Part shown: piece after piece, positions 1 to 64,000 of the stretch | Layout: every line of letters begins with the position of its first letter | How positions within the stretch are numbered: the stretch's first letter is position 1 | Assembly (NCBI GenBank): GCA_964187785.1 | Contig: OZ076415.1 | Coordinates: forward strand, 47,988,001-48,052,000 | Direction: 5' to 3' | From: Amphiscolops sp. MND2022 | Taxonomy: Eukaryota | DNA length: 64,000 bases | Translations under genes and position numbers: made by a program | The notes under the pieces: generated by a model | Databases searched by the model: none | Told to the model about the DNA's origin: nothing | What the model saw: only the letters and a program-made list of their open reading frames with translations

Positions 1-827
1 ATTTCGCCGAAAACGGAATTTTGGAATAACCATTTTTTGTCAGAAAAATCCATTTTTCGCAATTTTGGAGACGTATTCGCTTTGTCTAATGCTTGTGACA
101 CTCAAATCAAACATGGTACCAATGAATTGTTGAAAAAAGCAGCTATTTCTCTCGGACACGATTTAGAGTGTAATTGACATATGAGAGCTCCGTGTGGGAA
201 CAGACAAACTCTCAAGTGAGTAATCATCTGAGTGACAAGGTGAGTCAATCCAAAGCAACGCTATGAATGTTCGAAAGCTTTGGTGAGTCCCTGTAAATCA
301 GGAAGCTGAGCAGAAATCTCAAGGACAGGTTGGTGTATACCACTAGGTTCCAACCGATGACTCGGTCATAATTTAAATTTTGGACACAAACGGCAGCAAA
401 ATTGTTATGACTCCGGTAATGTTTAAACATCAGAAGTACTGCGACTGGCGAACAGTGAACCCCACAAGGCAAATCAATTTCATGCGAATCTTCGGGAAGA
501 ACTCAATATGAAGTATCGAGATACACTAGGGTTCCAAAAAGACACTCATTTCACTGACGAAAACTTTCAAAGCGCAAAATCTTTCAACATTGATTTTACA
601 AAAACGTCTCAAATGGTAAAGTCACTCAAATTTCATCAGCAATACAAGGGTATTTTTGTTTTGAAATCAAAATGAAAATTTCATGTTTAGCAATTATTCG
701 CAAAATGATTAAAATGAACAGCCACAACCAAAAACACTTGTAACTTTGTCGAAACTATTTTTCTACAGTAAAAATTGAAGATTTCACAGTTTGTGATCAT
801 TTTGCGGTGTATATTCTTGAGGGCGTT

Positions 828-1271
828 TGTAAAATTCTTGGGGTTTTTCCAATTTTGAGATCTCTTTTGCTTTAGATTTCTTCAGAGCGGGGCGTGAGGA
901 GAGCTTTACAGAAAAGATTTTATTGTCGATGTTTTACAGTCAACTATTCAATAGAAGCCCAAAATTTCTTGTCTTCAGATTATTGTCATCAATGTTTTAT
1001 TTTCTTCACTTTATTGTTTCCTGTCATGCGGAAATTAACCAATATATTTTTTATTAAAAACTGCCCATGCGTGTATTTAGAGGGTGGGTCGTAATATATT
1101 TTTTATTGCTTCTTTTATTGTTCCGGAAATTACTATTTGCGTTCCGGGGGTGGGTTTTATTATTAAGATTAAATATTCATAGCTCCAATTTGGGGTCAAA
1201 TCAATTAGTGAGGGTTTATATTAATTAGCTCCACTAAATTTAATACATTCTAATATTCAAAGAATATTACA
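828..1271 (-). repeat. 3' LTR (444 bp)
   Basis: Same sequence as 13071-13514 (offset 12243; the ORF track gives the same 66-aa ORF in both). Termini TGTAAAATTC / GAATATTACA form a 9/10 inverted repeat. Confidence 0.97.
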
Positions 1272-1291
1272 CTACCCGACTTTGATTCTTT
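1272..1291 (-). promoter_or_regulatory. Putative polypurine tract (imperfect)
   Basis: Minus strand reads AAAGAATCAAAGTCGGGTAG immediately before the 3' LTR. Purine-rich but interrupted; called mainly by position. Confidence 0.45.
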
Positions 1292-1350
1292 TACTCGCCG
1301 ATTTAAAATGTTCATCGAAACGTCGATAAAGTTAGTAGTTTTCTTTCCTT

Positions 1351-3579
1351 TCAAATGTGACCTGTTCGTAGTTGTCTATTGAGTTGTGAGTAGATTGGGG
1401 CATCGGGCTCAGGGTTTCGTGTTTCTTTTAGTTGAGATTCTGGAATCAGCAAACTGTTGTTTCTCCACGGAAATTTTTCGTCATTTTCCAATCCTTCCAG
1501 ATAATGGTCTTCCACCATCATTATCGGTTTCAGTGACACCTTTTGATTGTCCAGTTTATGAGAGAATGGTAGAAATTTATGTAGTCTCTTGTATCTGTGT
1601 AGGGCATACGTAACACCCAGGTGGAGTGCTGTACTGACAAAGAATACTACCAAGCCAATCGCAAGGTGACTTTTCCATGACAGATAATTGTTGAATTGTT
1701 TCTCCAGGGACGGCTTTAGAGCTGTGAGTTTCTGAGCAATTGGCTGTGCAATATAATTCAAGTCTGAACGATAGGAGTTATCCGGTTGGGATTGTAGTTC
1801 TAGTTTCAACGAACTCAGGAGTTGAATATTCGCTTCCACTCGTGTGTTGTAATGAGGGAGCTGGTCCACTGTTGGAATAAGGCTAAACAGTCTAGCCATT
1901 GGTTCCGGCAGTGTTACATTGAGTTTCAGTGGTGGGACTTTCATGCAAGTGCTAAGGTCAGATCTGATTCTAACGTTAGGGCCGATCAATTGTTTGCCAC
2001 AGCTGAGACTCACCAGGCATATCCGACAGCCATCTATCATTGTAGATCCTGCCGTGGTTGTTGCATTCATGTAGGATTCACGAAACTTGAAGTTGGATGA
2101 GGTTGAGGTTATGAGCCATATTCCATAACCTAGGTTCGTTGCTTTCTCTTTTAGCGGGAGTGTCACAGCTTCGGTGTCGCAGACTTCAATTGCGTCCATA
2201 ACATTTCCAAAATAGAGTACTGCCAAGCATGACGCATCTGATGTTTCAGTTGCCATGGTTTCGTGACAAATCTTATATTTGTTGGAGCCGATGCACTTTC
2301 CCAGTTGATCACGTGTTACCAATGCTGTTTCTCTTAGGTCTTCAGATATTGCGATATACTCCGTTTCTACAGTCCACTGGATTGCATACTCTGTTTCCAG
2401 TTGTGGCATGGGGACCACTATTGCTTTGTAGACTGTGAAAACTGTTTGGCGAGATGCCAGTGGAATAGACATTGTCATCAGCAAGCCATCGTCTAATGTT
2501 AGGACGTCTAAGAGCAGTCGCGCTTCATAATACGCCAGAAGCTCGTCCAAGGGAATAGCCAAAGTTAGTCTGTCTCGGGATTGTAGCTGTTCTGTTGCCA
2601 CCTGCTGTAGAATAATTTCCAGAGATTCTTTCGGTAACAAAGACATCGGGACATATTGCGTGAGTAAGGAAGGTATTGCGTTCATGATGTTCATCTGGAA
2701 GGCATACAGTGCTGCTCTGTAGGACTTGACATTACTGTAAATCAAAGATAGGAGTGATGAGATGGTGTCAAAGTTGAAGTTCACTTGTTGTCGTGTATAG
2801 AGCAGTTGATCACAATTTCTCATCTCGTGGATATTTTGCTGAAAGGTGTTGAACTGTTTCTCAATTGCTCTCCAGTTTTGGTTTTGGGTCTCAATGATTT
2901 GTCTTTGGATGCCATGTAACATCTCTAGTTCCTTTGATACTCGGAAAAACTTAGCATCCGTTGAGTTTGCCAGCTGCTGGATATTTTCGCCCAAAGATAT
3001 CGCGTATTCTCCCAGTTTTTCAATATTCCGTGCGTTCTGTTTTGCTTTTGCCTGACATGAGCCGAAAATACCCATAATTCCACAATCTCCAGAGCCAAAC
3101 ATTATGCCACCTCCGAATAAACCGATTGCACCTACCGCTGCTGCTGCTAACGGGAGAGCTCGTTTCTTCCGTGTACTTTTGTTTTCTTGTGTACCCTTTA
3201 GGAAAGATGCCACGTCACCCTTGATTTTAAGCAGGTCGTTTTGTGCAAATGAAATCTCCTTTTGTGTTTCTCTGAGGAGCCAGTCCATTTTGAAATCTAC
3301 TTCACTGGTATTTGTGAAGTTGAGATAACAGAAGTACGTTGGGGTTTGCCACATATTTTGGAGTGACTGTGCTATTTGATCAACATTCGAAATAAGGGTC
3401 ATTTCGAAGCGTGGGAAAGGGATCAAAAATTGGACATTGATAAATTTTTCTACCAGGAGGATTTTGGTTTCTTCATTAAAGAATATGCCTTTGTCCAAGC
3501 TGCCTTGACGGCTAGTAGTCTGAGCTATGTGAATAAAGATAAATAACAAGAGCATTGTGGGCTGAAGTCTAGGTCTCAC
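1351..3579 (-). CDS. env: Envelope glycoprotein, class I fusion type (F-like)
   Basis: Hydrophobic signal MLLLFIFIHIA (first ATG at 3555; the track start is a GTG). Furin site RKKR followed by fusion peptide ALPLAAAAVGAIGLFGGGIMFG. Heptad-repeat helices, Cys-rich ectodomain, N-glycosylation sequons, TM segment LAIGLVVFFVSTALHLGVTYAL and a tail with YSQL. Located between pol and the 3' LTR. Confidence 0.88.
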   Translation of the reverse strand: MRPRLQPTMLLLFIFIHIAQTTSRQGSLDKGIFFNEETKILLVEKFINVQFLIPFPRFEMTLISNVDQIAQSLQNMWQTPTYFCYLNFTNTSEVDFKMDWLLRETQKEISFAQNDLLKIKGDVASFLKGTQENKSTRKKRALPLAAAAVGAIGLFGGGIMFGSGDCGIMGIFGSCQAKAKQNARNIEKLGEYAISLGENIQQLANSTDAKFFRVSKELEMLHGIQRQIIETQNQNWRAIEKQFNTFQQNIHEMRNCDQLLYTRQQVNFNFDTISSLLSLIYSNVKSYRAALYAFQMNIMNAIPSLLTQYVPMSLLPKESLEIILQQVATEQLQSRDRLTLAIPLDELLAYYEARLLLDVLTLDDGLLMTMSIPLASRQTVFTVYKAIVVPMPQLETEYAIQWTVETEYIAISEDLRETALVTRDQLGKCIGSNKYKICHETMATETSDASCLAVLYFGNVMDAIEVCDTEAVTLPLKEKATNLGYGIWLITSTSSNFKFRESYMNATTTAGSTMIDGCRICLVSLSCGKQLIGPNVRIRSDLSTCMKVPPLKLNVTLPEPMARLFSLIPTVDQLPHYNTRVEANIQLLSSLKLELQSQPDNSYRSDLNYIAQPIAQKLTALKPSLEKQFNNYLSWKSHLAIGLVVFFVSTALHLGVTYALHRYKRLHKFLPFSHKLDNQKVSLKPIMMVEDHYLEGLENDEKFPWRNNSLLIPESQLKETRNPEPDAPIYSQLNRQLRTGHI

Positions 3580-3605
3580 ATTTTTAAAGTTTTGTACTAA
3601 CAGTA

Positions 3606-3941
3606 TTAGGATAGCTCAATCTCCATGTAGTCCAAGAGGTCAAGGAGTTTTTTCTTCAGATGCTGTTGTCCTTTCATAGTCTTTGTTAGTGTTTGGAGTG
3701 AGTGAAAGAGGTCCTCAAATTCTGGTGTTTCTTCGTCAATGTCCATGATACTGAAGGTGCTCGTGTTTTCTGTTGTCGCTTTAATAAAAAGGGGTGCACA
3801 GCATCCACATTGTTGAGTTTGAATGGTATGGATAAAGATTGGCTGTAGCTGTCGCGGCGGAGTCCATTTAAAAGGTGTCGGAAAGATGATTTTCATGGGC
3901 ACTAGTGTAACTCTCACTGTCAGGCCTTGTGATGTAGACAT
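3606..3941 (-). CDS. Small orphan ORF (111 aa) directly upstream of env
   Basis: ATG start, same strand as env, ends 27 bp before the env ORF. Contains a CGCC motif and an acidic/helical C-terminus. No recognisable family. Confidence 0.35.
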   Translation of the reverse strand: MSTSQGLTVRVTLVPMKIIFPTPFKWTPPRQLQPIFIHTIQTQQCGCCAPLFIKATTENTSTFSIMDIDEETPEFEDLFHSLQTLTKTMKGQQHLKKKLLDLLDYMEIELS

Positions 3942-4302
3942 TTTGGGTTAATTACTGTGAGTCAAAGTTGTCATTTCATATATGTAGGTTAGGGCTCTTT
4001 GGAATTTGTTGAATATTCAGAATGTTGAATGTTTTGGGTGACTTCTGCTACCGGCTGAATTTCAAGTAAATTTCAGGAGGAATGGGGTCGTTGGTACCCA
4101 ATGTAGAATCAATAAATGTTCAGCAGTCTTGTCAGCGTCTTGGTTATTAAATTCAAGCAAATAGTTTCCGCAACCATGGAAGATTTTTATTAAATAGACG
4201 TTGTTTTATTATTTGTCATTGTTCAACCTGAAGTTTAATAATCTGGCCTCATTAGAATGTACTCGCCCGGAAATTTTCAATTTCCATTTTAATTGAATTG
4301 TT

Positions 4303-4707
4303 TTGTTGACCCAAGCGTGGGTGGCGTCTCTTTGTTTACTGTTGTTTTATTGCCAGGCTATCTGCCAAAATGTTGAACTCTGCCAAAATCTGAACTTTGC
4401 CAAAATGTTGTTCGAGTTCTTTCAGAGCATGGATTGTTACAAGATTTCCTTGACTTCAAATATTGAGTTGGAGTGTTGCAACGACGGAACAACTGTCCTA
4501 GTGGATTCCAAAAAAGTCAGTTTCTCTCCTGTGGTTGATCCGAAATGTGGTGTCATTACTTCATCTGCAGTTCAGTCCAGAGAAGTCATGAGAGAACAGG
4601 ATGGATGGCCAATATTCGTTGTCGGCATTGGCATAGCTAGTTTAATTCTCTTCGTAATCGGGAGGGTGCTGTTCAAATTTGTGCGCAACAGAGTAAATCA
4701 ATCGTAA
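4303..4707 (+). CDS. Putative small single-pass membrane protein, antisense to the element
   Basis: Cys-rich region, C-terminal TM segment IFVVGIGIASLILFVIGRVLF and basic stop-transfer KFVRNR. The signal-like N-terminus starts at TTG; the first in-frame ATG is about 100 nt downstream. Confidence 0.45.
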   Translation: MLTQAWVASLCLLLFYCQAICQNVELCQNLNFAKMLFEFFQSMDCYKISLTSNIELECCNDGTTVLVDSKKVSFSPVVDPKCGVITSSAVQSREVMREQDGWPIFVVGIGIASLILFVIGRVLFKFVRNRVNQS

Positions 4708-4820
4708 ACTCAGCGATTCGCAACTCAGCTTACTTAGAGTTATATCTAGTCTTTCCTCTGTACTGGTATTAATTGTTTAGTTAGCTTTATCCATCCCGTG
4801 ACACCTTTTTATTTTGTACA

Positions 4821-5687
4821 ATGTTGTTGAAGGCCCATGGGTTTAACGTTAATGGTCATGGACTTTTTTCAGATAACATGGACAATTTTAATTTGTTGTT
4901 AGAATTGTGTCAAAGTCACTGTAAAGAAGTGGAGGCAGTATCACTCAGCGAAGCATGTAGGTTCAAAACTGCTTGCATCGTTAGAGGTGTTGCCTGCTCA
5001 TACAAACAGCCTGAGTTACAGTCGCTTATTCTGAATTCCACTGAGGTAGGCGAAATTTTGCGTTCATTCAAGAACTGGGGTGAGGAGAAGAAGAATGTGC
5101 AGTTCCCTGACACAAGGCTTTTAACTGCCCTCATGCCAAAAGAGAATGTCTATGATATCGCCAGTTGGTTCAATAGTGCCATTGTTGACCTACAAGTTGT
5201 TCATGAGCCTGTTCTGTTATTAAGTACCGGAAATTGTCTCACAGGGTTTCACGCAGACAGTCCGCCAACAGAAATTGTGGCTTCATTACTCCGCGGGCGG
5301 AAACTATGGGTTTTCGCTAGTCCCGGGTCTAAGTCCGCTGCAGTTTTGGTTAAAAGGCCCGAGGACAGTCATTTCCAACAGTTTATTGAAGATATGGTCT
5401 ACGGACGTTTTAAAGATCTGTCGTACTGTGTTCAGGAACCCGGTGATACAGTTTGTTTCCCTGCAAGGACTGTGCATTTAGTTCTCTCTGTAACTCCTAG
5501 TAATGATTGGAACTGTCTTCTGAGTCACACTATTTTACACGAAGAGGAGGAAGCCGCTAAGATGGAGACGAAGTTTTTCAACAGGTATTCTGACCAACGT
5601 TCCCGAGTCGTACAAGGTAAAAGGAACAAGAGGTCCGGGGTCACGAAGAAGCGATTTTCAGCACGCAGAAGAGTGCAGCCAAGATGA
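4821..5687 (+). CDS. JmjC-domain Fe(II)/2-oxoglutarate oxygenase, KDM2/KDM7-like, antisense inside the retroelement
   Basis: ATG start, intronless, 288 aa. LLLSTGNCLTGFHAD...LLRGRKLWVF...QEPGDTVCFPARTVHLV matches the KDM2/7 pattern (CLMS..GCYTDFHID...G.K.F...G.T.FIP.GWIH.V). HxD...H triad plus the 2OG-binding Thr and Lys are present. Basic NLS-like C-terminus. Confidence 0.82.
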   Translation: MLLKAHGFNVNGHGLFSDNMDNFNLLLELCQSHCKEVEAVSLSEACRFKTACIVRGVACSYKQPELQSLILNSTEVGEILRSFKNWGEEKKNVQFPDTRLLTALMPKENVYDIASWFNSAIVDLQVVHEPVLLLSTGNCLTGFHADSPPTEIVASLLRGRKLWVFASPGSKSAAVLVKRPEDSHFQQFIEDMVYGRFKDLSYCVQEPGDTVCFPARTVHLVLSVTPSNDWNCLLSHTILHEEEEAAKMETKFFNRYSDQRSRVVQGKRNKRSGVTKKRFSARRRVQPR

Positions 5688-5807
5688 TGGTTAGTGATGT
5701 CCTTTTCATACTTTAGTAGTGTTTTGTCGTATGCCCTATCGGCTAGGGGTTAGGTCATGCTAGTTATCTGACGTAAATTTGGTGTTGATGATGATTTCCG
5801 TGCATAA

Positions 5808-6366
5808 GTTCGCAGTGGCAAAATCGGAATTTTCTGCTAATGTAGGATTTTTTTTTCTTTTTTAAACACTTATTTTTTTTCTCTGGTGGATGAGCGCATC
5901 CGCTATCACCCTGTAGTGTAGTTCTCATGGAGTACAATCCGGGGAAGCCCAATATGCACTGATGTTTGCTTCCACTTAGCCAGTCGCAGTGGCAAAATTG
6001 TCGTTTTCGTGGAAACTTACTGAGGTCGAAAAAAAAATTGTAAATGGGAGTATGGAGTTTTTCTTATATAATTTTGCTTGTGCGCGCTTTTTCTATCACC
6101 CTATCATGTAGTACCCATTTAGGGGTGTCTGTCAAGGTATTTTCCGTGTAGGCATCTTGCCTCGTTTTCTCAGTCGCAGTGGCAAACTGTCAATTTTTAT
6201 CATAGGGTCAGATAGGATATTCTTGTCAAATAGGGTATTTATAGGTCAGCAATGCTTTTTGAAGGGACAATAGATACCCTATCTTGTAGGCAAAACTCTA
6301 AGGTGTCCATCGATGTGTTTTTTGTTAGGTTAGAATGTCATTTTTTTTATGTTCGCAGTGGCAAAA
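5808..6366. repeat. Four copies of TCGCAGTGGCAAA in degenerate ~180-bp units
   Basis: The CGCAGTGGCAAA core starts at 5811, 5985, 6175 and 6354 (spacing 174, 190, 179). A secondary CTATCACCCT motif recurs near 5904 and 6093. Confidence 0.8.
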
Positions 6367-6619
6367 TGAGAAGATATCGGATTTCAGAAATCAAGATAGT
6401 CGATTCACTGCTCTTTTTTGGAATAGTGTCGTGTCTAAGGACCTGTCCTTGAAGTTTTTCTGCAGAAAATTTTCAATCCATGGGTTTTCCGGGGTTTTTG
6501 CGGGTTGGGGAAGTGAAGGAACATAGATTTTTCACGGTTCTCAAGGGTAAATTCGGTTGGTTGGTAGTGTTGGTTAATGTTAACTTACGGGTGTCTGGTA
6601 TGGGAAGGTTGGTCCTTCA

Positions 6620-8641
6620 TTAGGCGTAGGGTGCTCTGTGAGGAAGTACACAAACGGTTATCGTCAAATTCGTATGTTGGAAGACTTCGTTCAAGAGGTT
6701 GCGTACTTGTTGCCATGGGAGTTGGTCTCTACCACATCCAAGTTTGGGTAATCGGATATTATCTACTCCATACTGTTGAGCATGGTCACGCATCAGTAGT
6801 AGGCTTGAACGCAGTGATGCAATTGAAGGCTTGTGGAAAAATTTTCGTTTCGTCACCAAGTTGTATATCCATCGTCGGGAATATTTGTCATAGAATGCAA
6901 AAACTGAACCAGGAGCAAGGTTCTTCGATGATTGTGTTTTTATTCGGGGGTATAGCCTGTCAAACTGGTTGGCTATACCTACCCCCATTGCAAAGTCCGA
7001 AGACACGCAGTGTGCCATACTAGAGGACGAACAGAAGATGTTGTCATAGACTATGTTGACATTGTTTCTTGTCTGACATATTTCATTGATGTCTGGGCGT
7101 GATCTTTTTTCATTCGATCCTTCTTGTTGAGATCCAGGTCTTTGGACAAATTGCATTTGCTGGCGTTCTAATCTGCGGTTTTTGAGTAGATCAATAAAGT
7201 TACGTGCTTCTTTAGTTTCCCCTTGTGATGTCCGTTTTATGGGGTTTGGGGTTTTCAATTGTCTTCCCGCAGCTTCAATCAGTTTAAAGTTTGGTTGAGG
7301 TTGTGTGGCTATTCTTTCTGATCTGCGCACGGGTTGTATTGTTTCAGGGTTGTCATCCGAACTGTCGGAAGTTTCCGGTATGTCTGCAGTCAGGTTGACT
7401 GGGGGTGTTAGTCGTATCCTCGTATGGTCCGGTTCTACTATGGTTTGGTTCTCATTCGCGGTATTGTGGTTTATCGCTGATGGTATAGGTAGTGGTGGGT
7501 GTTGTTGGGCCTGATTGTTTTGTCCAAAGGAAATTGAAACTCTTACTGGGCTATCAAATGTTGTCGGTTGGACAGACTCAACAGGTGTGTCATCTTGTAG
7601 TAATGATGGGTAACCTCTGTCGAAGTAATCTGTGTCTCCTCTGTTATGTCCCAGTGATGGGTCCGTTCTAAAATTTGCAGGATCAATTTCGGGGATATCT
7701 TCAACTTGGTATTGTGGTGTAATAGGTCTGATCCTGATTCTATGCACAATCTGTGTATAGTTTGTTCCAGTTTTGCGAATAAGATAATTAGAATCTGTCA
7801 ATACTTTTTCCACTCTATAGAGTGCATGCCATTTTTGTATTAATTTGGAGCTGAAGGTAGATTGTTCTGTCAGTTTAGGGTTTAGTAGGAGGCAAAACTG
7901 GTGTTGTTGTAATGGGTTTGCACGTGCTTTCTGATCATAATACCTGCGGTATCGTGCGAAAGACTTTTCGAGACTCTCTTTTGTTTTGGAGAATTTCTTT
8001 AACATTTCATCTCGTAAAGATTCCACAAAGTCGTAATTGAAAGCTGCCTTTTGGATACATGTGCTGTAGAATCTGAGATCCAACGGTTTCATTGGTTCTC
8101 TGCCGTGGAAGAGTACTGTTGGTGCGCATCCAATAGAAGTATGGTATGATGTATTGTGGATGAAAGTCGCCAAAGGTACGTACCGATGCCAGTTTGTGAA
8201 TGTACCATTACTGTTTAGTTTGAGTATTCTTGTGAGTGCTGCGTGTGATCGTTCAACTACTCCAATTGTCTGTGGGTGCTTAAGAGAGGCATGTGTAATT
8301 TTAATTTCTAATAGCTTTGTCAGTTCACTAAAAAGTTCTGAGACAAATTGTGTTCCAAGGTCCGATATTATTTCTTTTGGTATAAAGCTGTGATTGAACA
8401 TAATTGAAGCCAATGCTGCAGCTACTGATGACGCACTTATTGTGGTCAAGGGTACCGCAAAAAGGTATTTGGAAAAGACATCAATTGCTGTAAGCACATA
8501 TTTATACGGAGATGAGGGAAATGCTCCCTGAATATCGATCTGCATTATGTCTCCGGGAAGGTAGTTTTTGAAGATAGTTCGCTTAGCGGAGGTTTGAGTC
8601 GAGATGGTTGGACAAGTTTGAGTTGTAAACAGGTTGAGCAA
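6620..8641 (-). CDS. pol: Integrase catalytic core + GPY/F-like module + low-complexity linker + C-terminal TARG1/OARD1-type macrodomain
   Basis: DDE residues in QIDIQG, IISDLGTQF and VERSH; KLIQKWHALY module. C-terminal ~140 aa AHCVSSDFAMGVGIA...YNLVTK...LPKLGCGRDQLPW matches the TARG1/Poa1p macrodomain pattern. Lies in the -1 frame relative to the upstream pol ORF. Confidence 0.93.
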   Translation of the reverse strand: MLNLFTTQTCPTISTQTSAKRTIFKNYLPGDIMQIDIQGAFPSSPYKYVLTAIDVFSKYLFAVPLTTISASSVAAALASIMFNHSFIPKEIISDLGTQFVSELFSELTKLLEIKITHASLKHPQTIGVVERSHAALTRILKLNSNGTFTNWHRYVPLATFIHNTSYHTSIGCAPTVLFHGREPMKPLDLRFYSTCIQKAAFNYDFVESLRDEMLKKFSKTKESLEKSFARYRRYYDQKARANPLQQHQFCLLLNPKLTEQSTFSSKLIQKWHALYRVEKVLTDSNYLIRKTGTNYTQIVHRIRIRPITPQYQVEDIPEIDPANFRTDPSLGHNRGDTDYFDRGYPSLLQDDTPVESVQPTTFDSPVRVSISFGQNNQAQQHPPLPIPSAINHNTANENQTIVEPDHTRIRLTPPVNLTADIPETSDSSDDNPETIQPVRRSERIATQPQPNFKLIEAAGRQLKTPNPIKRTSQGETKEARNFIDLLKNRRLERQQMQFVQRPGSQQEGSNEKRSRPDINEICQTRNNVNIVYDNIFCSSSSMAHCVSSDFAMGVGIANQFDRLYPRIKTQSSKNLAPGSVFAFYDKYSRRWIYNLVTKRKFFHKPSIASLRSSLLLMRDHAQQYGVDNIRLPKLGCGRDQLPWQQVRNLLNEVFQHTNLTITVCVLPHRAPYA

Positions 8642-11600
8642 TTTCTGATGTAGCTTGCAATTTGTTCTATGTAATTCGGGCAGTAAAAGCGTCTACGAAA
8701 CTCGGCAATTGTTCTCGTTATTCCCAAATGTCCTCCTGTGGGTGAGTTATGTATTCTATAGAGGATTTCTTTTAGCATGTGTTTGGGTACACATACTTGT
8801 TTATAAAGGATAGTACCGTCATGATCGTAATAGTTCCGTTTAAGGATTCCATTGTTTATGGTTAATCGCGGGAGTTGTTTCCGATATTTCTGTTCTTCTC
8901 CTGATGAATAAATATTATGTGGTGGTTCTGTACCTTCTGTAAGCCAGGTTGTCACCTTCGAGAGTAAGGCGTCATTTTGTTGTTCCCTTTCTAGAATTGC
9001 CACCGATGTCTCAAGTTCTGGATAATTGTCCATCGGGTTTTGTAGTTGTAGTGCGTTGATCGGGAGTGCTTGTTTGTATCTGGTCAATTGGATTTCTTCA
9101 TTTTGGGTTGCCAGGGCTTTTAGGTGTTGTGAGGCATTCTCAAAGTTTCCAGATTGTTTCAATGTTATTAATGTGTTCATATCAACCACTTGAAGTAGGT
9201 CATCGGGGAATTCTTCAGAGAAAAGTTCATTTATTGTATTGTCTGGTAATTTAGCTCGAATATCAATCTCTATTTCGCGTACCGGAATACGGTCTGTAAG
9301 TTTTAATTCTACTGTTTCGTTTGGGTTTGTTTGCAGGCGAGATAAAAAATCCGCTGCTGCATTTGCTTTCCCAGGAATATGAGCGACTACTATGTTGAAT
9401 GTGGTTACTCTGTCGACATAGTTCCAAAGGGATGGAGGAATTGTCTTGGCTTGAAAGAAGCGTGTGAGGCTTTTGTTATCTGTCAGTATCAGTACAGGTT
9501 TTTCGCTACCCCATATGAAGTGTGAGAAGGTTTCCAGGGCAAAATATAGTGACAGGAATTCTTTGCAGTAGATTGACATTTTCAACTGAGCTGTGTTGAA
9601 GACTTTCGATCCAAATGAGACTGGTGCGTATGACTTTACATCTTCACCTTTCACATTTTTGACATAGTCTTCAATCATGAGTACGAATCCACTCGAATGG
9701 TAACTTGCGTCACACAAAATTACATATTGTAGTCCTGGTTTTGCCAATCGTAGTGTTTGCGTTGCAGTTGTTTTGAGTTTCTCCTTCAAGGTTTCAAACG
9801 AATCCAGTATTTCTTCTGTCACTTCAAAAGCCACATTTTTCCGCAGTAGTTTATAGAATGGTATGAGATGCTCATTCAAATTTGGGATGAAGTTTCTGAA
9901 AAACTGAAGGAAACCTATCAGTCTTTTTACTTGTTTAACAGATTTTGGTATCTCCAGTGTTTTCAAGAATTTCTCTATTTTTTCTTTTTCTGGTTTTAGG
10001 CCTTCTTTGGTAATCACATTTCCAAGAAAACTAACTTGTTCAGAACCAAATACACACTTTTCTGGGGATAATTTGAGTCCTGAGCGTCTGAGACATTGGA
10101 ATATTTGTCTGAGGTATGGTAGGAGTTGTTCCGGTGATTCGACTCCACATCCGATGTCATCCATGAATTGTGTACACACATTTGCTGAGAGGCATGGTTC
10201 CAAATAGTTTCTCACAAAAGCACTGAATCCAGTTACAGATCGGTTCAATCCTCTCGCTAATCGCTGATAGGCTAGGGTTCGTGAAGCAAAGTTGAATGCC
10301 AATAGTTGTACCGAGAGTGGGTCTGCCATTTGTACACAATGGTAAGCCTGAGAGCAATCAAGTTTGCAAAACAGTTTCTTTCCGGCAAAATGAGCAGTTG
10401 TGTCTGCCATTGTTGAGATTGGAAAGTTATTGTTATGGTAATCATGAAGGAGTAAATGGTTGATACGGCGTAGGTCTACTAGGATTCGAAGTTCTCCATT
10501 AGTTTTACGGTGTGCGAAAATTGGACTGCTATATTTTGAATGGTTGAGACTGGTGATGATTCCAAAGTATTGGAGAAGTGCTAGTTCTACTTGTAGTTCT
10601 TCTCGTAAATGTATTGGCGTCGGTGGGCTTTGCGTGTAGACAGGTTTATCATGTTCAGGAGTCAATTTCATGGTGATCTCTGAATTATAGCCGACGTCAA
10701 ATCTATGTTTGGCAAATATATCCGAGAATTCAATCAGTAGTTCTTCTAATTGCTGTTTTTGCTGTCGATTCAGTACCGAGTCTTTCCATTGGAATCTTTG
10801 GAGGAATGTTTCACGGTAGCTAGCGTCCATTTGTGGGTCTATTTTATCTAACTCTTGGAGCTTCAATAGTTCCTCATAAATCCTTTTTTCCACTCCTTGG
10901 AGTTTTTCTGGATTTCGACAAGATTCAGGGGTTTGAAACCAAAAATTTTTGTAGTCTGGTTGAGGTCTAGGAGGTTGCGATTCTGAGCTAAAAGTCTGAT
11001 CTATTACCAATTGGTTTATTTCAGTGACGAAATCATCTGGGTTTTTGAATTTTGCTAAAGTCAATAATTGAGGGTCAATTGGTGTTAAGGTTTCGGCTTG
11101 TTGGGGTGAGAGAAATTTAAAGAGGGCTATGTCTGAATTTCGTGGTATCGTGACTTCATTTTCTTGAAGGTTCAATGCAGAAATGAATAGGTGACCTGAA
11201 GAGTCAACTTTCGAAAGGGATGAGGTTATACACAAACCAGTTTTTTCCTCGAAACTAGTTTTCGGTTCGACTATCCCGCAAAGCTCCGATAATTTATTCT
11301 TGGAGAGTAGCACACATTTTAAAATCGTTTGTTGGTTCGGGGCAATCGTTGTTTTCTCGACCGTTCTGATTGAGTACTGGGCTTTTGTAGTTTTCTCAAG
11401 TTTGTCCATTTCATTCAATTGTAATGTCAGGTCTGGAAGTTTCATCAAGTTTTCTTTTGGGTATAGTTCTACAGAGTTATTTTTGAAAAAAGGGTTTCCC
11501 AAAATAATACTGTTTGTATTGGGCAGGACAAGGAATGTTTCCCTAAAGGAATGATTGGCAATGGAAAATTGGAGTTCTATTTGGCCACGCACAGGTATAA

Positions 11601-11979
11601 GTTGTCCGGAAGCTAATTTCACTTTACTGACCTGTTTTGGTGTAGTGAGTTGCGGGATGTTTCCACAAGAAGATTTCAAGTCTTCATAGTCATGTTCACT
11701 GATGGCATTTGCAGAGGCTCCAGTGTCAATTAGAGCTTTTCTCGTTTCTTTAGAGGAAAATTTTAGTGGTACATAGGATAGAATATCACCCTCAAGGGAT
11801 ATGCATGCAGTAATTTGGTGGTCCTCTCTTTGTGTCGTTTCTTCCGTTTTGTCTTCATACTGGCGTGGCTCTACTCGTTTTTTGGTGCTGTTTGATATGG
11901 AATTTGCTGGTTTCTCTGTGCTGGTTGACGTTGAATACAATCTTTGGCGTAGTGGTTTGGGTATCCACAGTTGTAACAT
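8545..11979 (-). CDS. pol: Pol polyprotein: aspartic protease, reverse transcriptase, RNase H, integrase HHCC zinc finger
   Basis: Protease ALIDTGAS. RT LVDLRRIN, LDCSQAYH and FMDD. RNase H CDAS, KEFLS, TDNKSL and ADFLSRL. IN zinc finger HNSPTGGH...CSTC. Overlaps the gag end in the -1 frame. Confidence 0.96.
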   Translation of the reverse strand: MLQLWIPKPLRQRLYSTSTSTEKPANSISNSTKKRVEPRQYEDKTEETTQREDHQITACISLEGDILSYVPLKFSSKETRKALIDTGASANAISEHDYEDLKSSCGNIPQLTTPKQVSKVKLASGQLIPVRGQIELQFSIANHSFRETFLVLPNTNSIILGNPFFKNNSVELYPKENLMKLPDLTLQLNEMDKLEKTTKAQYSIRTVEKTTIAPNQQTILKCVLLSKNKLSELCGIVEPKTSFEEKTGLCITSSLSKVDSSGHLFISALNLQENEVTIPRNSDIALFKFLSPQQAETLTPIDPQLLTLAKFKNPDDFVTEINQLVIDQTFSSESQPPRPQPDYKNFWFQTPESCRNPEKLQGVEKRIYEELLKLQELDKIDPQMDASYRETFLQRFQWKDSVLNRQQKQQLEELLIEFSDIFAKHRFDVGYNSEITMKLTPEHDKPVYTQSPPTPIHLREELQVELALLQYFGIITSLNHSKYSSPIFAHRKTNGELRILVDLRRINHLLLHDYHNNNFPISTMADTTAHFAGKKLFCKLDCSQAYHCVQMADPLSVQLLAFNFASRTLAYQRLARGLNRSVTGFSAFVRNYLEPCLSANVCTQFMDDIGCGVESPEQLLPYLRQIFQCLRRSGLKLSPEKCVFGSEQVSFLGNVITKEGLKPEKEKIEKFLKTLEIPKSVKQVKRLIGFLQFFRNFIPNLNEHLIPFYKLLRKNVAFEVTEEILDSFETLKEKLKTTATQTLRLAKPGLQYVILCDASYHSSGFVLMIEDYVKNVKGEDVKSYAPVSFGSKVFNTAQLKMSIYCKEFLSLYFALETFSHFIWGSEKPVLILTDNKSLTRFFQAKTIPPSLWNYVDRVTTFNIVVAHIPGKANAAADFLSRLQTNPNETVELKLTDRIPVREIEIDIRAKLPDNTINELFSEEFPDDLLQVVDMNTLITLKQSGNFENASQHLKALATQNEEIQLTRYKQALPINALQLQNPMDNYPELETSVAILEREQQNDALLSKVTTWLTEGTEPPHNIYSSGEEQKYRKQLPRLTINNGILKRNYYDHDGTILYKQVCVPKHMLKEILYRIHNSPTGGHLGITRTIAEFRRRFYCPNYIEQIASYIRNCSTCLQLKLVQPSRLKPPLSELSSKTTFPET

Positions 11980-13040
11980 ACATTTTTCGAGTAACTGGTC
12001 TCTTCAATATGTCCATCATTAGATGACTGTTGTAGCTGTGGGTTGTTGTTACCATAGTTGTTTTGGTAACCTCTGTTATTGTTGTAGTTGCCATAGTACC
12101 CTCTGTTGTTGTTATATCTACCTCTTCCTCTGTTGTTTCCTCGATTGAAGTTTCCTCTTCCTCTATATCCTCTCGAGATATTGTATCTGTTGTTACCTCT
12201 GTAGTTAGAGTTTCTGTTCTGATTATTGTCGTTGTTGTAATTCTGGTTACCCATGTTTTGAGAGCTGAATGTGTTGATTCTGTTTGACATTTCAGTTTGG
12301 TGTTGTTTGATTTCATCCTGTTGTTGAGTTAATTTAGTTAATGCACTAACCAAGTTTTCTGAGAGCGTTGTACTCACTTCGTTGAATGCGTCTCTGGACC
12401 AATCGTCACTTGGGCACAGCTCAAAGAATACCATTTGTCTTCTGGCCACAGTGCACAAATCTTGAACTGTTGCTGCTTCATTTTGGTCTAGGAGTTTTCT
12501 TTTGATGAAGTTTGGCATTGAGTTGGTGAAAATCTCCTTGATTCTTCTGTTTCTTTCATTCGTTGCATTGTCCAAAACTGTCTGATTCGCTGCTTGTGCT
12601 GCTGCAACTCTGTCAATTTCAGCTTGGTCATTTGGTGGGTTAGCTGGTGGAATAGGTGCAAACACTGGGTCAGGATAGGCTTGTGTTGCTTTGATTTGCA
12701 CTTGTACGAGGAAGTCTTCTGGGCTACCAGTTTTGTGGTCAAATTTCAAGTTATGTAGTTGTAGTTTGTGTAATTCTCGAAGATTTGGGTTACAATAGTG
12801 GTTGCGTAGAGCTGTAATAGCTGCATCGAAGTTATCTCTTGTAGCTTGTGGTAATGTTCTAAAGAATTGTAGGGCTTGGTCTAGTAGGTGTAGTTGCAGG
12901 AATTGTGGTCGGTTTGCCGCTGGGATGTTCCCCACATTGATCAAGCTTCTGAGTAGACTCTCGAAATCTGGCCAATTTTCATCTGGTTTTCCGCGGAATG
13001 GGTTGAGTGTGATGTGTGGTTGAGGGTTTGCAGCTGCCAT
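11871..13040 (-). CDS. gag: Gag (capsid + nucleocapsid with CCHC knuckle)
   Basis: ATG 30 nt after the 5' LTR. N-terminal PFRGKPDENWPDF typical of retrotransposon Gag. RG/N-rich region. Knuckle CYNCGYPNHYAKDC (CX2CX4HX4C). Confidence 0.93.
   Translation of the reverse strand: MAAANPQPHITLNPFRGKPDENWPDFESLLRSLINVGNIPAANRPQFLQLHLLDQALQFFRTLPQATRDNFDAAITALRNHYCNPNLRELHKLQLHNLKFDHKTGSPEDFLVQVQIKATQAYPDPVFAPIPPANPPNDQAEIDRVAAAQAANQTVLDNATNERNRRIKEIFTNSMPNFIKRKLLDQNEAATVQDLCTVARRQMVFFELCPSDDWSRDAFNEVSTTLSENLVSALTKLTQQQDEIKQHQTEMSNRINTFSSQNMGNQNYNNDNNQNRNSNYRGNNRYNISRGYRGRGNFNRGNNRGRGRYNNNRGYYGNYNNNRGYQNNYGNNNPQLQQSSNDGHIEETSYSKNVCYNCGYPNHYAKDCIQRQPAQRNQQIPYQTAPKNE
11877..11883 (-). promoter_or_regulatory. 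Candidate -1 ribosomal frameshift slippery site A AAA AAC (gag-pol)
   Basis: In the gag frame CCA AAA AAC GAG TAG. The heptamer is correctly phased, one codon before the gag stop, and pol is open in the -1 frame. Confidence 0.7.
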
Positions 13041-13052
13041 TGTCTTTTCCTC

Positions 13053-13070
13053 ACTTCCTTCTTGTCACCA
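13053..13070 (-). promoter_or_regulatory. Primer binding site (primer tRNA not assigned)
   Basis: Minus strand TGGTGACAAGAAGGAAGT abuts the end of the 5' LTR; TGG is complementary to tRNA CCA. Confidence 0.75.
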
Positions 13071-13514
13071 TGTAAAATTCTTGGGGTTTTTCCAATTTTG
13101 AGATCTCTTTTGCTTTAGATTTCTTCAGAGCGGGGCGTGAGGAGAGCTTTACAGAAAAGATTTTATTGTCGATGTTTTACAGTCAACTATTCAATAGAAG
13201 CCCAAAATTTCTTGTCTTCAGATTATTGTCATCAATGTTTTATTTTCTTCACTTTATTGTTTCCTGTCATGCGGAAATTAACCAATATATTTTTTATTAA
13301 AAACTGCCCATGCGTGTATTTAGAGGGTGGGTCGTAATATATTTTTTATTGCTTCTTTTATTGTTCCGGAAATTACTATTTGCGTTCCGGGGGTGGGTTT
13401 TATTATTAAGATTAAATATTCATAGCTCCAATTTGGGGTCAAATCAATTAGTGAGGGTTTATATTAATTAGCTCCACTAAATTTAATACATTCTAATATT
13501 CAAAGAATATTACA
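13071..13514 (-). repeat. 5' LTR (444 bp)
   Basis: Direct repeat of 828-1271, followed in element orientation by PBS and gag. TATAAA and several AATAAA on the minus strand. Confidence 0.97.
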
Positions 13515-14344
13515 GCGTTTTTAGAAAAAGTGTTATTGTCAAAAGTTAGAAATCTGAATCAAAGGTACAAAGTTTCTCAAACCCTTTTTGTAACGAATAG
13601 CGGTTCTCGAGATATTGCATGATAAAATTCGAAAAATACAAAAAGTAAAAAAAAATAGCGAAGACTGTTAGCTACTAACAACATTTGTAGTTTTTCTGAG
13701 TTCAAAACGAAACAAAAACACAATTCTGGGTAAACTTTGAGGCTTTGTGTATCTATTGGTTATTCACCAATATTTTTAAGCTGCCGACCTTCATAATCGC
13801 AACTGACAGTAGGTACGCTTTATGGATGATGGAAAGGGAACGGATGTCATGTTATAAAACAAACTAATGGACTCTTGACAATCTGCGTTTACAACCACTT
13901 CTATTACCTTTCTGCATTCTCGCTTTTTGTCGTCCACTTCTCCAGCGTGAAATGTTTGAACAACTAGTGATTTACCTTAATTTTGTTCTGGGCTATATAA
14001 TTGATGAATTTTCAAGTGTAAACAATTGTATAAGTTCTTATTAATTCCTATTGAAGATTCATCTGAGCTTTGCCATTCTTTACATGTTAAACTCACAATC
14101 TAACAGAATCTCTAATAACCATTTCAATCCAACATCTCTTCTAAAAGCAATTTGAAATAAATACAAAATTGCCTACTAACTGCTAGGGCTACCATTATGT
14201 AATGGCAATCCGTGAAAGAATAGTCAGGTGCCATAAAAAGTTGACAAAATTGAATGGAGTGATTCATCAACGCATTACGAGTTTCCACCCACATCTCGGC
14301 AATTCCAATTTTAAACAATTTTTTGGTGAACCCCTCCAAAGATT

Positions 14345-15540
14345 TTGATCAATAATGCCTTCGAAAAATCAATCGCCACAAAAAAAGAGCTTCGGATTGC
14401 AAAAACTAAGATGGAGTCTAACCAGTTTCTCGGAGAAATTACAATCCGAAAACCCGAATTTGTTTCCATTTCTAATTACAAAGAATTTGTACAGCAAAGA
14501 CTTGAAGACGTAGAAAAGATTAATTGATAAATTTCCAGCAGAGAAACAGACCGAACTGATCGATCAGCTATCTCAATTTCATCTACAAGTCTGACCTCTC
14601 CCGAAAAAGTATGCACATCAGCGAAAGATATGCAAAACAACGCTAACGTTCACCTCACACACAATGACAGACAATGAACAACTAGACGCCTACAAGGAAC
14701 ATTCATCGAAAACACAACCCTGCCAATCGCTAAGATCACACACTGGACTACAGACGATTCTCATTGTGGAAAAGACTTCAAACAACCCTTTACAATTTGA
14801 AGACACTAGATCTTGCCAAACGACTACAATCTACGGTAAAAAGACATATCATTGCAGTAAAGACATTTTTTGCGTCACGCAAAATGAAAGCTTTCCGAAA
14901 GACATCAAGGACATCCAGACAACACAACCCGTTAAAGCACACAGCAAGCTTGTCAACTTCAACCCATACTTCCATCAGGAGAGAAGACTTCGTTCACTCA
15001 GCCGACTATACAAAGCCCAAATCAACTCTCGAATAAAAAACTCCGAAATCCCAGATAGCGAGCACAACATTTTACGAATTGACATGCAGCGCACACGGAG
15101 ACGAAAATGAAGGACACTTTGGATCAAAACACGAGAGTAATACTACAAAAACATCGGATGACCCATTTGACAACCACACTCAAACAAATCTTCTAAAACT
15201 GTTTCACCTACAAACACCAGTGACATCTTCCCTCTTCCTAGTCAACCCAAAATGGGTACTCAGTCGGAACTAAGATTCACAGAAAACGCCTGCAGCTTTC
15301 GAACACATTGGAGTCGACTACTCTGGAACCTTTCCTGTTTGCCAAAGAAATCAATACGTCAGCATTTTCGTTTCAAAACACCCGAAATACACTTCAAAGT
15401 TTTTGAAGACCAACGGACTCGTTTTACTAGCAATCAGACGATTCACGAGCCGACGAGGGAAACCAAATAGTCTAACATCTAACAATGTAGGTAAATTCCA
15501 CGCAGTAGCAACACCTTCGACCTGACAGGCGCCTCGCTCA
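14345..15540 (+). pseudogene. Decayed BEL/Pao retrotransposon pol fragment (RNase H to integrase)
   Basis: Frameshifted pieces resemble BEL/Pao motifs: KEFVQQRLEDV (cf. FVANRV.EI), QNESFPKDI...SKLVNFNPYF (cf. Q.ESF.EEI...S.L..L.PF) and PAAFEHIGVDYSGTF (cf. PF...GVDYAGP). Confidence 0.75.
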
Positions 15541-15844
15541 AGATTTTTTTAAAAAATGCAAAGGGTCACTATTCTGGAAATTTATCAGGTTTGTAGTGCC
15601 AAAAAGTAAACGAAGGGATACCGATAAAATTCGTAAACCCATTTTCCCATCTGGAAACTTTAAAAAATATATAAGCCTCTCCGGGGCCAAGTACTATTTT
15701 TGCTTTAATCTTTCATTAATAAAAGAATCATATCTGGAATACAAATACACTCTTGTTTAATCATTATTTAGCGCACAATTATTCACTGTACAAGTTTACA
15801 CCGCCTTTAATTCTTCTCGGACTAAAGAAAATATAACTACTAAG

Positions 15845-16030
15845 CGTAGACGAAGTTTCGCATTCGCATTTGAATGCAGGCGAAGCTCTCTGTGATCGAA
15901 TAATTAACACTCATTCGCTTCATCTCAATAACTCGGGCGACGAAAGCACAATTACGAACATTCGCTCGCTTCATCTCAATGACGTCAGCATACGAATGGA
16001 TAATTACCACTCGTTCGTTCCATCGCACTA
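15845..16030. repeat. Short internally repetitive element (ATTCGCTTCATCTCAAT units), second copy at ~17330-17420
   Basis: GAATAATTAACAC..ATTCGCTTCATCTCAAT occurs at both loci and is sub-repeated within the first. Confidence 0.55.
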
Positions 16031-17917
16031 GAATTGAATTGTCGTCGGCAGCTTGAGGAATTCAATTCTCACGCGTAACTGCCGAACAAAATATCTGAAT
16101 TACTCAGTATCATCCCAAGAATTGTACTGAAAAAATTTCGGATTTCAATAATATTCCTGCTAAAGCAGAAATATTAATAGGTTTTGAAATTTTTTTCGAT
16201 ACAATTCTCTCTTCGGAAAAGTCTTAGTACAAAAAAAAGAACTTTAGGCTTGCGAAACACCTTTTTCAAGCCAAAAACATTCAAGTGAGTGAAGGGATTA
16301 CCCATTGATCAAATGAAACTTTTCCGAAAAGTCTTAGTGCCAAAAACAGCAGGTCTTTTTAACAAGTATTGAGAAAACACTTCAGCTCGGCATGACCAAA
16401 ACATGAAAGAGGACCTCAAAAAACCAAAAATTGTGTGGAAAATTTTTGAAAGAAATTCTCGAGGATTTTCAAAAATTTAAAAATTCATCGGTTAGTCGCC
16501 GAGTGCCAAAAAAAACCCAGAGCGGGGACCTTTTTGTCTCCTTTCTTCTACTTTTGAAATTACAAAAAAAATTATGGTCCGGCGCAGGGTTCGAACCCAC
16601 GCAAACTGATTCCTAGCTACTGTCACACCCGCGGTAACCTCTAGTGCGGGAACCAGTTAGTTATTAAATAAACCCATAGAAATTATAATAGAAATCTGTC
16701 AGTTCGCTTTTTAAAAAGCAAACATTATGGTCGGCTTTTTATATCGAAAATGCTGACTAAAAATTGACCCCTGCGGGGCAGAGAAGAATTTCCACTTTAG
16801 GCTACAATAACCATCAACTTCAAACTTCAAGAAAATACAACTACTACGCGTAGATTTGGGTGAAAAGTCAAGATTGGTATTCCGACGCTATCAGCAGAAA
16901 TTGACATAAATCAGCTTCGCTCTTATTCGAAGCTCTGTGCTGTGCCTCAAAGGATGCCGAAACACTTGTCGTCAGTCACAGATCCACACATCTATTGCTG
17001 CGACAGTACACGAGGAAACGCTGTCGTGATTCATGGCAAACCAACCCTGGTCACCTTTTTGTGAATTTATTGCTTTTCGGTATTTATTTGTAAAACTTGT
17101 CCTCCACTTGATGAAATTTTTCTCATTTAAATTCACTGAACCCTTACTGACACTACAAGGAGGTTTTGCAGCATGCAGCGCGACGACACCACCTCCAACG
17201 CTCATTTTTTGACTGCCCCCTCAAATTTTGGGCAAACATAATTTATTGCCAACAAACCTAGTTTCGTAAGTCTTTATTTATATTGTATGACTACTAAACG
17301 TGTTTGACCTGTCGCTTTCGTATTTCGTAAGCAAAGCTCTCGGCATTCGAATAATTAACACTTATTCGCTTCATCTCAATGAAAGCGCTGCCTCGCTGCT
17401 ACGATAACTGTCAACGAAAACGACTCGATAGAAATCTGAAAAAAAAATCATATTTACGGCTCCTAAAGCATTTCAGGTCATGCAGACATATTGAAAAGCA
17501 CAGGAAATCGAGAATGACGAGATTTAGATTATCTGAAAATGGTTGCCTTTTACTGAAGATGCAAAAATTGGACAATTCACATGTCGCAACAATTCATCTG
17601 AGATTGAATAGTGCACACAAAAGAATTTATGAGAAAAATAAATGTCAGGATTTTTAATCTACAAATTAAAAACGAGTTTATTTTCATCAATTATGAGGAG
17701 AGCACGACAGAAGGATTATCAGAAGAGAAGAAATGTTCTGCAGCAGAAAATGGTCAAAGGTCATATCACCGTTTTCACGTATTACTGATCCACAACGAAC
17801 TCTTGGGTGAAATAGGTCAAAAGATCCAGGTCAAACAGCGGTCTGTGTTCCAGACACTTTACCCGCAAAAAGGTAGACTATTTCTTACTGTACAGCCAAA
17901 TCGCGTGACCTTGATCA

Positions 17918-18196
17918 CTACTGAGAAGATTGTGATAACTGATCCGTGTTCAAAATAGGATAATTGATACTGGGTTTTCTGTTGGTGCGTGAAAGTCTGA
18001 AAAAGATCTTTGGTCCAGTTCGTTTGGTTCTGGCTGTCACTTCACGGTAATTGTGGTAATCTTTTAGACGGGTGTTGAACCTTGATGCCTCCAACGGTCT
18101 TCTACGCTCAAGGAAGCGACTGAATAAAATCGTGCTGGTAAACGCAGTTAAAAACGGCCTCATTTCCTTGGACCGTGCCTGGATATATTTTTCTTT
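17918..18196 (-). CDS. DENND2: DENND2-like probable last coding exon (dDENN C-terminal part)
   Basis: Acceptor tttgtttcag. KEKYIQARSKEMRPFLTAFTSTILFSRFLERR resembles the dDENN helix. In-frame stop at 17918. Confidence 0.7.
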   Translation of the reverse strand, partial: KEKYIQARSKEMRPFLTAFTSTILFSRFLERRRPLEASRFNTRLKDYHNYREVTARTKRTGPKIFFRLSRTNRKPSINYPILNTDQLSQSSQ

Positions 18197-21100
18197 CTGA
18201 AACAAAATACAAGAAAATAACATGAGACATGAAAGCATTTTAATAGCTGCAGCCCATGATAAAATGGTGCTGCAATCCAAAAATGGTACGGAAGCTAAAC
18301 CAAAAACAAAAATTGTTCATTTTTTCTTATTAAAGAACTTTCAAAGAAATTTTACTGGAGCGAACACGGGGTGTGAATTCTTTCGAGAAGTTTTCTAGAT
18401 TTCATAACAATAACGAGTGAATGTACGGAATCGTATAATAACTCTCATCCTTAAAGCCTAACATAACTTTATCCAATTATCAATGCTTTCTTTGACTATT
18501 TATACGTAAAATACCCTCCCGCAAATTGGGGATTCTGTATACGTATATAAATAACGAGTGAATAAAAAAATTTCATTCATTTGGAATTTGTCAAAGTCTA
18601 ATTTGATTAGTTGATACTCTAAAGCATCCGTGCGATAGGCGAGGAAAGAAATTGTGCTGGACATACGTTAAAAACGGAAGGTGTGGTTGGGTTGGTGGGG
18701 TCGAAGCTGATGTAGTTGTCAATTTGGTAGAGTACCTGCACGAAAAAGTGCAGAAAAGACTCTGATATGTACTCTGGAGTGACTGTGGTCGTAGCGATGT
18801 CCACAATGGGCGACTTCTGTAAAGATTTCCGGTCGAATATCAACTTTTTCAGTGCATTGAAATGTCGCTCCGGTAACAGTTTTCTTTCATCTCCCACCTA
18901 AACATACCAACAAACTTGAATAAACTTTACACTAAGCAATGACGTTATTCTTAAAAATACAATACTTGATGACATTGGGTACATCCTGAAAGCTGAGATA
19001 CCTGAAAGCTGAATTTTTTCGCACGATGTTCAATAATTTTTTCATTCGAAAAATTGAAAACTCCAAAGGCTGGTCTTGAGAAAAAATAAGAATGTTGAAT
19101 ATTGTATATCTAGAAAAACTTAATTCTGTGGGGTTTGCTATCTGAGTGTTGAGGACTGGGGAATATAGCTGAAATCTCTTGGACCAAATGCTTCCGTGCA
19201 TTAAAATTGATGAAGCTTAAATCAAAGAATCTTTCAAGCCCTCCTGAGAACGCGGCGAAATCAAAAACTCAAAAATTCATATTGCAGATGCTTGGAACTA
19301 CTCAACTTATCAAAAATGGCTATATGCAGCAAAAAAATAGCGGAAGTTATAGCGGAAAAAATTTTTGAAGTAATGAAACATGTCTCAAAATTATGAACAT
19401 CGCCCAAACAAGCTGAAATCTCAATCGATTCTTGTTGAACTGGCTTGGCCCTTGATTCACCTTATGGTAGCTACAATAAATGGCCAGTGAGTGATACTTA
19501 CACATCTCACAAAAGCGCCTCTGTTGTCAAGGTCAACTATGAGCACGTCTTCATACTCGCAACTGCTAGTGACGTCAGGTCTGGCCTTGGCACTGGAAGG
19601 TACGAGAGTTCCAATGAGAAAAGGGGAAGGACACTTGGCAATCTCGGTTCCCAGCTCTAGACTGGTCATAGGCACAAACACATGTTCCCATGTGAGTGGA
19701 TATATGAGCGCATGCAACGCCATACCACAAGACGACAACACGCTGAGTTTGGAGCTCCAGAGCCACACCTTGCGTTCTAAAAGCAGTGAAGCGAACACAA
19801 GAACGAGAGATTTGGCATCCAAGTATAAAGGCAGACATTGTAAGTTGACATGTTCGTACGTTGCATCTTTTCGTTCCCTTCGGATTGACAGAGAATGCTG
19901 ACCCGGTTTCAACTTGGCGTGTTCAATGTAGAATGGGTACTTGATTTGTATACTCTCGCCAGGCGCGGGTACAGGACATTCGTACATGGACTGAAGTACT
20001 GTGAAAATTTGACATTGCTTCTTGACTAGTTTCAGCTCGCAGCAAATCTAAAATGTACAAACGTTTGCCTTCTTGTATCTGAAAAATTGCTGATTCAAAA
20101 TTCTAGGATTATAATTCCTCAAAATTATCAAAAATGATTCTGACTAATCGAAGTATTCATGAGAAATGATTCAATCGAAGTAACGAGTAAAAATTGGATA
20201 GCAATTGACAACTAACACTATCGAAAAGATCGAAACATCTCTGTTGACTGATGATGCAATAAACAGTAGGCAAGTATTCGCTGTACGACTTTTTCGACAG
20301 ACGACTACCGCCATAGGCTGCTTCGGGCGACGCAGTAGTAGTGGGTGAAACATTGCCGTTGTTTGCACCAGATGATTCATCCGGCCAGATACGACGACAG
20401 TAGGCGAACACCTGGCCCCCCTTATCATCAGTGAACATGAAGGAATATGTTTCATCCAGATCGTTCCGCTTCGGGGCGATGGAGTCGGGACCTGAACTGA
20501 CGTCCGGGAAGCAAAAACTGGGCACGTGTTGAAAGAAAGGACACTCTTTGGCATCGATGACATCTTTGTGTGGATACGAAGTGATGACAACTGGAACGTA
20601 TTCGTCTCCGCCTCCTGTAAAAATAACGGATCCCTGCAAAAACCCGAGAAAATAATCAATTTCAATCCATTTTTCAACCGGGTGACTTGAAATTCACCCC
20701 CATGTCAAAGGGTTACTGAAAACGGGTGCTTTTCTTTCAGCAACATTAAACCACAGACAGGTGCAACTTTCATATCAAGGGTTGCGCCTGTTCCAAAACA
20801 ACTTTTGTGATTCTTCGTTTCGGTTTAGTTTTTTAACTGCAACTTTCACATTTGCGTATTATTTCAACCTATATTATCAATTGACAGCACTTCAGGAATC
20901 TAAAAGTCATTTTTCGAACGGAAGTATGTTGGAATAAAGTAGTGAAATTTCACCTGCAATTTTTTTGTGCTTCAGCCCAACATGTAGGGCCACAATAAAT
21001 AGCTGGGTGCTTTCTTTACTCCTCTCGTGGTTAAGAGATAGGGCACTGTCTCCGAGAGCACCACCCTCATTAGTACTTGAAACCTCAGTACCCGTCACAG

Positions 21101-24100
21101 TAGACCTATGTCTGTCCCCGTAGGGGTCTGGAAGATCTGATCTTGTGGAGGTTATAGTGGTCTTGGCTCTGGTTACTTGGTATGAAAAACTTCCTCCAGC
21201 ACCACTGCCTCTCACTGCATCAGTTTCGTCATCCGGAGTGCCAGCCATTTCAGTGGGCACTTGGATAAAGTCCAGATGGTCAATTTTTTCCAGACCTACA
21301 AAACAAAGGTACTTTTGCTGAATAATGTCGAAATGTAATACTGTATGTAGACAATTGTAAACTTCAAGCAAACGGTAGGAACCATATGTATTCCTTCTCA
21401 CGCTATCATAAAATTTCGGAAGTTGCGCTTTCAAGAAGCCAATGGAATTGTATAAAATAAACTGATGTTTCAGATATTGTGGTCAGCTTCAAAGCTACAA
21501 CCAAATGCTTTTGCATACTGTTTGCCAAAAAAAGTAGAAAAACCTGATATTTTTATGAACAGACTAATTTATATGATTTTCTCTCAACGTCAGGGTAATC
21601 ATTTTTCGACGAAAGAAACCTCGCAAATTTGCTTCATAAAACTCATTCTACACAGTTAGCTCCCATAAAGCTTGAAAATGAAAAACATCTATACAAAAAT
21701 GTCAGTATCCATCTATAAATGGATATATCTAAAACTGAATAAGTCTTTTACAACAAAGCTTTTGTCAGAAATTAGTTCAGTTCCACTCGTGAGGACCACG
21801 GCGCAAACATTTTTGAATATCCGATGGAATAGAAGTTTGAAACTGTTTAGAAATTCCACTGAACTTTTCCAGACCTACGAAACAAAAGGATGAGCCGGTG
21901 AGGGAATCGGAGTCCGAAGAACCATGGTTTGGGTTTTTCACACGCTTGCTCATAACTCGAGTGACCTCTTCCACAGTCAAGGACTCGTCCCAGCTACTGG
22001 AGATATACTCTTTTTTCTTGCTGAGAGACAGCATCGAGAAACCACTTAATAGTTATTCCACCGACACGTAATTCAAAGAGCTTTTGTTGTTGCGGATATC
22101 GACACAACGAAGAGGTTGTTTCTCAAGACTTTATTAATTACACTTCCGATTAGAAAACAAGATTTTCATTTCATTTTCGCCATCGAAGAGAACCTAGATG
22201 ATTCATCTTCTTTTTGAACATTTAAGCTAAGAAAGATAATGGCATCATACATGAACAAATAATCGACGCGAAAGATATAATGGTAATATGATGGTTAGGC
22301 GCGCACAAGATTACTGTATCTATAATTCAGTTACAAATTACTGAAACAGTGTTGTATTAGGATCAATTAAGAAATGAATAATTCCAAAACTGTAGTTGTA
22401 AAACCAGCTTGGGACAACTGCAAAATTCATATCAATAGAAATAGAGTATAGATGTGACGTCGGTGAGTTCTCTAGTAAAACCCTGATATACTTATTTTGC
22501 GTACCTTGATTATCTTACCACCCGAAAAATGCTAAATACCAGCATATTTGAAGATTGTAATATCAAATATAGCTATAACTAGTCAATACGTAAGATTGAT
22601 AATTATAATTGGTAGAACGATGCGAAAATGAAGTGAGTGGTACCATCAACAAATACAATTATGATTTGTATTAGCAAGTTGAAGTTTCTACGTGTTTGTT
22701 TGCTTCTACGTCTTGGTTTTCACGAGATGAGACGATAAAGATTTTCAAAACTTAGGGCCCAATTCCGTCGACCAGGTTCATACATGAAGAAAGAGATAGT
22801 CGTATTTTGAACTTCACGCGACAAGTAACCAGCGCTCTTGTTTCAACCCTTGGGCACATTTGTATTTCATTCATGACAAACAGTTATCAAGTCAAGCAAC
22901 CATTCAAAGCCAGCACCAAGTTCCCTTTAGTATTAAACAAATGCTCGAGCGTTCAAATACTTTGATATTGGTAGTACAAACACGAAGGAATAGTCAATAT
23001 ATAATTATACTGTATCCATAAGCATGCTACATTTGTACTAATGAAGGTATGAAAATTAATCTGTGACGCCATTCCACTGGTTCTTAGCTTAAAATTTCGC
23101 CGAACTTTTTCTTTGAAGCAGCATGATGCAATGTTTTGAGAGGGGGCACTGTGCCGAGCAATTATGAGTTGAGAGCCTGAATTATGGTGTTGAACACGAC
23201 AGCACAGTGACTTCAATTAGTTCAGATAGGGCAAATTCTTTGATTAATAACACCAACGAATTGGGCAAACATGTTTCTGGAAAGTTTGGCAACAAATGTT
23301 TCTTTTGTCATGCAGAATCAAATTCACTTTTCATCCATAAATCACTCCAAAGAAATGAAGAAATTTCAAGTTTCAATAAAGTTGAAGAGATTTCCCAACA
23401 CGAAACATCAAAAAACCCAAAGTTTGAAAAAAATCAAACTTTTTTCGGAAGAAATATCAGTGCCAAAAAACCTTTTAACTCGCAAAACTATTTGTTTCCA
23501 CTCCGAAATCAGTCATGAAAGTTATAGGGATACCCTTTGACCAAATGAATTTTTTTCGGAAAAGTCGCATAGAGCCAAAAAAACGTGAAGCATAAACATC
23601 AAAAAAATTGAAGGGGGCCCTTTGGGAATTTTTTTGTTCGAAAAAAAGTCTCACAATGCTGAAAAACTTAAAGGGGACCCTTTAGTCTCACCCGGTATTG
23701 TATGTTACGCGGAAAAAAGGGAACCCCTTTTTGGTTCAACTCTCTAGGCCAAATGGTTCGTTTTGATACAAAATTTTGTAGAACTTGGTAGAACTATTTT
23801 GGTCAGTTCGAGTGGATTGAAACAAACAGTCACTATAATAGTCGCATTTCAATTCATGAAGCGGCGACTGAAAAAGGCACTACAGTGGATCCCGGATATA
23901 ATCAATGTCAGTGGAACGACTTGCGGTGTTTCTTACAATCGAAATTTTTTATATGCGGGTTTAAAAAGGAATGAAACTGGCAGTCGGGGCCAAGATACGC
24001 ATTGACTATAAGCGGGTATCTCTTATAAGCGGGTTGCTTATATCCGGGATCGACTGTACTATTATAGTCTCCTCGTTCTATGAAAGCGCCGACGCAAAAT

Positions 24101-27100
24101 TATAAGATCAACTTTTAATTTTTCCTTATTCTGAAAAAAATATATATACCAAGTTGAGAATTTGAAAGTGAGCAATTTACCTTCACTAGATGTTTCATTT
24201 GCCGAATCACAGTTGAGGTCTTCCAAACTTCTGGCCACTCCAAAAACAGAATATATTTTATCCCGCACCTGAAACACATTAAAAAATGAATTTTCTTACA
24301 AGTCCTCCAAATATTGACATGAGTGAGCAGCAATATTCTGCAATAAAGTGAATTTTTGGTTATGATCAAAAGAAAAGAGAAAATTTTCAGTTCAGGTTGT
24401 GTGAATAGATAGACAGCATAATTTGTCCCTAACATTCGCCTTTCATTCGCACGTTTGAATCAACGTCTGGAAATATGGATGTGATGAAACCAGCCAACTG
24501 TGACAGATACAACTATATTTAACAACCAACTGCGGAGTAATTGACGTCACAAATATTCAAAAACCTATCCAAATTTGAAAGTTTACTTCAATCATGAAAG
24601 CTCTCGTGAGAAATTAAGGATACGAACTCTCTCATCCACGGGGAAGGAAATTCTCTCCAACGAGCTCGATAGCGTGGAGCTGGCCAGACTCTGTTCATCG
24701 AAATTGAAGGAGTCGCTTCCAATGCAAGACAGACGTCCATTCTCAGGACCTCCCTCCGAAGTGACATGCCCAGAGACCAGCTGAGAGACTCCCGCGCTCC
24801 TCCTGGCAGCTATTTTGCGGGCTGATTTCATGAGATTCATCGCCTTCTTGGATGCGTGCGGTTGTCTTAAATTGGAGATTATCAAAAATTGTTGTAATTG
24901 AAGATTTTTTGGTCATCGAAAGCAAAATTTTGAATTAATTTAGTCTAAATAGACGCCAAAAGTGAAACGTGAAGGAGCTTGGACTCTTTTTTACCATGGT
25001 TGCGAAATATTAGTTAAGTAATGTAAACAAATTCAGCAGTCTTCGGCTTCGAGAATAAAACGTTCCAATAAAGAGTGCCTTAAAAACAGAGACTTTTTGG
25101 GAAATAGCGTTACAGTAGAGCTCGCTTAATAACTCACTTTATAGCAATTTCGCGTATTATCAACTGATTCTGAAGCCCCGTACTTTCAAATGATTGATCG
25201 CTTTGCTAATGCTTAATAACAACCAAACTTTGACAGAAAACATTTTTTGCATATCGTGTTTTTCTCATAGATCAAGTAGGCAGATTGCTATCACGTTTTT
25301 ATGAGCTCGACAAAGCATGTTTAGAAAGTTTGTATCACCTCTCGATGATATGAATTGTAATATTCTCTCTAAACAACTCAATCGGCCTCGTAAAATGATT
25401 GAGGTTGCTTATTTGAAGCTTTCGTTGTTTTTGAAAAACTAATTTTATCTCCGAAACGAGCAATTTTCAGGCATTATCGCACAATAAAAACCGCTTAATT
25501 ACTGCTATTTTCCAGGCCCCGGCACGTTACTATGAGAACTCCACTGTAATTAATTGTTTACAGCATTTTGCAACTGTCTATCAAACTGAATTGAACCAGT
25601 TTGATCCAAAATTTTGAGCCCTGACGAAAATATTAGAGAATGCAGCGAATTCAAATAGAATGTCCAATAAAACAAACTCGTTGGTGCAATTTAAGCATAA
25701 GTGTGAAATTTTGATAATCTATGCCTTGAGTTGTCTTCTGATAGGTTGCAGGAATGTGAGGGGGTGAATTTCTGGCCGTTAGCTATCTCAAGAACGTTGT
25801 CCAGAGACCTATGCAGATGCTTCATCTTCTTTTTGAGTCTCACTAATTCTCGCTTCTCGTTCGGAGTGCCCGGTTTTTGTTCACGACAAGAAGTCGAGCG
25901 GCCCACCGTTGTTGCCTTTTGCACCTGAAACAACCATCAACCGATTGATTAATTTCTTACCAATATTTCAAAAAGATATCCGTGTTGCCTTGATATACAC
26001 GTTTCATAAAATTATGAGGTCCTATCCTGAAATCTACAAAAAGCACACTAAAATTAGAAACCTTGAAACGGGCAACCGAAGATATTGATATAATATTAAG
26101 GAGACGTTTTAGAACCGAAATTCGCCAATCGTTTCAAACCTAGGCACAGTTAATTGGAACATCTGCAACAAGCCTGGAACATGTCACATTACCCAGCAAA
26201 TACAACACTGATTTAAAAAGCTGACACGAATTCTCCTATGAGATGAGAAATATTTACTCCATGTTTGGATACACCGCAACTCAAACTCAATCAAAATGGA
26301 GCTTTTCCATTGAAACGCCTGAAAAAGTTGAAAATTGCATTGCGACGATTGGTTTCACCAAATCTTTAGACAGAATAAATTGATCAAATTTCATATTTGA
26401 TGCGGATCGTAGACAAACAAATCGGTAGAAACAGTTTTGTCGCTTCCCAGGTGATATAACTGCAGGACTCAGCAGCGAGTCGCTTCTCCGATTTATCGTT
26501 GCCTTTGAAGACTTCAAGAACATTTCTGCCTTGGCAATAAATCACACCAAAACCAAACCTGGCCCCAAGGGTGCACATCCTAGACAGTTTGCTGCATCTA
26601 GAATAATAGCGTTTTTGGAGTATCGATTTGGCCTGGGAAGTAATGGAAAAGGTTCATGGAAATTAATAGAATGTAATGTGTGCGAGCTTAAATTGGAAAT
26701 ATCTGCTCCTAATGAACAGTTCCTAGCGAATCAAGGGTGATAATAGAAGAAAGGGAATTATAGCTGCTGAAGGTACCTGTTTCAATACTGATCAGCAATA
26801 CACCTGAGGAAGTAACTTATCAGTAACTGCATCAATGTTTTCGGCTTAGTGGAACTTCGACCTGGTTGATGATATGGTGGCTAAGTGCAATACTTTCCCA
26901 AAAATTGATCAAACACAATACTATAATCTGGTATTAATTCGATGAATCTGGTATGAAAAAATATCTTGTCACGTTTTTGGTAAAAATGAATAGTGCAAGT
27001 AATGGTAAATTCCGCAGAATTTTTTTGAAACCAATAAATTTATGAGTTACATTGGTTTCGAGACCAATTAGGCATTACAATGCATTTTGCAGAGGAAAAG

Positions 27101-30100
27101 CTGGATAAGAAAATTTGCGCAAAGCATACAGTAAATGGAAAAATTCTACAGTTAGCTAAAAACGAGCAAATAAAAGCTAGACATTTTGGCGCCACTTACA
27201 AGACATGAATTCTTCAAACGGGAATAATCAATTTTTTATACCATTGCCGCCATTACGGTAGTTAGTTTCCTGAATTATTCTCATACACAAGGTCTAAAAA
27301 CGAAAAAAACGTCTGAATTTTATACTATGATATATAAAACAACTGATTTATGGCCGATTATTTTCATTTATGGCTATTGTTTTTCCATTCAATTATATTT
27401 TGAGTATCCTCGACTGAAAGAATTGGATCATTGATTGGAGATAAGATCTGTATTGTAAGCAGTAAATTAGATCGATTGTGAGCGCAAGCGCAAAATAAGC
27501 GAAAGCAATGTAATATCCGAATAAGCGCGGAATGCGGAAGCGACTACTGAAATTTTCGCTTATCTGATTGATTGGAAATTTTATCTATTTTAGTAACAGA
27601 TAATTCCAAAAAGTAAAAAAAACTCTTGCATAGGCAAGTTTTTGTACTGAGCGTTTCACCCGACGCCAGTACAGTTGGAAGATTTCTCCTGTGGTGGTAG
27701 TTTGTTGAGAAAAAGGAGTAACCGATCGAAATTTCCAAAAGTTCGAAATGTTGTCAAGAAATTGCAGCTTTTAAAAACTTACAAATTAGCTAGACCAAAG
27801 TTTTCTTTGAAAAAGCGCCGCTTAAGAGTTAGCGGGCCTGAGACACAAAGATTGTAAGTTTGCCATTTGAATCATCGTGAATGATATGCTGGGACAGCAG
27901 ATGATACATGCCGCAGTCTTTGGAGGTGATAAAAACCTGGGCTCTGTTTTTCATAGGTGCCCCGAAAAGCAGTTCTCTGTCAACAACTAATCTGCCATAA
28001 CAATGAATATGCGAGAATCTTTTTTGGTATTAATCGCATTGTTTTAGACCTCACTATACTATGAAAACAGCTATAGGAACAAATTTCAGCGACTCGGTGC
28101 AGAGGAAAAATGATTGCAGAAAAACACGATAAATTAAGTGTCTGGGAATGAAATTTTTTTGCAGAATGTCAAAAAATGAGAAAATGAAGCAATACTTACA
28201 AGAGCTCATTCCAAAACCCACTTGGAGAACCAAAAGCTACAAGCCATAATTAGAAAGATCAAATGAAGTATGTATCGGTTGTGTGTCAAATATACATAAT
28301 CCAAAGAGCTGTTCAGATAGTATTCATGAATTATGATCTGAAACTGCAGAGATGGCGGCGTGTTGTTCTAACATGTGGTTTCAGTCTGCTGCTCTTGCAG
28401 CGTCGCCAATCGTTCGAAAATTGACGGTGATGTCTTGTTCTCGCTATTAAGATCAAGAGAACAGAATAGTACAGTACGTATTACACACAGTTTGCCTGCC
28501 ATTTCAGTCACAGAAACTTTCAGCATCGAAGTTCACTTCTCTGACTACCAAGAAAGCTTGAAAGTACTAAAATCACGCCAATATTTGTTTTTACCAACTT
28601 AACTTGACAAAGCTACGATAAGTGAGTGATCTGTCAAAAAGCAAAATCGATTATTGTCGACGCTTATCGAGTACAAAAAAATCTAACTTATGAGGCCCAG
28701 AAGTCAATGCAAAAGATTTTTTAAATTATTTACATAATTAATAATCATGTACTTTTAATAGAGCGGTATCTAACTTCGTTAAGCACTTTCAACTTACCTT
28801 TCCACTCAATTTTTTGGAGTCTTTCTCTACTGATAAAATATAGTAATTCAAGCAAGTAAAGGTGATTCTTTTTAATGACACAGAGGCGAAGCCGTGCTTC
28901 GCAAACACTTGCGAAGTTTGGAAAACCAAATAAGCAATATCATACGTAGAACCAAGGGTAAAAGGAGTATGTTAAAATTTCATCAATTTTTCAGCGCCAA
29001 AAAATACCCGAAGGGATGGGCATAAGTCTCGAAAACCATTCTTCCCCAACTGAAAACAGCAAAAAACCCATCTTTCTCAACGGAAAACCTTAAAAACAAA
29101 CAGAAAATTGAAGGAAAAAATTTTTTGAATTTTTTTCAAAAATTTTCCGAAATTTTTCCAAAATATTTTCGAAAAATTTTTTAGAAGGTCACCGGCAATT
29201 TTTTTGAAGTCGCATAGTGCCGAAAACCTTGACGAGTCCTTTAGAGTCGCAAAACGTTTCATTTTTGGTAAAAATTGAGGGGACTTCGATGAAAAAAAAA
29301 TTGAAAAACATATGAAAAACACCGGTCTTTGAAAAAAAAAATCGGATATAGCGTGCTGGGCCTGAGAAAACCTAACTTTAAAAATTATTACTTTTGAAAA
29401 ATCTCACAAGGCCGAAAACTATGAAAGGGGGGTTCTTTGAGATTTTTTAACATCCATTCTTTTGCGAATTTCAAAAAAATTGAAGGGAGACTTCGAAAAA
29501 TTTTCGAAAAAAATGCGAATTTTTAACAGTCTCATAGTGCCGAAAAATCTGAAAGAAGAGACCCTTTTGAATTTTTTAACGTTCGTTCTGTTGCAAAATA
29601 TCAAAAAAATGAAGGGAGGACCCTTTGGGGACATTATATGTCTCAAAAAGCCGAAAAGGGGGGAGGGGGGGTCTCATATTGTCGAAAAAAGTGAGAATCT
29701 TCTGCTTCGGAAATTTTGTAAAAAAAATTAGCGCATAGGCACGGGTTCGAACCCGGACCCTCTGGGTTGAAAAGCAAGCATCTTACCGCTAGACCAAAAA
29801 AGTCTGAATTATGCGACTTGCGGTCTGAAACGAGTTGTCGCGCGGAAAAAAAAGCACACGCACTTTCCCATAACACTTGCTTATCGCAAGTGTAACCAGT
29901 CTCCGGTATCCAAAACATGTGTTCCAAGCCAGAGGACGAGGGTGCTTCCAGTGAAACTAAGTTTGAATTGAAACCTAAATTGGAATTGAAACCTAACTCC
30001 ACCCGCTTCCCACTAGGGCCAGGGACAAACCAGCATAACTTTCACCACAAAGAAAAAATTAAATTACAAACACAGAGGCGAAGCGGTGCTTCGCAACACA

Positions 30101-33100
30101 TGACGAAGACGATTATTTTAATATGCGTATATATATTATTTTAATCGCATGCGTATATATTCAACAGTTCAACTTTGTTCAATAACGTCCCTATGGCACA
30201 GTGGTCAACACATATGCCGTGCAATCGGGAGGCTGCAGGTTCGAATCTCTGGGGTTTTGGCTTTATTCTAAAAAGCGCTCATTATGAAGTTGACTATTGT
30301 GGAAAAAAAAACTTTCTTAGCTGGACTGCAATGCACATTGACTTCGTCATGTGCAAAAAGTAAGAAAAAATAAATAACGTTGTTCGTTAAATAACATGCC
30401 AACCTTGTCTCGGGGCTTCTTTATCCTTAATGTAGTTCACACTTTATGCAAGCAATGCAAAAAAAAACAATTGACTAGAAGGTGCGTGAGGTAAATTTGG
30501 GGTCTTGACGTCAGATAAAAAAGGATTCTTTCGGTAAGATTTGACAGCCTTATGTGATTTGGAAAAGCATCAGGACCCATCAACGACAGTCTGACAAATC
30601 GGCGTAATTTATCAGTAAAAAAGTTTTTGATATCAACGAATAAACATACTTAATAGCATCTGGATCGCAGGCGAGAAGTAAAACGAGAGAAGTAAAAAAA
30701 AACCTTTAAGGCAAAAAAACGAACTTCAAATCTAAGATCACATAAAAACCTGAGTGTGTGTGTGTTTTCGGACAAAACAAGTCAACGAAAAATCAGAACA
30801 AACGAGTGCCAATTTGTGACGTCATGGAAGAATGACGTTTTGTTCTTTTGACAGCTCAGACTACTGTACATCGTACACAGGTGACTCGTGTAACAGTTGT
30901 GACTAAAGGAGCATTATGGGTTCAGGTCTAATTTAAGTTTGTCCAGGAAAGACAAAAAGGAAAGTGTTTTTATGATACATGGCAAAGTAATTGATCATCC
31001 AAACAATGAATTTATATAACAAAAATCTAAAAATGAAAATCAAGTTTTGACTTTAGTGTTAAGAAAAAATATTTTTTTTTGAAAACTTGGTTCTAAAGAA
31101 GTACACAGAAAACAAACTTCGGATAATATCACATTTTCACATACATTGCTCCATTTAAAAGAAATGAACTAAAAATTGATCTAGGACATACCGCATGAAT
31201 AGAAAATCAAAAGAAAGCTGAGCTATTAGAAGTAAAGACGATCTATTTTCAAAATACAGGTCACCAAATTGATTGACGTTTAAAGCAAAGGAACATTCCA
31301 TGCGTCTTTCCAATGTCTGAAGCAGGGAAAAGGAATTTAATTCCTGTTGCTGATCCTCTTTTATTCCGTTATTTTACAGTAATGAAGTAAATATTTAAGA
31401 TAATCGAACTGATAACTATGGAAAAGATTTAAAGTCTATGATGGAAAAGCTTCTTAATAAAAGTCATCCACGAGAGCTTCTGAAAGATGAAGACAGATTA
31501 ATGAAGATGGCATAAATTCTTAAGGTAGACTGTCGAGTTCATCACAAAAGACGTCTACAGTTAAAGGTCGATGGTCGATCTTGAATGGTTAACTGTTAAT
31601 AATACAGCGCAATTTTTCAAAAGTATGGAAACAAGAGGAAATCTTAACAAGTAGAACAAAAAGGAAACTCATAAACTGGATCGTTCACCAATTTGGATTT
31701 GTTATTTTGAAAGTTTTTATCGATAATTGCAACAATTTTTTGGTCTTCACAGCAATCAAAGCACTTGCAAGTTCAGAAATAAACATTGATTGGTTTATCA
31801 ACCTTACTTATGTCAAGCCCTGCTGATTTGAAACTAAAATTTCTAAATCGAATGCACTACCTGATCTGCGGTTGAAACATCGAGCAGTACGACGGAGTTT
31901 GAAGAAATGACAAGTTTTCCTTTCCACATCTTCAAGCGAGTGTATTTCCAAGTTTTTTGGTTTATTGAAGTTTTCTAGTGTCCGTAAGATCTTGTGAATT
32001 TGCAAAATGTGATTTGATGTCAGGACAAATATGCGGAGGTTCTTGAATATGTTGGATGTCTCTATCAATTGAGTTATGTGTAGAACAACCTTAAACTACA
32101 AGCTGAATTCGGCTGCGTAAAAGAACTGAATATAATATTGACTTAAAGTAGCCCAAAGTGGGACGCAAATATACTTGACCCGACTGTAATCACCGGATAC
32201 CCCTGAATATACTGATTGAGCCAATTTCATATTGATGCCAAAACAATTAGATCAAATATATAATGATTGAACAAGACTCGATGATTGAACAAGACTTTGA
32301 AGAGTATTAAACGGGTAAGACTGTTGGCTCCAAACTCAAACACATTTCAATATCTCTTTCATTGATAACAGCAAGAAGAGATGAACCTTTGATCGGAAAA
32401 ACTGAAATGAGTGGAGAAAATTCAGGAGAAACAACCTATATACAAAAGACACATGTTGGAAAAAGATAATCCAGACGAACCTTGAAGTCCATGTTGATTG
32501 AAATTAAGAGAAACATAACAAATACGAGCCGGTTTGGCCGATAAAAAGTGGGAATGTCGGTCATAATGTCTTAGATAGAAACGCTGGATCGTTAGAAAGA
32601 TTTACCTTTTTTGCAGATGAGTCTTGACGTGCATTTGATTGATCAGCGTTTTCACTGTGGTCGATTTCAATAGCAGCGACAGGCGATGATGTCACTAGTC
32701 CACTTGAATGTCCCTCCGTTCGGTCGTTTTGGGCGGCAGGCATGACAGTGGATGAGATCACAACTGTGTTCGACTCAGAGTAGACACTTCGCTTATAGTG
32801 GGCACACTCCAGGCTCTCCAATGATGACATTATATCTCTGCATAATTCATTTTGCAATTATGGCAAAAGACAATAATAATCAAAAAACGAACTAATAAAC
32901 AAAAAATTGAACAAATGTTTTCGAATTTCGATAAAATTCCTTAATTAATCTCAATTCCGGGGGAATGTGCAATAAAAAACTTCACAAGGTTCCGGTGCGA
33001 ACAGTCTTTTTTGTTGAACTACTTTATATGAAATGAAAGATACTTCAAGATGCTTCATTTAATTCGAGCATGAGTTCATGAGACCAGAAGTTGATATACA

Positions 33101-36100
33101 CACCTGACATTATCAACACTTTGAGACTTTTTGTTGAGATTTCCAACATCTGGATAGTCATCGGTTGCGTCAACGTCAAGAGTATCCATGGAGTCCGTTT
33201 CACTTTCAGAATTATCAGCGTGGGAACTTGCAATCTTTTCCAAACCAGGTCTCACCTTGATAACAGGATGCTGCTGGCCTGGATTCAGTCTACGTGCTTG
33301 CAACAATCTGGGGTCCACTAGCACCATTGCGTCACCGCCTTTCTCACTTACATCATGTATTATGGGTGGAACTGACATGCACTCGTCCAGACCTCTCAAT
33401 TTGGAAGGATTTTTGGAACTGTTGCTGTATTTCGTGCGCCGTGAAAACTTTGGAAGTGTGCTGTACAGGTTAGAGGCACGGAAGAATTTAGATTTGGAGC
33501 TATTACCACTTGACGAAGGAGGATACTTATGAGTGAAAACCTTAGGATCTAATGTTCTCAAGTCACATTCGTTTGAGAAGTCACTGTTCGAAGGCAAACT
33601 ATGCAATAAACTAGCACTGGGGGCTGACAAAGCTGTTCTCAAAGGTTTAGGAGGGGGTTTACCTGATTCTATGTAGTCTTCGGCTTGAACAGGCGAGTTT
33701 GATGATTTTTTACGCCCCAACATGGTTTCAGAATTGACAACAGTGTTGGGTTGATGATAAGACAAGCCCATCGCTAGGGCTTCGTTACGAGGAGGCTTTG
33801 ACGGTTTCGCGTCCGATGCACCACCTAGATGATTCACTGTTCCATAAATTGCATTCATTTCGTTGATGCTATTTGATACGAGCATGACATTCATGTCAAT
33901 TCGGTTCGCCACTGATTTTCTACAGGGCACCATTGATTTCATGGTCATGAGTTCACAATGTCTGATCAAGTATTCCAGCATTTTCATATGTTCGTAAGAA
34001 TCGTTGGCAGATGGCAGTTTACCGGACTCACTTTTCATTACTAAAGACTCGATGAAGTCATTTGTAAAGTTGGTGTTCAAAGAAATTCGGGTAGGAGATG
34101 CGTCTTTTCTTCTGTTGAGCGTAGCCTCTTTGACGCTTTGGGATCTAATGTCTCGTTCAGTTGTAGTTGCTTTTTTCTTGCGCATCAACGTGCCGAAAGG
34201 TTTGGCAAACAAACTGGTCGTGCTGCTACTGCTGGGTTTTGATGGAGCAGTTTGCGAGATAACAGCTTGATGGCTTTCTGAAAACTCCTTCATTTGGAAT
34301 CCCATGTTCTTCTTTCGTCCTATGGTATTTGGGGCATTTGGAGATGCGAAAGGACGAAGATCTAACGTAGGTGCATTAGCGGTAACTAAAGCAATAGAAG
34401 GCACAATTGCATCTTCGTCCACGCCGCCTGCTGCAGCTGTAGAGCCAGGCAACTCGGCGAAAGAGGCATTCGAGCCTGATGCAGATGATAAGCTTGAAGG
34501 GGTCAGTAAACTCTCAAAGTGAGGCCCGACTTCTTCTGGAGTCTGATTAAAGAACTTGCGTCTCAACTGCGTACTTCGTAATGTTGCAGGTACGGTGCTT
34601 GGTATTAAAAAAGTAGAAGCATCGGATGCCCCACGAACTAAGAAACAACTCTCTGAAGATTCAGACTTATTGTTGTCATAAACTGACAAACTGTTGGTCC
34701 TGTGCGAAACGCGGGAATCGCTAGAGGACAGAACGGAAGCATCGACGGTGGTGGCAGATCTGTTTGGAAGATCGGGTTGATTAGATTCAGCAGTGGTCCC
34801 TGAATCAGAAGGTCGTTTGTAGGGAACCGGTGACGTATGCATTAGTAACCTGGCTGTACTGCGCTGATTGGAGATGGGATCATTGTCTAAACTAGGTTCA
34901 GCGTCAGGCCCCGATGTGGCTATAGTTAGAGGAACATTTCGAAGAAAAGATGAGTTCAATTTCGAATCTGTATATCGGAATGAGGGAATTTGCGATTCAC
35001 CAACACCTGAGAATGTTCCTTCCAGAGTCGAAGGGCTCGGTGACCGCATTCTGAGCTTATTAGCAGAGTCGGGATCGAACACTACCATTCTTTCAGCAAC
35101 TGTTGCGGCACCTTGCAGATGATACCTAAACGCAAAACCATAGTATTATTATTAGCATTAACAACTAACTGAAAGCACTTTTTTGGTCACCAACTATCGT
35201 CGAATCAAAGCTTTGACATAAACAAATGAAGCTACAGATGATTTCAGTTATCAATTCTATTACTAAATTCTAATGATTTTCTATAGCAGCAGGGTTACTA
35301 ACTTTTTTGCACCAAACATTTTAGTGAAGGGAATTCTGAAATAACCATTATTCGAAAAGTGCTTGCAAGGATTTTTTCGGGCCAAAAAATAAAGACCACC
35401 GTTCCACTCCCTAAAATTATTTCCTGCCAAAAGTCCACGTGGGAAAGGAAAACGTATCTATCGAGCGCGTTTTTAGTCGGCGCTTTTCCTTTAAGGGAAA
35501 AATGCCCGACTATAGCAGTGACTGTTGTTAGTCGGCGCTTTAAATAAATTTATTTATCCTTTTAAGGAAAAATGCCCGACTATAGCAGTGATTGTTTTTT
35601 TTTAGTCGGCGCTTTATCCTTTTAAGGAAAAATGCCCGACTATAGCAGTGACTTTTTTCTTCAGACTACAATCCTCACACTGATCGGTCTTTTTAGAAAC
35701 AATCCTGAAACCAACTAAGGCCAAGTCCGGGGCAGGCAAACTTGCAAACTTAGTCCAAAGGGTCCCCCCTTTCATTTTTTACCTTTTCAAGGAAACATAC
35801 ACATCCGGACGTGCCTGAAGGGTCCCCCTTTGGATTTTTTTCGGCACTGTGCAACTTTTTAACAACTTAGCAACTTTCTATAGAAAATCAATTTGTATTT
35901 CTTGAGATATTTGACCGTTTTGTACAATCTTTAAAAATTTTCCACAGAGTTCAACGACAAAAATAGCTATTTGGCATGCTTTTTCAAAGATAAATCTGAT
36001 TGCTTTTGGAAAAAAAAACGAAAATGACCCAAAAAACCAAAAACTTTTGAGCGTTTTGTCGTGTATTGGCTATGCACAAGCTCTAGAAATATGTTGTCGC

Positions 36101-36642
36101 TAAAATAATTTAGGCCGGATACATCCCGGTTTTCAATGACCGTCTTGTTTAAATACAGCTTGGTTTAGAATTCCACAAAAACTAAACACAAAAAAGATGT
36201 AGTCTAAGTAACAACTCTGTGCAGGTATGAAAACATGCAAAAAATCTATTTGGATTCAAAAAAGACACTAATAGAAATTGAGGCAAACTACTAAACACCA
36301 ACGAAGCTGTAAACCATTGATTCAAAACAAACGGACAATAAATTGACCGTGGATGAATAAAAACAAGACTGACGAAGTGATTGCTTACTTTTGTGATATC
36401 TTTCTGGCATTTTTACTCTTGAAGTCAGAAGAACAAGAATCGGAACTTTCCAACTTTTTGCGCAGCTCTTCCCGCTCGTTCAGACTGGCTTGAACTTTGA
36501 GGGGCGCCACGACTTGAGGTTGAGTACTATGTGAAGATGATCCGTTTCCACTCGTAGATGAACCCCCTTTAGAGTTGGCAGCGTCTGCCTCGCTAGCACG
36601 ACTGGTCATCGCAGAATGTTTGGGAGTCGATGAAACCGACAT
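17918..36642 (-). CDS. DENND2: Host DENN-domain Rab GEF gene, DENND2/ST5 family, multi-exon
   Basis: uDENN, cDENN and dDENN motifs in consecutive exons after a long Ser/Pro-rich N-terminus. GT-AG junction phases are consistent for 36642-36389, 35125-33104 and 32837-32606, and for 22020-21875, 21295-20954, 20614-20217, 20047-19502, 18897-18667 and 18196-17918. The middle exons are less certain. Confidence 0.85.
18667..18897 (-). CDS. DENND2: DENND2-like exon (dDENN N-terminal part)
   Basis: tag|GTG acceptor, GTATGT donor, 231 bp, phase 0-0. VGDERKLLP...SESFLHFFVQVL. Confidence 0.8.
19502..20047 (-). CDS. DENND2: DENND2-like exon (cDENN)
   Basis: PVPAPG...VFASLLLERKV...LSVLSSC..AL..LIYPLTWEHVFVP...CPSPFLIG. 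tttag acceptor, GTAAGT donor, 546 bp. Confidence 0.9.
20217..20614 (-). CDS. DENND2: DENND2-like exon (uDENN)
   Basis: FCFPD...ETYSFMFTDDKGGQVFAYCRR...LPTVYCIIS. tttacag acceptor, GTTAGT donor, phase 1-0. Confidence 0.9.
20954..21295 (-). CDS. DENND2: DENND2-like exon (start of uDENN)
   Basis: ttttgtag acceptor, G|GTGAAA donor, phase 1-1. Ends in QLFIVALHVGLKHKK. Confidence 0.75.
21875..22020 (-). CDS. DENND2: DENND2-like exon (Ser-rich linker)
   Basis: ctctcag acceptor and an open frame. Its phase fits the next exon only if the weak GTCTGG donor at 21874 is used. Confidence 0.5.
23540..23880 (+). repeat. Copy of the abundant GGGGACCC-rich non-autonomous repeat family
   Basis: Shares AAAGTCTCACAATGC.GAAAAA, GGGGACCCTTT and GTAGAACTATTTTGGTCA blocks with 29030-29730, 39182-40160 and 43290-44713. 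Confidence 0.7.
23883..24056. mobile_element. MITE, Tc1/mariner-pogo type (174 bp)
   Basis: 19-bp TIRs CAGT(G/C)GATCCCGGATATAA with 1 mismatch, flanked by TA on both sides. Confidence 0.85.
24592..24866 (-). CDS. DENND2: Probable DENND2-like exon (donor not resolved)
   Basis: Open Ser-rich frame after an atttaag acceptor, GC-richer than the flanks, inside the gene span. Confidence 0.45.
25113..25546. mobile_element. Older MITE with degenerate CAGT-starting TIRs
   Basis: TA|CAGTAGAGCTCGCTTAATAAC at one end and GTTACTATGAGAACTCCACTG|TA at the other; about 21-bp imperfect inverted repeat. Confidence 0.55.
25691..25924 (-). CDS. DENND2: Probable DENND2-like exon (donor not resolved)
   Basis: gtttcag acceptor in phase 0, matching the 32606 donor. 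Basic helix KRELVRLKKKMKHLHRS. Confidence 0.5.
   Translation of the reverse strand: MQKATTVGRSTSCREQKPGTPNEKRELVRLKKKMKHLHRSLDNVLEIANGQKFTPSHSCNLSEDNSRHRLSKFHTYA
29030..29730 (+). repeat. Copy of the GGGGACCC-rich repeat family
   Basis: Sub-repeats AGTC(G/T)CATAGTGCCGAAAA and GAGACCCTTT/GGACCCTTT. Confidence 0.65.
29731..29796 (-). pseudogene. tRNA-derived (SINE-head-like) segment
   Basis: A-box TGGTCTAGCGG and B-box GGTTCGAACCC, but the anticodon and acceptor stems do not pair. Confidence 0.6.
30186..30256 (+). pseudogene. tRNA-derived (SINE-head-like) segment
   Basis: A-box TGGCACAGTGG and B-box GGTTCGAATC with a broken cloverleaf. Confidence 0.55.
32606..32837 (-). CDS. DENND2: DENND2-like exon (N-terminal disordered region)
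   Basis: tatgcag acceptor, AAG|GTAAAT donor, phase 2-0, consistent with the preceding exon. Confidence 0.75.
33104..35125 (-). CDS. DENND2: DENND2-like large exon (2022 bp, Ser/Pro-rich disordered N-terminus)
   Basis: 670-aa open frame, gtttag acceptor, AG|GTGTGT donor, phase 2-2. Confidence 0.85.
35470..35655. repeat. Three tandem copies of a ~60-bp unit (TAGTCGGCGCTTT...AAAAATGCCCGACTATAGCAGTGA)
   Basis: Three units are visible. Related motifs occur at 40070-40150 (inverted), 23830-23875 (inverted) and 44050-44100. Confidence 0.75.
36389..36642 (-). CDS. DENND2: DENND2-like probable first coding exon
   Basis: ATG 8 nt after a ttgcag acceptor. The AA|GTAAGC donor joins the 35125 exon in frame. 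Confidence 0.7.
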
Positions 36643-38314
36643 TGTTTTGGCTGCAATTTACAAACATCTACCAACACTGGAAATTAGACAAAATAATTCT
36701 ATTGAAAAGCTGATGAAATCGGTATGTTTTTTTACAGTACTTTGCTCAATGACGCTCGTCAAGAAAATCTCCACCTATCCGATTGGTTTGGCATTTCCAG
36801 CTAATCCTGGGAGCCCGGACATTGGAAAGAATTCATCAAGTATATAAAACAGGAAGGCTTCGGTATTTCGAAGTAAAAGGAAATTCCAAAGACCGAAATT
36901 CCTCTATTGGACTAATTGGACAGCTTTCGGAGACTCAAAAACTATTTCTTACTTTCATCCCTTTTTGTGCCCAGGTGAACGGTCACTCATTTGTACATAG
37001 GGTCCAGATCAAGATATTCTTTTATAGTTTAGCAAACAACAGCCATTTAAATTGCATTGAACAATTAAATGCATTGAACATTGAAAACGCCAACTAACCA
37101 GGACGATTACTCAAAGGGTTGTCCAATAAAGGTTGCTTCAAAAGTTTGAAATTGGAAGATGATGATGAAGAATTGTTAGGCAGCATTTGTTGGCCATCTT
37201 GGGGCACGCTTTGTCTTCTATTGACACCTGCTGCCTCTCCTCCATAAACTGGAGGCGATGACTTGTAAATACTCGGGACACCCTCGCCAAGCTGGGTTCC
37301 AGGAGACCTGTGAGAACAAACAAGGGTGAAAACTTCGAACACGCTGCATTGATTGGATAACTAACCAACGGGGCCAATTGTAATAAACAGTAAAGAGGAT
37401 ATGTATTTTGCAGAAGGGTTGGTTAGTTGTTGATTAGTTAAGTTAGCTCAAGAAGGATAAGAAGTTGAAGCTTGGCGGTGGATTTGGCGTGTGAGAAAAG
37501 AATTGCATATAAAATATAAGTTAATTACTAAGTGTATCATACGACGGTGGAGTGTTACACGTCGGTCGATCATTCGATGGTGGCTACTTTCACCGATGAA
37601 GTGAAGACGTTGGTAAGCACCGCAAAATGACAGCGACTTGAATTTGCTTAGGAAAGTTGGTGTTATCAAATTCATCAACTGGGGACATGTGTTTATGCAT
37701 ATTTGCAAAGTAAAACAAGACTTAGCAAAGTTTCACTTTGGGCTCTAACACCCATTATTGGGCAACTCCCGACAAGCTTTGCCCACATCAAACATTGTAG
37801 TTACTGTTTTCACGATATTCAAATTATTAACTCCAGTTTCTGCTGCGAGAACATTAACCTCAATCCTGAGCCTCGTTTTGACCCCACTTCAAAGTCAGCA
37901 AACGTGAATCCTGTTTCGCATCTGAAGAGAGCCAGTTCTACCAATTATTACACTAGTTTTACTTCAAGTGAAGCAACTTCATACATCAAGTGAATCGACC
38001 AATAATATTGAGCCGTATCTGAACGATAGCGCCACTTCAAAACTCCACATTCAGTGGGAAAATATCGAGTGAACTCTTGTTGCGAACCAAGGAGAACCGG
38101 CAATACAATTTTAGTTCTATGAATTAAAGTCCAATTTGAATGATTTAATCGCCGAAAATATCCGCTTTCAGTAGGAGCAGTAGGAGAACGAAAAACCGAA
38201 CAGTGATGAATAAGCCTTTTGTGATCAACAACGGCTACTTTTATTTTCGTAGTCCGATATTCATTCAAAATGATTCTCTATTAATTTGGAAATTGAGATT
38301 GAGTTGACTAAAAT

Positions 38315-38555
38315 TTTGATTGGCTTCCGGAAGTTTGCTCTTCGCTAGGTTCACTTCAAATCTAATTTGCTTCACTTATTTTGGAATTGAATGACTTTTG
38401 TTTCAAATCGTTTTTAATTGGCTGTCAACACCGCTTCGGCATTCGACGAAATCGGAATTCATTTGAACTAAAGTTGGTGTATTTAAAACACTACTTGTTG
38501 GCGAAACTGATTTAAATAAATGTAATAACTCCTATTGGCTTTTGAATTGGTCCGC
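38315..38555. promoter_or_regulatory. Candidate promoter (four ATTGG/CCAAT boxes and a palindromic ETS-like CTTCCGGAAG)
   Basis: ATTGG at about 38319, 38417, 38534 and 38546; CCGGAAGT at 38327. Lies upstream of the DENND2-like gene. Confidence 0.35.
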
Positions 38556-39181
38556 GTACGAAGAAATAACACTCGTTCACTTCATCGGTTCACAAAAACG
38601 TTCATCTCGTTGACAAAATCAGTTAATAAATGGATCGATAATTATATCTTAAAAAAAAGCAGATAAAGACTTGGAGTAGCCAATCAAAATTGCTTTACAA
38701 ATGGATCTATAAGTACATCTTAAAAAGATCACATTTACGTCTTCTATGATATTTCAGCTTACGTAGAAATATGAAATGCTGACGAGATGTTCATTGCATG
38801 CTGTATGCGTTTAGCTGTTATTTCATATTTCTTTTCAATTTTCGAAGAAGTGCAAAATACACTTGCTGTTTTGTACCCGGTAAACAAAATTCCGATACAT
38901 CCGTAGCTTTTATTGTCCTTTAAATACGATCAACCTCTTGATTAGGGTCCTTTTAGTAATGAACTTCAAATTCGAACAGTATAGCCTTTTCTTTTGATAC
39001 GCGTTTTAATGAACTTTTCCAGAAGATCCAACACAAAGACCTCGTTTATATCTGAAACCAATGCGCCAAAATTTTCAACAAAACTATTGATACCTTCGGC
39101 TCTTCAATTCCTCGAGAAATTCTTCGATTTTTGAAGAGGCTCCAACGCCCGAGCACGTCCGAGAACTTCACACCAAATGAA

Positions 39182-40160
39182 AACAAGCCACGAACAGCCC
39201 AAGTCGGCATCATATCTAAGGCTCAAAAATAGCAAAAGGACTTCAAAAGGTCAAAGTATTCGTGAATCGGGGATCCTTTATGAAAAAAATTGAGTCTCAC
39301 AATGCCGAAAAAAAATGAAAGGGAGACCCTTTGTGGTTTTTCAACATCCATTCTGTCGCAAAACCCCAAAAAAATTGAAGGGGGACCCTTTGAGTAAAAA
39401 AAAATTCCCGAAAAAAAGTCTCGCAATGCCGGAAAAAACTGAAAGGGGGACCTTAGTTTGGCCTCGTCAGGTATTGTATGTTACGCTGGAAACCTTTTTG
39501 GTTCAGTTCCTTGGGCCAACGGGTACAATTTGGGGTCTTCTTAACATTTTGTAGAACTTTTGGGGTAGAACTATTTTGGTCACTTCAGGTGTATCGAAAA
39601 ACAAGACGGGAACGTCTAAAGTCGGCGCCATATCTAAGGCTCAAAAAGCGCAAAAGATTTTTTTTTGAAAAAAATTGAAATTTTTGAAAAATTTTTTTTC
39701 TATCAAAAAAAGTCGCACAGTGCCGAAAAATGTAAAAGGGGGACCCTTCTGGATTTATTAACATACATTCCGTTGCAAAGTATCAAAAAACTCGAAAGGG
39801 GGACCCTTTGGGGACAAAAAAAAATTTGGGGACACGAAAAAAAAGTCGCACAGTGCCGAAAAAAATTCAAAGGGGGGACCCTGTAGTTCCGTCCGGTTTT
39901 GTATCTTACGTTAAAAATTGAGTACACGAAAGGGGGGACCCTTTGCAGTAACTCAGATATGATTCCGCTTGCCGGTGCAGTACTTTTAGTAGTTCTGTAA
40001 AAAGTGTCCACTACGCATACATTCTGTGGTCTGACGAAAAAAAAAGAAAAAAAAACTTGCCACTGTAATAGTCGGGCTCATTTTCTTCTAAAATGCGCCG
40101 ACTAAAAACACTGCCGAAAAGCCATGACTATAGTCGACTCTTTTCTCTAGAAAAGCGCCG
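39182..40160 (+). repeat. Composite copy of the GGGGACCC-rich family with two AACAAG-type ends (39182, 39600)
   Basis: AACAAG...CCAAGTCGGC(G/A)(C/T)CATATCTAAGGCTCAAAAA occurs twice, followed by multiple GGGGACCC sub-repeats. Confidence 0.75.
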
Positions 40161-42669
40161 ACTAAAAATGAAGTTCTACGCAGCATCGGAAACTCTTGGA
40201 AACCTTTGCCGGAATGGAAAAAGTGATCCAAAAATGAGGACTGAATGTGGAAAAAACTAGCATTTTTTCAATTGAAATTCAAAAAGTTATATTCGAATCT
40301 ATCCACGTACCTTTGGGGCTCAGTAACGAGTTGAGCAAAAATAGGTGCCGTTAGTTGATCAAGAGATATCCATTTAGTATAGGCAATTAAAATTTTTTGA
40401 CTAATAGCCGATTGTGCAATTTCAAGGTGGATAAAACATCAACCATGTGAAAGTGCTGTTCTCACAGGAAACATGGGCCAAAAACCGTTGAAACTGACTT
40501 TAGTGGCACAAAGAGGAAAATCATTACTTACATTTGCAACGAAGCCGACATCAAGTAATTGCGGAATGTTCAAGCGCAACAATATTTGGGTTTTCAGTCA
40601 TTCAATACCCTTCAAGCAATACAAGCTTAAATATTCGTCCAAATGATCTCACATCCTGCTATTGAAGTTGAAACGTCCAATATACAGTACGCAACCGAAA
40701 ACCATTATAAAACCAGAAACTTTATTGCCTCTGCGACGTATAAATAGTTCCAAGATAAGTCGTAACCTTCACAAGGACTTACTAAATTTGAAACATTGGC
40801 TTGCGTAGTCATCCCTATTTATTTTTAGATTTATATCATACTTTCTGTAATTCTGCAGGCGGAGTATAGAGCGGAAGAAAACTTGATGCGATACTCAAAC
40901 TCACAGTTATAGTATTTAAAGGATCAGTAGGGGATACACTGTACCATGACGAACTCTGCCAAAACACTATGCAACGGTGGAGTCAGCGGCAGTCCAAATA
41001 ACGAATAAATAATTCACGATCCTACTTGAAATTTACTTCCATGCTGGGAATGATATCGGTAAAAGAAGAGGTTGGCGGATATTACACATGAGGATTGATA
41101 GGAGGGTGATTAAAAATTGATGCAGTGAGGAGGGATGATGAGTAGAACCCACATCAAAAGCAGTATGACCCGTCACCATATCTTCTCTAGTTGCAAGGAA
41201 ACATTGGCTGATCATGTGACCACACAACCAACTCTTGCACGCAAGATGCACATCTACTTCCCAAAGGAAACACTCAAGCTTTGTAAGAACATAACCCTTA
41301 TGGCATTTCAGATTACCCACGCATAGGACCGACACACCATTTTTGTTTAATTCAAATTGTATCTTTTCTAGCTACAAAATTCTTGAATCATTAACTTTTT
41401 TTCAATAGAGTGCAAAAGTTAGTTCAAGTTAAAAGGCATCTGTATGTTGTGTCAGGACTGCACATAGCAACTCATTCAATTAGGAGTTCATTTTGTTAAA
41501 AATCTTTTCAATGTTTAGGGTGTTCCCGTAGTAGTATAAACCAAAGAAAACCCGTTTCCAGCATCGGTGGTGTGAACAAGTAAACTTCGACAAATCAGTG
41601 CAACAGGAATCGAATGACTTGAAACGTAGATTTTTAGCGCCACTCATGAAAAACGAACATGATTCGATGTACCGATTGAACAGTAAAGCTGCACTGCATT
41701 CATTCAACACGTTACAATTTTCTATTATAGAAAATAATAGCGAAAGAAGGAACCAATCAGAATGAGTGCTTCAAATTATTCGATTCCCAGAACCAACAAA
41801 CGTTATTACATGAAGAAAGGTGTTCAATTGAGGTGAGCGAGAGCGTTTCACTATAAGCGTGACTTCAGAAATTAGTCATACTACTTTTATATTGATCTTC
41901 ATTTTCTTACCAAGGAGAGAATCGGTTCCTGAAATATGGTAATTTCAACTGATTGACTATTTTTACAAAAGGCTAATAAAAAAGACACTTTTATGCAGCG
42001 GGATGTTTTCAGAGGTGAAGGTATTTCAGGATTGTGATCAGTAGATCAGTAAAACGTATTTCATAGCAAAAACTTCTCTCGAAGAAAAAATAAAAATTTC
42101 GAGAAAGATAGTTTTCAATTATATGTAGATCTCAGAACAAAACCATTAAAAAACACTGAATTTCCTTTTCAAATAAAACGCTATCGTTAAATCATTAAAG
42201 GCAGTGTACAAGACTGAAAACAAGATTATTGTTAAAATGAAAATACATATTAATAAATTTATGTAACATTAAAACCGGTAATCTCTCCAACACTTCTTCC
42301 TATATTCTGGATGCTCTATTTCATCGGCTATTTTACCTATAGAGTATCGTTTCAGTTTATTTTAAATAGTTTCGATAGAATATTTTTCCTTGCATAAAAT
42401 TAGTGGTAGGCTGTTCCACAAGGCAATAATTCTCATGAAGAAACTATTTTTCATGAAAGCACTTTTTGCTTGACAACCGCAACTAATTTCCTTTGTCCGT
42501 GACTGCGTTTTTATCAGAGCAGTTATTTTATTTGAGCTCTTAAAAGCAGGTAGTAAGTTATTCTGATATTTCCAGAAGTAGGTGACTGCTTTGAGATCTA
42601 AAAGAATTCTGATCGGGAAAATATTGTGCTTTATTAGATTAGATCACTAGAGGAATCAACCTTTCTTCG

Positions 42670-43105
42670 ATTGAATTAAGCTTTTACACCCCAATTTAGT
42701 TGTTTCTCTAGGGTTGTAAGTAAACTTTGCGAAACTCCATTATTTAATATTGCTGGATAATGTATATGGCTAATAACAAGAGAGTTGAGTAGCATTAGAC
42801 ATGTTTTATCTGGTAGAAACGATTTCACTGAGTATAACGTTTTAATTCCACATGCCATTCTCTTCAAAATATTTTTCACTTCATACTCATATGTCAATTT
42901 TTGATCTAAGTATATTCCAAGATATTTCACAAACGAAGAATGCTTTGTCAAATGATTTCCAACACGCAATGTAAGGGTTTTTGTAGAATTGTTTTTAGAT
43001 CTTTTACAGAAAACAATGAATTCAGTTTTACTCTCGTTGAGGTTTAATCGATGCCTTTCAAAATAGTCAACTAAGTTGGCAGCATTAGTTTCAAGTTGAC
43101 TTATG
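42670..43105 (-). pseudogene. 5'-truncated non-LTR retrotransposon (LINE) ORF2 fragment, RT C-terminal part
   Basis: LVDYFERHRLNLNESKTEFIVF, then VKYLGIYLDQKL...LNSLVISHIHY, typical of LINE RT domains 6-7 and the thumb. Confidence 0.8.
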
Positions 43106-43289
43106 GCAGTATTGAGACATTCATTGGAGACAAAAAGAAAAGTGTCATCTGTATATTGAACCAGTTCACATTTTTAGTAGGCCAGCAAACAAACAGATTT
43201 CTATATGGACCTCTGCTCATAATAGTAACTCAGTTAATTTTAGTAGTACCTTCCTCTTGCGACTTGGCCTGGAGGTAAACTGGAATTTA

Positions 43290-44713
43290 TGAGACTGTCT
43301 GAGAAGCGGGAAATGGTGGGTTGGAGTCTCCACTATGCCGAAATTTTTTTTCATGGTTGCAAAAATAGGAAGGAGACCAAAAGATTTTGAACCTTTTTAA
43401 ACCGAAACACCATCCCTCAACTTTTAGCAGAAACGAAGGGCTTTTTTTTGGGTACTATATAAATTCCAAAGTAACCTCATTTTTTGTTTTTTTTTCAAAG
43501 CTTTCTGTAAAGGAAAACTTTTTTCCAGGTCTCAAGGGTGACCGCATTGATTATTTCTTGATCCTGTGGAGGGATGAATTTTTTTCAATGATTTTGAAAA
43601 TGACATACGGCTTTTTTGGCCACTGCAACTTTTATTCGATAAAATTTTCAATTGATCAAGATGTACAACTTCACTTTGATAATCGTTTCCGGCCAGCGAA
43701 AAACGGCTCCTTGTTCGGCACTATGAGACTTTTTCAAAGAGGAAAGTTTTTGGGGAAAAAATGTTTTTCTTTTCAAAAATTCAGATGTTTGATGTTCCCA
43801 GTTTGGGAAAAAAGCCGTTTTCCATCTTACACCATTGCTTTTTTTAAGCTTGAGGGGGCGCCGACTTGGGCCGTTCCTGGTTTTTTGATTTTTACCATAG
43901 AAGAAACAGCAGGGTCGAATTATGTAGAATCAAAAATTGAGCAAAAGTTTCCAGAATCGAATTGTGACATGGTTTCATCTGGGATCGAACGATGTAAAAA
44001 CTTCATTAATATGCTGGGGGAAGAGAAATGGAGTCATACAACCATCTTTGATTTTTAGTCGGCGCTTCATGAAGTGAAACGCGACTATTATAGTGGCTTT
44101 TCTTTTTTTTTTCAATCCACACGAACTGACCAAAATAGTTCTACAAAAGTTCTACAAAATATTATTGCACCAAATTACACTATTTGGTCTAGCGAACTGA
44201 ACCAGAAAGATTTTTCCTGTTTTCCCGCGTAAAATACCATACCCGGCGAGACCAAAGGGTCCCCCCTTCCAATTTTTTTCGGCACTGCGAGACTTTTTTT
44301 CCGGAAAATATTTTTTCCTCAAAGGGTCCCCTTCAATTTTTTGCTGTTTTGCGACAGAATGGATGTTGGAAAATCCCAAAGGGTCCCCCTCTGTTTTTTT
44401 CGGCACTGTGAGATTTTTTTCCGAAAATAAAAATTTCCCCCCTTCAATTTTTTGATGTATTGCGACAAAACCCCCTCAACTGCGACAAAAATGTTCAATT
44501 TCGGAAGTGTCCCCCTTTCAGCGCACCAGGGGCTAGCGGGCCCCGGCGCGCCACTCTGTTCATTTTTTTGAGTGAGTAATCTTTTCGAAAAATTTTTTTC
44601 CGTATAATTTTCGATTTTCGAGTACTGTAAAAGAGAATACTTGACACTTGGAAGTCTTTTTGCTATTTTTGAGCCTTGGATATGGCGCCGACTTGGGCCG
44701 GTCCCGGCTTGTT
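43290..44713 (-). repeat. Inverted copies of the GGGGACCC-rich family
   Basis: Reverse complement of AACAAGCCGGGACCGGCCCAAGTCGGCGCCATATCCAAGGCTCAAAAATAGC ends at 44713; a second similar end lies near 43886. GGGTCCCC sub-repeats. Confidence 0.7.
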
Positions 44714-46348
44714 AAATTTATCTTGAAATTACCATTTTCCATCCTGTATAATCAATCCTAAGTAGTTTGACTCAGGAGAGGCAACTGCCTCAGCCAATTG
44801 AATATCACTGAAAGCATTCAATTCTTGAACAAAAAACTTTATTACTGGAAGGATAGGGAACACTGAACAGTGGCCTTTCCGACTGAATGGTTTTTATCAA
44901 GCCAGCGAGAAAGCAGTGGCTGAAAAACCACTAAGTAGAAATTGATAATCACCCATTTTCGGTCACTAAAATATAACTACTAACCAGGGCAATACAACTA
45001 CTATGTACTAACCAGGGCAGAGTCTGACAAATTTCGTGACGAATTTCAAGATTACTCGAACTAAACGGCACCAAGTTCCTACTACTGCACATTACAGAAA
45101 GGAAGTGCATTCAAAACAGATTCCTTGAAGTTCAAGCTGTGAGCGCTTTCTCTTCCTTTCAGATCACTTGACCAACGAAAAGCACAAATTGACAACATGG
45201 GAACCAACAAGAAAACAGCCACGACGGGACTCGAACCCAAACCCTTCTACATAGGAGACAGACACCTTATCCATTATGCCACGGAGCTGCGAGCATAAAA
45301 ACATTCAGCTAAAAGTGATCATTACCTGAAACGCAACGTCATCCATTCATCGTTCCAGCGCAGACCAACGAAAAGCACAGTGACAACATGAGAACCGTTA
45401 CGAAAACAGCCACGACGGCACTCGAACCCGCAATCTTCTACTTAGGAGGCAGACACCTTATCCATTAGGCCACGCGGCTGTGAGCATCCAAACATGAAGC
45501 TGAAGATGAAAGCTAACTGAAAAAGGGCGGAGTATTCTCTCGTGTAATATCGGAACTCAGCATCTGAGATAGAATCCAGGTCGAACTCGCGATGAAATCT
45601 AGCACAACGTCCGGGAGGTTAGGAAACGAAATCTACCACATTGAAAGCACAAAAACGCAACAATGAGAACAGACAAAAAAGCCGCGACGGGACTCGAACC
45701 CTCAATCTTCTACTTAGGAGGCAGACACCTTATCCATTAGGCCAAGCGACTGTGAGCATCCAAACATGAAGCTGAAGATGAAAGCTAACTGAAAAGGGAG
45801 GAGCATTTTCTCGTGTATTATCGGAACTCAGCATCTGACATAGAATCCAGGTCGAACCGCGATGAAATCTAGCACGACGTTCGGGAGGTTAGGAAACGAA
45901 GTCTACCACATTGAAAGCAACTGATAGCACAAACACGCAACAAAGAGAACAGACAAAAAAGGCGCGACGAGTGAGTCGAACCTAAAACCTTCTACATAGG
46001 AGATAGACACCTTATCTAATTTGCCACGCAGCAGCGAGCATCAAAACATTCACCTAAAAGTGGTCATTACCTGAAAACGCAACGTCATCTATTCATCGCT
46101 CCAGCGCAGGCGTACGAAAAGCACAAATTGACAACATGGGAACGAACACGAAAACAGCCAGGACGGGACTCGAACCCGCAATCTTCTACTCAGGAGGCAG
46201 ACGCTTCATCTATTAGGCCACGCGGCTGTGAGCATCAAAACAAGAAGCTGAAGGTTGTCATTACCAGAAAACGCAACGTCATCTAATCATTGTTCCAGCG
46301 CAGGCCAACAAAAAGCACAAATTAACAACATGGGAAGCAACAAGAAAA

Positions 46349-46421
46349 CAGCCACGACGGGACTCGAACCCGCAATCTTCTACTTAGGAGGCAGACGCCT
46401 TATCCATTAGGCCACGCGGCT
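46349..46421 (-). tRNA. tRNA-Arg: tRNA-Arg(CCT), representative intact copy of the array
   Basis: AGCCGCG TG GCCT AATGGATA AGGC G TCTGC CTCCTAA GTAGA AGATT GCGGG TTCGAGT CCCGT CGTGGCT G: all four stems pair, CCT anticodon, Arg-type A20 and G73, followed by TTTT. Confidence 0.93.
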
Positions 46422-49400
46422 GTGAGCATCCAAACATGAAGCTGAAGGTGATCATTGCCTGAAAACTCTACTTCATCCATTCATCGTTCCAGCGCAGACC
46501 AACGAAAAGAACAAATCGACAAAATGGGAACCATTACTAAAACAGCCACGACGGGACTCGAACCCGCAATCTTCTACTTAGGAGGCAGACGCCTTATCCA
46601 TTAGGCCACGCGGCTGTGAGCATCCTAACATGAAGATGAAGATGAAAGCTAACTCAAAAAGGCGGAGTATTCTCTCGTGTATTATCGGAACTCAGCGTCT
46701 GACGTAGAATTCAGGTCAAACTCGCGATGAAATCTAGCACAACGTTCGGGAGGTTAGGAAACGAAGTCTACCACGTTGAAAGCAACTGACAGCACAAACA
46801 CGCAACAAAGAGAACAGACAAAAAAGGCGCGACGGGAGTCGAACCTAAAACCTTCTACATAGGAGACAGACACCTTATCTGATATGCCACGCAGCTGCGA
46901 GCAGCAAATAATGCACCTAAAAGTGGTCATTACCTGAAAACGCAACGTCATCTATTCATTGTTCCAGCGCAGGCCAACAAAAAGCACAAATTGACAACAT
47001 GGGAACCAACAAGAAAACAGCCACGACGGGACTCGAACCCGCATTCTTCTACTTAGGAGGCAGACGCCTTATCCATTAGGCCACGCGGCTGTGAGCATCC
47101 AAACATGAAGCTGAAGATGAAAGCTAACTGAAAAAGGCTGTGTATTCTCTCGTGTATTATCGGAACTCAGCATCTGACATAGTATCCGGGTCGAACCGCG
47201 ATGAAATCTAGCACAACGTTCGGGAGGTTAGGAAACGATATCTACCATAATGAAAGCAACTGAAAGCACAAAAACGCAACAATGAGAACAGACAGAAAAA
47301 GGCGCGACGGGAGTCGAACCCAAAACCTTTTACATAGGAGACAGACACCTTATCCATTATACCACGCAGCTGCGAGCATCAAAACATGCACCTAAAATTG
47401 GTCATTACCTGAAAACGCAACGTCATCTATTCATTGTTCCAGCGCAGGCCAACAAAAAGCACAAATTGACAACATGGGAACCAACAAGAAAACAGCCACG
47501 ACGGGACTCGAACCCGCAATCTTCTACTTAGGACGCAGACGCCTTATCCATTAGGACACGCAGCTGTGAGCATCCAAACATGAAGCTGAAGATGAAAGCT
47601 AACTGAAAAAGGCGGTGTATTCTCTCGTGTATTATCGGAACTCAGCATCTGACATAGTATCCGGGTCGAACCGCGATGAAATCTAGCACAACGTTCGGGA
47701 GGTTAGGAAACGAAATCTACCACCATAATGAAAGCAACTGAAAGCACAAAAACGCAACAATGAGAACAGACAGAAAAAGGCGCGACGGGAGTCGAACCCA
47801 AAACCTTTTACATAGGAGACAGACACCTTATCCATTATGCCACGCAGCTGCGAGCATCAAAACATGCACCCGAAAGTTGTCATTACCTGAAAACGCAACG
47901 TCATCTATTCATTGTTCCAGCGCAGGCCAACAAAAAGCACAAATTGACAACATGGGAACCAACAAGAAAACAGCCACAAAGGGACTCGAACCCGCAATCT
48001 TCTCCTTAGGAGGCAGACGCCTTATCCATTAGGCCACGCTGCTGTGAGCATGCAAACATGAAGCTGAAGATGAAAGCTAACTGAAAAAGGCGGTGTATTC
48101 TCTCGTGTATTATCGGAACTCAGCATCTGACATAGTATCCGGGTCGAACCGCAATGAAATCTAGCACAACGTTCGGGAGGTTAGGAAACGAAATCTGCCA
48201 TAATGAAAGCAACTGAAAGCACAAGAACGCAACAATGAGAACAGACAGAAAAAGGCGCGACGGGAGTCGAACCCAAAACCTTTTACATAGGAGACAGACA
48301 CCTTATCCATTATGCCACGCAGCTGCGAGCATCAAAACATGCACCCGAAAGTTGTCATTACCTGAAAACGCAACGTCATCTATTCATTGTTCCAGCGCAG
48401 GCCAACAAAAAGCACAAATTGACAACATGGGAACCAACAAGAAAACAGCCACAAAGGGACTCGAACCCGCAATCTTCTACTTAGGAGGCAGACGCCTTAT
48501 CCATTAGGCCACGCGGCTGTGAGCATGCAAACATGAAGCTGAAGATGAAAGCTAACTGAAAAAGGCGGTGTATTCTCTCGTGTCACACGAGAGAAAACAC
48601 CGCCTTTTTCAATACGGTATTATCGGAACTCAGCATCTGACATAGTATCCGGGTCGAACCGCAATGAAATCTAGCACAACGTTCGGGAGGTTAGGAAACG
48701 AAATCTGCCATAATGAAAGCAACTGAAAGCACAAGAACGCAACAATGAGAACAGACAGAAAAAGGCGCGACGGGAGTCGAACCCAAAACCTTTTACATAG
48801 GAGACAGACACCTTATCCATTATGCCACGCAGCTGCGAGCATCAAAACATTCAGCTAAAAGTGGTCATTACCTGAAAACGCAACGTCATCTATTCATTGT
48901 TCCAGCGCATGCCAACGAAAAGCACAAATTGACAACATGGGAACCAACAAGAAAACAACCACGACGGGACTCGAACCCGCAATCTTCTACTTAGGAGGCA
49001 GACACCTTATCGATTAGGCCACGCAGCTGTGAGCATCCAAACATGAAGCTGAAGGCGATCATTGCCTGAAAAACCATATTCATCCATTCATCGTTCCAGC
49101 GCAGACCAACGAATAGAACAAATTGACAAAATGGGAGCCATTACGAAAACAGCCACTACGGGACTCGAACCCGCAATCTTCTACTTAGGAGGCAGATGCC
49201 TTATCCATTAGGCCACGTGGCTGTGAGCATCCAAACATGAAGCTGAAGATGAAAGCTAACTCAAAAAGGCGGAGTATTCTCTCGTGTATTATCGGAACTC
49301 AGCGTCTGACGTAGAATTCAGGTCGAACTCGCGATGAAATCTAGCACAACGTTCGGGAGGTTAGGAAACGAAGTCTACCACGTTGAAAGCAACTGACAGC

Positions 49401-52212
49401 ACAAACACGCAACAAAGAGAACAGACAAAAAAGGCGCGACGGGAGTCGAACCTAAAACCTTCTACATAGGAGACAGATACCTTATCTGATATGCCACGCA
49501 GCTGCGAGCATCAAAACATGCACCTGAAAGTGGTCATTACCTGAAAACGCAACGTCATCTATTCATTGTTCCGGCGCAGGCCAACAAAAAGCACAAATTG
49601 ACAACATGGGAACCAACAAGAAAACAGCCACGACGTGACTCGAACCCGCAATCTTCTACTTAGGAGGCAGACGCCTTATCCATTAGGCCACGCGGCTGTG
49701 AGCATCCAAACATGAAGCTGAAGATGAAAGCTAACTGAAAAAGGCGGAGTATTCTCTCGTGTATTATCGGAACTCAGCATCTGACATAGTATCCGGGTCG
49801 AACCGCGATGAAATCTAGCACAACGTTCGGGAGGTTAGGAAACGAAATCTACCATAATGAAAGCAACTGAAAGCACAAACACGCAACAAAGAGAACAGAC
49901 AAAAAAAGCGCGACGGGAGTCGAACCCAAAACCTTCTACATAGGAGACAGACACCTTATCCATTATGCCACGCAGCTGCGAGCATCAAAACATTCAGCTA
50001 AAAGTGGTCATTACCTGAAAACGCAACGTCATCTATTCATCGTTGCAGCACAGGCCTACGAAAAGCACAAATTGACAACATGGGAACGAACAAGAAAACA
50101 GCCAGGACGGGACTCGAACCCGCAATCTTCTACTTAGAAGGCACACGCTTCATCTATTAGGCCACGCGGCTGTGAGCATCAAAACAAGAAGCTGAAGGTT
50201 GTCATTACCCGAAAACGCAACGTCATCTATTCATTGTTCCAGCGAAGGCCAACAAAAAGCACAAATTGACAACATGGGAACCAACAAGAAAACAGCCACG
50301 ACGGGACTCGAACCCGCAATCTTCTACGTAGGAGGCAGACGCCTTATTCATTAGGCCACGCGACTGTGAGGATCCAAACATGAAGCTGAAGGTGATCATT
50401 GCCTGAAAACTCTACTTCATCCATTCATCGTTCCAGCGCAGACCAACGAAAAGAACAAATTGACAAAATGGGAGCCATTACGAAAACAGCCACTACGGGA
50501 CTCGAACCCGCAATCTTCTACTTAGGAGGCAGACGCCTTATCCATTAGGCCACGCGGCTGTGAGCATCCAAACATGAAGCTGAAGATGAAAGCTAACTCA
50601 AAAAGGCGGAGTATTCTCTCGTGTATTATCGGAACTCAGCGTCTGACGTAGAATTCAGGTCGAACTCGCGATGAAATTTAGCACAACGTTCGGGAGGTTA
50701 GGAAACGAAGTCTACCACGTTGAAAGCAACTGACAGCACAAACACGCAACAAAGAGAACAGACAAAAAAGGCGCGACGGGAGTCGAACCCAAAACCTTCT
50801 ACATAGGAGACAGACACCTTAACCATTATGCCACGCAGCTGCGAGCATCAAAACATTCAGCTAAAAGTGGTCATTACCTGAAAACGCAACGTCATCTATT
50901 CATCGTTGCAGCACAGGCCTACGAAAAGCACAAATTGACAACATGGGAACGAACAAGAAAACAGCTAGGACGGGACTCGAACCCGCAATCTTCTACTTAG
51001 AAGGCACACGCTTCATCTATTAGGCCACGCGGCTGTGAGCATCAAAACAAGAAGCTGAAGGTTGTCATTACCCGAAAACGCAACGTCATCTATTCATTGT
51101 TCCAGCGAAGGCCAACAAAAAGCACAAATTGACAACATGGGAACCAACAAGAAAACAGCCACGACGGGACTCGAACCCGCAATCTTCTACGTAGGAGGCA
51201 GACGCCTTATTCATTAGGCCACGCGACTGTGAGGATCCAAACATGAAGCTGAAGGTGATCATTGCCTGAAAACTCTACTTCATCCATTCATCGTTCCAGC
51301 GCAGACCAACGAAAAGAACAAATTGACAAAATGGGAACCATCACGAAAACAGCCACGACGGGACTCGAACCCGCAATCTTCTACTTAGGAGGCAGACGCC
51401 TTATCCATTAGGCCACGCGGCTGTGAGCATCCAAACATGAAGCTGAAGATGAAAGCTAACTGAAAAAGGCGGAGTATTCTCTCGTGTATTATCGGAACTC
51501 AGCATCTGACATAGAATCCAGGTCGAACCGCGATGAAATCTAGCACAACGTTCGGGAGGTTAGGAAACGAAATCTACCACACTGAAAGCAACTGAAAGCA
51601 CAAAAACGCAACAATGAGAAAAGACAGAAAAAGGCGCGACGGGAGTCGAACCCAAAACCTTCTACATAGGAGACAGGCACCTAATCCATTATGCCACGCA
51701 GCTGCGAGCATCAAAACATTCAGCTAAAGGTGGTCATTACCTGAAAACGCAACGTCATCTATTCATCGTTGCAGCGCAGGCCTACGAAAAGCACAATCTG
51801 ACAACATGGGAACCAACAAGAAAACAGCCAGGACGGGACTCGAACCCGCAATCTTCTACTTAGGAGGCACACGCTTCATCTATTAGGCCACGCGGCTGTG
51901 AGCATCAAAACAAGAAGCTGAAGGTTGTCATTACCTGAAAACGCAACGTCATCTATTCATTGTTCCAGCGAAGGCCAACAAAAAGCACAAATTGACAACA
52001 TGGGAACAAACAAGAAAACAGCCACGACGGGACTCGAACCCGCAAACTTCTACTTAGGAGGCAGACGCCTTATCCATTAGGCCACGCGACTGTGAGGATC
52101 CAAACATGAAGCTGAAGGTGATCATTGCCTGAAAACTCTACTTCATCCATTCATCGTTCCAGCGCAGACCAACGAAAAGAACAAATTGACAAAAGAGGAA
52201 CCATTACGAAAA

Positions 52213-52285
52213 CAGCCACGACGGGACTCGAACCCGCAATCTTCTTCTTATGAGGCAGACGCCTTATCCATTAGGCCACGCGGCT
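52213..52285 (-). pseudogene. tRNA-Arg-body copy with anticodon mutated to CAT
   Basis: Loop CTCATAA; the anticodon stem carries a G-A mismatch. Confidence 0.7.
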
Positions 52286-55200
52286 GTGAGCATCCAAACA
52301 TGAAGCTGAAGATGAAAGCTAACTGAAAAAGGCGGAGTATGCTCTCGTGTATTATCGGAACTCAGCATCTGACATAGAATCCAGGTCGAACCGCGATGAA
52401 ATCTAGCACAACGTTCGGGAGGTTAGGAAACGAAATCTACCACATTGAAAGCAACTGAAAGCACAAAAACGCAACAATGAGAAAAGACAGAAAAAGGCGC
52501 GACGGGAGTCGAACCCAAAACCTTCTACATAGGAGACAGGCACCTTATCCATTATGCCACGCAGCTGCGAGCATCAAAACATTCAGCTAAAAGTGGTCAT
52601 TACCTGAAAACGCAACGTCATCTATTCATCGTTGCAGCGCAGGCCTACGAAAAGCACAAATTGACAACATGGGAACGAACAAGAAAACAGCCAGGACGGG
52701 ACTCGAACCCGCAATCTTCTACTTAGGAGGCACACGCTTCATCTATTAGGCCACGCGGCTGTGAGCATCAAAACAAGAAGCTGAAGGTTGTCATTACCTG
52801 AAAACGCAACGTCATCTATTCATTGTTCTAGCGAAGGCCAACAAAAAGCACAAATTGACAACATGGGAACAAACAAGAAAACAGCCACGACGGGACTCGA
52901 ACCCGCAAACTTCTACTTAGGAGGCAGACGCCTTATCCATTAGGCCACGCGACTGTGAGGATCCAAACATGAAGCTGAAGGTGATCATTGCCTGAAAACT
53001 CTACTTCATCCATTCATCGTTCCAGCGCAGACCAACGAAAAGAACAAATTGACAAAAGGGGAACCATTACGAAAACAGCCACGACGCGACTCGAGCCCGC
53101 AATCTTCTTCTTAGGAGGCAGACGCCTTATCCATTAGGCCACGCGGCTGTGAGCATCCAAACATGAAGCTGAAGATGAAAGCTAACTGAAAAAGGCGGAG
53201 TATGCTCTCGTGTATTATCGGAACTCAGCATCTGACATAGAATCCAGGTCGAACCGCGATGGAATCTAGTACAACGTTCGGGAGGTTAGGAAACGAAATC
53301 TACCACATTGAAAGCAACTGAAAGCACAAAAACGCAACAATGAGAACAGATAGAAAAAGGCGCGACGGGAGTCGAACCCAAAACCTACATAGGAGGCAGA
53401 CAACTTATCCAACGCAGCTGCGAGCATCAAAACATTAACATAAATATGGTCATTACCTGAAAAGGCAACGTCATCTATTCATCGTTGCAGCGCAGGCCTA
53501 CGAAAAGCACAAATTGACAACATGGGAACCAACAAGAAAACAGCCAGGACGGGACTCGAACCCGCAATCTTCTACTTAGGAGACACACGCTTCATCTATT
53601 AGGCCACGCGGCTGTGAGCATCAAAACAAGAAGCTGGAGGTTGTCATTACCTGAAAACGCAACGTCATCTATTCATTGTTCCAGCGAAGGCCAACAAAAA
53701 GCACAAATTGACAACATGGGAACCAACAAGAAAACAGCCACGACGGGACTCGAACCCGCAATCTTCTACTTAGGAGGCAGACGCCTTATCCATTAGGCCA
53801 CGCGGCTGTGAGCATCCAGACATGAAGCTGAAGGTGATCATTGCCTGAAAACTCTACTTCATCCATTCATCGTTCCAGCGCAGACCAACGAAAAAAACAA
53901 ATTGACAAAACGGGAACAATTACGAAAACAGCCACGACGGGACTCGAACCCGCTATCTTCTACTTAGGAGGCAGACGCCTTATCCATTAGGCCACGCGGC
54001 TGTGAGCATCCAAACATGAAGCTGAAGATGAAAGCTAACTGAAAAAGGCGGGGTATTCTCTCGTGTATTATCGGAACTCAGCATCTGACATAGAATCCAG
54101 GTCGAACCGCGATGAAATCTAGCACAACTTTCAGGAGGTTAGGAAACGAAATCTACCATAATGAAAGCAACTGAAAGCACAAAAACGCAACAATGAGAAC
54201 AGACAGAAAAAGGCGCGACGAGAGTCGAACCTAAAACCTTCTACATAGGAGACAGACACCTTTTCCAATATGCCACGCAGCTGCGAGCATCGAAACATTC
54301 ACCTAAAAGTGGTCATTACCTGAAAACGCAACGTCATCTATTCATTGTTCCAGCGAAGGCGAACAAAAAGCACAAATTGACAACATGGGAACAAACAAGA
54401 AAACAGCCACGACGGGACTCGAACCCGCAATCTTCTACTTAGGAGGCAGACGCCTTATCCATTAGGCCACGCGACTGTGAGGATCCAAACATGAAGCTGG
54501 AGGTGATCATTGCCTGAAAACTCTACTTCATCCATTCATCGTTCCAGCGCAGACCAATGAAAAGAACAAATTGACAAAAGGGGAACCATTACGAAAACAG
54601 CCACGACGGGACTCGAACCCGCAATCTTCTTCTTAGGAGGCAGACGCCTTATCCATTAGGCCACGCGGCTGTGAGCATCAAAACATGAAGCTGAAGATGA
54701 AAGCTAACTGAAAAAGGAGGAGTATGCTCTCGTGTATTATCGGAACTCAGCAGCATCTGACATAGAATCCAGGTCGAACCGCGATGAAATCTAGTACAAC
54801 GTTTGGGAGGTTAGGAAACGGAATCTACCACATTGAAAGCAACTGAAAGCACAAAAACGCAACAATGAGAACAGACAGAAAAAGGCGCGACGGGAGTCGA
54901 ACCTAAAACCTACATAGGAGGCAGACAACTTATCCAACGCAGCTGCGAGCATCAAAACATTCCTATAAAAGTGGTCATTACCTGAAAACGCAACGTCATC
55001 TATTCATTGTTCCAGCGAAGGCCAACAAAAAGCACAAATTGACAACATGGGAACCAACAAGAAAACAGCCACGACATGACTCGAACCGGCAATCTTCTAC
55101 TTCGGAGGCAGACGCCTTATCCATTAGAATCCAGGTCGAACCGCGATGAAATCTAGCACAACGTTCGGGAGGTTAGGAAACGAAATCTACCACATTGAAA

Positions 55201-58200
55201 GCAACTGAAAGCACAAAAACGCAACAATGAGAAAAGACAGAAAAAGGCGCGACGCGAGTCGAACCCAAAACCTTCTACATAGGAGACAGACACCTTATTC
55301 ATTATGCCACGCAGCTGCGAGCATCAAAACATTCAGCTAAAAGTGGTCATTACCTGAAAACGCAACGTCATCTATTCATTGTTGCAGCGCAGGCCTACGA
55401 AAAGCACAAATTGACAACATCGGAACGAACAACAAAACAGCCAGGACGTGACTCGAACCCGCAATCTTCTACTTAGGAGGCACACGCTTCATCTATTAGG
55501 CCAAGCGGCTGTGAGCATCAAAACAAGAAGCTGAAGGTTGTCATTACCTGAAAACGCAACGTCATCCATTCATCGTTCCAGCGCAGACCAACGAAAAGAA
55601 CAAATTGACAAAAGGGGAACCATTACGAAAACAGCCACGACGGGACTCGAACCCGCAATCTTCTTCTTAGGAGGCAGACGCCTTATCCATTAGGCCACGC
55701 GGCAGTGAGCATCCAAACATGAAGCTGAAGATGAAAGCTAACTGAAAAAGGCGGAGTATGCTCTCGTGTATTATCGGAACTCAGCATCTGATATAGAATC
55801 CAGGTCGAACCGCGATGAAATCTAGTACAACGTTCGGGAGGTTAGGAAACGAAATCTACCACATTGAAAGCAACTGAAAGCACAAAAACGCAACAATGAG
55901 AACAGATAGAAAAAGGCGCGACGGGAGTCGAACCTAAAACCTTCTACATAGGAGGCAGACAACTTATCCAACGCAGCTGCGAGCATCAAAACATTCACAT
56001 AAAAGTGGTCATTACCTGAAAAGGCAACGTCATCTATTCATCATTGCAGCGCAGGCCTACGAAAAGCACAAATTGACAACATGGGAACGAACAAGAAAAC
56101 AGCCAGGACGGGACTCGAACCCGCAATCTTCTACTTAGGAGACACACGCTTCATCTACTAGGCCACGCGGCTGTGAGCATCAAAACAAGAAGCTGGAGGT
56201 TGTCATTACCTGAAAGCGCAACGTCATCTATTCATTGTTCCAGCGAAGGCCAACGAAAAGCACAAATTTACAACATGGGAACCAACAAGAAAACAGCCAC
56301 GACGGGACTCGAGCCCGCAATCTTCTACTTAGGAGGCAGACGCCTTATCCATTAGGCCACGCGGCTGTGAGCATCCAAACATGAAGCTGAAGGTGATCAT
56401 TGCCTGAAAACTCTACTTCATCCATTCATCGTTCCAGCGCAGACCAACGAATAGAACAAATTGACAAAATGAGAGCCATTACAAAAACAGCCACTACGGG
56501 ACTCGAACCCGCAATCTTTTACTTAGGAGGCTGACGCCTTATTCATTAGGCCACGCGGCTTGGAGCATCCAAACATGAAGCTGAAGATGAAAGCTAACTG
56601 AGAAAAGGGAAGTATTCTCGTGTATCATCGGAACTCAGCATCTGACATAGAATCCAGGTCGAATCGCGATGAAATCTAGCACAACGTTCGGGAGGTTAGG
56701 AAACGAAATCTACCACATTGAAAGCAACTGAAAGCACAAAAACCCAACAATGAGAAAAGACAGAAAAAGGCGCGACGCGAGTCGAACCCAAAACCTTCTA
56801 CATAGGAGACAGACACCTTATTCATTATGCCACGCAGCTGCGAGCATCAAAACATTCAGCTAAAAGTGGTCATTACCTGAAAACGCAACGTCATCTATTC
56901 ATTGTTGCAGCGCAGGCCTACGAAAAGCACAAATTGACAACATCGGAACGAACAACAAAACAGCCAGGACGTGACTCGAACCCGCAATCTTCTACTTAGG
57001 AGGCACACGCTTCATCTATTAGGCCAAGCGGCTGTGAGCATCAAAACAAGAAGCTGAAGGTTGTCATTACCTGAAAACGCAACGTCATCCATTCATCGTT
57101 CCAGCGCAGACCAACGAAAAGAACAAATTGACAAAAGGGGAACCATTACGAAAACAGCCACGACGGGACTCGAACCCGCAATCTTCTTCTTAGGAGGCAG
57201 ACGCCTTATCCATTAGGCCACGCGGCAGTGAGCATCCAAACATGAAGCTGAAGATGAAAGCTAACTGAAAAAGGCGGAGTATGCTCTCGTGTATTATCGG
57301 AACTCAGCATCTGATATAGAATCCAGGTCGAACCGCGATGAAATCTAGTACAACGTTCGGGAGGTTAGGAAACGAAATCTACCACATTGAAAGCAACTGA
57401 AAGCACAAAAACGCAACAATGAGAACAGATAGAAAAAGGCGCGACGGGAGTCGAACCTAAAACCTTCTACATAGGAGGCAGACAACTTATCCAACGCAGC
57501 TGCGAGCATCAAAACATTCACATAAAAGTGGTCATTACCTGAAAAGGCAACGTCATCTATTCATCATTGCAGCGCAGGCCTACGAAAAGCACAAATTGAC
57601 AACATGGGAACGAACAAGAAAACAGCCAGGACGGGACTCGAACCCGCAATCTTCTACTTAGGAGACACACGCTTCATCTACTAGGCCACGCGGCTGTGAG
57701 CATCAAAACAAGAAGCTGGAGGTTGTCATTACCTGAAAGCGCAACGTCATCTATTCATTGTTCCAGCGAAGGCCAACGAAAAGCACAAATTTACAACATG
57801 GGAACCAACAAGAAAACAGCCACGACGGGACTCGAGCCCGCAATCTTCTACTTAGGAGGCAGACGCCTTATCCATTAGGCCACGCGGCTGTGAGCATCCA
57901 AACATGAAGCTGAAGGTGATCATTGCCTGAAAACTCTACTTCATCCATTCATCGTTCCAGCGCAGACCAACGAATAGAACAAATTGACAAAATGAGAGCC
58001 ATTACAAAAACAGCCACTACGGGACTCGAACCCGCAATCTTTTACTTAGGAGGCTGACGCCTTATTCATTAGGCCACGCGGCTTGGAGCATCCAAACATG
58101 AAGCTGAAGATGAAAGCTAACTGAGAAAAGGGAAGTATTCTCGTGTATCATCGGAACTCAGCATCTGACATAGAATCCAGGTCGAATCGCGATGAAATCT

Positions 58201-61200
58201 AGCACAACGTTCGGGAGGTTAGGAAACGAAATCTACCACATTGAAAGCAACTGAAAGCACAAAAACGCAACAATGAGAACAGACAGAAAAAGGCGCGACG
58301 GGAGTCGAACCTAAAACCTTCTACATAGGAGGCAGACAACTTATCCAACGCAGCAGCGAGCATCAAAACATTCACATAAAAGTGGTCATTACCTGAAAAG
58401 GCAACGTCATCTATTCATCATTGCAGCGCAGGCCTACGAAAAGCACAAATTGACAACATAGGAACGAACAAGAAAACAGCCAGGACGGGACTCGAACCCG
58501 CAATCTTCTACTTAGGAGACACACGCTTCATCTATTAGGCCACGCGGCTGTGAGCATCAAAACAAGAAGCTGGAGGTTGTCATTACCTGAAAGCGCAACG
58601 TCATCTATTCATTGTTCCAGCGAAGGCCAACAAAAAGCACAAATTGACAACATGGGAACCAACAAGAAAACAGCCACGACGGGACTCGAGCCCGCAATCT
58701 TCTACTTAGGAGGCAGACGCCTTATCCATTAGGCCACGCGGCTGTGAGCATCCAAACATGAAGCTGAAGGTGATCATTGCCTGGAAACTCTACTTCATCC
58801 ATTCATCGTTCCAGTGCAGACCAACAAAAAGAATAATTTGACAAAATGGGAACCATTACGAAAACAGCCACGACGGGACTCGAACCCACAATCTTCTACT
58901 TAGGAGGCAGACGCCTTATCCATTAGGCCACGCAGATGTGAGCATCCAAACATGAAGCTGAAGATGAAAGCTAACTGAAAAAGCCGGAGTATTCTCACGT
59001 GTATTATCGGAATCTGACATAGAATCCAGGTCGAACCGCGATGAAATCTAGCACAACTTTCAGGAGGTTAAGGAAACGAAATCTACCACGTTGAAAGCAA
59101 CTGAAAGCACAAAAACGCAACAATGAGAACAGACAGAAAAAGGCGCGACGAGAGTCGAACCTAAAACCTTCTACATAGGAGACAGACAACTTATCCAAAG
59201 CAGCTGCGAGCATCAAAACATTCACATAAAAGTTGTCATTACCTGAAAACGCAACGTCATCTATTCATCGTTGCAGCGCAGACCTACGAAAAGCACAAAT
59301 TGACAACATGGGAACGAACAAGAAAACAGCCAGGGCGGGACTCGAAGCCGCAATCTTCTACTTAGGAGGCACACGCTTCATCTATAAGGCCACGCGGCTG
59401 TGAGCATCAAAACAAGAAGCTGAAGGTTGTCATTACCTGAAAACGCAACGTCATCTATTCATTGTTCCAGCGAAGGCCAACAAAAAGCACAATTTGACAA
59501 CATGGGAACCAACAAGAAAACAGCCACGACGGGACTCGAACCCGCAATCTTCTACTTAGGAGGCAGACGCCTTATCCATTAGGCCACGCGGCTGTGAGCA
59601 TCCAAACATGAAGCTGAAGGTGATCATTGCATGAAAGCTCTACTTCATCCATTCATCGTTCCAGTGCAGACCAACAAAAACAATAATTTGACAAAATGGG
59701 AACCATTAGGAAAACAGCCACGACGGGACTCGAACCCACAATCTTCTACTTAGGAGGCAGACGCCTTATTCATTAGGCCACGCAGATGTGAGCATCCAAA
59801 CATGAAGCTGAAGATGAAAGCCAACTGAAAAAGCCGGAGTATTCTCTCGTGTATTATCGGAATCTGACATAGAATCCAGGTCGAACCGCGATGAAATCTA
59901 GCACAACTTTCAGGAGGTCAGGAAACGAAATCTACCACGTTGAAAGCAACTGAAAGCACAAAAACCCAACAATGAGGACAGACAAAGGCGCGATGAAAGT
60001 CGAACCTAAAACCTTCTACATAGGAGACAGACACCTTATCCAATATGCCACGCAGCTGCGAGCATCAAAACATTCACCTAAAAGTGGTCATTACCTGAAA
60101 ACGCAACGTCATCTATTCATTGTTCCAGCGAAGGCCAACAAAAAGCACAAATTGACAACATGAGAACAAACAAGAAAACAGCCACGACGGGACTCGAACC
60201 CGCAATCTTCTACTTAGGAGGCAGACGCCTTATCCATTAGGCCACGCGGCTGTGAGCATCCAAACATGAAGCTGAAGGTGATCAATGCCTGAAAACTCTA
60301 CTTCATCCATTCATCGTTCCAGCGCAGACCAACGAAAAGAACAAATTGACAAAATGGGAACCATTACGAAAACAGCCACGACGGACTCGAACCCACAATC
60401 TTCTACTTAGGAGGCAGACGCCTTATCCATTAGGCCACGCGGCTGTGAGCATCCAAACATGAAGCTGAAGATGAAAGCTAACTGAAAAATCGGAGTATTC
60501 TCTCGTGTATTATCGGAACTCAGCATCTGACATAGAATCCAGGTCGAACCGCGATGAAATCTAGCACAACGTTCAGGAGGTTAGGAAACGAAATCTACCA
60601 CATTGAAAGCACAAAAACACAAGAATGAGAACAGACAGAAAAAAGCGCGACGAGAGTCGAACCTAAAACCTTCTACATAGGAGACAGACACCTTATCCAA
60701 TATGCCACGCAGCTGCGAGCATCAAAACATTCACCTAAAAGTGGTCATTACCTGAAAACGCAACGTCATCTATTCATTGTTCCAGCGAAGGCCAACAAAA
60801 AGCACAATTTGACAACATGGGAACCAACAAGAAAACAGCCACGACGGGACTCGAACCCGCAATCTTCTACTTAGGAGGCAGACGCCTTATCCATTAGGCC
60901 ACGCGGCTGTGAGCATCCAAACATGAAGCTGAAGGTGATCATTGCCTGAAAACTCTACTTCATCCATTCATCGTTCCAGTGCAGACCAACAAAAAGAATA
61001 ATTTGACAAAATGGGAACCATTACGAAAACAGCCACGACGGGACTCGAACCCACAATCTTCTACTTAGGAGGCAGACGCCTTATCCATTAGGCCACGCAG
61101 ATGTGAGCATCCAAACATGAAGCTGAAGATGAAAGCTAACTGAAAAAGCCGGAGTATTCTCTCGTGTATTATCGGAATCTGACATAGAATCCAGGTCGAA

Positions 61201-64000
61201 CCGCGATGAAATCTAGCACAACTTTCAGGAGGTTAGGAAACGAAATCTACCACGTTGAAAGCAACTGAAAGCACAAAAACCCAACAATGAGAACAGACAG
61301 AAAAAGGCGCGACGAGAGTCGAACCTAAAACCTTCTACATAGGAGACAGACACCTTATCCAATATGCCACGCAGCTGCAAGCATCAAAACATTCACCTAA
61401 AAGTGGTCATTACCTGAAAACGCAACGTCATCTATTCATCGTTGCAGCGCAGGCCTACGAAAAGCACAAATTGACAACATGGGAACGAACAAGAAAACAG
61501 CCAGGGCGGGACTCGAAGCCGCAATCTTCTACTTAGGAGGCACACGCTTCATCTATAAGGCCACGCGGCTGTGAGCATCAAAACAAGAAGCTGAAGGTTG
61601 TCATTACCTGAAAACGCAACGTCATCTATTCATTGTTCCAGCGAAGGCCAACAAAAAGCACAATTTGACAACATGGGAACCAACAAGAAAACAGCCACGA
61701 CGGGACTCGAACCCGCAATCTTCTACTTAGGAGGCAGACGCCTTATCCATTAGGCCACGCGTCTGTGAGCATCCAAACATGAAGCTGAAGGTGATCATTG
61801 CCTGAAAACTCTACTTCATCCATTCATCGTTCCAGTGCAGACCAACAAAAAGAATAATTTGACAAAATGGGAACCTTTAGGAAAACAACCACGACGGGAC
61901 TCGAACCCACAATCTTCTACTTAGGAGGCAGACGCCTTATCCATTAGGCCACGCAGATGTGAGCATCCGAACATGAAGCTGAAGATGAAAGCTAACTGAA
62001 AAAGCCGGAGTATTCTCTCGTGTATTATCGGAATCTGACATAGAATCCAGGTCGAACCGCGATGAAATCTAGCACAACTTTCAGGTTAGGAAACGAAATC
62101 TACCACGTTGAAAGCAACTGAAAGCACAAAAACCCAACAATGAGAACAGACAGAAAAAGGCGCGACGAGAGTCGAACCTAAAACCTTCTACATAGGAGAC
62201 AGACACCTTATCCAATATGCCACGCAGCTGCGAGCATCAAAACATTCACCTAAAAGTGGTCATTACCTGAAAACGCAACGTCATCTATTCATCATTGCAG
62301 CGCAGGCCTACGAAAAGCACAAATTGACAACATAGGAACGAACAAGAAAACAGCCAGGACGGGACTCGAACCCGCAATCTTCTACTTAGGAGACACACGC
62401 TTCATCTATAAGGCCACGCGGCTGTGAGCATCAAAACAAGAAGCTGGAGGTTGTCATTACCTGAAAGCGCAACGTCATCTATTCATTGTTCCAGCGAAGG
62501 CCAACAAAAAGCACAAATTGACAACATGGGAACCAACAAGAAAACAGCCACGACGGGACTCGAGCCCGCAATCTTCTACTTAGGAGGCAGACGCCTTATC
62601 CATTAGGCCACGCGGCTGTGAGCATCCAAACATGAAGCTGAAGGTGATCATTGCCTGGAAACTCTACTTCATCCATTCATCGTTCCAGTGCAGACCAACA
62701 AAAAGAATAATTTGACAAAATGGGAACCATTACGAAAACAGCCACGACGGGACTCGAACCCACAATCTTCTACTTAGGAGGCAGACGCCTTATCCATTAG
62801 GCCACGCAGATGTGAGCATCCAAACATGAAGCTGAAGATGAAAGCTAACTGAAAAAGCCGGAGTATTCTCACGTGTATTATCGGAATCTGACATAGAATC
62901 CAGGTCGAACCGCGATGAAATCTAGCACAACTTTCAGGAGGTTAAGGAAACGAAATCTACCACGTTGAAAGCAACTGAAAGCACAAAAACGCAACAATGA
63001 GAACAGACAGAAAAAGGCGCGACGAGAGTCGAACCTAAAACCTTCTACATAGGAGACAGACAACTTATCCAAAGCAGCTGCGAGCATCAAAACATTCACA
63101 TAAAAGTTGTCATTACCTGAAAACGCAACGTCATCTATTCATCGTTGCAGCGCAGACCTACGAAAAGCACAAATTGACAACATGGGAACGAACAAGAAAA
63201 CAGCCAGGGCGGGACTCGAAGCCGCAATCTTCTACTTAGGAGGCACACGCTTCATCTATAAGGCCACGCGGCTGTGAGCATCAAAACAAGAAGCTGAAGG
63301 TTGTCATTACCTGAAAACGCAACGTCATCTATTCATTGTTCCAGCGAAGGCCAACAAAAAGCACAATTTGACAACATGGGAACCAACAAGAAAACAGCCA
63401 CGACGGGACTCGAACCCGCAATCTTCTACTTAGGAGGCAGACGCCTTATCCATTAGGCCACGCGGCTGTGAGCATCCAAACATGAAGCTGAAGGTGATCA
63501 TTGCATGAAAGCTCTACTTCATCCATTCATCGTTCCAGTGCAGACCAACAAAAACAATAATTTGACAAAATGGGAACCATTAGGAAAACAGCCACGACGG
63601 GACTCGAACCCACAATCTTCTACTTAGGAGGCAGACGCCTTATTCATTAGGCCACGCAGATGTGAGCATCCAAACATGAAGCTGAAGATGAAAGCCAACT
63701 GAAAAAGCCGGAGTATTCTCTCGTGTATTATCGGAATCTGACATAGAATCCAGGTCGAACCGCGATGAAATCTAGCACAACTTTCAGGAGGTCAGGAAAC
63801 GAAATCTACCACGTTGAAAGCAACTGAAAGCACAAAAACCCAACAATGAGGACAGACAAAGGCGCGATGAAAGTCGAACCTAAAACCTTCTACATAGGAG
63901 ACAGACACCTTATCCAATATGCCACGCAGCTGCGAGCATCAAAACATTCACCTAAAAGTGGTCATTACCTGAAAACGCAACGTCATCTATTCATTGTTCC

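Follow-up and report, generated by a model that had tools for sequence, protein, structure and literature searches.

An env-bearing Ty3/gypsy-type LTR retroelement family with a predicted TARG1-type macrodomain in pol and an antisense JmjC-type open reading frame

Macrodomains of positive-strand RNA viruses (corona-, alpha-, hepe-, and rubiviruses) reverse antiviral PARP ADP-ribosylation. Among reverse-transcribing elements, macro-domain or CNPase ORFs are described for epsilon-like endogenous retroviruses (ERVs) of fish (Basta et al. 2009, cited in PMC4977317). Metazoan env-carrying Ty3/gypsy elements with an env of the glycoprotein-F type are known as “errantiviruses” (Chary & Hayashi, eLife 2026, PMC13524379), bdelloid rotifer LTR retrotransposons have captured enzymatic ORF3s (GDSL esterase, DEDDy exonuclease, dUTPase; PMC5408684), and plant Retand elements harbor antisense ORFs (TRP28; PMC11963269). 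Concerning the opposition to silencing, VANC of Arabidopsis VANDAL transposons is a transposon’s own anti-silencing protein (PMC5735166, PMC10398659), and the fission yeast JmjC protein Epe1 can oppose H3K9me heterochromatin (PMC6576747). Here, we describe an LTR element combining features of several of these systems.

Anatomy and age of the element

Positions 828-13514 of the window, i.e., the whole stretch of 64,000 nt analyzed, represent one LTR element on the minus strand (Table 1). Its genome order is 5' LTR, gag, pol in the -1 frame (PR-RT-RH-IN-macrodomain), repeat array, antisense JmjC and antisense small membrane protein ORFs, ORF111, env (F type), and 3' LTR, an anatomy that we regard as practically certain. 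The co-location of a macrodomain, a JmjC ORF, and a fusion-type env in one element, as claimed in the preliminary description, is therewith real. The LTRs start with TG, end with CA, and are identical over their full length, and the 5-bp duplication GCGTT is found on both flanks, in agreement with the proposed young element with an intact target-site duplication. The insertion is very recent and the element family was recently active. The copy itself is not fully intact, with pol being broken by one frameshift and the small antisense ORF carrying one defect. A second copy is absent elsewhere in the 64,000-nt window.

Table 1. Positions of the element’s features in the window, with strand and basis of the assignment.
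Feature	Positions	Strand	Basis
Target-site duplication, left copy (GCGTT)	823..827	.	same 5-mer at 13515-13519
3' LTR (element orientation), 444 bp, TG...CA	828..1271	-	444/444 identical to 13071-13514
Purine-rich tract adjoining 3' LTR, putatively polypurine-tract-like	1272..1296	-	sequence reading
env, 734 aa from ATG (frame open from 3579)	1351..3555	-	sequence features, AF2, Foldseek
ORF111 (111 aa), sense strand, just upstream of env	3606..3941	-	found at each of the seven loci compared
Small Cys-rich type-I-like membrane protein, antisense ORF	4303..4707	+	sequence features; kept in relatives
Exchangeable cassette	4438..5810	.	BLASTN L001 vs L003
JmjC-type 2-oxoglutarate/Fe(II) oxygenase ORF, 288 aa	4821..5687	+	Pfam, conserved residues, homology
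Four degenerate repeats, about 180 bp each, between pol stop and JmjC ORF end	5805..6372	.	exact core TCGCAGTGGCAAA in each
pol (PR-RT-RNase H-IN-linker-macrodomain), one frameshift here	6620..11979	-	ORFs + Pfam
TARG1/OARD1-type macrodomain, pol C-terminus	6623..7084	-	profile and single-sequence matches
Integrase (H2C2 zinc domain + rve catalytic core)	8285..8790	-	Pfam PF17921 E=5e-16, PF00665 E=1.4e-11
RNase H domain	9412..9819	-	Pfam PF17917, PF17919
Reverse transcriptase domain	10021..10509	-	Pfam PF00078 E=1.7e-19
Aspartic protease domain	11479..11772	-	Pfam PF13650, PF13975
gag, 389 aa, CCHC zinc knuckle	11871..13040	-	Pfam PF00098 E=7.7e-5
A AAA AAC heptamer, gag frame, 3 nt before gag stop	11877..11883	-	sequence reading
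Primer-binding-site-like sequence, begins TGG, directly after 5' LTR	13053..13070	-	sequence reading
5' LTR (element orientation)	13071..13514	-	444/444 identical to 828-1271
Target-site duplication, right copy (GCGTT)	13515..13519	.	same 5-mer at 823-827

Paired TG...CA LTRs with a short duplication, the domain order PR-RT-RNase H-IN, and a CCHC gag identify the element as a member of an env-bearing Ty3/gypsy-type (“errantivirus-like”) LTR retroelement family, the gypsy affiliation being indicated by the Pfam domain combination only (RT_RNaseH_2, Integrase_H2C2). A Bel/Pao-type affiliation via a weak match to DUF1759 (Bel/Pao-type gag) was rejected, the match being below threshold and the pol domains gypsy-type. 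In the sister insertions L002 and L003, gag is intact and of equal length, and pol is an uninterrupted, single 1667-aa ORF. With pol lying in the -1 frame with respect to gag, the heptamer close to the gag stop is a candidate programmed -1 frameshift site. The roughly 2.7 kb between pol and env host the two antisense ORFs and the repeat array, which is conserved in L002 and L003; its core TCGCAGTGGCAAA gives 4 matches compared with 0.14 expected.

Predicted proteins encoded by the element

In the env protein, a signal peptide was recognized, as were an RKKR cleavage motif with a hydrophobic, fusion-peptide-like segment behind it, long helices, a C-terminal TM segment, 12 Cys, and 7 N-glycosylation sequons; 95 homologues were found. 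Pfam is nearly blind on this protein, detecting Baculo_F in 1 of 38 members in addition to two precomputed matches, and a fold comparison was therefore needed. The AF2 model (pLDDT 73) matched the F proteins of Hendra, Nipah, PIV5, and RSV (Foldseek E about 3e-6, prob 1.0) as well as glycoproteins of chuviruses and baculovirus F (E 1e-21 to 1e-15; baculovirus F, 5e-19 to 1e-13), with low TM-scores of 0.2-0.4, as expected between different conformations. According to the model, env is a paramyxo/baculovirus F-type fusogen, and the matches to paramyxo/pneumovirus F and baculovirus F support the fusion type assigned to it initially.

The macrodomain was first described as an ORF of TARG1 type. 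The type is correct, while a free ORF it is not: it constitutes the C-terminal domain of pol, located after the integrase. As a single sequence it directly matched human OARD1/TARG1 (phmmer E=5.7e-25), and a profile of 31 sequences returned OARD1 as top match (E=2e-58), the match spanning residues 15-146 of 154, i.e., homology across the domain. In the PDB, the significant matches (E<=1e-3) were confined to OARD1 and to further macrodomains of bacterial or other cellular origin; viral macrodomains were not among them. Among 1.84 billion representatives, 3350 homologues were found. K79 aligns with the Lys in the TK motif of OARD1 and D120 with the Asp in its GCGxD motif; both are invariant across the 31 homologues, and the pair is present in 14 of 15 pol-fused macrodomains. 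Their spacing of 41 residues equals that of the catalytic pair of human TARG1 (K84 and D125). By homology, the domain clearly belongs to the TARG1/OARD1 class with the catalytic Lys/Asp pair retained, and hydrolase activity is predicted. Other gypsy-like pol-macro fusions are present in public data. In L009, the 902-aa ORF that follows pol-macro was considered as a relative of the window env and rejected as unrelated.

The JmjC ORF lies on the plus strand, antisense to gag-pol-env. On its own, the window protein remains under the Pfam threshold (E=6e-4, 20.7 bits vs a cut-off of 24); PF02373 is matched by 10 of 11 family members (E<0.1; best 1.4e-5), and precomputed PF02373 matches exist in two relatives. 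The H144-x-D146...H219 triad and K161 are conserved in the family. A link to a bona fide Cupin_8/JmjC protein was established by hhalign (91.5%, E=8.6e-7) and BLASTP (2e-8), with triad and lysine in register with its HID...K...H; this protein itself matches JMJD6 (motifs aligned), KDM7, and PHF8. Both the iron-binding triad HxD...H and the lysine for 2-oxoglutarate are retained, and oxygenase activity is predicted. Its nearest identifiable relative is, judged by these alignments, of the JMJD6/Cupin_8 hydroxylase type, and no domain marks it as histone demethylase; by Pfam, no chromatin-reader or targeting domain was detected. The basic C-terminal tail (15 K/R within the last 40 residues) is only suggestive of a nuclear or nucleic-acid association. 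Searching the PDB with the JmjC profile gave no match even at E<=10, a second, word-indexed search with the family alignment yielded six more element-borne and zero cellular relatives, and a scan of IMG/VR found no member. The AF2 model (11 sequences) reached a pLDDT of 35, a confidence at which Foldseek returned noise only. The preliminary placement of a JmjC ORF between the LTRs stands, with the correction that it is antisense and paired with the adjoining small membrane-protein ORF.

The latter ORF combines a signal-peptide-like N-terminus, 8 Cys, and a TM segment near the C-terminus. Its defect in the window copy leaves no conventional initiation, unlike in the L003 allele, and it is recognizable in all relatives at 27-59% identity. 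ORF111 shows 78% identity in L005 and dN/dS of about 0.25-0.37. Neither of these two ORFs has a Pfam match.

Family-wide conservation and proposed role

Seven loci were compared, with L001 being the window copy. Macrodomain, JmjC, small ORF, ORF111, and env occur together in six of these seven (L001-L006) from two assemblies, the old copies having been found via intact JmjC ORFs and thus being subject to ascertainment bias. The cargo is thereby present in other copies as well as in diverged relatives, supporting its co-occurrence across the family. Outside the cassette, L001, L002, and L003 share 98.5-99.2% identity. Each of the three is an independent young insertion that has its own 5-bp duplication and LTRs that are identical or nearly so; protein clusters contain at least 8, 10, and 38 near-identical variants on different contigs. 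Diverged, decayed relatives from another assembly show the same gene order. A third assembly holds JmjC and env relatives as separate remnants, and the relative L014 retains gag-pol-macro and an env remnant with no recognizable cassette.

Comparison of the window copy with L003 revealed backbones of 98.5-98.6% identity enclosing a cassette that is only about 68% identical and alignable in the JmjC core only; its right edge falls at the first 13-mer repeat. The alignments show the antisense cassette to consist of evidently old, deeply diverged alleles, exchanged or recombining between near-identical (98.5-99%) backbones. With dN/dS far below 1 and dS saturated, in-situ hypermutation or diversifying selection was rejected as source of this divergence; an overlapping sense gene was rejected as reason for the cassette conservation because the longest sense ORF beneath it does not exceed 72 aa.

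Codon comparisons indicate strong purifying selection on JmjC and macrodomain (dN/dS about 0.03-0.17): omega is 0.03-0.17 for JmjC at dN of 0.22-0.51 and 0.04-0.12 for the macrodomain, the values being rough due to saturated dS in both cases. Being far below 1, they agree with a functional cargo as proposed at the outset. Macrodomain and JmjC are present family-wide and under purifying selection, and are therefore most likely of use to the element rather than dead cargo.

For the explanation we favor as a whole, including anatomy, selection, and proposed mechanism, the chances of being right and wrong appear balanced; the part naming macrodomain and JmjC as erasers of host modifications is tentative and falls slightly below that balance. 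It is plausible that the two predicted enzymes act in counter-defence, erasing ADP-ribose and oxidizing chromatin or proteins; the “infectious” lineage and its “counter-defence kit” of the preliminary description are what we infer rather than observe. Because it is made within Gag-Pol beside the integrase, the macrodomain would travel in the particle and the pre-integration complex, and it may strip the mono-ADP-ribose that host PARPs attach to DNA ends and intermediates or to the element’s proteins. The JmjC protein, with its basic, nuclear-localisation-like tail, would be made from its own antisense transcript and may act in the nucleus as demethylase or hydroxylase, keeping proviral copies or incoming DNA unsilenced or modifying a host factor. 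With its F-type env, the element could pass from cell to cell in the manner of Drosophila gypsy. A point against this explanation is the dsRNA that would arise from antisense transcripts pairing with the genomic RNA, seemingly a cost for the element.

TARG1-type domains also act in DNA-repair contexts, and the macrodomain could therefore aid integration rather than counter defence. Both enzymes might be replication or integration helpers, using the same biochemistry for another purpose: the macrodomain would free DNA ends, or PARP1 at integration intermediates, of ADP-ribose, permitting gap repair to be completed, and the JmjC protein would hydroxylate a host or element protein needed for expression (splicing, translation, or capsid factor; JMJD6/FIH-like). 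The direct fusion of the macrodomain behind the integrase, the recurrence of this IN-macro layout in gypsy-like lineages without JmjC, the Cupin_8/JMJD6-like character of the only identifiable JmjC relative, and the lack of a Pfam-detectable chromatin-reader domain speak for such helpers. Yet at the sequence level they are indistinguishable from counter-defence, and the small size and basic tail of JmjC suit a nuclear role of either kind; we see in them a possibility to be taken seriously, if not a likely one. Unlikely as well appears an eraser pair composed of a particle-borne TARG1-type ADP-ribosylhydrolase against PARP restriction and a nuclear JmjC protein with its own transcript, removing repressive methylation (e.g., piRNA-guided H3K9me) from the element’s own copies, with ancient cassette alleles shuffled in a host arms race.

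In analogy to the antisense HBZ of deltaretroviruses and the TRP28 ORFs of Retand, the antisense cassette might instead be a self-regulatory or exclusion module. The small membrane protein, with its signal peptide, Cys-rich ectodomain, and TM segment, would then bring about superinfection exclusion by interference with env or the env receptor, and JmjC would tune element transcription, or the antisense RNA dampen the sense RNA. Antisense orientation and a tandem-repeat array in the pol-to-3'LTR region mirror Retand (PMC11963269), and old cassette alleles swapped between backbones are what an interaction module would show. Conserved JmjC catalytic residues and strong purifying selection, however, favor an enzymatic over a purely RNA-level function, and in the window lineage the defect affects the small ORF, with JmjC being intact; we consider this module quite improbable. 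Even though LTR retroelements do transduce host sequences and the JmjC family, known from a few assemblies only, has no named relatives, chance passengers, an assembly chimera, or a nested unrelated gene are largely refuted and very improbable in view of the same gene order in three independent young insertions with own target duplications and in diverged, decayed relatives, dN/dS far below 1 across saturated synonymous divergence, a coding core as only still-alignable part of the cassette, and retained catalytic residues.

Comparison with known systems

Precedents exist for gypsy elements with an env, for macro domains in ERVs of fish, and for antisense ORFs in Retand; the full accessory-gene set was not found described for such elements. 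The initial impression that this combination had no counterpart in Metaviridae failed for the macrodomain, given the precedents in gypsy-like pol-macro fusions and, according to the citation in PMC4977317, in fish ERVs, and it stood for JmjC, with no retroelement-encoded one found in the searched literature.

Like the errantiviruses of Chary & Hayashi (PMC13524379), the element has LTRs, the order gag-pol-env, a predicted class I fusion env of F type as third ORF, and several copies more than 98% identical, indicating recent activity. It differs from them by the pol-terminal macrodomain and by antisense ORFs and a repeat array between pol and env; macrodomain, JmjC, or antisense genes are not mentioned in the text of PMC13524379. 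With Retand (PMC11963269) it shares the long post-pol region with antisense ORFs and a tandem-repeat array, although Retand resides in plants, lacks env, and encodes putative DNA binders as antisense proteins instead of a predicted 2OG oxygenase and a membrane protein. Bdelloid rotifer elements (PMC5408684) resemble it in the modular capture of enzyme genes, some together with a paramyxovirus-F-like env, whereas their enzymes are others, encoded on the sense strand and without macro or JmjC. The fish epsilon-like ERVs likewise acquired a cellular macro domain; in contrast to the window element, a Ty3/gypsy type with a TARG1/OARD1 macrodomain in frame with the integrase plus JmjC, they are vertebrate Retroviridae with additional ORFs. 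Diverged, recombining cassette alleles provide a natural data set on modular accessory-gene evolution in endogenous retrovirus-like elements.

To evade silencing, animal retroelements are considered to rely mainly on their choice of niche, on transfer by env, and on changes in sequence, and transposon-encoded anti-silencing proteins are few, those found being from plants. Epe1 belongs to the host, and VANC has a function other than that of an oxygenase; a selected, family-wide JmjC together with an integrase-fused TARG1-type macrodomain would offer directly testable candidates for enzymes that counteract ADP-ribosylation and the silencing of chromatin in invertebrates. As in RNA viruses, the macrodomain sits in the replicase polyprotein of a selfish replicator and is a presumed ADP-ribose hydrolase, differing in its TARG1/OARD1 class; the theme of the viral macrodomain would extend from RNA viruses to reverse-transcribing elements.

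Architecture of the element and state of the window copy

Window positions 828-13514 represent one LTR element on the minus strand, an env-bearing retroelement of the Ty3/gypsy type. The preliminary description had proposed an LTR element with an intact target-site duplication, and both the fully identical LTRs and the duplication on the two flanks bear this out. No second copy was found in the remainder of the 64-kb window.

Features of the LTR element, in window positions
Feature	Position	Strand	Description
LTRs	828-1271 and 13071-13514	-	444 bp each, 444/444 identical, TG start, CA end
Target-site duplication			GCGTT, 5 bp, flanking both LTRs
Primer-binding-like site			TGG-initiated; adjoins 5' LTR (element orientation)
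Purine-rich tract			just before 3' LTR (element orientation)
gag		-	389 aa, CCHC knuckle
pol		-	protease, RT, RNase H, integrase zinc and core, long linker, C-terminal macrodomain
Macrodomain	6623-7084	-	final 154 residues of pol
Spacer repeats	5805-6372		four, degenerate, ~180 bp each; between JmjC ORF and pol stop
JmjC ORF	4821-5687	+	antisense to gag-pol-env
Small membrane-protein ORF	4303-4707	+	126-134 aa; upstream of JmjC, same strand
ORF111		-	111 aa; just upstream of env
env		-	734 aa

The pol frame is -1 relative to gag, and a canonical A AAA AAC heptamer, lying in the gag frame 3 nt upstream of the gag stop, is a candidate programmed frameshift site. The window copy has open reading frames for gag, ORF111, env, and JmjC, with lengths matching those of the sister insertions L002 and L003. 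Its pol contains one break, a frameshift that may be a sequencing error, at variance with the single 1667-aa pol ORF of both sisters. The small antisense ORF likewise has one defect, the lack of a conventional initiation, while the L003 allele initiates conventionally. Based on the identical LTRs, the broken pol, and the defective small ORF, we regard the window copy as very young but probably non-autonomous.

Beneath the antisense block of the JmjC and small ORFs (the cassette), no sense-strand ORF of more than 72 aa was present. The spacer repeats each contain the exact core TCGCAGTGGCAAA (four matches vs 0.14 expected), and the same four are kept in L002 and L003; their role might be to bind a protein, to terminate the convergent transcripts, or to serve as a hotspot of template switching.

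Regarding the genomic surroundings, a DENN-domain exon (19457-19987, minus strand, Pfam E=6e-27) provides host gene context. On the same strand lies a 670-aa Ser-rich ORF (33076-35088), apparently disordered and without a Pfam match, and the two may be exons belonging to a single large host gene close to the insertion. A giant tandem array on the minus strand covers 45215-64000 and extends past the right end of the window. It comprises 61 predicted tRNA genes (58 tRNA-Arg(CCT), two Arg(TCT), and one Met(CAT)-like variant) in units of 194 bp and about 475 bp, with a GC of 0.46 and a strong AT skew; Rfam confirmed tRNA for all three array copies within the stretch submitted.

Macrodomain, JmjC protein, and envelope

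The domains could be identified, conserved catalytic residues are present in both enzymatic ones, and the cassette is placed antisense. The macrodomain, located as the C-terminus of pol, directly matched human OARD1/TARG1 (E=5.7e-25, residues 15-146), and a profile of 31 sequences did so at E=2e-58. Among 1.84 billion representatives scanned exhaustively with HMMER, 3350 homologues were found. K79 and D120 show no variation across the 31-sequence alignment, standing opposite the Lys of the OARD1 TK motif and the Asp of its GCGxD motif, respectively. They are 41 residues apart, as are K84 and D125, the catalytic pair of TARG1. Viral macrodomains were absent from the significant PDB matches; we therefore assign the domain, on sequence grounds, to the TARG1 class and not to the MacroD-like class of RNA-virus macrodomains.

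The JmjC ORF of the window is by itself sub-threshold in Pfam (PF02373, E=6e-4, 20.7 bits vs a cut-off of 24). Across the family, PF02373 matched 10 of 11 members, with a best E of 1.4e-5 and essentially no other model matching. All aligned family members share H219 and K161, and conservation of at least 90% is seen at H144, D146, and T141. A bridge to known JmjC proteins was provided by L012, a 268-aa, probably bacterial protein from a scan of JGI metagenomes. In Pfam it is a clear Cupin_8/JmjC protein (5.9e-25 and 6.6e-14), and in the PDB it matched JMJD6 at 7e-21, followed by KDM7, PHF8, and JMJD5. The JmjC family profile aligned to it with an hhalign probability of 91.5% (E=8.6e-7), and residues 132-226 of the window JmjC matched it by BLASTP at E=2e-8. 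In this alignment H144, D146, K161, and H219 stand opposite its HID, K, and H, the same motifs that align between L012 and JMJD6. Considering the family matches in Pfam and the bridge alignments, we accept the product of the ORF as very probably a JmjC-type 2OG/Fe(II) oxygenase. The basic C-terminus (15 Lys/Arg among the last 40 residues), conserved across alleles, suggests nuclear or nucleic-acid association. An AF2 model reached a pLDDT of 35, and the fold search with it returned noise. Outside the elements, the closest relative of the JmjC protein is L012 (939-1745 of JGI Ga0066410_1003345; 25% identity over the catalytic core), which is neighboured by an oppositely oriented 223-aa ORF; the two proteins have an exact eight-residue motif in common within that core (residues 203-210 of the window JmjC).

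The other cassette ORF encodes a predicted membrane protein whose N-terminus resembles a signal peptide and which has eight cysteines and a TM segment at the C-terminus. It is identifiable in all relatives (27-59% identity) and belongs to no known family in Pfam.

For env, 95 homologues of 38-88% identity were found, and an AF2 model based on a 38-sequence alignment reached a pLDDT of 73. Foldseek matched this model to the F proteins of Hendra, Nipah, PIV5, NDV, and RSV in the PDB (E down to 2.8e-6, prob 1.0), and to chuvirus-like glycoproteins, an abalone herpesvirus protein, and baculovirus F/Ld130 in BFVD (E 1e-21 to 1e-13). Because these fold matches coincide with an RKKR motif ahead of a hydrophobic segment and with a C-terminal TM, we classify env as a predicted F-type class I fusogen, a type described in env-carrying Ty3/gypsy elements across metazoans (Chary & Hayashi, PMC13524379). 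The initial proposal of a TARG1-type macrodomain, a JmjC ORF, and a fusion-type env between the LTRs of one element thus holds.

Retention and exchange within the family

Relatives of the JmjC protein are rare: 5.8 billion clusters contain only 26, every one of them from an ENA assembly. The source assembly, ERZ25074608, carries L002 and L003 as separate insertion events, with LTR identities of 100% and 99.8% and their own 5-bp target duplications. In four older copies from ERZ26859043 (L004-L007), which have the gene order of the window element, pol and env are interrupted by several stops and frame changes. All four have a recognisable JmjC ORF, small ORF, ORF111, and env, and three of them (L004-L006) a recognisable macrodomain; these copies were located via their intact JmjC ORFs. 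Relatives of JmjC (decayed) and of env lie on different short contigs of a third assembly, NCBI JAAUXW01, with locus-scan E-values that refer to the candidate stretches alone. Near-identical clusters comprise at least 8 and at least 10 JmjC variants and at least 38 env variants on different contigs.

The cargo is hence neither restricted to the window copy, being found in L002-L006, nor decayed elsewhere, and its dN/dS is not near 1, any of which would have spoken against the preliminary description. Between cassette alleles, JmjC has a dN of 0.22-0.51 and an omega of 0.03-0.08 (ML) or 0.165 (a single NG86 estimate), all over saturated dS. For the macrodomain, dN/dS against two diverged family members is 0.04-0.12, again with saturated dS underlying omega. 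The family retains its cargo under purifying selection and has transposed recently.

Over the whole element, L003 and the window copy share 98.5-98.6% identity, except at ~4438-5810, where only the JmjC core can be aligned (68%); at the protein level, JmjC is 64% and the small ORF 47% identical. The right edge of this block falls exactly at the first 13-mer repeat core. Since dN/dS is low and dS saturated, we interpret the divergence as recombinational exchange of old alleles; local hypermutation or diversifying selection is rejected on the same values. L005 is 91% identical to the window element in env, 73-74% in gag and pol, and 65% in JmjC, a mosaic from which we infer that recombination shuffles env between lineages too. 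Between the window copy and L003, the dS of gag (~0.08-0.11) is higher than that of env (~0.01).

Related fusions, possible roles, and known elements

The integrase-macrodomain fusion also occurs beyond this family. In at least 15 of the top 150 macrodomain representatives, the alignment extends to the integrase or linker upstream of the macrodomain, and P0097 and P0165 are full polyproteins with RT-RH-IN-Macro. Within 15 pol-fused macrodomains, the Lys and the Asp are each kept in 14. JmjC was not found at the loci of P0097 and P0165 (L008 and L009). L008 (ERZ650209) encodes a 1559-aa RT-RH-IN-macro polyprotein with a glutamate-rich tail of ~130 aa beyond the macrodomain and may represent an independent or older fusion lineage. 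In L009 (JGI 3300059824), the RH-IN-macro polyprotein of a gypsy-like element is followed on the same strand by a 902-aa ORF (9295-12003), rejected as a relative of env for lack of similarity. In L014, a decayed relative from ERZ26859043, gag, pol, and IN-macro are present (macrodomain 52% identical), and ~0.9 kb past the macrodomain only a short remnant of env is left. It shows no recognisable antisense cassette or ORF111, either through deletion or because they were never present in its lineage.

As to function, the macrodomain would be delivered with Gag-Pol and integrase and could strip ADP-ribose from element proteins or DNA intermediates. JmjC would be produced from a separate antisense transcript and have a nuclear target, either chromatin or a protein, and env would be the means of cell-to-cell passage. 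Rival explanations see the macrodomain and JmjC as helpers in repair and expression, or the cassette as a self-regulatory or exclusion module. A third, that both domains are inert cargo, is very unlikely in view of the purifying selection across the family.

A literature search combining JmjC or macrodomain with LTR retrotransposon or retroelement, with Repbase and Dfam outside its scope, returned nothing relevant, and a retroelement JmjC was not found described. Known are env-bearing gypsy elements, which are established (PMC13524379, whose text on them does not mention macro, JmjC, or antisense genes), macro-domain ORFs recorded in fish epsilon-like ERVs according to a passage of PMC4977317 citing Basta et al. 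2009, and the extra enzymatic ORFs of rotifer LTR elements (PMC5408684).

Follow-up and report, generated by a model that had tools for sequence, protein, structure and literature searches.

A predicted JmjC-type oxygenase gene within an antisense, recombining cassette of a putatively envelope-bearing Ty3/gypsy-type element of an animal

To evade host silencing, mobile elements rely on targeting, on speed or, where plants and fungi are the hosts, on proteins that undo DNA methylation. The VANC anti-silencing proteins of plant VANDAL DNA transposons, which are not oxygenases, keep their own element family de-repressed. Complex retroviruses carry antisense accessory genes and LTR retrotransposons carry extra ORFs. 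Such extra ORFs have been described in the LTR retrotransposons of rotifers (PMC5408684). Fungal DNA transposons encode TET/JBP dioxygenases, which moved between element lineages and were proposed to undo epigenetic silencing (Kojima 2025, PMC12730594). Virus-borne JmjC genes are exemplified by ORF11 and ORF13 of LbFV, which were captured from a host and encode proteins of 577-780 aa (PMC5381508). Envelope-carrying Ty3/gypsy elements (errantiviruses) of invertebrate metazoans were described by Chary & Hayashi (eLife 2026, PMC13524379), with no mention of a JmjC domain, a macrodomain or an antisense gene. A search of the full-text literature and of annotated protein sources gave no report of an animal retroelement with its own JmjC-type oxygenase, and nothing relevant on macrodomains in retroelements was found in the literature.

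The window, i.e., the whole stretch of 64,000 nucleotides that was analysed, contains a complete LTR retroelement whose sense strand is the minus strand (Table 1). A 5-bp GCGTT target-site duplication was read directly from the sequence at 823..827 and 13515..13519; together with the identical LTRs, this intact duplication indicates recent activity of the carrier element. The gag ATG lies about 30 nt after the PBS-like sequence, and the gag product is 99-100% identical to those of the sister copies L001 and L004. The pol gene of the window copy contains one frameshift and is a single 1786-aa ORF in both sisters; its macrodomain matches Pfam Macro weakly. The 111-aa ORF has no Pfam match, and the env-like ORF has no homology match in Pfam or among PDB sequences. 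The product of the latter has a signal-like N-terminus, a R-x-K/R-R site that precedes a hydrophobic segment, and a coiled-coil; a transmembrane segment lies close to its C-terminus and it contains seven N-x-S/T sites. These features would fit a class I F-like fusion protein. The TG..CA ends, the target-site duplication and the PBS beside the 5' LTR are those of errantivirus-type LTRs, while the gag zinc knuckle and the protease-RT-RNase H-integrase order of pol are of the Ty3/gypsy type. The carrier is best explained as an endogenous retrovirus-like element of Ty3/gypsy type with a putative envelope gene, whose type is assigned by sequence features only. The neighbouring genes and elements (DENN, Gal-3-O-sulfotransferase, a Pygopus-type PHD, BEL/Pao) indicate an animal.

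Table 1. Positions, in the window, of the element, its genes and its antisense cassette
Feature	Position	Strand	Basis or remark
LTR retroelement, complete, 12,687 bp	828..13514	-	Identical LTRs, flanking GCGTT duplication
3' LTR (element sense), 444 bp	828..1271	-	100% identical to 5' LTR, TG..CA ends
Env-like ORF, 734 aa from ATG	1351..3555	-	Sequence features
111-aa ORF, sense strand, conserved, upstream of env-like ORF	3606..3941	-	
Conserved non-coding block upstream of cassette	4028..4364	.	Palindrome at ~4269..4285
Small ORF upstream of JmjC ORF	4303..4707	+	Kept in L001, L002, L003, L007, L008, L009
Cassette segment divergent from sister L001	4439..5809	+	Nucleotide identity 39-71%; ~98.5% on both flanks
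JmjC ORF, intact, ATG-initiated, 288 aa	4821..5687	+	Antisense to gag, pol, 111-aa ORF and env-like ORF
Pfam JmjC region, aa 134-225	5220..5495	+	
His144 and Asp146	5250..5258	+	
Lys161	5301..5303	+	
His219	5475..5477	+	
Basic tail, aa 259-288	5595..5684	+	
Four degenerate repeats, ~180-nt spacing, core TCGCAGTGGCAAA	5805..6377	+	Between JmjC stop and pol stop
Pol: protease, RT, RNase H, integrase zinc finger and core, C-terminal macrodomain	6620..11979	-	
TARG1/OARD1-type macrodomain, pol C-terminus	6647..7051	-	Human OARD1 (2l8r, 4j5r), E ~2e-24
Gag, 389 aa, intact, CCHC zinc knuckle	11871..13040	-	Pfam zf-CCHC, weak DUF1759
PBS-like sequence, starts TGG, directly adjoins 5' LTR	13053..13070	-	Putative, read from sequence
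5' LTR (element sense), 444 bp	13071..13514	-	100% identical to 3' LTR, TG..CA ends

The original prediction placed, within a retrotransposon and antisense to its gag, pol and env, a 288-aa ATG-initiated ORF with three JmjC-type motifs, an intact Fe/2OG site and a Lys/Arg-rich tail, and with neither a PHD nor a CXXC reader. All of this was found again, the gene lying between the identical LTRs. The motifs are TGFHAD (aa 141-146), GRKLW (aa 159-163) and PARTVHLV (aa 214-221), and the last 30 residues comprise about 13 Lys/Arg, a basic tail that is kept even in relatives at 20-30% identity. Only the start was refined: codons 1-19 lack conservation, the Met equivalent to aa 20 is where most relatives start and the confident part of the AlphaFold model also begins there, so that the conserved start is probably Met20 (nt 4878). 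Pfam revealed no PHD, CXXC, chromo or other reader domain, and the protein is a stand-alone catalytic domain of ~270 aa with a basic tail. Plus-strand scans over 1 kb on either side of the ORF revealed neither AATAAA/ATTAAA downstream nor TATA upstream. The ORF is far beyond chance. It has homologues at 50-99% identity, and its protein stays 65% identical between alleles whose four-fold sites are randomised.

The fold was modelled with two alignments, A1 being made of 21 close relatives and A2 of A1 plus relatives at 20-30% identity from an exhaustive protein search. AlphaFold reached a pLDDT of 36 with the shallow A1 and a pLDDT of 86 (pTM 0.81) with A2. Every one of the top 50 Foldseek matches in the PDB is a JmjC oxygenase (E 2e-8 to 1e-6), the top ones with a probability of 1.00 and TM of 0.42-0.52, i.e., a moderate similarity. 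The JmjC/cupin fold expected by the original prediction is therefore that of the model, in which the protein is predicted to form the double-stranded beta-helix of JmjC type. TYW5 (2.2e-8) and JMJD5 (2.5e-8) are the best fold matches, tied with PHF8 and KDM7, with JMJD6 and FIH likewise near the top. Against Pfam PF02373, the window protein reaches 20.7 bits (E 6e-4), below the gathering cut-off of 24; the domain is matched in 22 of 36 family members at E<0.01, with a best relative at E 3.6e-7, and the marginal score of the window protein reflects divergence rather than a missing domain.

Sequence profiles ranked the subfamilies differently from the fold. The A1 profile has no match among PDB sequences; that of A2 matches PHF8 (3.1e-7), KDM7A (7.9e-6), ceKDM7 (1.5e-5) and PHF2 (2.7e-5), followed by KDM2A and JMJD6 (~5e-3 to 9e-3, JMJD6 at 9e-3) and TYW5 (0.065), JMJD5 being absent from these matches. 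As a single sequence, the window protein matches PHF2 (best) and PHF8; in these alignments a F-x-D-T-R-L stretch, the HxD, the G-x-K and the second His column align, and alignment to the PHF8/KDM7/PHF2 group reaches N-terminally past the core barrel. Judged by its profile, the closest JmjC subfamily is KDM7/PHF8/PHF2. The affinity to KDM2/KDM7 and JMJD6-like proteins that had been proposed thus holds for the profile ranking, while the fold fits the hydroxylases JMJD5, TYW5 and JMJD6 equally well.

His144, Asp146 and His219 align with the metal-triad columns of PHF8 and are kept in 34/36, 32/36 and 33/35 family members, respectively. Lys161 (32/36) aligns with the second Lys of the PHF8 K-G-E-K, and Thr141, which precedes the HxD, is Thr/Ser in 28/35; from the PHF8/KDM7 structures, we take both to be 2OG-binding residues. 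At the position of a PHF8 Tyr between HxD and Lys, which presumably contacts 2OG, the element family has Ala or Ser. The His-x-Asp...His Fe(II) triad and the 2OG-binding Lys and Thr thus appear complete, as the original prediction had proposed for this site.

Relatives are few. The family comprises 75 clusters among 1.84 billion proteins searched, all relatives being short, and no KDM was found at E<1e-3 among these 1.84 billion protein representatives. No family member is named in any protein source searched, including in a second search with A2, and a scan of JGI metagenome contigs detected no relatives. Given only these 75 groups of short relatives and no canonical KDM, any capture of the gene is ancient and its source not traceable. 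A recent, retro-processed capture of a host demethylase, as originally suggested, is consequently not supported, there being no close host KDM relative among the proteins searched; the antisense orientation also seems unlike the expected product of template switching onto a host mRNA. Among distant members, P0079 (L006) adjoins a Ulp1-type protease and a 1228-aa C2H2/endonuclease-VII-like ORF, and P0069 (L011) lies 2 kb downstream of a RT ORF in TE-rich DNA.

In nine element copies, drawn from the ENA assemblies ERZ25074608 (whose contig ctg185606_95x_l corresponds to the window) and ERZ26859043, the antisense position of the JmjC gene is unchanged, and the order gag, pol, antisense JmjC, 111-aa ORF and env-like ORF was found in L001, L004, L007, L008, L009, L002 and L010. 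The body of the small plus-strand ORF upstream of it, counted from the ATG at 4429, comprises 92 aa, contains a conserved Cys motif and ends in a transmembrane segment; a hydrophobic signal-like segment that may belong to the same ORF lies before it. Identity to L001 breaks sharply at ~4438 and ~5810, and the same pattern is seen against L009. The right-hand breakpoints fall on the TCGCAGTGGCAAA-core repeats, of which 4 were found against 0.14 expected. The JmjC gene and the small membrane-protein ORF are therefore a cassette moved by recombination between otherwise near-identical elements. A nested foreign transposon was rejected, as no terminal direct or inverted repeats surround the cassette and the site is the same in every relative. 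The non-coding block upstream of the cassette is 73-76% identical to that of L007/L008, where pol is 72% identical and 5696..6650 cannot be aligned, and may be an internal promoter or regulatory region.

The cassette contrasts with its backbone. Between the window copy and L001, the products of gag, pol, the 111-aa ORF and env are 98-100% identical and the JmjC protein 65%; identity at four-fold sites is 0.92 for gag, 0.99 for env and 0.26 for JmjC, with a JmjC pN of 0.24 against a saturated pS. Among JmjC alleles overall, proteins are 51-69% identical and four-fold sites are randomised (0.18-0.38 identity). Near-identical backbones carrying so different a JmjC gene with saturated synonymous sites show that the cassette is old, selected and recombining, and that constraint on the JmjC protein has lasted while synonymous sites became random. 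With transitions/transversions at 80/108 and pN far below pS, editing or hypermutation was rejected as the source of this divergence. Taken from its sequence, the JmjC ORF appears to be a real, working accessory gene of the element.

The JmjC gene might instead be a passenger, i.e., the fragment of a captured gene, or foreign DNA nested in the element, that decays neutrally and has no role there. Some copies do have substitutions at catalytic positions (e.g., P0011, P0009, P0013), the L007-L008 pair has a dN/dS of 0.56 and recognisable expression signals are missing. Yet the gene keeps its position and its partner ORF in all related elements of both assemblies, it has neither terminal repeats nor an editing-type bias, and where JmjC examples are degraded, pol and env of the same element are broken too. 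This explanation, already largely refuted by the identity contrast between backbone and JmjC, by pN/pS and by protein conservation in the face of random four-fold sites, is very improbable. Slightly less credit still can be given to a host gene or domesticated copy merely lying inside or beside element sequence. In L003, the ORF remains open inside a heavily degraded element, and the surroundings of the distant L006 and L011 members are ambiguous. However, the catalytic Asp is gone from the L003 protein, the window copy is enclosed by the identical LTRs of a recent insertion, and the two best-sampled alleles occur as at least 8 and at least 10 distinct protein variants on different contigs, which is multicopy like the element.

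What the protein does is a matter of weighing JmjC activities. It could act as JMJD5, JMJD6, FIH or TYW5 do, hydroxylating a non-histone substrate such as a host or element protein (e.g., a restriction factor, a splicing factor, Gag or integrase) or an RNA (e.g., a tRNA). The tied fold matches, the additional profile matches to JMJD6 and TYW5 and the bare catalytic domain, which like JMJD5/TYW5 has no chromatin reader, are compatible with such an enzyme, and the TARG1-like macrodomain, as a second modification-reversing enzyme, would suggest a counter-restriction rather than a chromatin toolkit. We consider this rather unlikely: in the profile, JMJD6 and TYW5 trail PHF8/KDM7/PHF2 by 3-4 orders of magnitude, and the alignment to the latter group reaches N-terminally past the core barrel and includes F-x-D-T-R-L. 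PHF2 is an example of a weakly active JmjC protein. That it is the best single-sequence match, and that the basic tail is conserved at 20-30% identity, would suit a non-catalytic scaffold or decoy which keeps the fold and binds chromatin or nucleic acid through this tail. PHF2, however, has a Tyr at the position of the second His, which is kept in nearly all family members along with Asp and Lys, and triad retention across 20-30% overall identity is as expected of a catalytic protein; a scaffold is improbable.

The reading to which we give slightly better than even credence is that of a working accessory gene which encodes a nuclear demethylase, is expressed from the plus strand and keeps element copies transcribable. 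An internal promoter, for which the conserved non-coding block is the candidate, would drive plus-strand transcription of the cassette, and the basic tail would carry the enzyme to the nucleus. There it would remove repressive lysine methylation in the manner of PHF8/KDM7 (H3K9me2, H3K27me2 or H4K20me1 type marks), so that host silencing would leave newly integrated or resident copies transcribable. An arms race with the host could fit the presence of several ancient cassette alleles on a single young backbone. Against this reading weigh the missing poly(A) and TATA motifs, the Pfam score below the cut-off, the moderate fold similarity with hydroxylases ranked as high as PHF8 and KDM7, the lack of a reader domain, the Ala or Ser at the PHF8 Tyr position and the pol frameshift of the window copy. 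We also propose, tentatively and with more doubt than confidence, that the cassette is an exchangeable counter-defence module of animal endogenous retroviruses whose ancient alleles would persist together in a genome and be shuffled onto the active backbone as host chromatin or piRNA silencing selects variety, and which with the macrodomain would provide two erasers directed against host repression, of methyl groups and of ADP-ribosylation. Deep allele diversity on a near-identical backbone is a signature normal at host-parasite conflict interfaces. Should the JmjC enzyme act on chromatin, the element would be the first of retrovirus-like type to encode its own eraser of repressive histone marks, and would offer a natural system in which to study how integrated proviruses remain active. 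The combination of JmjC and a pol-fused TARG1-like macrodomain suggests that accessory eraser enzymes may be wider, and overlooked, in invertebrate endogenous retroviruses.

With KDM7/PHF8/PHF2 (JHDM1D), and then KDM2A, the element protein shares the triad, the 2OG Lys and Thr, F-x-D-T-R-L and the fold, while its identity to the KDM7/PHF8/PHF2 proteins is only ~12-15%. The latter are host-encoded proteins of 900-1100 aa whose N-terminal PHD finger reads H3K4me3 and positions the JmjC domain, whereas the element protein is encoded by a mobile element, has ~270 aa and lacks a PHD or other reader. JMJD5/KDM8, TYW5, JMJD6 and FIH have equal or better fold scores and a similar single-domain size, but the profile support for JMJD5/KDM8, TYW5 and JMJD6 is much weaker than for the KDM7 group. 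To VANC, with which a parallel had been drawn, there is no sequence or fold relation, and the likeness would be one of functional concept only. The fungal TET/JBP proteins are also Fe(II)/2OG dioxygenases serving as accessory genes of mobile elements, but they belong to a different enzyme family, their substrate is 5-methylcytosine in DNA and their carriers are DNA transposons. In a BFVD fold search, the only viral matches were JmjC genes of large DNA viruses, including giant-virus and phage JmjC/cupins, with no retroviral or retroelement protein among them; the LbFV and giant-virus genes are carried by large dsDNA viruses, unlike that of this retrovirus-like element. Like errantiviruses (PMC13524379), the carrier has LTRs, gag, a PR-RT-RH-IN pol, a downstream ORF whose sequence features would fit an F-type class I fusion glycoprotein, and multiple near-identical copies, to which it adds the antisense two-gene cassette, the 111-aa ORF and the pol macrodomain. 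Retroviral antisense genes and the extra ORFs of LTR retrotransposons, of which none described in the literature searched is a JmjC, likewise place an extra gene between pol and the 3' LTR on the opposite strand. Unlike those extra ORFs, the element described here has two antisense genes which form an exchangeable cassette.

The predicted ATG-initiated ORF of 288 codons, with TGFHAD, GRKLW and PARTVHLV motifs and a Lys/Arg-rich tail on the strand opposite gag/pol/env, was recovered in full. The motifs occupy aa 141-146, 159-163 and 214-221, respectively, the C-terminal tail is rich in Lys and Arg, and the remaining long ORFs nearby, gag, pol and the env-like ORF included, lie without exception on the minus strand. 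The initial 19 codons show no conservation; the Met at aa 20 (nt 4878) occupies the position of the start in most relatives, and the AlphaFold model is confident from this residue onwards.

Features of the carrier element and its antisense cassette (window coordinates)
Feature	Position	Strand	Remarks
Complete LTR element	828..13514	minus = sense	12,687 bp
env-like ORF	1351..3555	-	734 aa
orf111	3606..3941	-	111 aa; just upstream of env-like ORF
Small Cys-rich ORF	4303..4707	+	92-aa body 4429..4707; upstream of JmjC ORF
JmjC ORF	4821..5687	+	288 codons, starts ATG
Four degenerate repeats, core TCGCAGTGGCAAA	5805..6377	+	gap between JmjC stop and pol stop
pol	6620..11979	-	protease, RT, RNase H, integrase zinc finger and core
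TARG1/OARD1-type macrodomain	6647..7051	-	pol C-terminus; human OARD1 structures, E about 2e-24
gag	11871..13040	-	CCHC knuckle

Taken alone, the JmjC protein scores 20.7 bits against Pfam JmjC (E 6e-4), just below the 24-bit threshold, and matches PHF2, PHF8 and KDM7 among PDB sequences with E 8e-4 to 0.4. Among 1.84 billion representatives searched exhaustively with HMMER there were only 75 relatives, none longer than 383 aa and none a canonical KDM, and no family member bears a name in any protein source searched. In a deeper alignment of 36 members (A2), which takes in relatives at 20-30% identity, 22 match Pfam JmjC. The A2 profile matched PHF8 (3.1e-7), KDM7A (7.9e-6), ceKDM7 (1.5e-5) and PHF2 (2.7e-5) in the PDB, and further KDM2A (5e-3) and JMJD6 (9e-3). 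It was also A2 that yielded a confident AlphaFold model (pLDDT 86, pTM 0.81), the shallow alignment of close relatives giving no usable one. The top PDB matches of this model by Foldseek are all JmjC oxygenases, namely TYW5, JMJD5, PHF8, PHF2, KDM7A, JMJD6, FIH and KDM2A (E 2e-8 to 1e-6, TM 0.42-0.52); the viral models that matched the fold were confined to JmjC/cupins of giant viruses and phages, with no retroviral protein among them. In the alignments to PHF8, its metal triad is matched by His144, Asp146 and His219, and Lys161 falls on the later of the two Lys in its K-G-E-K stretch; each of the four is retained in at least 32 A2 sequences (34/36, 32/36, 33/35 and 32/36, in the order His144, Asp146, His219, Lys161). 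Model and alignments together support the predicted JmjC fold with an intact Fe/2OG site. As to the proposed likeness to KDM2/KDM7 and JMJD6, the protein is KDM7/PHF8-like by sequence, but the fold fits several JmjC subfamilies and does not decide between them.

The two 444-bp LTRs of the carrier show 100% identity and TG..CA ends; the element also has a 5-bp target duplication (GCGTT) and a TGG-initial PBS-like sequence adjoining the 5' LTR. Its genes are open save for one frameshift, the single break in pol, which in the sister copies L001 and L004 is one 1786-aa ORF; in all three elements gag overlaps pol in another frame, as is usual. The env-like ORF has a signal-like N-terminus, an R-x-K/R-R site that leads straight into a hydrophobic segment, and a transmembrane segment towards its C-terminus; it contains 12 Cys and 7 N-x-S/T sites. 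Its layout is that of an F-type class I fusion protein. Pfam and PDB sequences gave no homologue, so the label 'env' rests on sequence features. Across the invertebrates, Ty3/gypsy elements are known that carry F-type or gB-type envelopes (PMC13524379). Every related element keeps the adjacent orf111, whose aa identity to L007, from a second assembly, is 78%; it contains no domain recognisable by Pfam. The macrodomain ending pol has the fold of an ADP-ribose-removing enzyme; a related tail was seen on only 2 further long pol clusters among 5.8 billion proteins, and we found no published retroelement integrase with a macrodomain fused to it.

Elsewhere in the window, a DENN-domain coding exon of a host gene (19460..19987, minus strand, E 6e-27) lies about 6 kb from the carrier, and a 670-aa ORF (33076..35088, minus strand) belongs to no Pfam family. 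At least 60 tandem tRNA-Arg(CCT) genes or gene-like units, built of 194-nt and 475-nt repeats, occupy 45215..63661 (minus strand), to the window end, and account for the distinct composition of that region (GC 0.46, AT skew +0.33).

The window corresponds to contig ctg185606_95x_l of ENA assembly ERZ25074608. Related elements carry the JmjC ORF at the same site, antisense, with the end of pol on one side and orf111 and the env-like ORF on the other: L004 (99% aa identity), L001 (65%) and L009 (64%) in ERZ25074608, and L007, L008, L002 and L003 (47-66%) in ERZ26859043. For the two best-sampled alleles, different contigs supply 8 and 10 distinct versions of the protein. Because loci were selected via intact JmjC proteins, an open JmjC ORF in degraded elements says little. 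In all related elements the small ORF lies directly upstream on the same strand; its Cys motif is conserved, its C-terminus carries a transmembrane segment, and it belongs to no Pfam family. A hydrophobic signal-like segment further upstream of its body is in a different frame in L007 and L009, and a pyrimidine-rich ...CAG precedes the body in all copies; the gene may thus be split by a short intron, its first exon encoding the signal-like segment. Distant family members (24-31% identity) occur in other repeat-rich settings (L006, 10001..10885; L011, 10001..10783), one adjoining a Ulp1-type protease and a 1228-aa C2H2/endonuclease-VII-like ORF, the other 2 kb downstream of an RT ORF on the same strand. 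The family may be linked to several kinds of mobile element.

The cassette formed by the two plus-strand ORFs is old, under selection and moves between elements. Over 827..4438 and 5810..13514 the window element and L001 share 98.5-98.6% identity, in between only 39-71%; their gag, pol, orf111 and env proteins share 98-100% identity against 65% for JmjC. At the four-fold sites of conserved residues, JmjC identity is 0.26, a random level, whereas gag reaches 0.92 and env 0.99. For the JmjC pair pN is 0.24 and pS saturated, so that dN/dS values serve as lower-bound arguments. L009 likewise combines a backbone 90-94% identical with a cassette about 69% identical. The divergence of the three cassette alleles in this one genome equals that between whole elements of the two assemblies, whose pol four-fold identity is 0.35-0.39. 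No terminal repeats flank the cassette; its right-hand breakpoints, 5810 and 5981, coincide with the TCGCAGTGGCAAA repeats, which are spaced 174-190 nt (roughly 180), number 4 against 0.14 expected, and recur in L001, L004 and L009. These comparisons strongly support both lasting constraint on the JmjC protein and exchange of the module by recombination. Editing-type hypermutation of the cassette was excluded by the transition/transversion counts (80/108). Mosaicism in the family extends beyond the cassette, since the env side (828..4010) is 84% identical to L007 in DNA and the pol side 72%.

Generic pattern scans revealed neither TATA within 1 kb upstream of the JmjC ORF nor AATAAA/ATTAAA within 1 kb downstream. 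The non-coding block 4028..4364, which includes a palindrome (GGAAATT...AATTTCC, about 4269..4285), shares 73-76% identity with L007 and L008. Being conserved like pol (72%), while 5696..6650 cannot be aligned with these elements, it is a candidate internal promoter for the antisense cassette, or else it may be a sense-strand signal. Distant JmjC relatives also occur on short Logan contigs (of RNA or DNA origin).

Most likely, in our judgement, and with moderate confidence, the element encodes a nuclear KDM7/PHF8-like oxygenase, made antisense, that counteracts repressive methylation on element chromatin. This reading takes fold, active site, conservation, position and mosaic structure from the analyses; beyond these, the gene would be transcribed from the antisense strand of the carrier, the enzyme would be nuclear with repressive methylation on element chromatin as the mark it counters, and the element would presumably benefit. 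Its main rival, a JMJD5/JMJD6/TYW5-like hydroxylase acting on a non-histone target, finds all three namesakes among the top fold matches and the A2 profile on the side of PHF8 and KDM7A; we rate it as less likely.

A non-catalytic role is unlikely beside the retention of the site residues across A2. It is likewise unlikely that the ORF is a decaying passenger, an idea to be set against a protein 65% identical at random four-fold identity, or a host gene. The original prediction of a retro-processed capture is not supported, because no close host relative appeared among the 1.84 billion representatives and an antisense insert would be unexpected from mRNA template switching.

No report of JmjC in a retroelement was found in the literature. 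VANC of VANDAL elements is one of the nearest precedents. The others are the TET/JBP dioxygenases carried by fungal DNA transposons (PMC12730594) and the captured JmjC genes of the large DNA virus LbFV (PMC5381508).

What the first reader, a model, noticed from the sequence alone, without database searches (positions are those of the whole stretch)
45216..64000. At least 19 kb of single-isoacceptor tRNA-Arg(CCT) satellite
Seen: about 86 head-to-tail copies, all on the minus strand, each followed by a T4-T5 run, continuing past the window. Established: tRNA arrays are known in Entamoeba and some animals, and tRNA genes can act as chromatin barriers and TFIIIC/condensin sites. Inference: dosage of an AGG decoder is unlikely to need this copy number when about half the copies are defective. 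The array may have a structural role (centromeric, boundary, Pol III hub) or be a tRNA-fragment source.
Basis: partly seen in the sequence, partly recalled or inferred. Interest (0 to 1): 0.7.

Follow-up and report, generated by a model that had tools for sequence, protein, structure and literature searches.

The report
Tandem array of arginine tRNA genes
This animal chromosome carries a real 48-kb run of 214 head-to-tail copies of one arginine tRNA gene, mostly broken; it is one of many such tRNA arrays in the genome, a layout already reported in a few animals, so it is not a special structural element.

Summary
The window holds exactly 86 tRNA-Arg(CCT)-like units, all on the minus strand, each followed by a T4-T7 run. 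The array runs 29 kb past the window: 214 units over 48,055 bp on a 74.7-Mb chromosome-scale contig.

It is built like a higher-order-repeat satellite. Monomers are 194 bp and about 281 bp. Blocks of 475, 863, 1,523 and 3,874 bp repeat, and some copies are identical.

Only 33 units (20 in the window) keep a fully paired cloverleaf with anticodon CCT, and 18 are identical to each other. The distal 12 kb holds only dead copies yet is still amplifying.

Read k-mer depth matches the assembly's k-mer multiplicity, so this is not an assembly expansion.

The array is not unique. The same genome has single-isoacceptor arrays for Lys-TTT, Lys-CTT, Arg-TCT, Arg-TCG, Gly-GCC and Glu-CTC, sometimes two per chromosome. 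That argues against a centromere role. Hydractinia, Nematostella and zebrafish show the same layout.

Two intact solo Arg-CCT genes of slightly different sequence lie elsewhere.

Best reading: a tRNA gene array that evolves by unequal crossing-over, with defective copies carried along. Whether it is transcribed is untested, because no RNA data were available. Other first-stage readers of this scan had already noted the array's continuation.

The parts
45216..64000 (-). The window's share of the array: 86 head-to-tail tRNA-Arg(CCT)-derived units. The whole array runs to 29,270 bases beyond the window's end (214 units, 48,055 bp).
46349..46421 (-). Canonical tRNA-Arg(CCT) gene. It scores 64.9 bits against Rfam tRNA and its lowest-energy fold is a cloverleaf. 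It carries the A box TGGCCTAATGG and the B box GGTTCGAGTCC. Eighteen identical copies occur in the array.
46345..46348 (-). TTTT run directly after the 3' end of the canonical gene, the Pol III terminator type. 211 of the 214 units have T4 or longer here.
46228..46348 (-). The 121-bp short spacer (T run included) of a 194-bp unit. This sequence is found nowhere else in the genome.
47091..47371 (-). A 281-bp long unit (type E). It holds a defective tRNA-like body at 47299-47371 that does not fold as a cloverleaf, plus a 208-bp long spacer. The long spacer is also specific to the array and matches no Rfam family.
46343..49054 (-). Block of 475-bp dimers, each one long defective unit plus one 194-bp unit. 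TRF reports 5.6 copies with 90% matches.
49698..54282 (-). Block of about five 863-bp tetramers (types E/L-C-A-B). Types A and B are intact or nearly so; types C and E are defective.
55222..58266 (-). Two copies of a 1,523-bp higher-order unit, identical over 1,522 bp.
58537..64000 (-). Two copies of a 3,874-bp higher-order unit; the second runs on to 1,537 bases beyond the window's end. They differ at 1 position in 3,127 bp.
45216..45288 (-). End unit of the array (36.9 bits, 10 differences from the canonical copy). Unique flank begins at 45215.
50099..50171 (-). Unit with the anticodon changed to TCT. A second such unit lies at 50962-51034, and a unit with CAT lies at 52213-52285.

Best explanation
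What it is (shown): a correctly assembled 48-kb tandem array of tRNA-Arg(CCT) gene units. Each unit is a 73-nt tRNA body with internal A and B boxes, a T4-T7 terminator and a spacer private to the array. Units are 194 bp or about 281 bp long.

How it evolves (shown): like a satellite, by unequal crossing-over and duplication of multi-unit blocks of 475, 863, 1,523 and 3,874 bp.

Why so many copies are dead (inferred): selection on any single copy is weak. Mutations pile up, and dead units are copied along with intact neighbours inside the same block. This explains why about 85% of units are defective and why a wholly dead distal domain still grows.

Context (shown): it is one member of a genome-wide organisation in which many isoacceptor families each have their own array.

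Function (inferred): the 33 intact units, all of types A and B, are ordinary Pol III genes able to supply tRNA-Arg(CCT). By analogy with zebrafish, the array may be the high-output, possibly oocyte-loaded source. The two solo genes, which differ from the array copy at three positions each, may be the constitutive ones.
For: Copy number and structure.

Higher-order repeats and identical blocks.

Intact copies occur only in unit types A (22) and B (11), spread through the proximal 36 kb, with none in the distal 12 kb.

The distal 473-bp dimer of two dead units is 97% alike over 6.1 copies, while its monomers are only about 76% alike.

A dispersed 535-bp element was inserted once in the distal domain and then duplicated with its block (97% identity).

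Read support: array unitigs have k-mer depth 16.8, 15.8, 17.2 and 10.9 times the single-copy flank. The matching 31-mer multiplicities in the assembly are 13.8, 19.7, 19.7 and 10.4.

Both spacer types occur only at this locus; the solo genes share only the tRNA body.

Other single-isoacceptor arrays in the same genome.

Precedents: Hydractinia has tandem arrays of tRNAs for all 20 amino acids, and Nematostella also has tRNA arrays (PMC11067881). tRNA clusters are widespread and variable in animals (PMC2888827). [quoted passage not shown]
Against: No expression data exist. All four runs that hold this DNA come from one sample and none is on record as RNA.

By counts of distinct variants there is no consistent sign of purifying selection on the tRNA bodies. 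Type A has 0.44 variant states per site in the body against 0.31 in the spacer. Type B has 0.23 against 0.43. Singletons in A plus B are 0.40 against 0.26 per site.

Two intact solo genes with their own T runs might be enough for AGG decoding.

In Arabidopsis, clustered tRNA genes are silent (PMC7544208).

The read runs may come from the same individual as the assembly, and the tool warns that contig depth is not a copy number.
Confidence: 0.6

Rival explanations
1. Silent satellite. The array is transcriptionally repressed repeat DNA derived from a tRNA gene. It grows and shrinks neutrally, and the two solo genes supply all tRNA-Arg(CCT), as with the clustered tRNA genes of Arabidopsis.
For: 85% of units are defective. 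A wholly dead domain is still amplifying. Variants are not depleted in the tRNA bodies. There are two intact solo genes with terminators. Mobile elements inserted in the array are tolerated. Arabidopsis offers a precedent (PMC7544208).
Against: Eighteen identical and 33 intact copies persist, with complete A and B boxes and terminators. CpG observed/expected is about 1.0 in the array against 0.86-0.91 in the flanks, so there is no sign of long-term germline methylation decay. In zebrafish, repetitive tRNA regions are expressed maternally (PMC11417395).
Confidence: 0.27
2. Structural element. The array acts through bound TFIIIC, condensin or Pol III as a chromatin boundary, a clustering hub or a centromere, independently of tRNA output.
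For: About 49% of units keep a B box of the form GGTTCGANTCC (105 of 214), and 211 of 214 keep a terminator. The B-box CpG is kept in 178 of 190 in-frame units, the best kept of the seven CpGs. A human tRNA tandem repeat has been proposed as a boundary (PMC4041453).
Against: In defective units the A and B boxes are barely better kept than the whole body: 0.88-0.91 against 0.87. The array's sequence occurs at a single locus. Unrelated tRNA arrays occur twice on each of C7 and C8, which does not fit one centromere per chromosome. A DENN-domain gene lies about 24 kb away. The human case rests on a CTCF site in a 7.3-kb unit, which is a different architecture.
Confidence: 0.08
3. Assembly artefact. 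The assembler over-expanded a short repeat.
For: Blocks of 1.5 kb and 3.1 kb are identical or nearly so, which assemblers can produce in error.
Against: Array unitigs have k-mer depth 11-17 times the single-copy flank, which matches the assembly's 31-mer multiplicity of 10-20. Summed depth over the first 3 kb of the array is 18-24 times the flank, against 5-22 times expected from the assembly depending on how contigs are laid.
Confidence: 0.03
4. A tRNA-derived SINE or other mobile element that landed repeatedly or was amplified by a transposon.
For: The genome is rich in tRNA-related mobile elements according to other notes of this scan.
Against: The arrangement is strictly head-to-tail on one strand with fixed spacing. 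The spacers are found nowhere else. The units have no A-rich tails. The two solo copies share only the 73-nt tRNA body.
Confidence: 0.02

Closest known systems
tRNA tandem arrays of Hydractinia (and Nematostella), Schnitzler et al. 2024, PMC11067881
   Same: Evenly spaced head-to-tail arrays of tens to hundreds of similar copies of one tRNA with similar spacers. They are present for many amino acids in one animal genome, and their significance is unknown.
   Different: [quoted passage not shown] This array has a clear higher-order-repeat structure and a large majority of decayed copies. The host is an unidentified animal with a 1.07-Gb genome, so it is not either Hydractinia species.
Zebrafish repetitive tRNA gene regions (chromosome 4), PMC2888827 and PMC11417395
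   Same: Most tRNA genes lie in repetitive clusters alongside a few isolated copies. Cluster and isolated copies differ as isodecoders, as the array and solo copies do here.
   Different: Zebrafish clusters are mostly heterogeneous, mixing isoacceptors, whereas this array is a single isoacceptor. Maternal expression is shown in zebrafish and untested here.
Clustered tRNA genes of Arabidopsis (Tyr/Ser and Pro clusters), PMC7544208 and PMC2886086
   Same: Extra tRNA gene copies in tandem arrays with intact Pol III elements. They evolve by unequal crossing-over.
   Different: The Arabidopsis clusters are shown to be methylated and silent. Here CpG is not depleted and the expression state is unknown. 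The Arabidopsis units hold three genes.
Entamoeba tRNA arrays, PMC2652664
   Same: Nearly all tRNA genes lie in tandem arrays.
   Different: Entamoeba units carry up to five different tRNAs with microsatellite-like spacers. Here there is one tRNA per unit and no short tandem repeats in the spacer.
Human 1q23.3 tRNA variable-number tandem repeat, PMC4041453
   Same: A tandem repeat that contains tRNA genes and varies in copy number, proposed to be a boundary element.
   Different: The human unit is 7.3 kb and GC-rich, with several tRNAs making up under 6% of the unit and a conserved CTCF site. Here the tRNA body is 26-38% of a 194-281-bp unit.
5S rDNA arrays with oocyte and somatic types (Xenopus, zebrafish; PMC5340908)
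   Same: A short Pol III gene sits in a long tandem array with pseudogenes, next to a small set of variant copies elsewhere.
   Different: The RNA class is different, and stage-specific use is not shown here.

Membership tests
Nuclear tRNA-Arg(CCT) gene (Pol III type 2) | Cloverleaf with all stems paired | tested here: met
   The canonical copy folds as a cloverleaf and scores 64.9 bits. Only 33 of 214 units have all 21 stem pairs, so this is met for a minority of units.
Nuclear tRNA-Arg(CCT) gene (Pol III type 2) | Anticodon CCT in a 7-nt loop | tested here: met
   187 of 214 units, and 82 of the 86 in the window.
Nuclear tRNA-Arg(CCT) gene (Pol III type 2) | Internal A and B boxes and a downstream T4+ terminator | tested here: met
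   The A box TGGCCTAATGGA occurs in 78 units and the B box GGTTCGAGTCC in 84. A T4+ run follows 211 of 214 units.
Nuclear tRNA-Arg(CCT) gene (Pol III type 2) | Transcribed, processed and charged with arginine | not testable with these tools
   No RNA run holds the stretch.
Satellite DNA with higher-order repeats | Long head-to-tail array of one monomer family | tested here: met
   214 units on one strand over 48 kb.
Satellite DNA with higher-order repeats | Blocks of several distinct monomers repeat as units and are more alike than the monomers are to one another | tested here: met
   The string of unit types and the 475, 863, 1,523 and 3,874-bp blocks show this. The blocks are 97-100% alike while the monomers are 76-86% alike.
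Hydractinia-type tRNA tandem arrays | Tens to hundreds of evenly spaced similar copies of one tRNA with similar spacers | tested here: met
Hydractinia-type tRNA tandem arrays | Arrays for many amino acids in the same genome | tested here: met
   Arrays were seen for Lys-TTT, Lys-CTT, Arg-TCT, Arg-TCG (with TGG variants), Gly-GCC and Glu-CTC. Not all 20 amino acids were surveyed.
Entamoeba-type tRNA arrays | Units with several different tRNAs and microsatellite-like spacers | tested here: not met
   There is one tRNA per unit, and the spacers hold no short tandem repeats.
Centromeric satellite | The same or a related satellite at one site on each chromosome | tested here: not met
   The unit and both spacers occur only at C7:48.03-48.08 Mb. 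Unrelated tRNA arrays occur twice on each of C7 and C8.
Centromeric satellite | CENP-A chromatin | not testable with these tools
   No chromatin data were available.
tRNA-derived SINE | Dispersed copies with a tRNA-unrelated body, a tail and target-site duplications | tested here: not met
   Only two solo copies exist, and they share just the tRNA body.
Human-type tRNA VNTR boundary element | A multi-kb GC-rich unit with a conserved CTCF site | tested here: not met
   The units are 194-281 bp at 45-47% GC. A CTCF motif was not searched for.

The most novel reading that the evidence does not exclude
In this unidentified animal, most or all tRNA isoacceptor families are encoded in their own satellite-like arrays with nucleosome-scale periods of 155-300 bp. 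The arrays carry an isodecoder distinct from the few solo genes. They would form a second, stage-specific (for example oocyte-loaded) tRNA gene system of the zebrafish kind, or a set of Pol III/TFIIIC chromatin hubs. That would extend Hydractinia-type organisation to a new lineage with far more compact units.
Probability: 0.25. Interest if true: 0.6.

Novelty: new member of a known kind. Interest (0 to 1): 0.35.

Why it matters
Tandem tRNA arrays in animals have been reported only in a few genomes, and their purpose is unknown. This locus gives a fully resolved example. It shows which units are intact and how dead units are carried along in higher-order blocks. It has a dead domain that still amplifies. 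It also has solo genes whose three diagnostic differences each would let tRNA sequencing tell array output from solo output. That makes the question 'are arrayed tRNA genes used, and when?' directly testable in this species. As a single locus it is not surprising, because the genome holds many larger arrays of the same kind.

Tried and rejected
1. Arrays only for basic amino acids (Lys, Arg, His), which would hint at demand from Lys/Arg-rich proteins. Rejected: Gly-GCC (586 pattern matches, with a 204-bp-period array on C10) and Glu-CTC (142 matches, with a 190-bp-period array on C5) also have arrays.

2. Methylation-driven decay as a sign of silencing. CpG-to-TpG/CpA changes are 316 of 1,546 differences, but CpG observed/expected is about 1.0 in the array and 0.86-0.91 in the flanks. 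This is inconclusive.

3. Preferential conservation of the promoter boxes in dead copies. The effect is marginal.

4. Purifying selection on tRNA bodies. Pairwise diversity is lower in the bodies of types A and B, but counts of distinct variants and singletons show no consistent depletion. I do not claim selection.

5. A shared origin of the arrays. The spacers of this array match no other array and no other locus.

6. A hidden RNA gene in the long spacer. No credible Rfam match: the best hit scores 12 bits at E 0.76.

7. Relatives in public metagenome contigs. A 31-nt exact pattern from the canonical tRNA found nothing.

8. Naming the organism. Run and organism names are coded. The protein atlas gave no useful taxon for a DENN exon. 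The species stays unidentified.

9. My first depth comparison used full-length identical sites and suggested a fourfold excess in the reads. That was superseded by the 31-mer multiplicity comparison, which agrees within 0.8-1.2 fold.

10. One paper search failed on a term that was too long.
Full report
**Observation**

The window's right end is a dense run of tRNA-like genes.
- ARAGORN finds 61 genes between 45215 and 63662, all on the minus strand: 58 Arg(CCT), 2 Arg(TCT) and 1 with CAT.
- Rfam's tRNA model passes 60 copies at its gathering score, nine of them at 64.9 bits.
- Tandem Repeats Finder reports periods of 194 and 475 bp.
- With the best copy (46349-46421) as a blastn query I count 86 units, all minus strand.
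- Each of the 86 is followed by a T run: T4 in 57, T5 in 22, T6 in 6 and T7 in 1.
- GC rises from about 0.38 in the flank to about 0.46 in the array.

**Extent**

The window is C7:47988001-48052000 of a 1.07-Gb assembly, and contig C7 is 74.67 Mb. I fetched the next 60 kb and joined it to the window as 'extended coordinates'.
- The array ends at 93270 (C7:48081270). It holds 214 units over 48,055 bp with no N.
- The following 30 kb holds no tRNA.
- The upstream edge keeps about 35 nt of the usual leader and then becomes unique sequence.
- The downstream edge at 45215 abuts unique sequence and then a dispersed repeat.

**Is the copy number real?**

Four public runs from one sample hold the stretch, kept as k-mer contigs. 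On the unique flank these contigs have depth about 70, 13, 40 and 27 in the four runs. The table compares array contigs with the mean 31-mer multiplicity of the matching variants in the assembly.

| Array contig | Depth relative to flank | 31-mer multiplicity in assembly |
|---|---|---|
| 1 | 16.8 | 13.8 |
| 2 | 15.8 | 19.7 |
| 3 | 17.2 | 19.7 |
| 4 | 10.9 | 10.4 |

- Summed depth over the first 3 kb of the array is 18-24 times the flank. The assembly predicts 5-8 times if each piece is laid once and 15-22 times if it is laid at every fitting place.
- The assembler has therefore not inflated the array.
- Two caveats apply. The sample may be the one that was assembled, and the tool warns that contig depth is not a copy number.

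**Anatomy**

- The canonical unit is 194 bp: a 73-nt tRNA, a T run and a spacer.
- The tRNA folds as a cloverleaf. Its D arm and T loop are of the usual animal Arg type (read directly from the sequence). Its A box is TGGCCTAATGG and its B box is GGTTCGAGTCC.
- A second unit class is about 281 bp. It has a decayed tRNA-like body that no longer folds as a cloverleaf and a 208-bp spacer.
- The two spacers are alike at both ends and differ in the middle (read).
- Neither spacer occurs anywhere else in the genome. The long one matches no Rfam family.
- Clustering whole units gives a string of types with plain higher-order repeats:
  - long unit plus short unit, 475 bp;
  - a tetramer E-C-A-B, 863 bp;
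  - trimers D-A-B;
  - in the distal 12 kb, a dimer F-H of 473 bp.
- Some blocks are almost or fully identical: 1,522 bp at a shift of 1,523 bp, and 3,127 bp with one mismatch at a shift of 3,874 bp.
- The distal F-H dimers are 97% alike while their monomers are about 76% alike.

**State of the copies**

- Of 214 units, 18 are identical to the canonical tRNA, and 33 have all 21 stem pairs plus CCT. All 33 are of types A and B.
- 141 units reach Rfam's threshold.
- Of the 86 units in the window, 20 are fully intact.
- None of the 51 units in the distal 12 kb is intact.
- Within a tetramer, A and B are good or nearly so, and C and E are dead. The dead copies are carried along when the block is duplicated. 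This explains the high share of defective copies without invoking any function for them.
- A dispersed 535-bp element (thousands of candidates elsewhere, 94-96% identity) was inserted once in the distal domain. It was then duplicated with its block, and the two copies are 97% alike.

**Selection**

- Pairwise diversity is lower in the tRNA body than in the spacer for type A (0.040 against 0.061) and type B (0.039 against 0.076). It is not lower for the dead type C (0.042 against 0.035).
- Counting distinct variant states, which removes the effect of block amplification, gives no consistent depletion. Type A has 0.44 per site in the body against 0.31 in the spacer. Type B has 0.23 against 0.43. 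Singletons in A plus B are 0.40 against 0.26 per site.
- I therefore do not claim purifying selection on individual copies.
- In defective units the A and B boxes are kept at 0.88-0.91 identity, against 0.87 for the whole body. This gives no sign that promoter or TFIIIC sites are maintained for their own sake.
- CpG observed/expected is about 1.0 in the array and 0.86-0.91 in the flanks. This gives no sign of long-term methylation decay.

**Genome context**

- A pattern for the Arg D arm plus the CCT loop matches 62 places: 60 in this array, plus one on C3 and one on C65.
- A looser pattern adds one place on C11, and also a set of CCT-anticodon copies inside another array on C8.
- The C3 and C11 copies are solo genes with unrelated flanks, their own T runs and good cloverleaves. 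Each differs from the array copy at three positions. The C3 differences include a compensating pair in the T stem.
- A whole-genome scan with the Rfam tRNA model reports on the order of 10^5 first-look candidates (the tool calls this figure rough). Its best hits all lie in other arrays.
- ARAGORN on samples of those arrays, plus two further patterns, shows the following.

| tRNA | Period | Location |
|---|---|---|
| Lys(TTT) | 193 bp | C7:5.23-5.34 Mb and unplaced contig C1504 |
| Lys(CTT) | 155 bp | C8:51.32 Mb |
| Arg(TCT) | about 300 bp | C8:47.91 Mb |
| Arg(TCG), with TGG variants | 174 bp | C9:57.55 Mb |
| Gly(GCC) | 204 bp | C10:26.07 Mb (586 pattern matches genome-wide) |
| Glu(CTC) | 190 bp | C5:31.51 Mb (142 pattern matches genome-wide) |

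- Arrays are therefore the normal way this genome holds tRNA genes. They are not limited to particular amino acids.
- Their spacers are unrelated to one another, so each array grew locally from its own founder gene.

**What is known**

- Bermudez-Santana et al. 2010 found tRNA clusters to be widespread and very variable among animals. In Nematostella 89% of tDNAs are clustered, in stickleback 87% and in zebrafish 65% (PMC2888827).
- Schnitzler et al. 2024 describe tandem arrays of tens to hundreds of copies for tRNAs of all 20 amino acids in two Hydractinia genomes, and tRNA arrays in Nematostella. They call this unusual outside Entamoeba and of unclear significance (PMC11067881).
- In Arabidopsis, clustered tRNA genes are methylated and silent (PMC7544208).
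- A human tRNA tandem repeat has been proposed as a boundary element on the strength of a CTCF site (PMC4041453).
[quoted passage not shown] Isodecoders expressed only later are present as single or few isolated copies (PMC11417395).

**Reading**

- Shown: the locus is a real tRNA gene array that behaves as a higher-order-repeat satellite, and it is one of many in the genome.
- Inferred: the intact A and B units are working Pol III genes, and the rest are passengers.
- Whether the array is used, and when, is open. The zebrafish pattern of arrayed maternal isodecoders and solo later-stage isodecoders fits the array/solo sequence split seen here, but that is analogy only.
- The main rival is the Arabidopsis pattern of silent clusters.
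The sequence is at one locus, arrays come two to a chromosome, and the promoter boxes are not specially preserved.
- A centromere role is unlikely. A boundary or hub role cannot be excluded with these tools.

**Limits**

- No RNA data were on offer.
- The survey of other arrays is a sample, not a census.
- Other first-stage readers of this scan had already noted the continuation of this array, its dead distal domain and an inserted mini-element. I checked the first two myself and did not examine the third beyond seeing the gap in unit spacing.

Noticed in passing
L014, L015, L018, L020 (C7:5.26-5.34 Mb and C1504): The Lys(TTT) arrays (193-bp period) hold regularly recurring copies whose anticodon has changed to TTA (stop-reading), ATT, TGT, TTC or a 4-nt TTAA. 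These changed copies are amplified as part of higher-order blocks. If transcribed and charged, they could misread codons.
   Followed up: no
L009, L010 (C8:51.322-51.342 Mb): The Lys(CTT) array has a 155-bp period and about 64 genes per 10 kb. Roughly every 2.3 kb one copy carries the anticodon CCT, so a Lys-type body carries the Arg AGG anticodon.
   Followed up: no
L017 (C9:57.55 Mb): The Arg(TCG) array has a 174-bp period. About a third of its units read TGG (the Pro anticodon) at the same length, which points to anticodon-changed copies amplified in blocks.
   Followed up: no
C10:26.07-26.12 Mb and C5:31.51-31.57 Mb (not fetched): Large arrays of Gly(GCC) (204-bp period; 586 pattern matches genome-wide) and Glu(CTC) (190-bp period; 142 matches) were seen only through pattern searches.
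   Followed up: partly
window 44050-44720: A dispersed repeat of about 670 bp lies next to the array's end. It has more than 5,000 first-look candidates in the genome at 90-93% identity. Its read k-mer depth is about 10,000-22,000 times the single-copy flank.
   Followed up: partly
L005:5660-6195 and C7:48079999-48080723: A dispersed element of about 535 bp (about 2,600 candidates, 94-96% identity) is inserted in the dead distal domain of the array. It is present twice because its 2.3-kb block was duplicated after the insertion.
   Followed up: partly
L003:4855-5356 (4.9-5.4 kb beyond the window's end): One unit spacing is 573 bp instead of about 194-281 bp. Another reader calls the insert a Helentron-like mini-element. 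I did not examine it.
   Followed up: no
window 19460-19987 (-): This exon encodes a DENN domain (Pfam PF02141, E 6e-27). A host gene therefore lies about 24 kb from the array.
   Followed up: partly
window 33076-35088 (-): A 670-aa open reading frame has no Pfam match.
   Followed up: no
L013:2038-2109 (-) (C11:20.886 Mb): The solo Arg(CCT) gene on C11 has a tRNA-Met(CAT) gene about 300 bp away. This is a small mixed cluster of the ordinary dispersed kind.
   Followed up: no
L011:1309-1381 (+) (C65): A tRNA-like sequence has an Arg-type D arm, but ARAGORN reads its anticodon as CTA (amber-reading).
   Followed up: no
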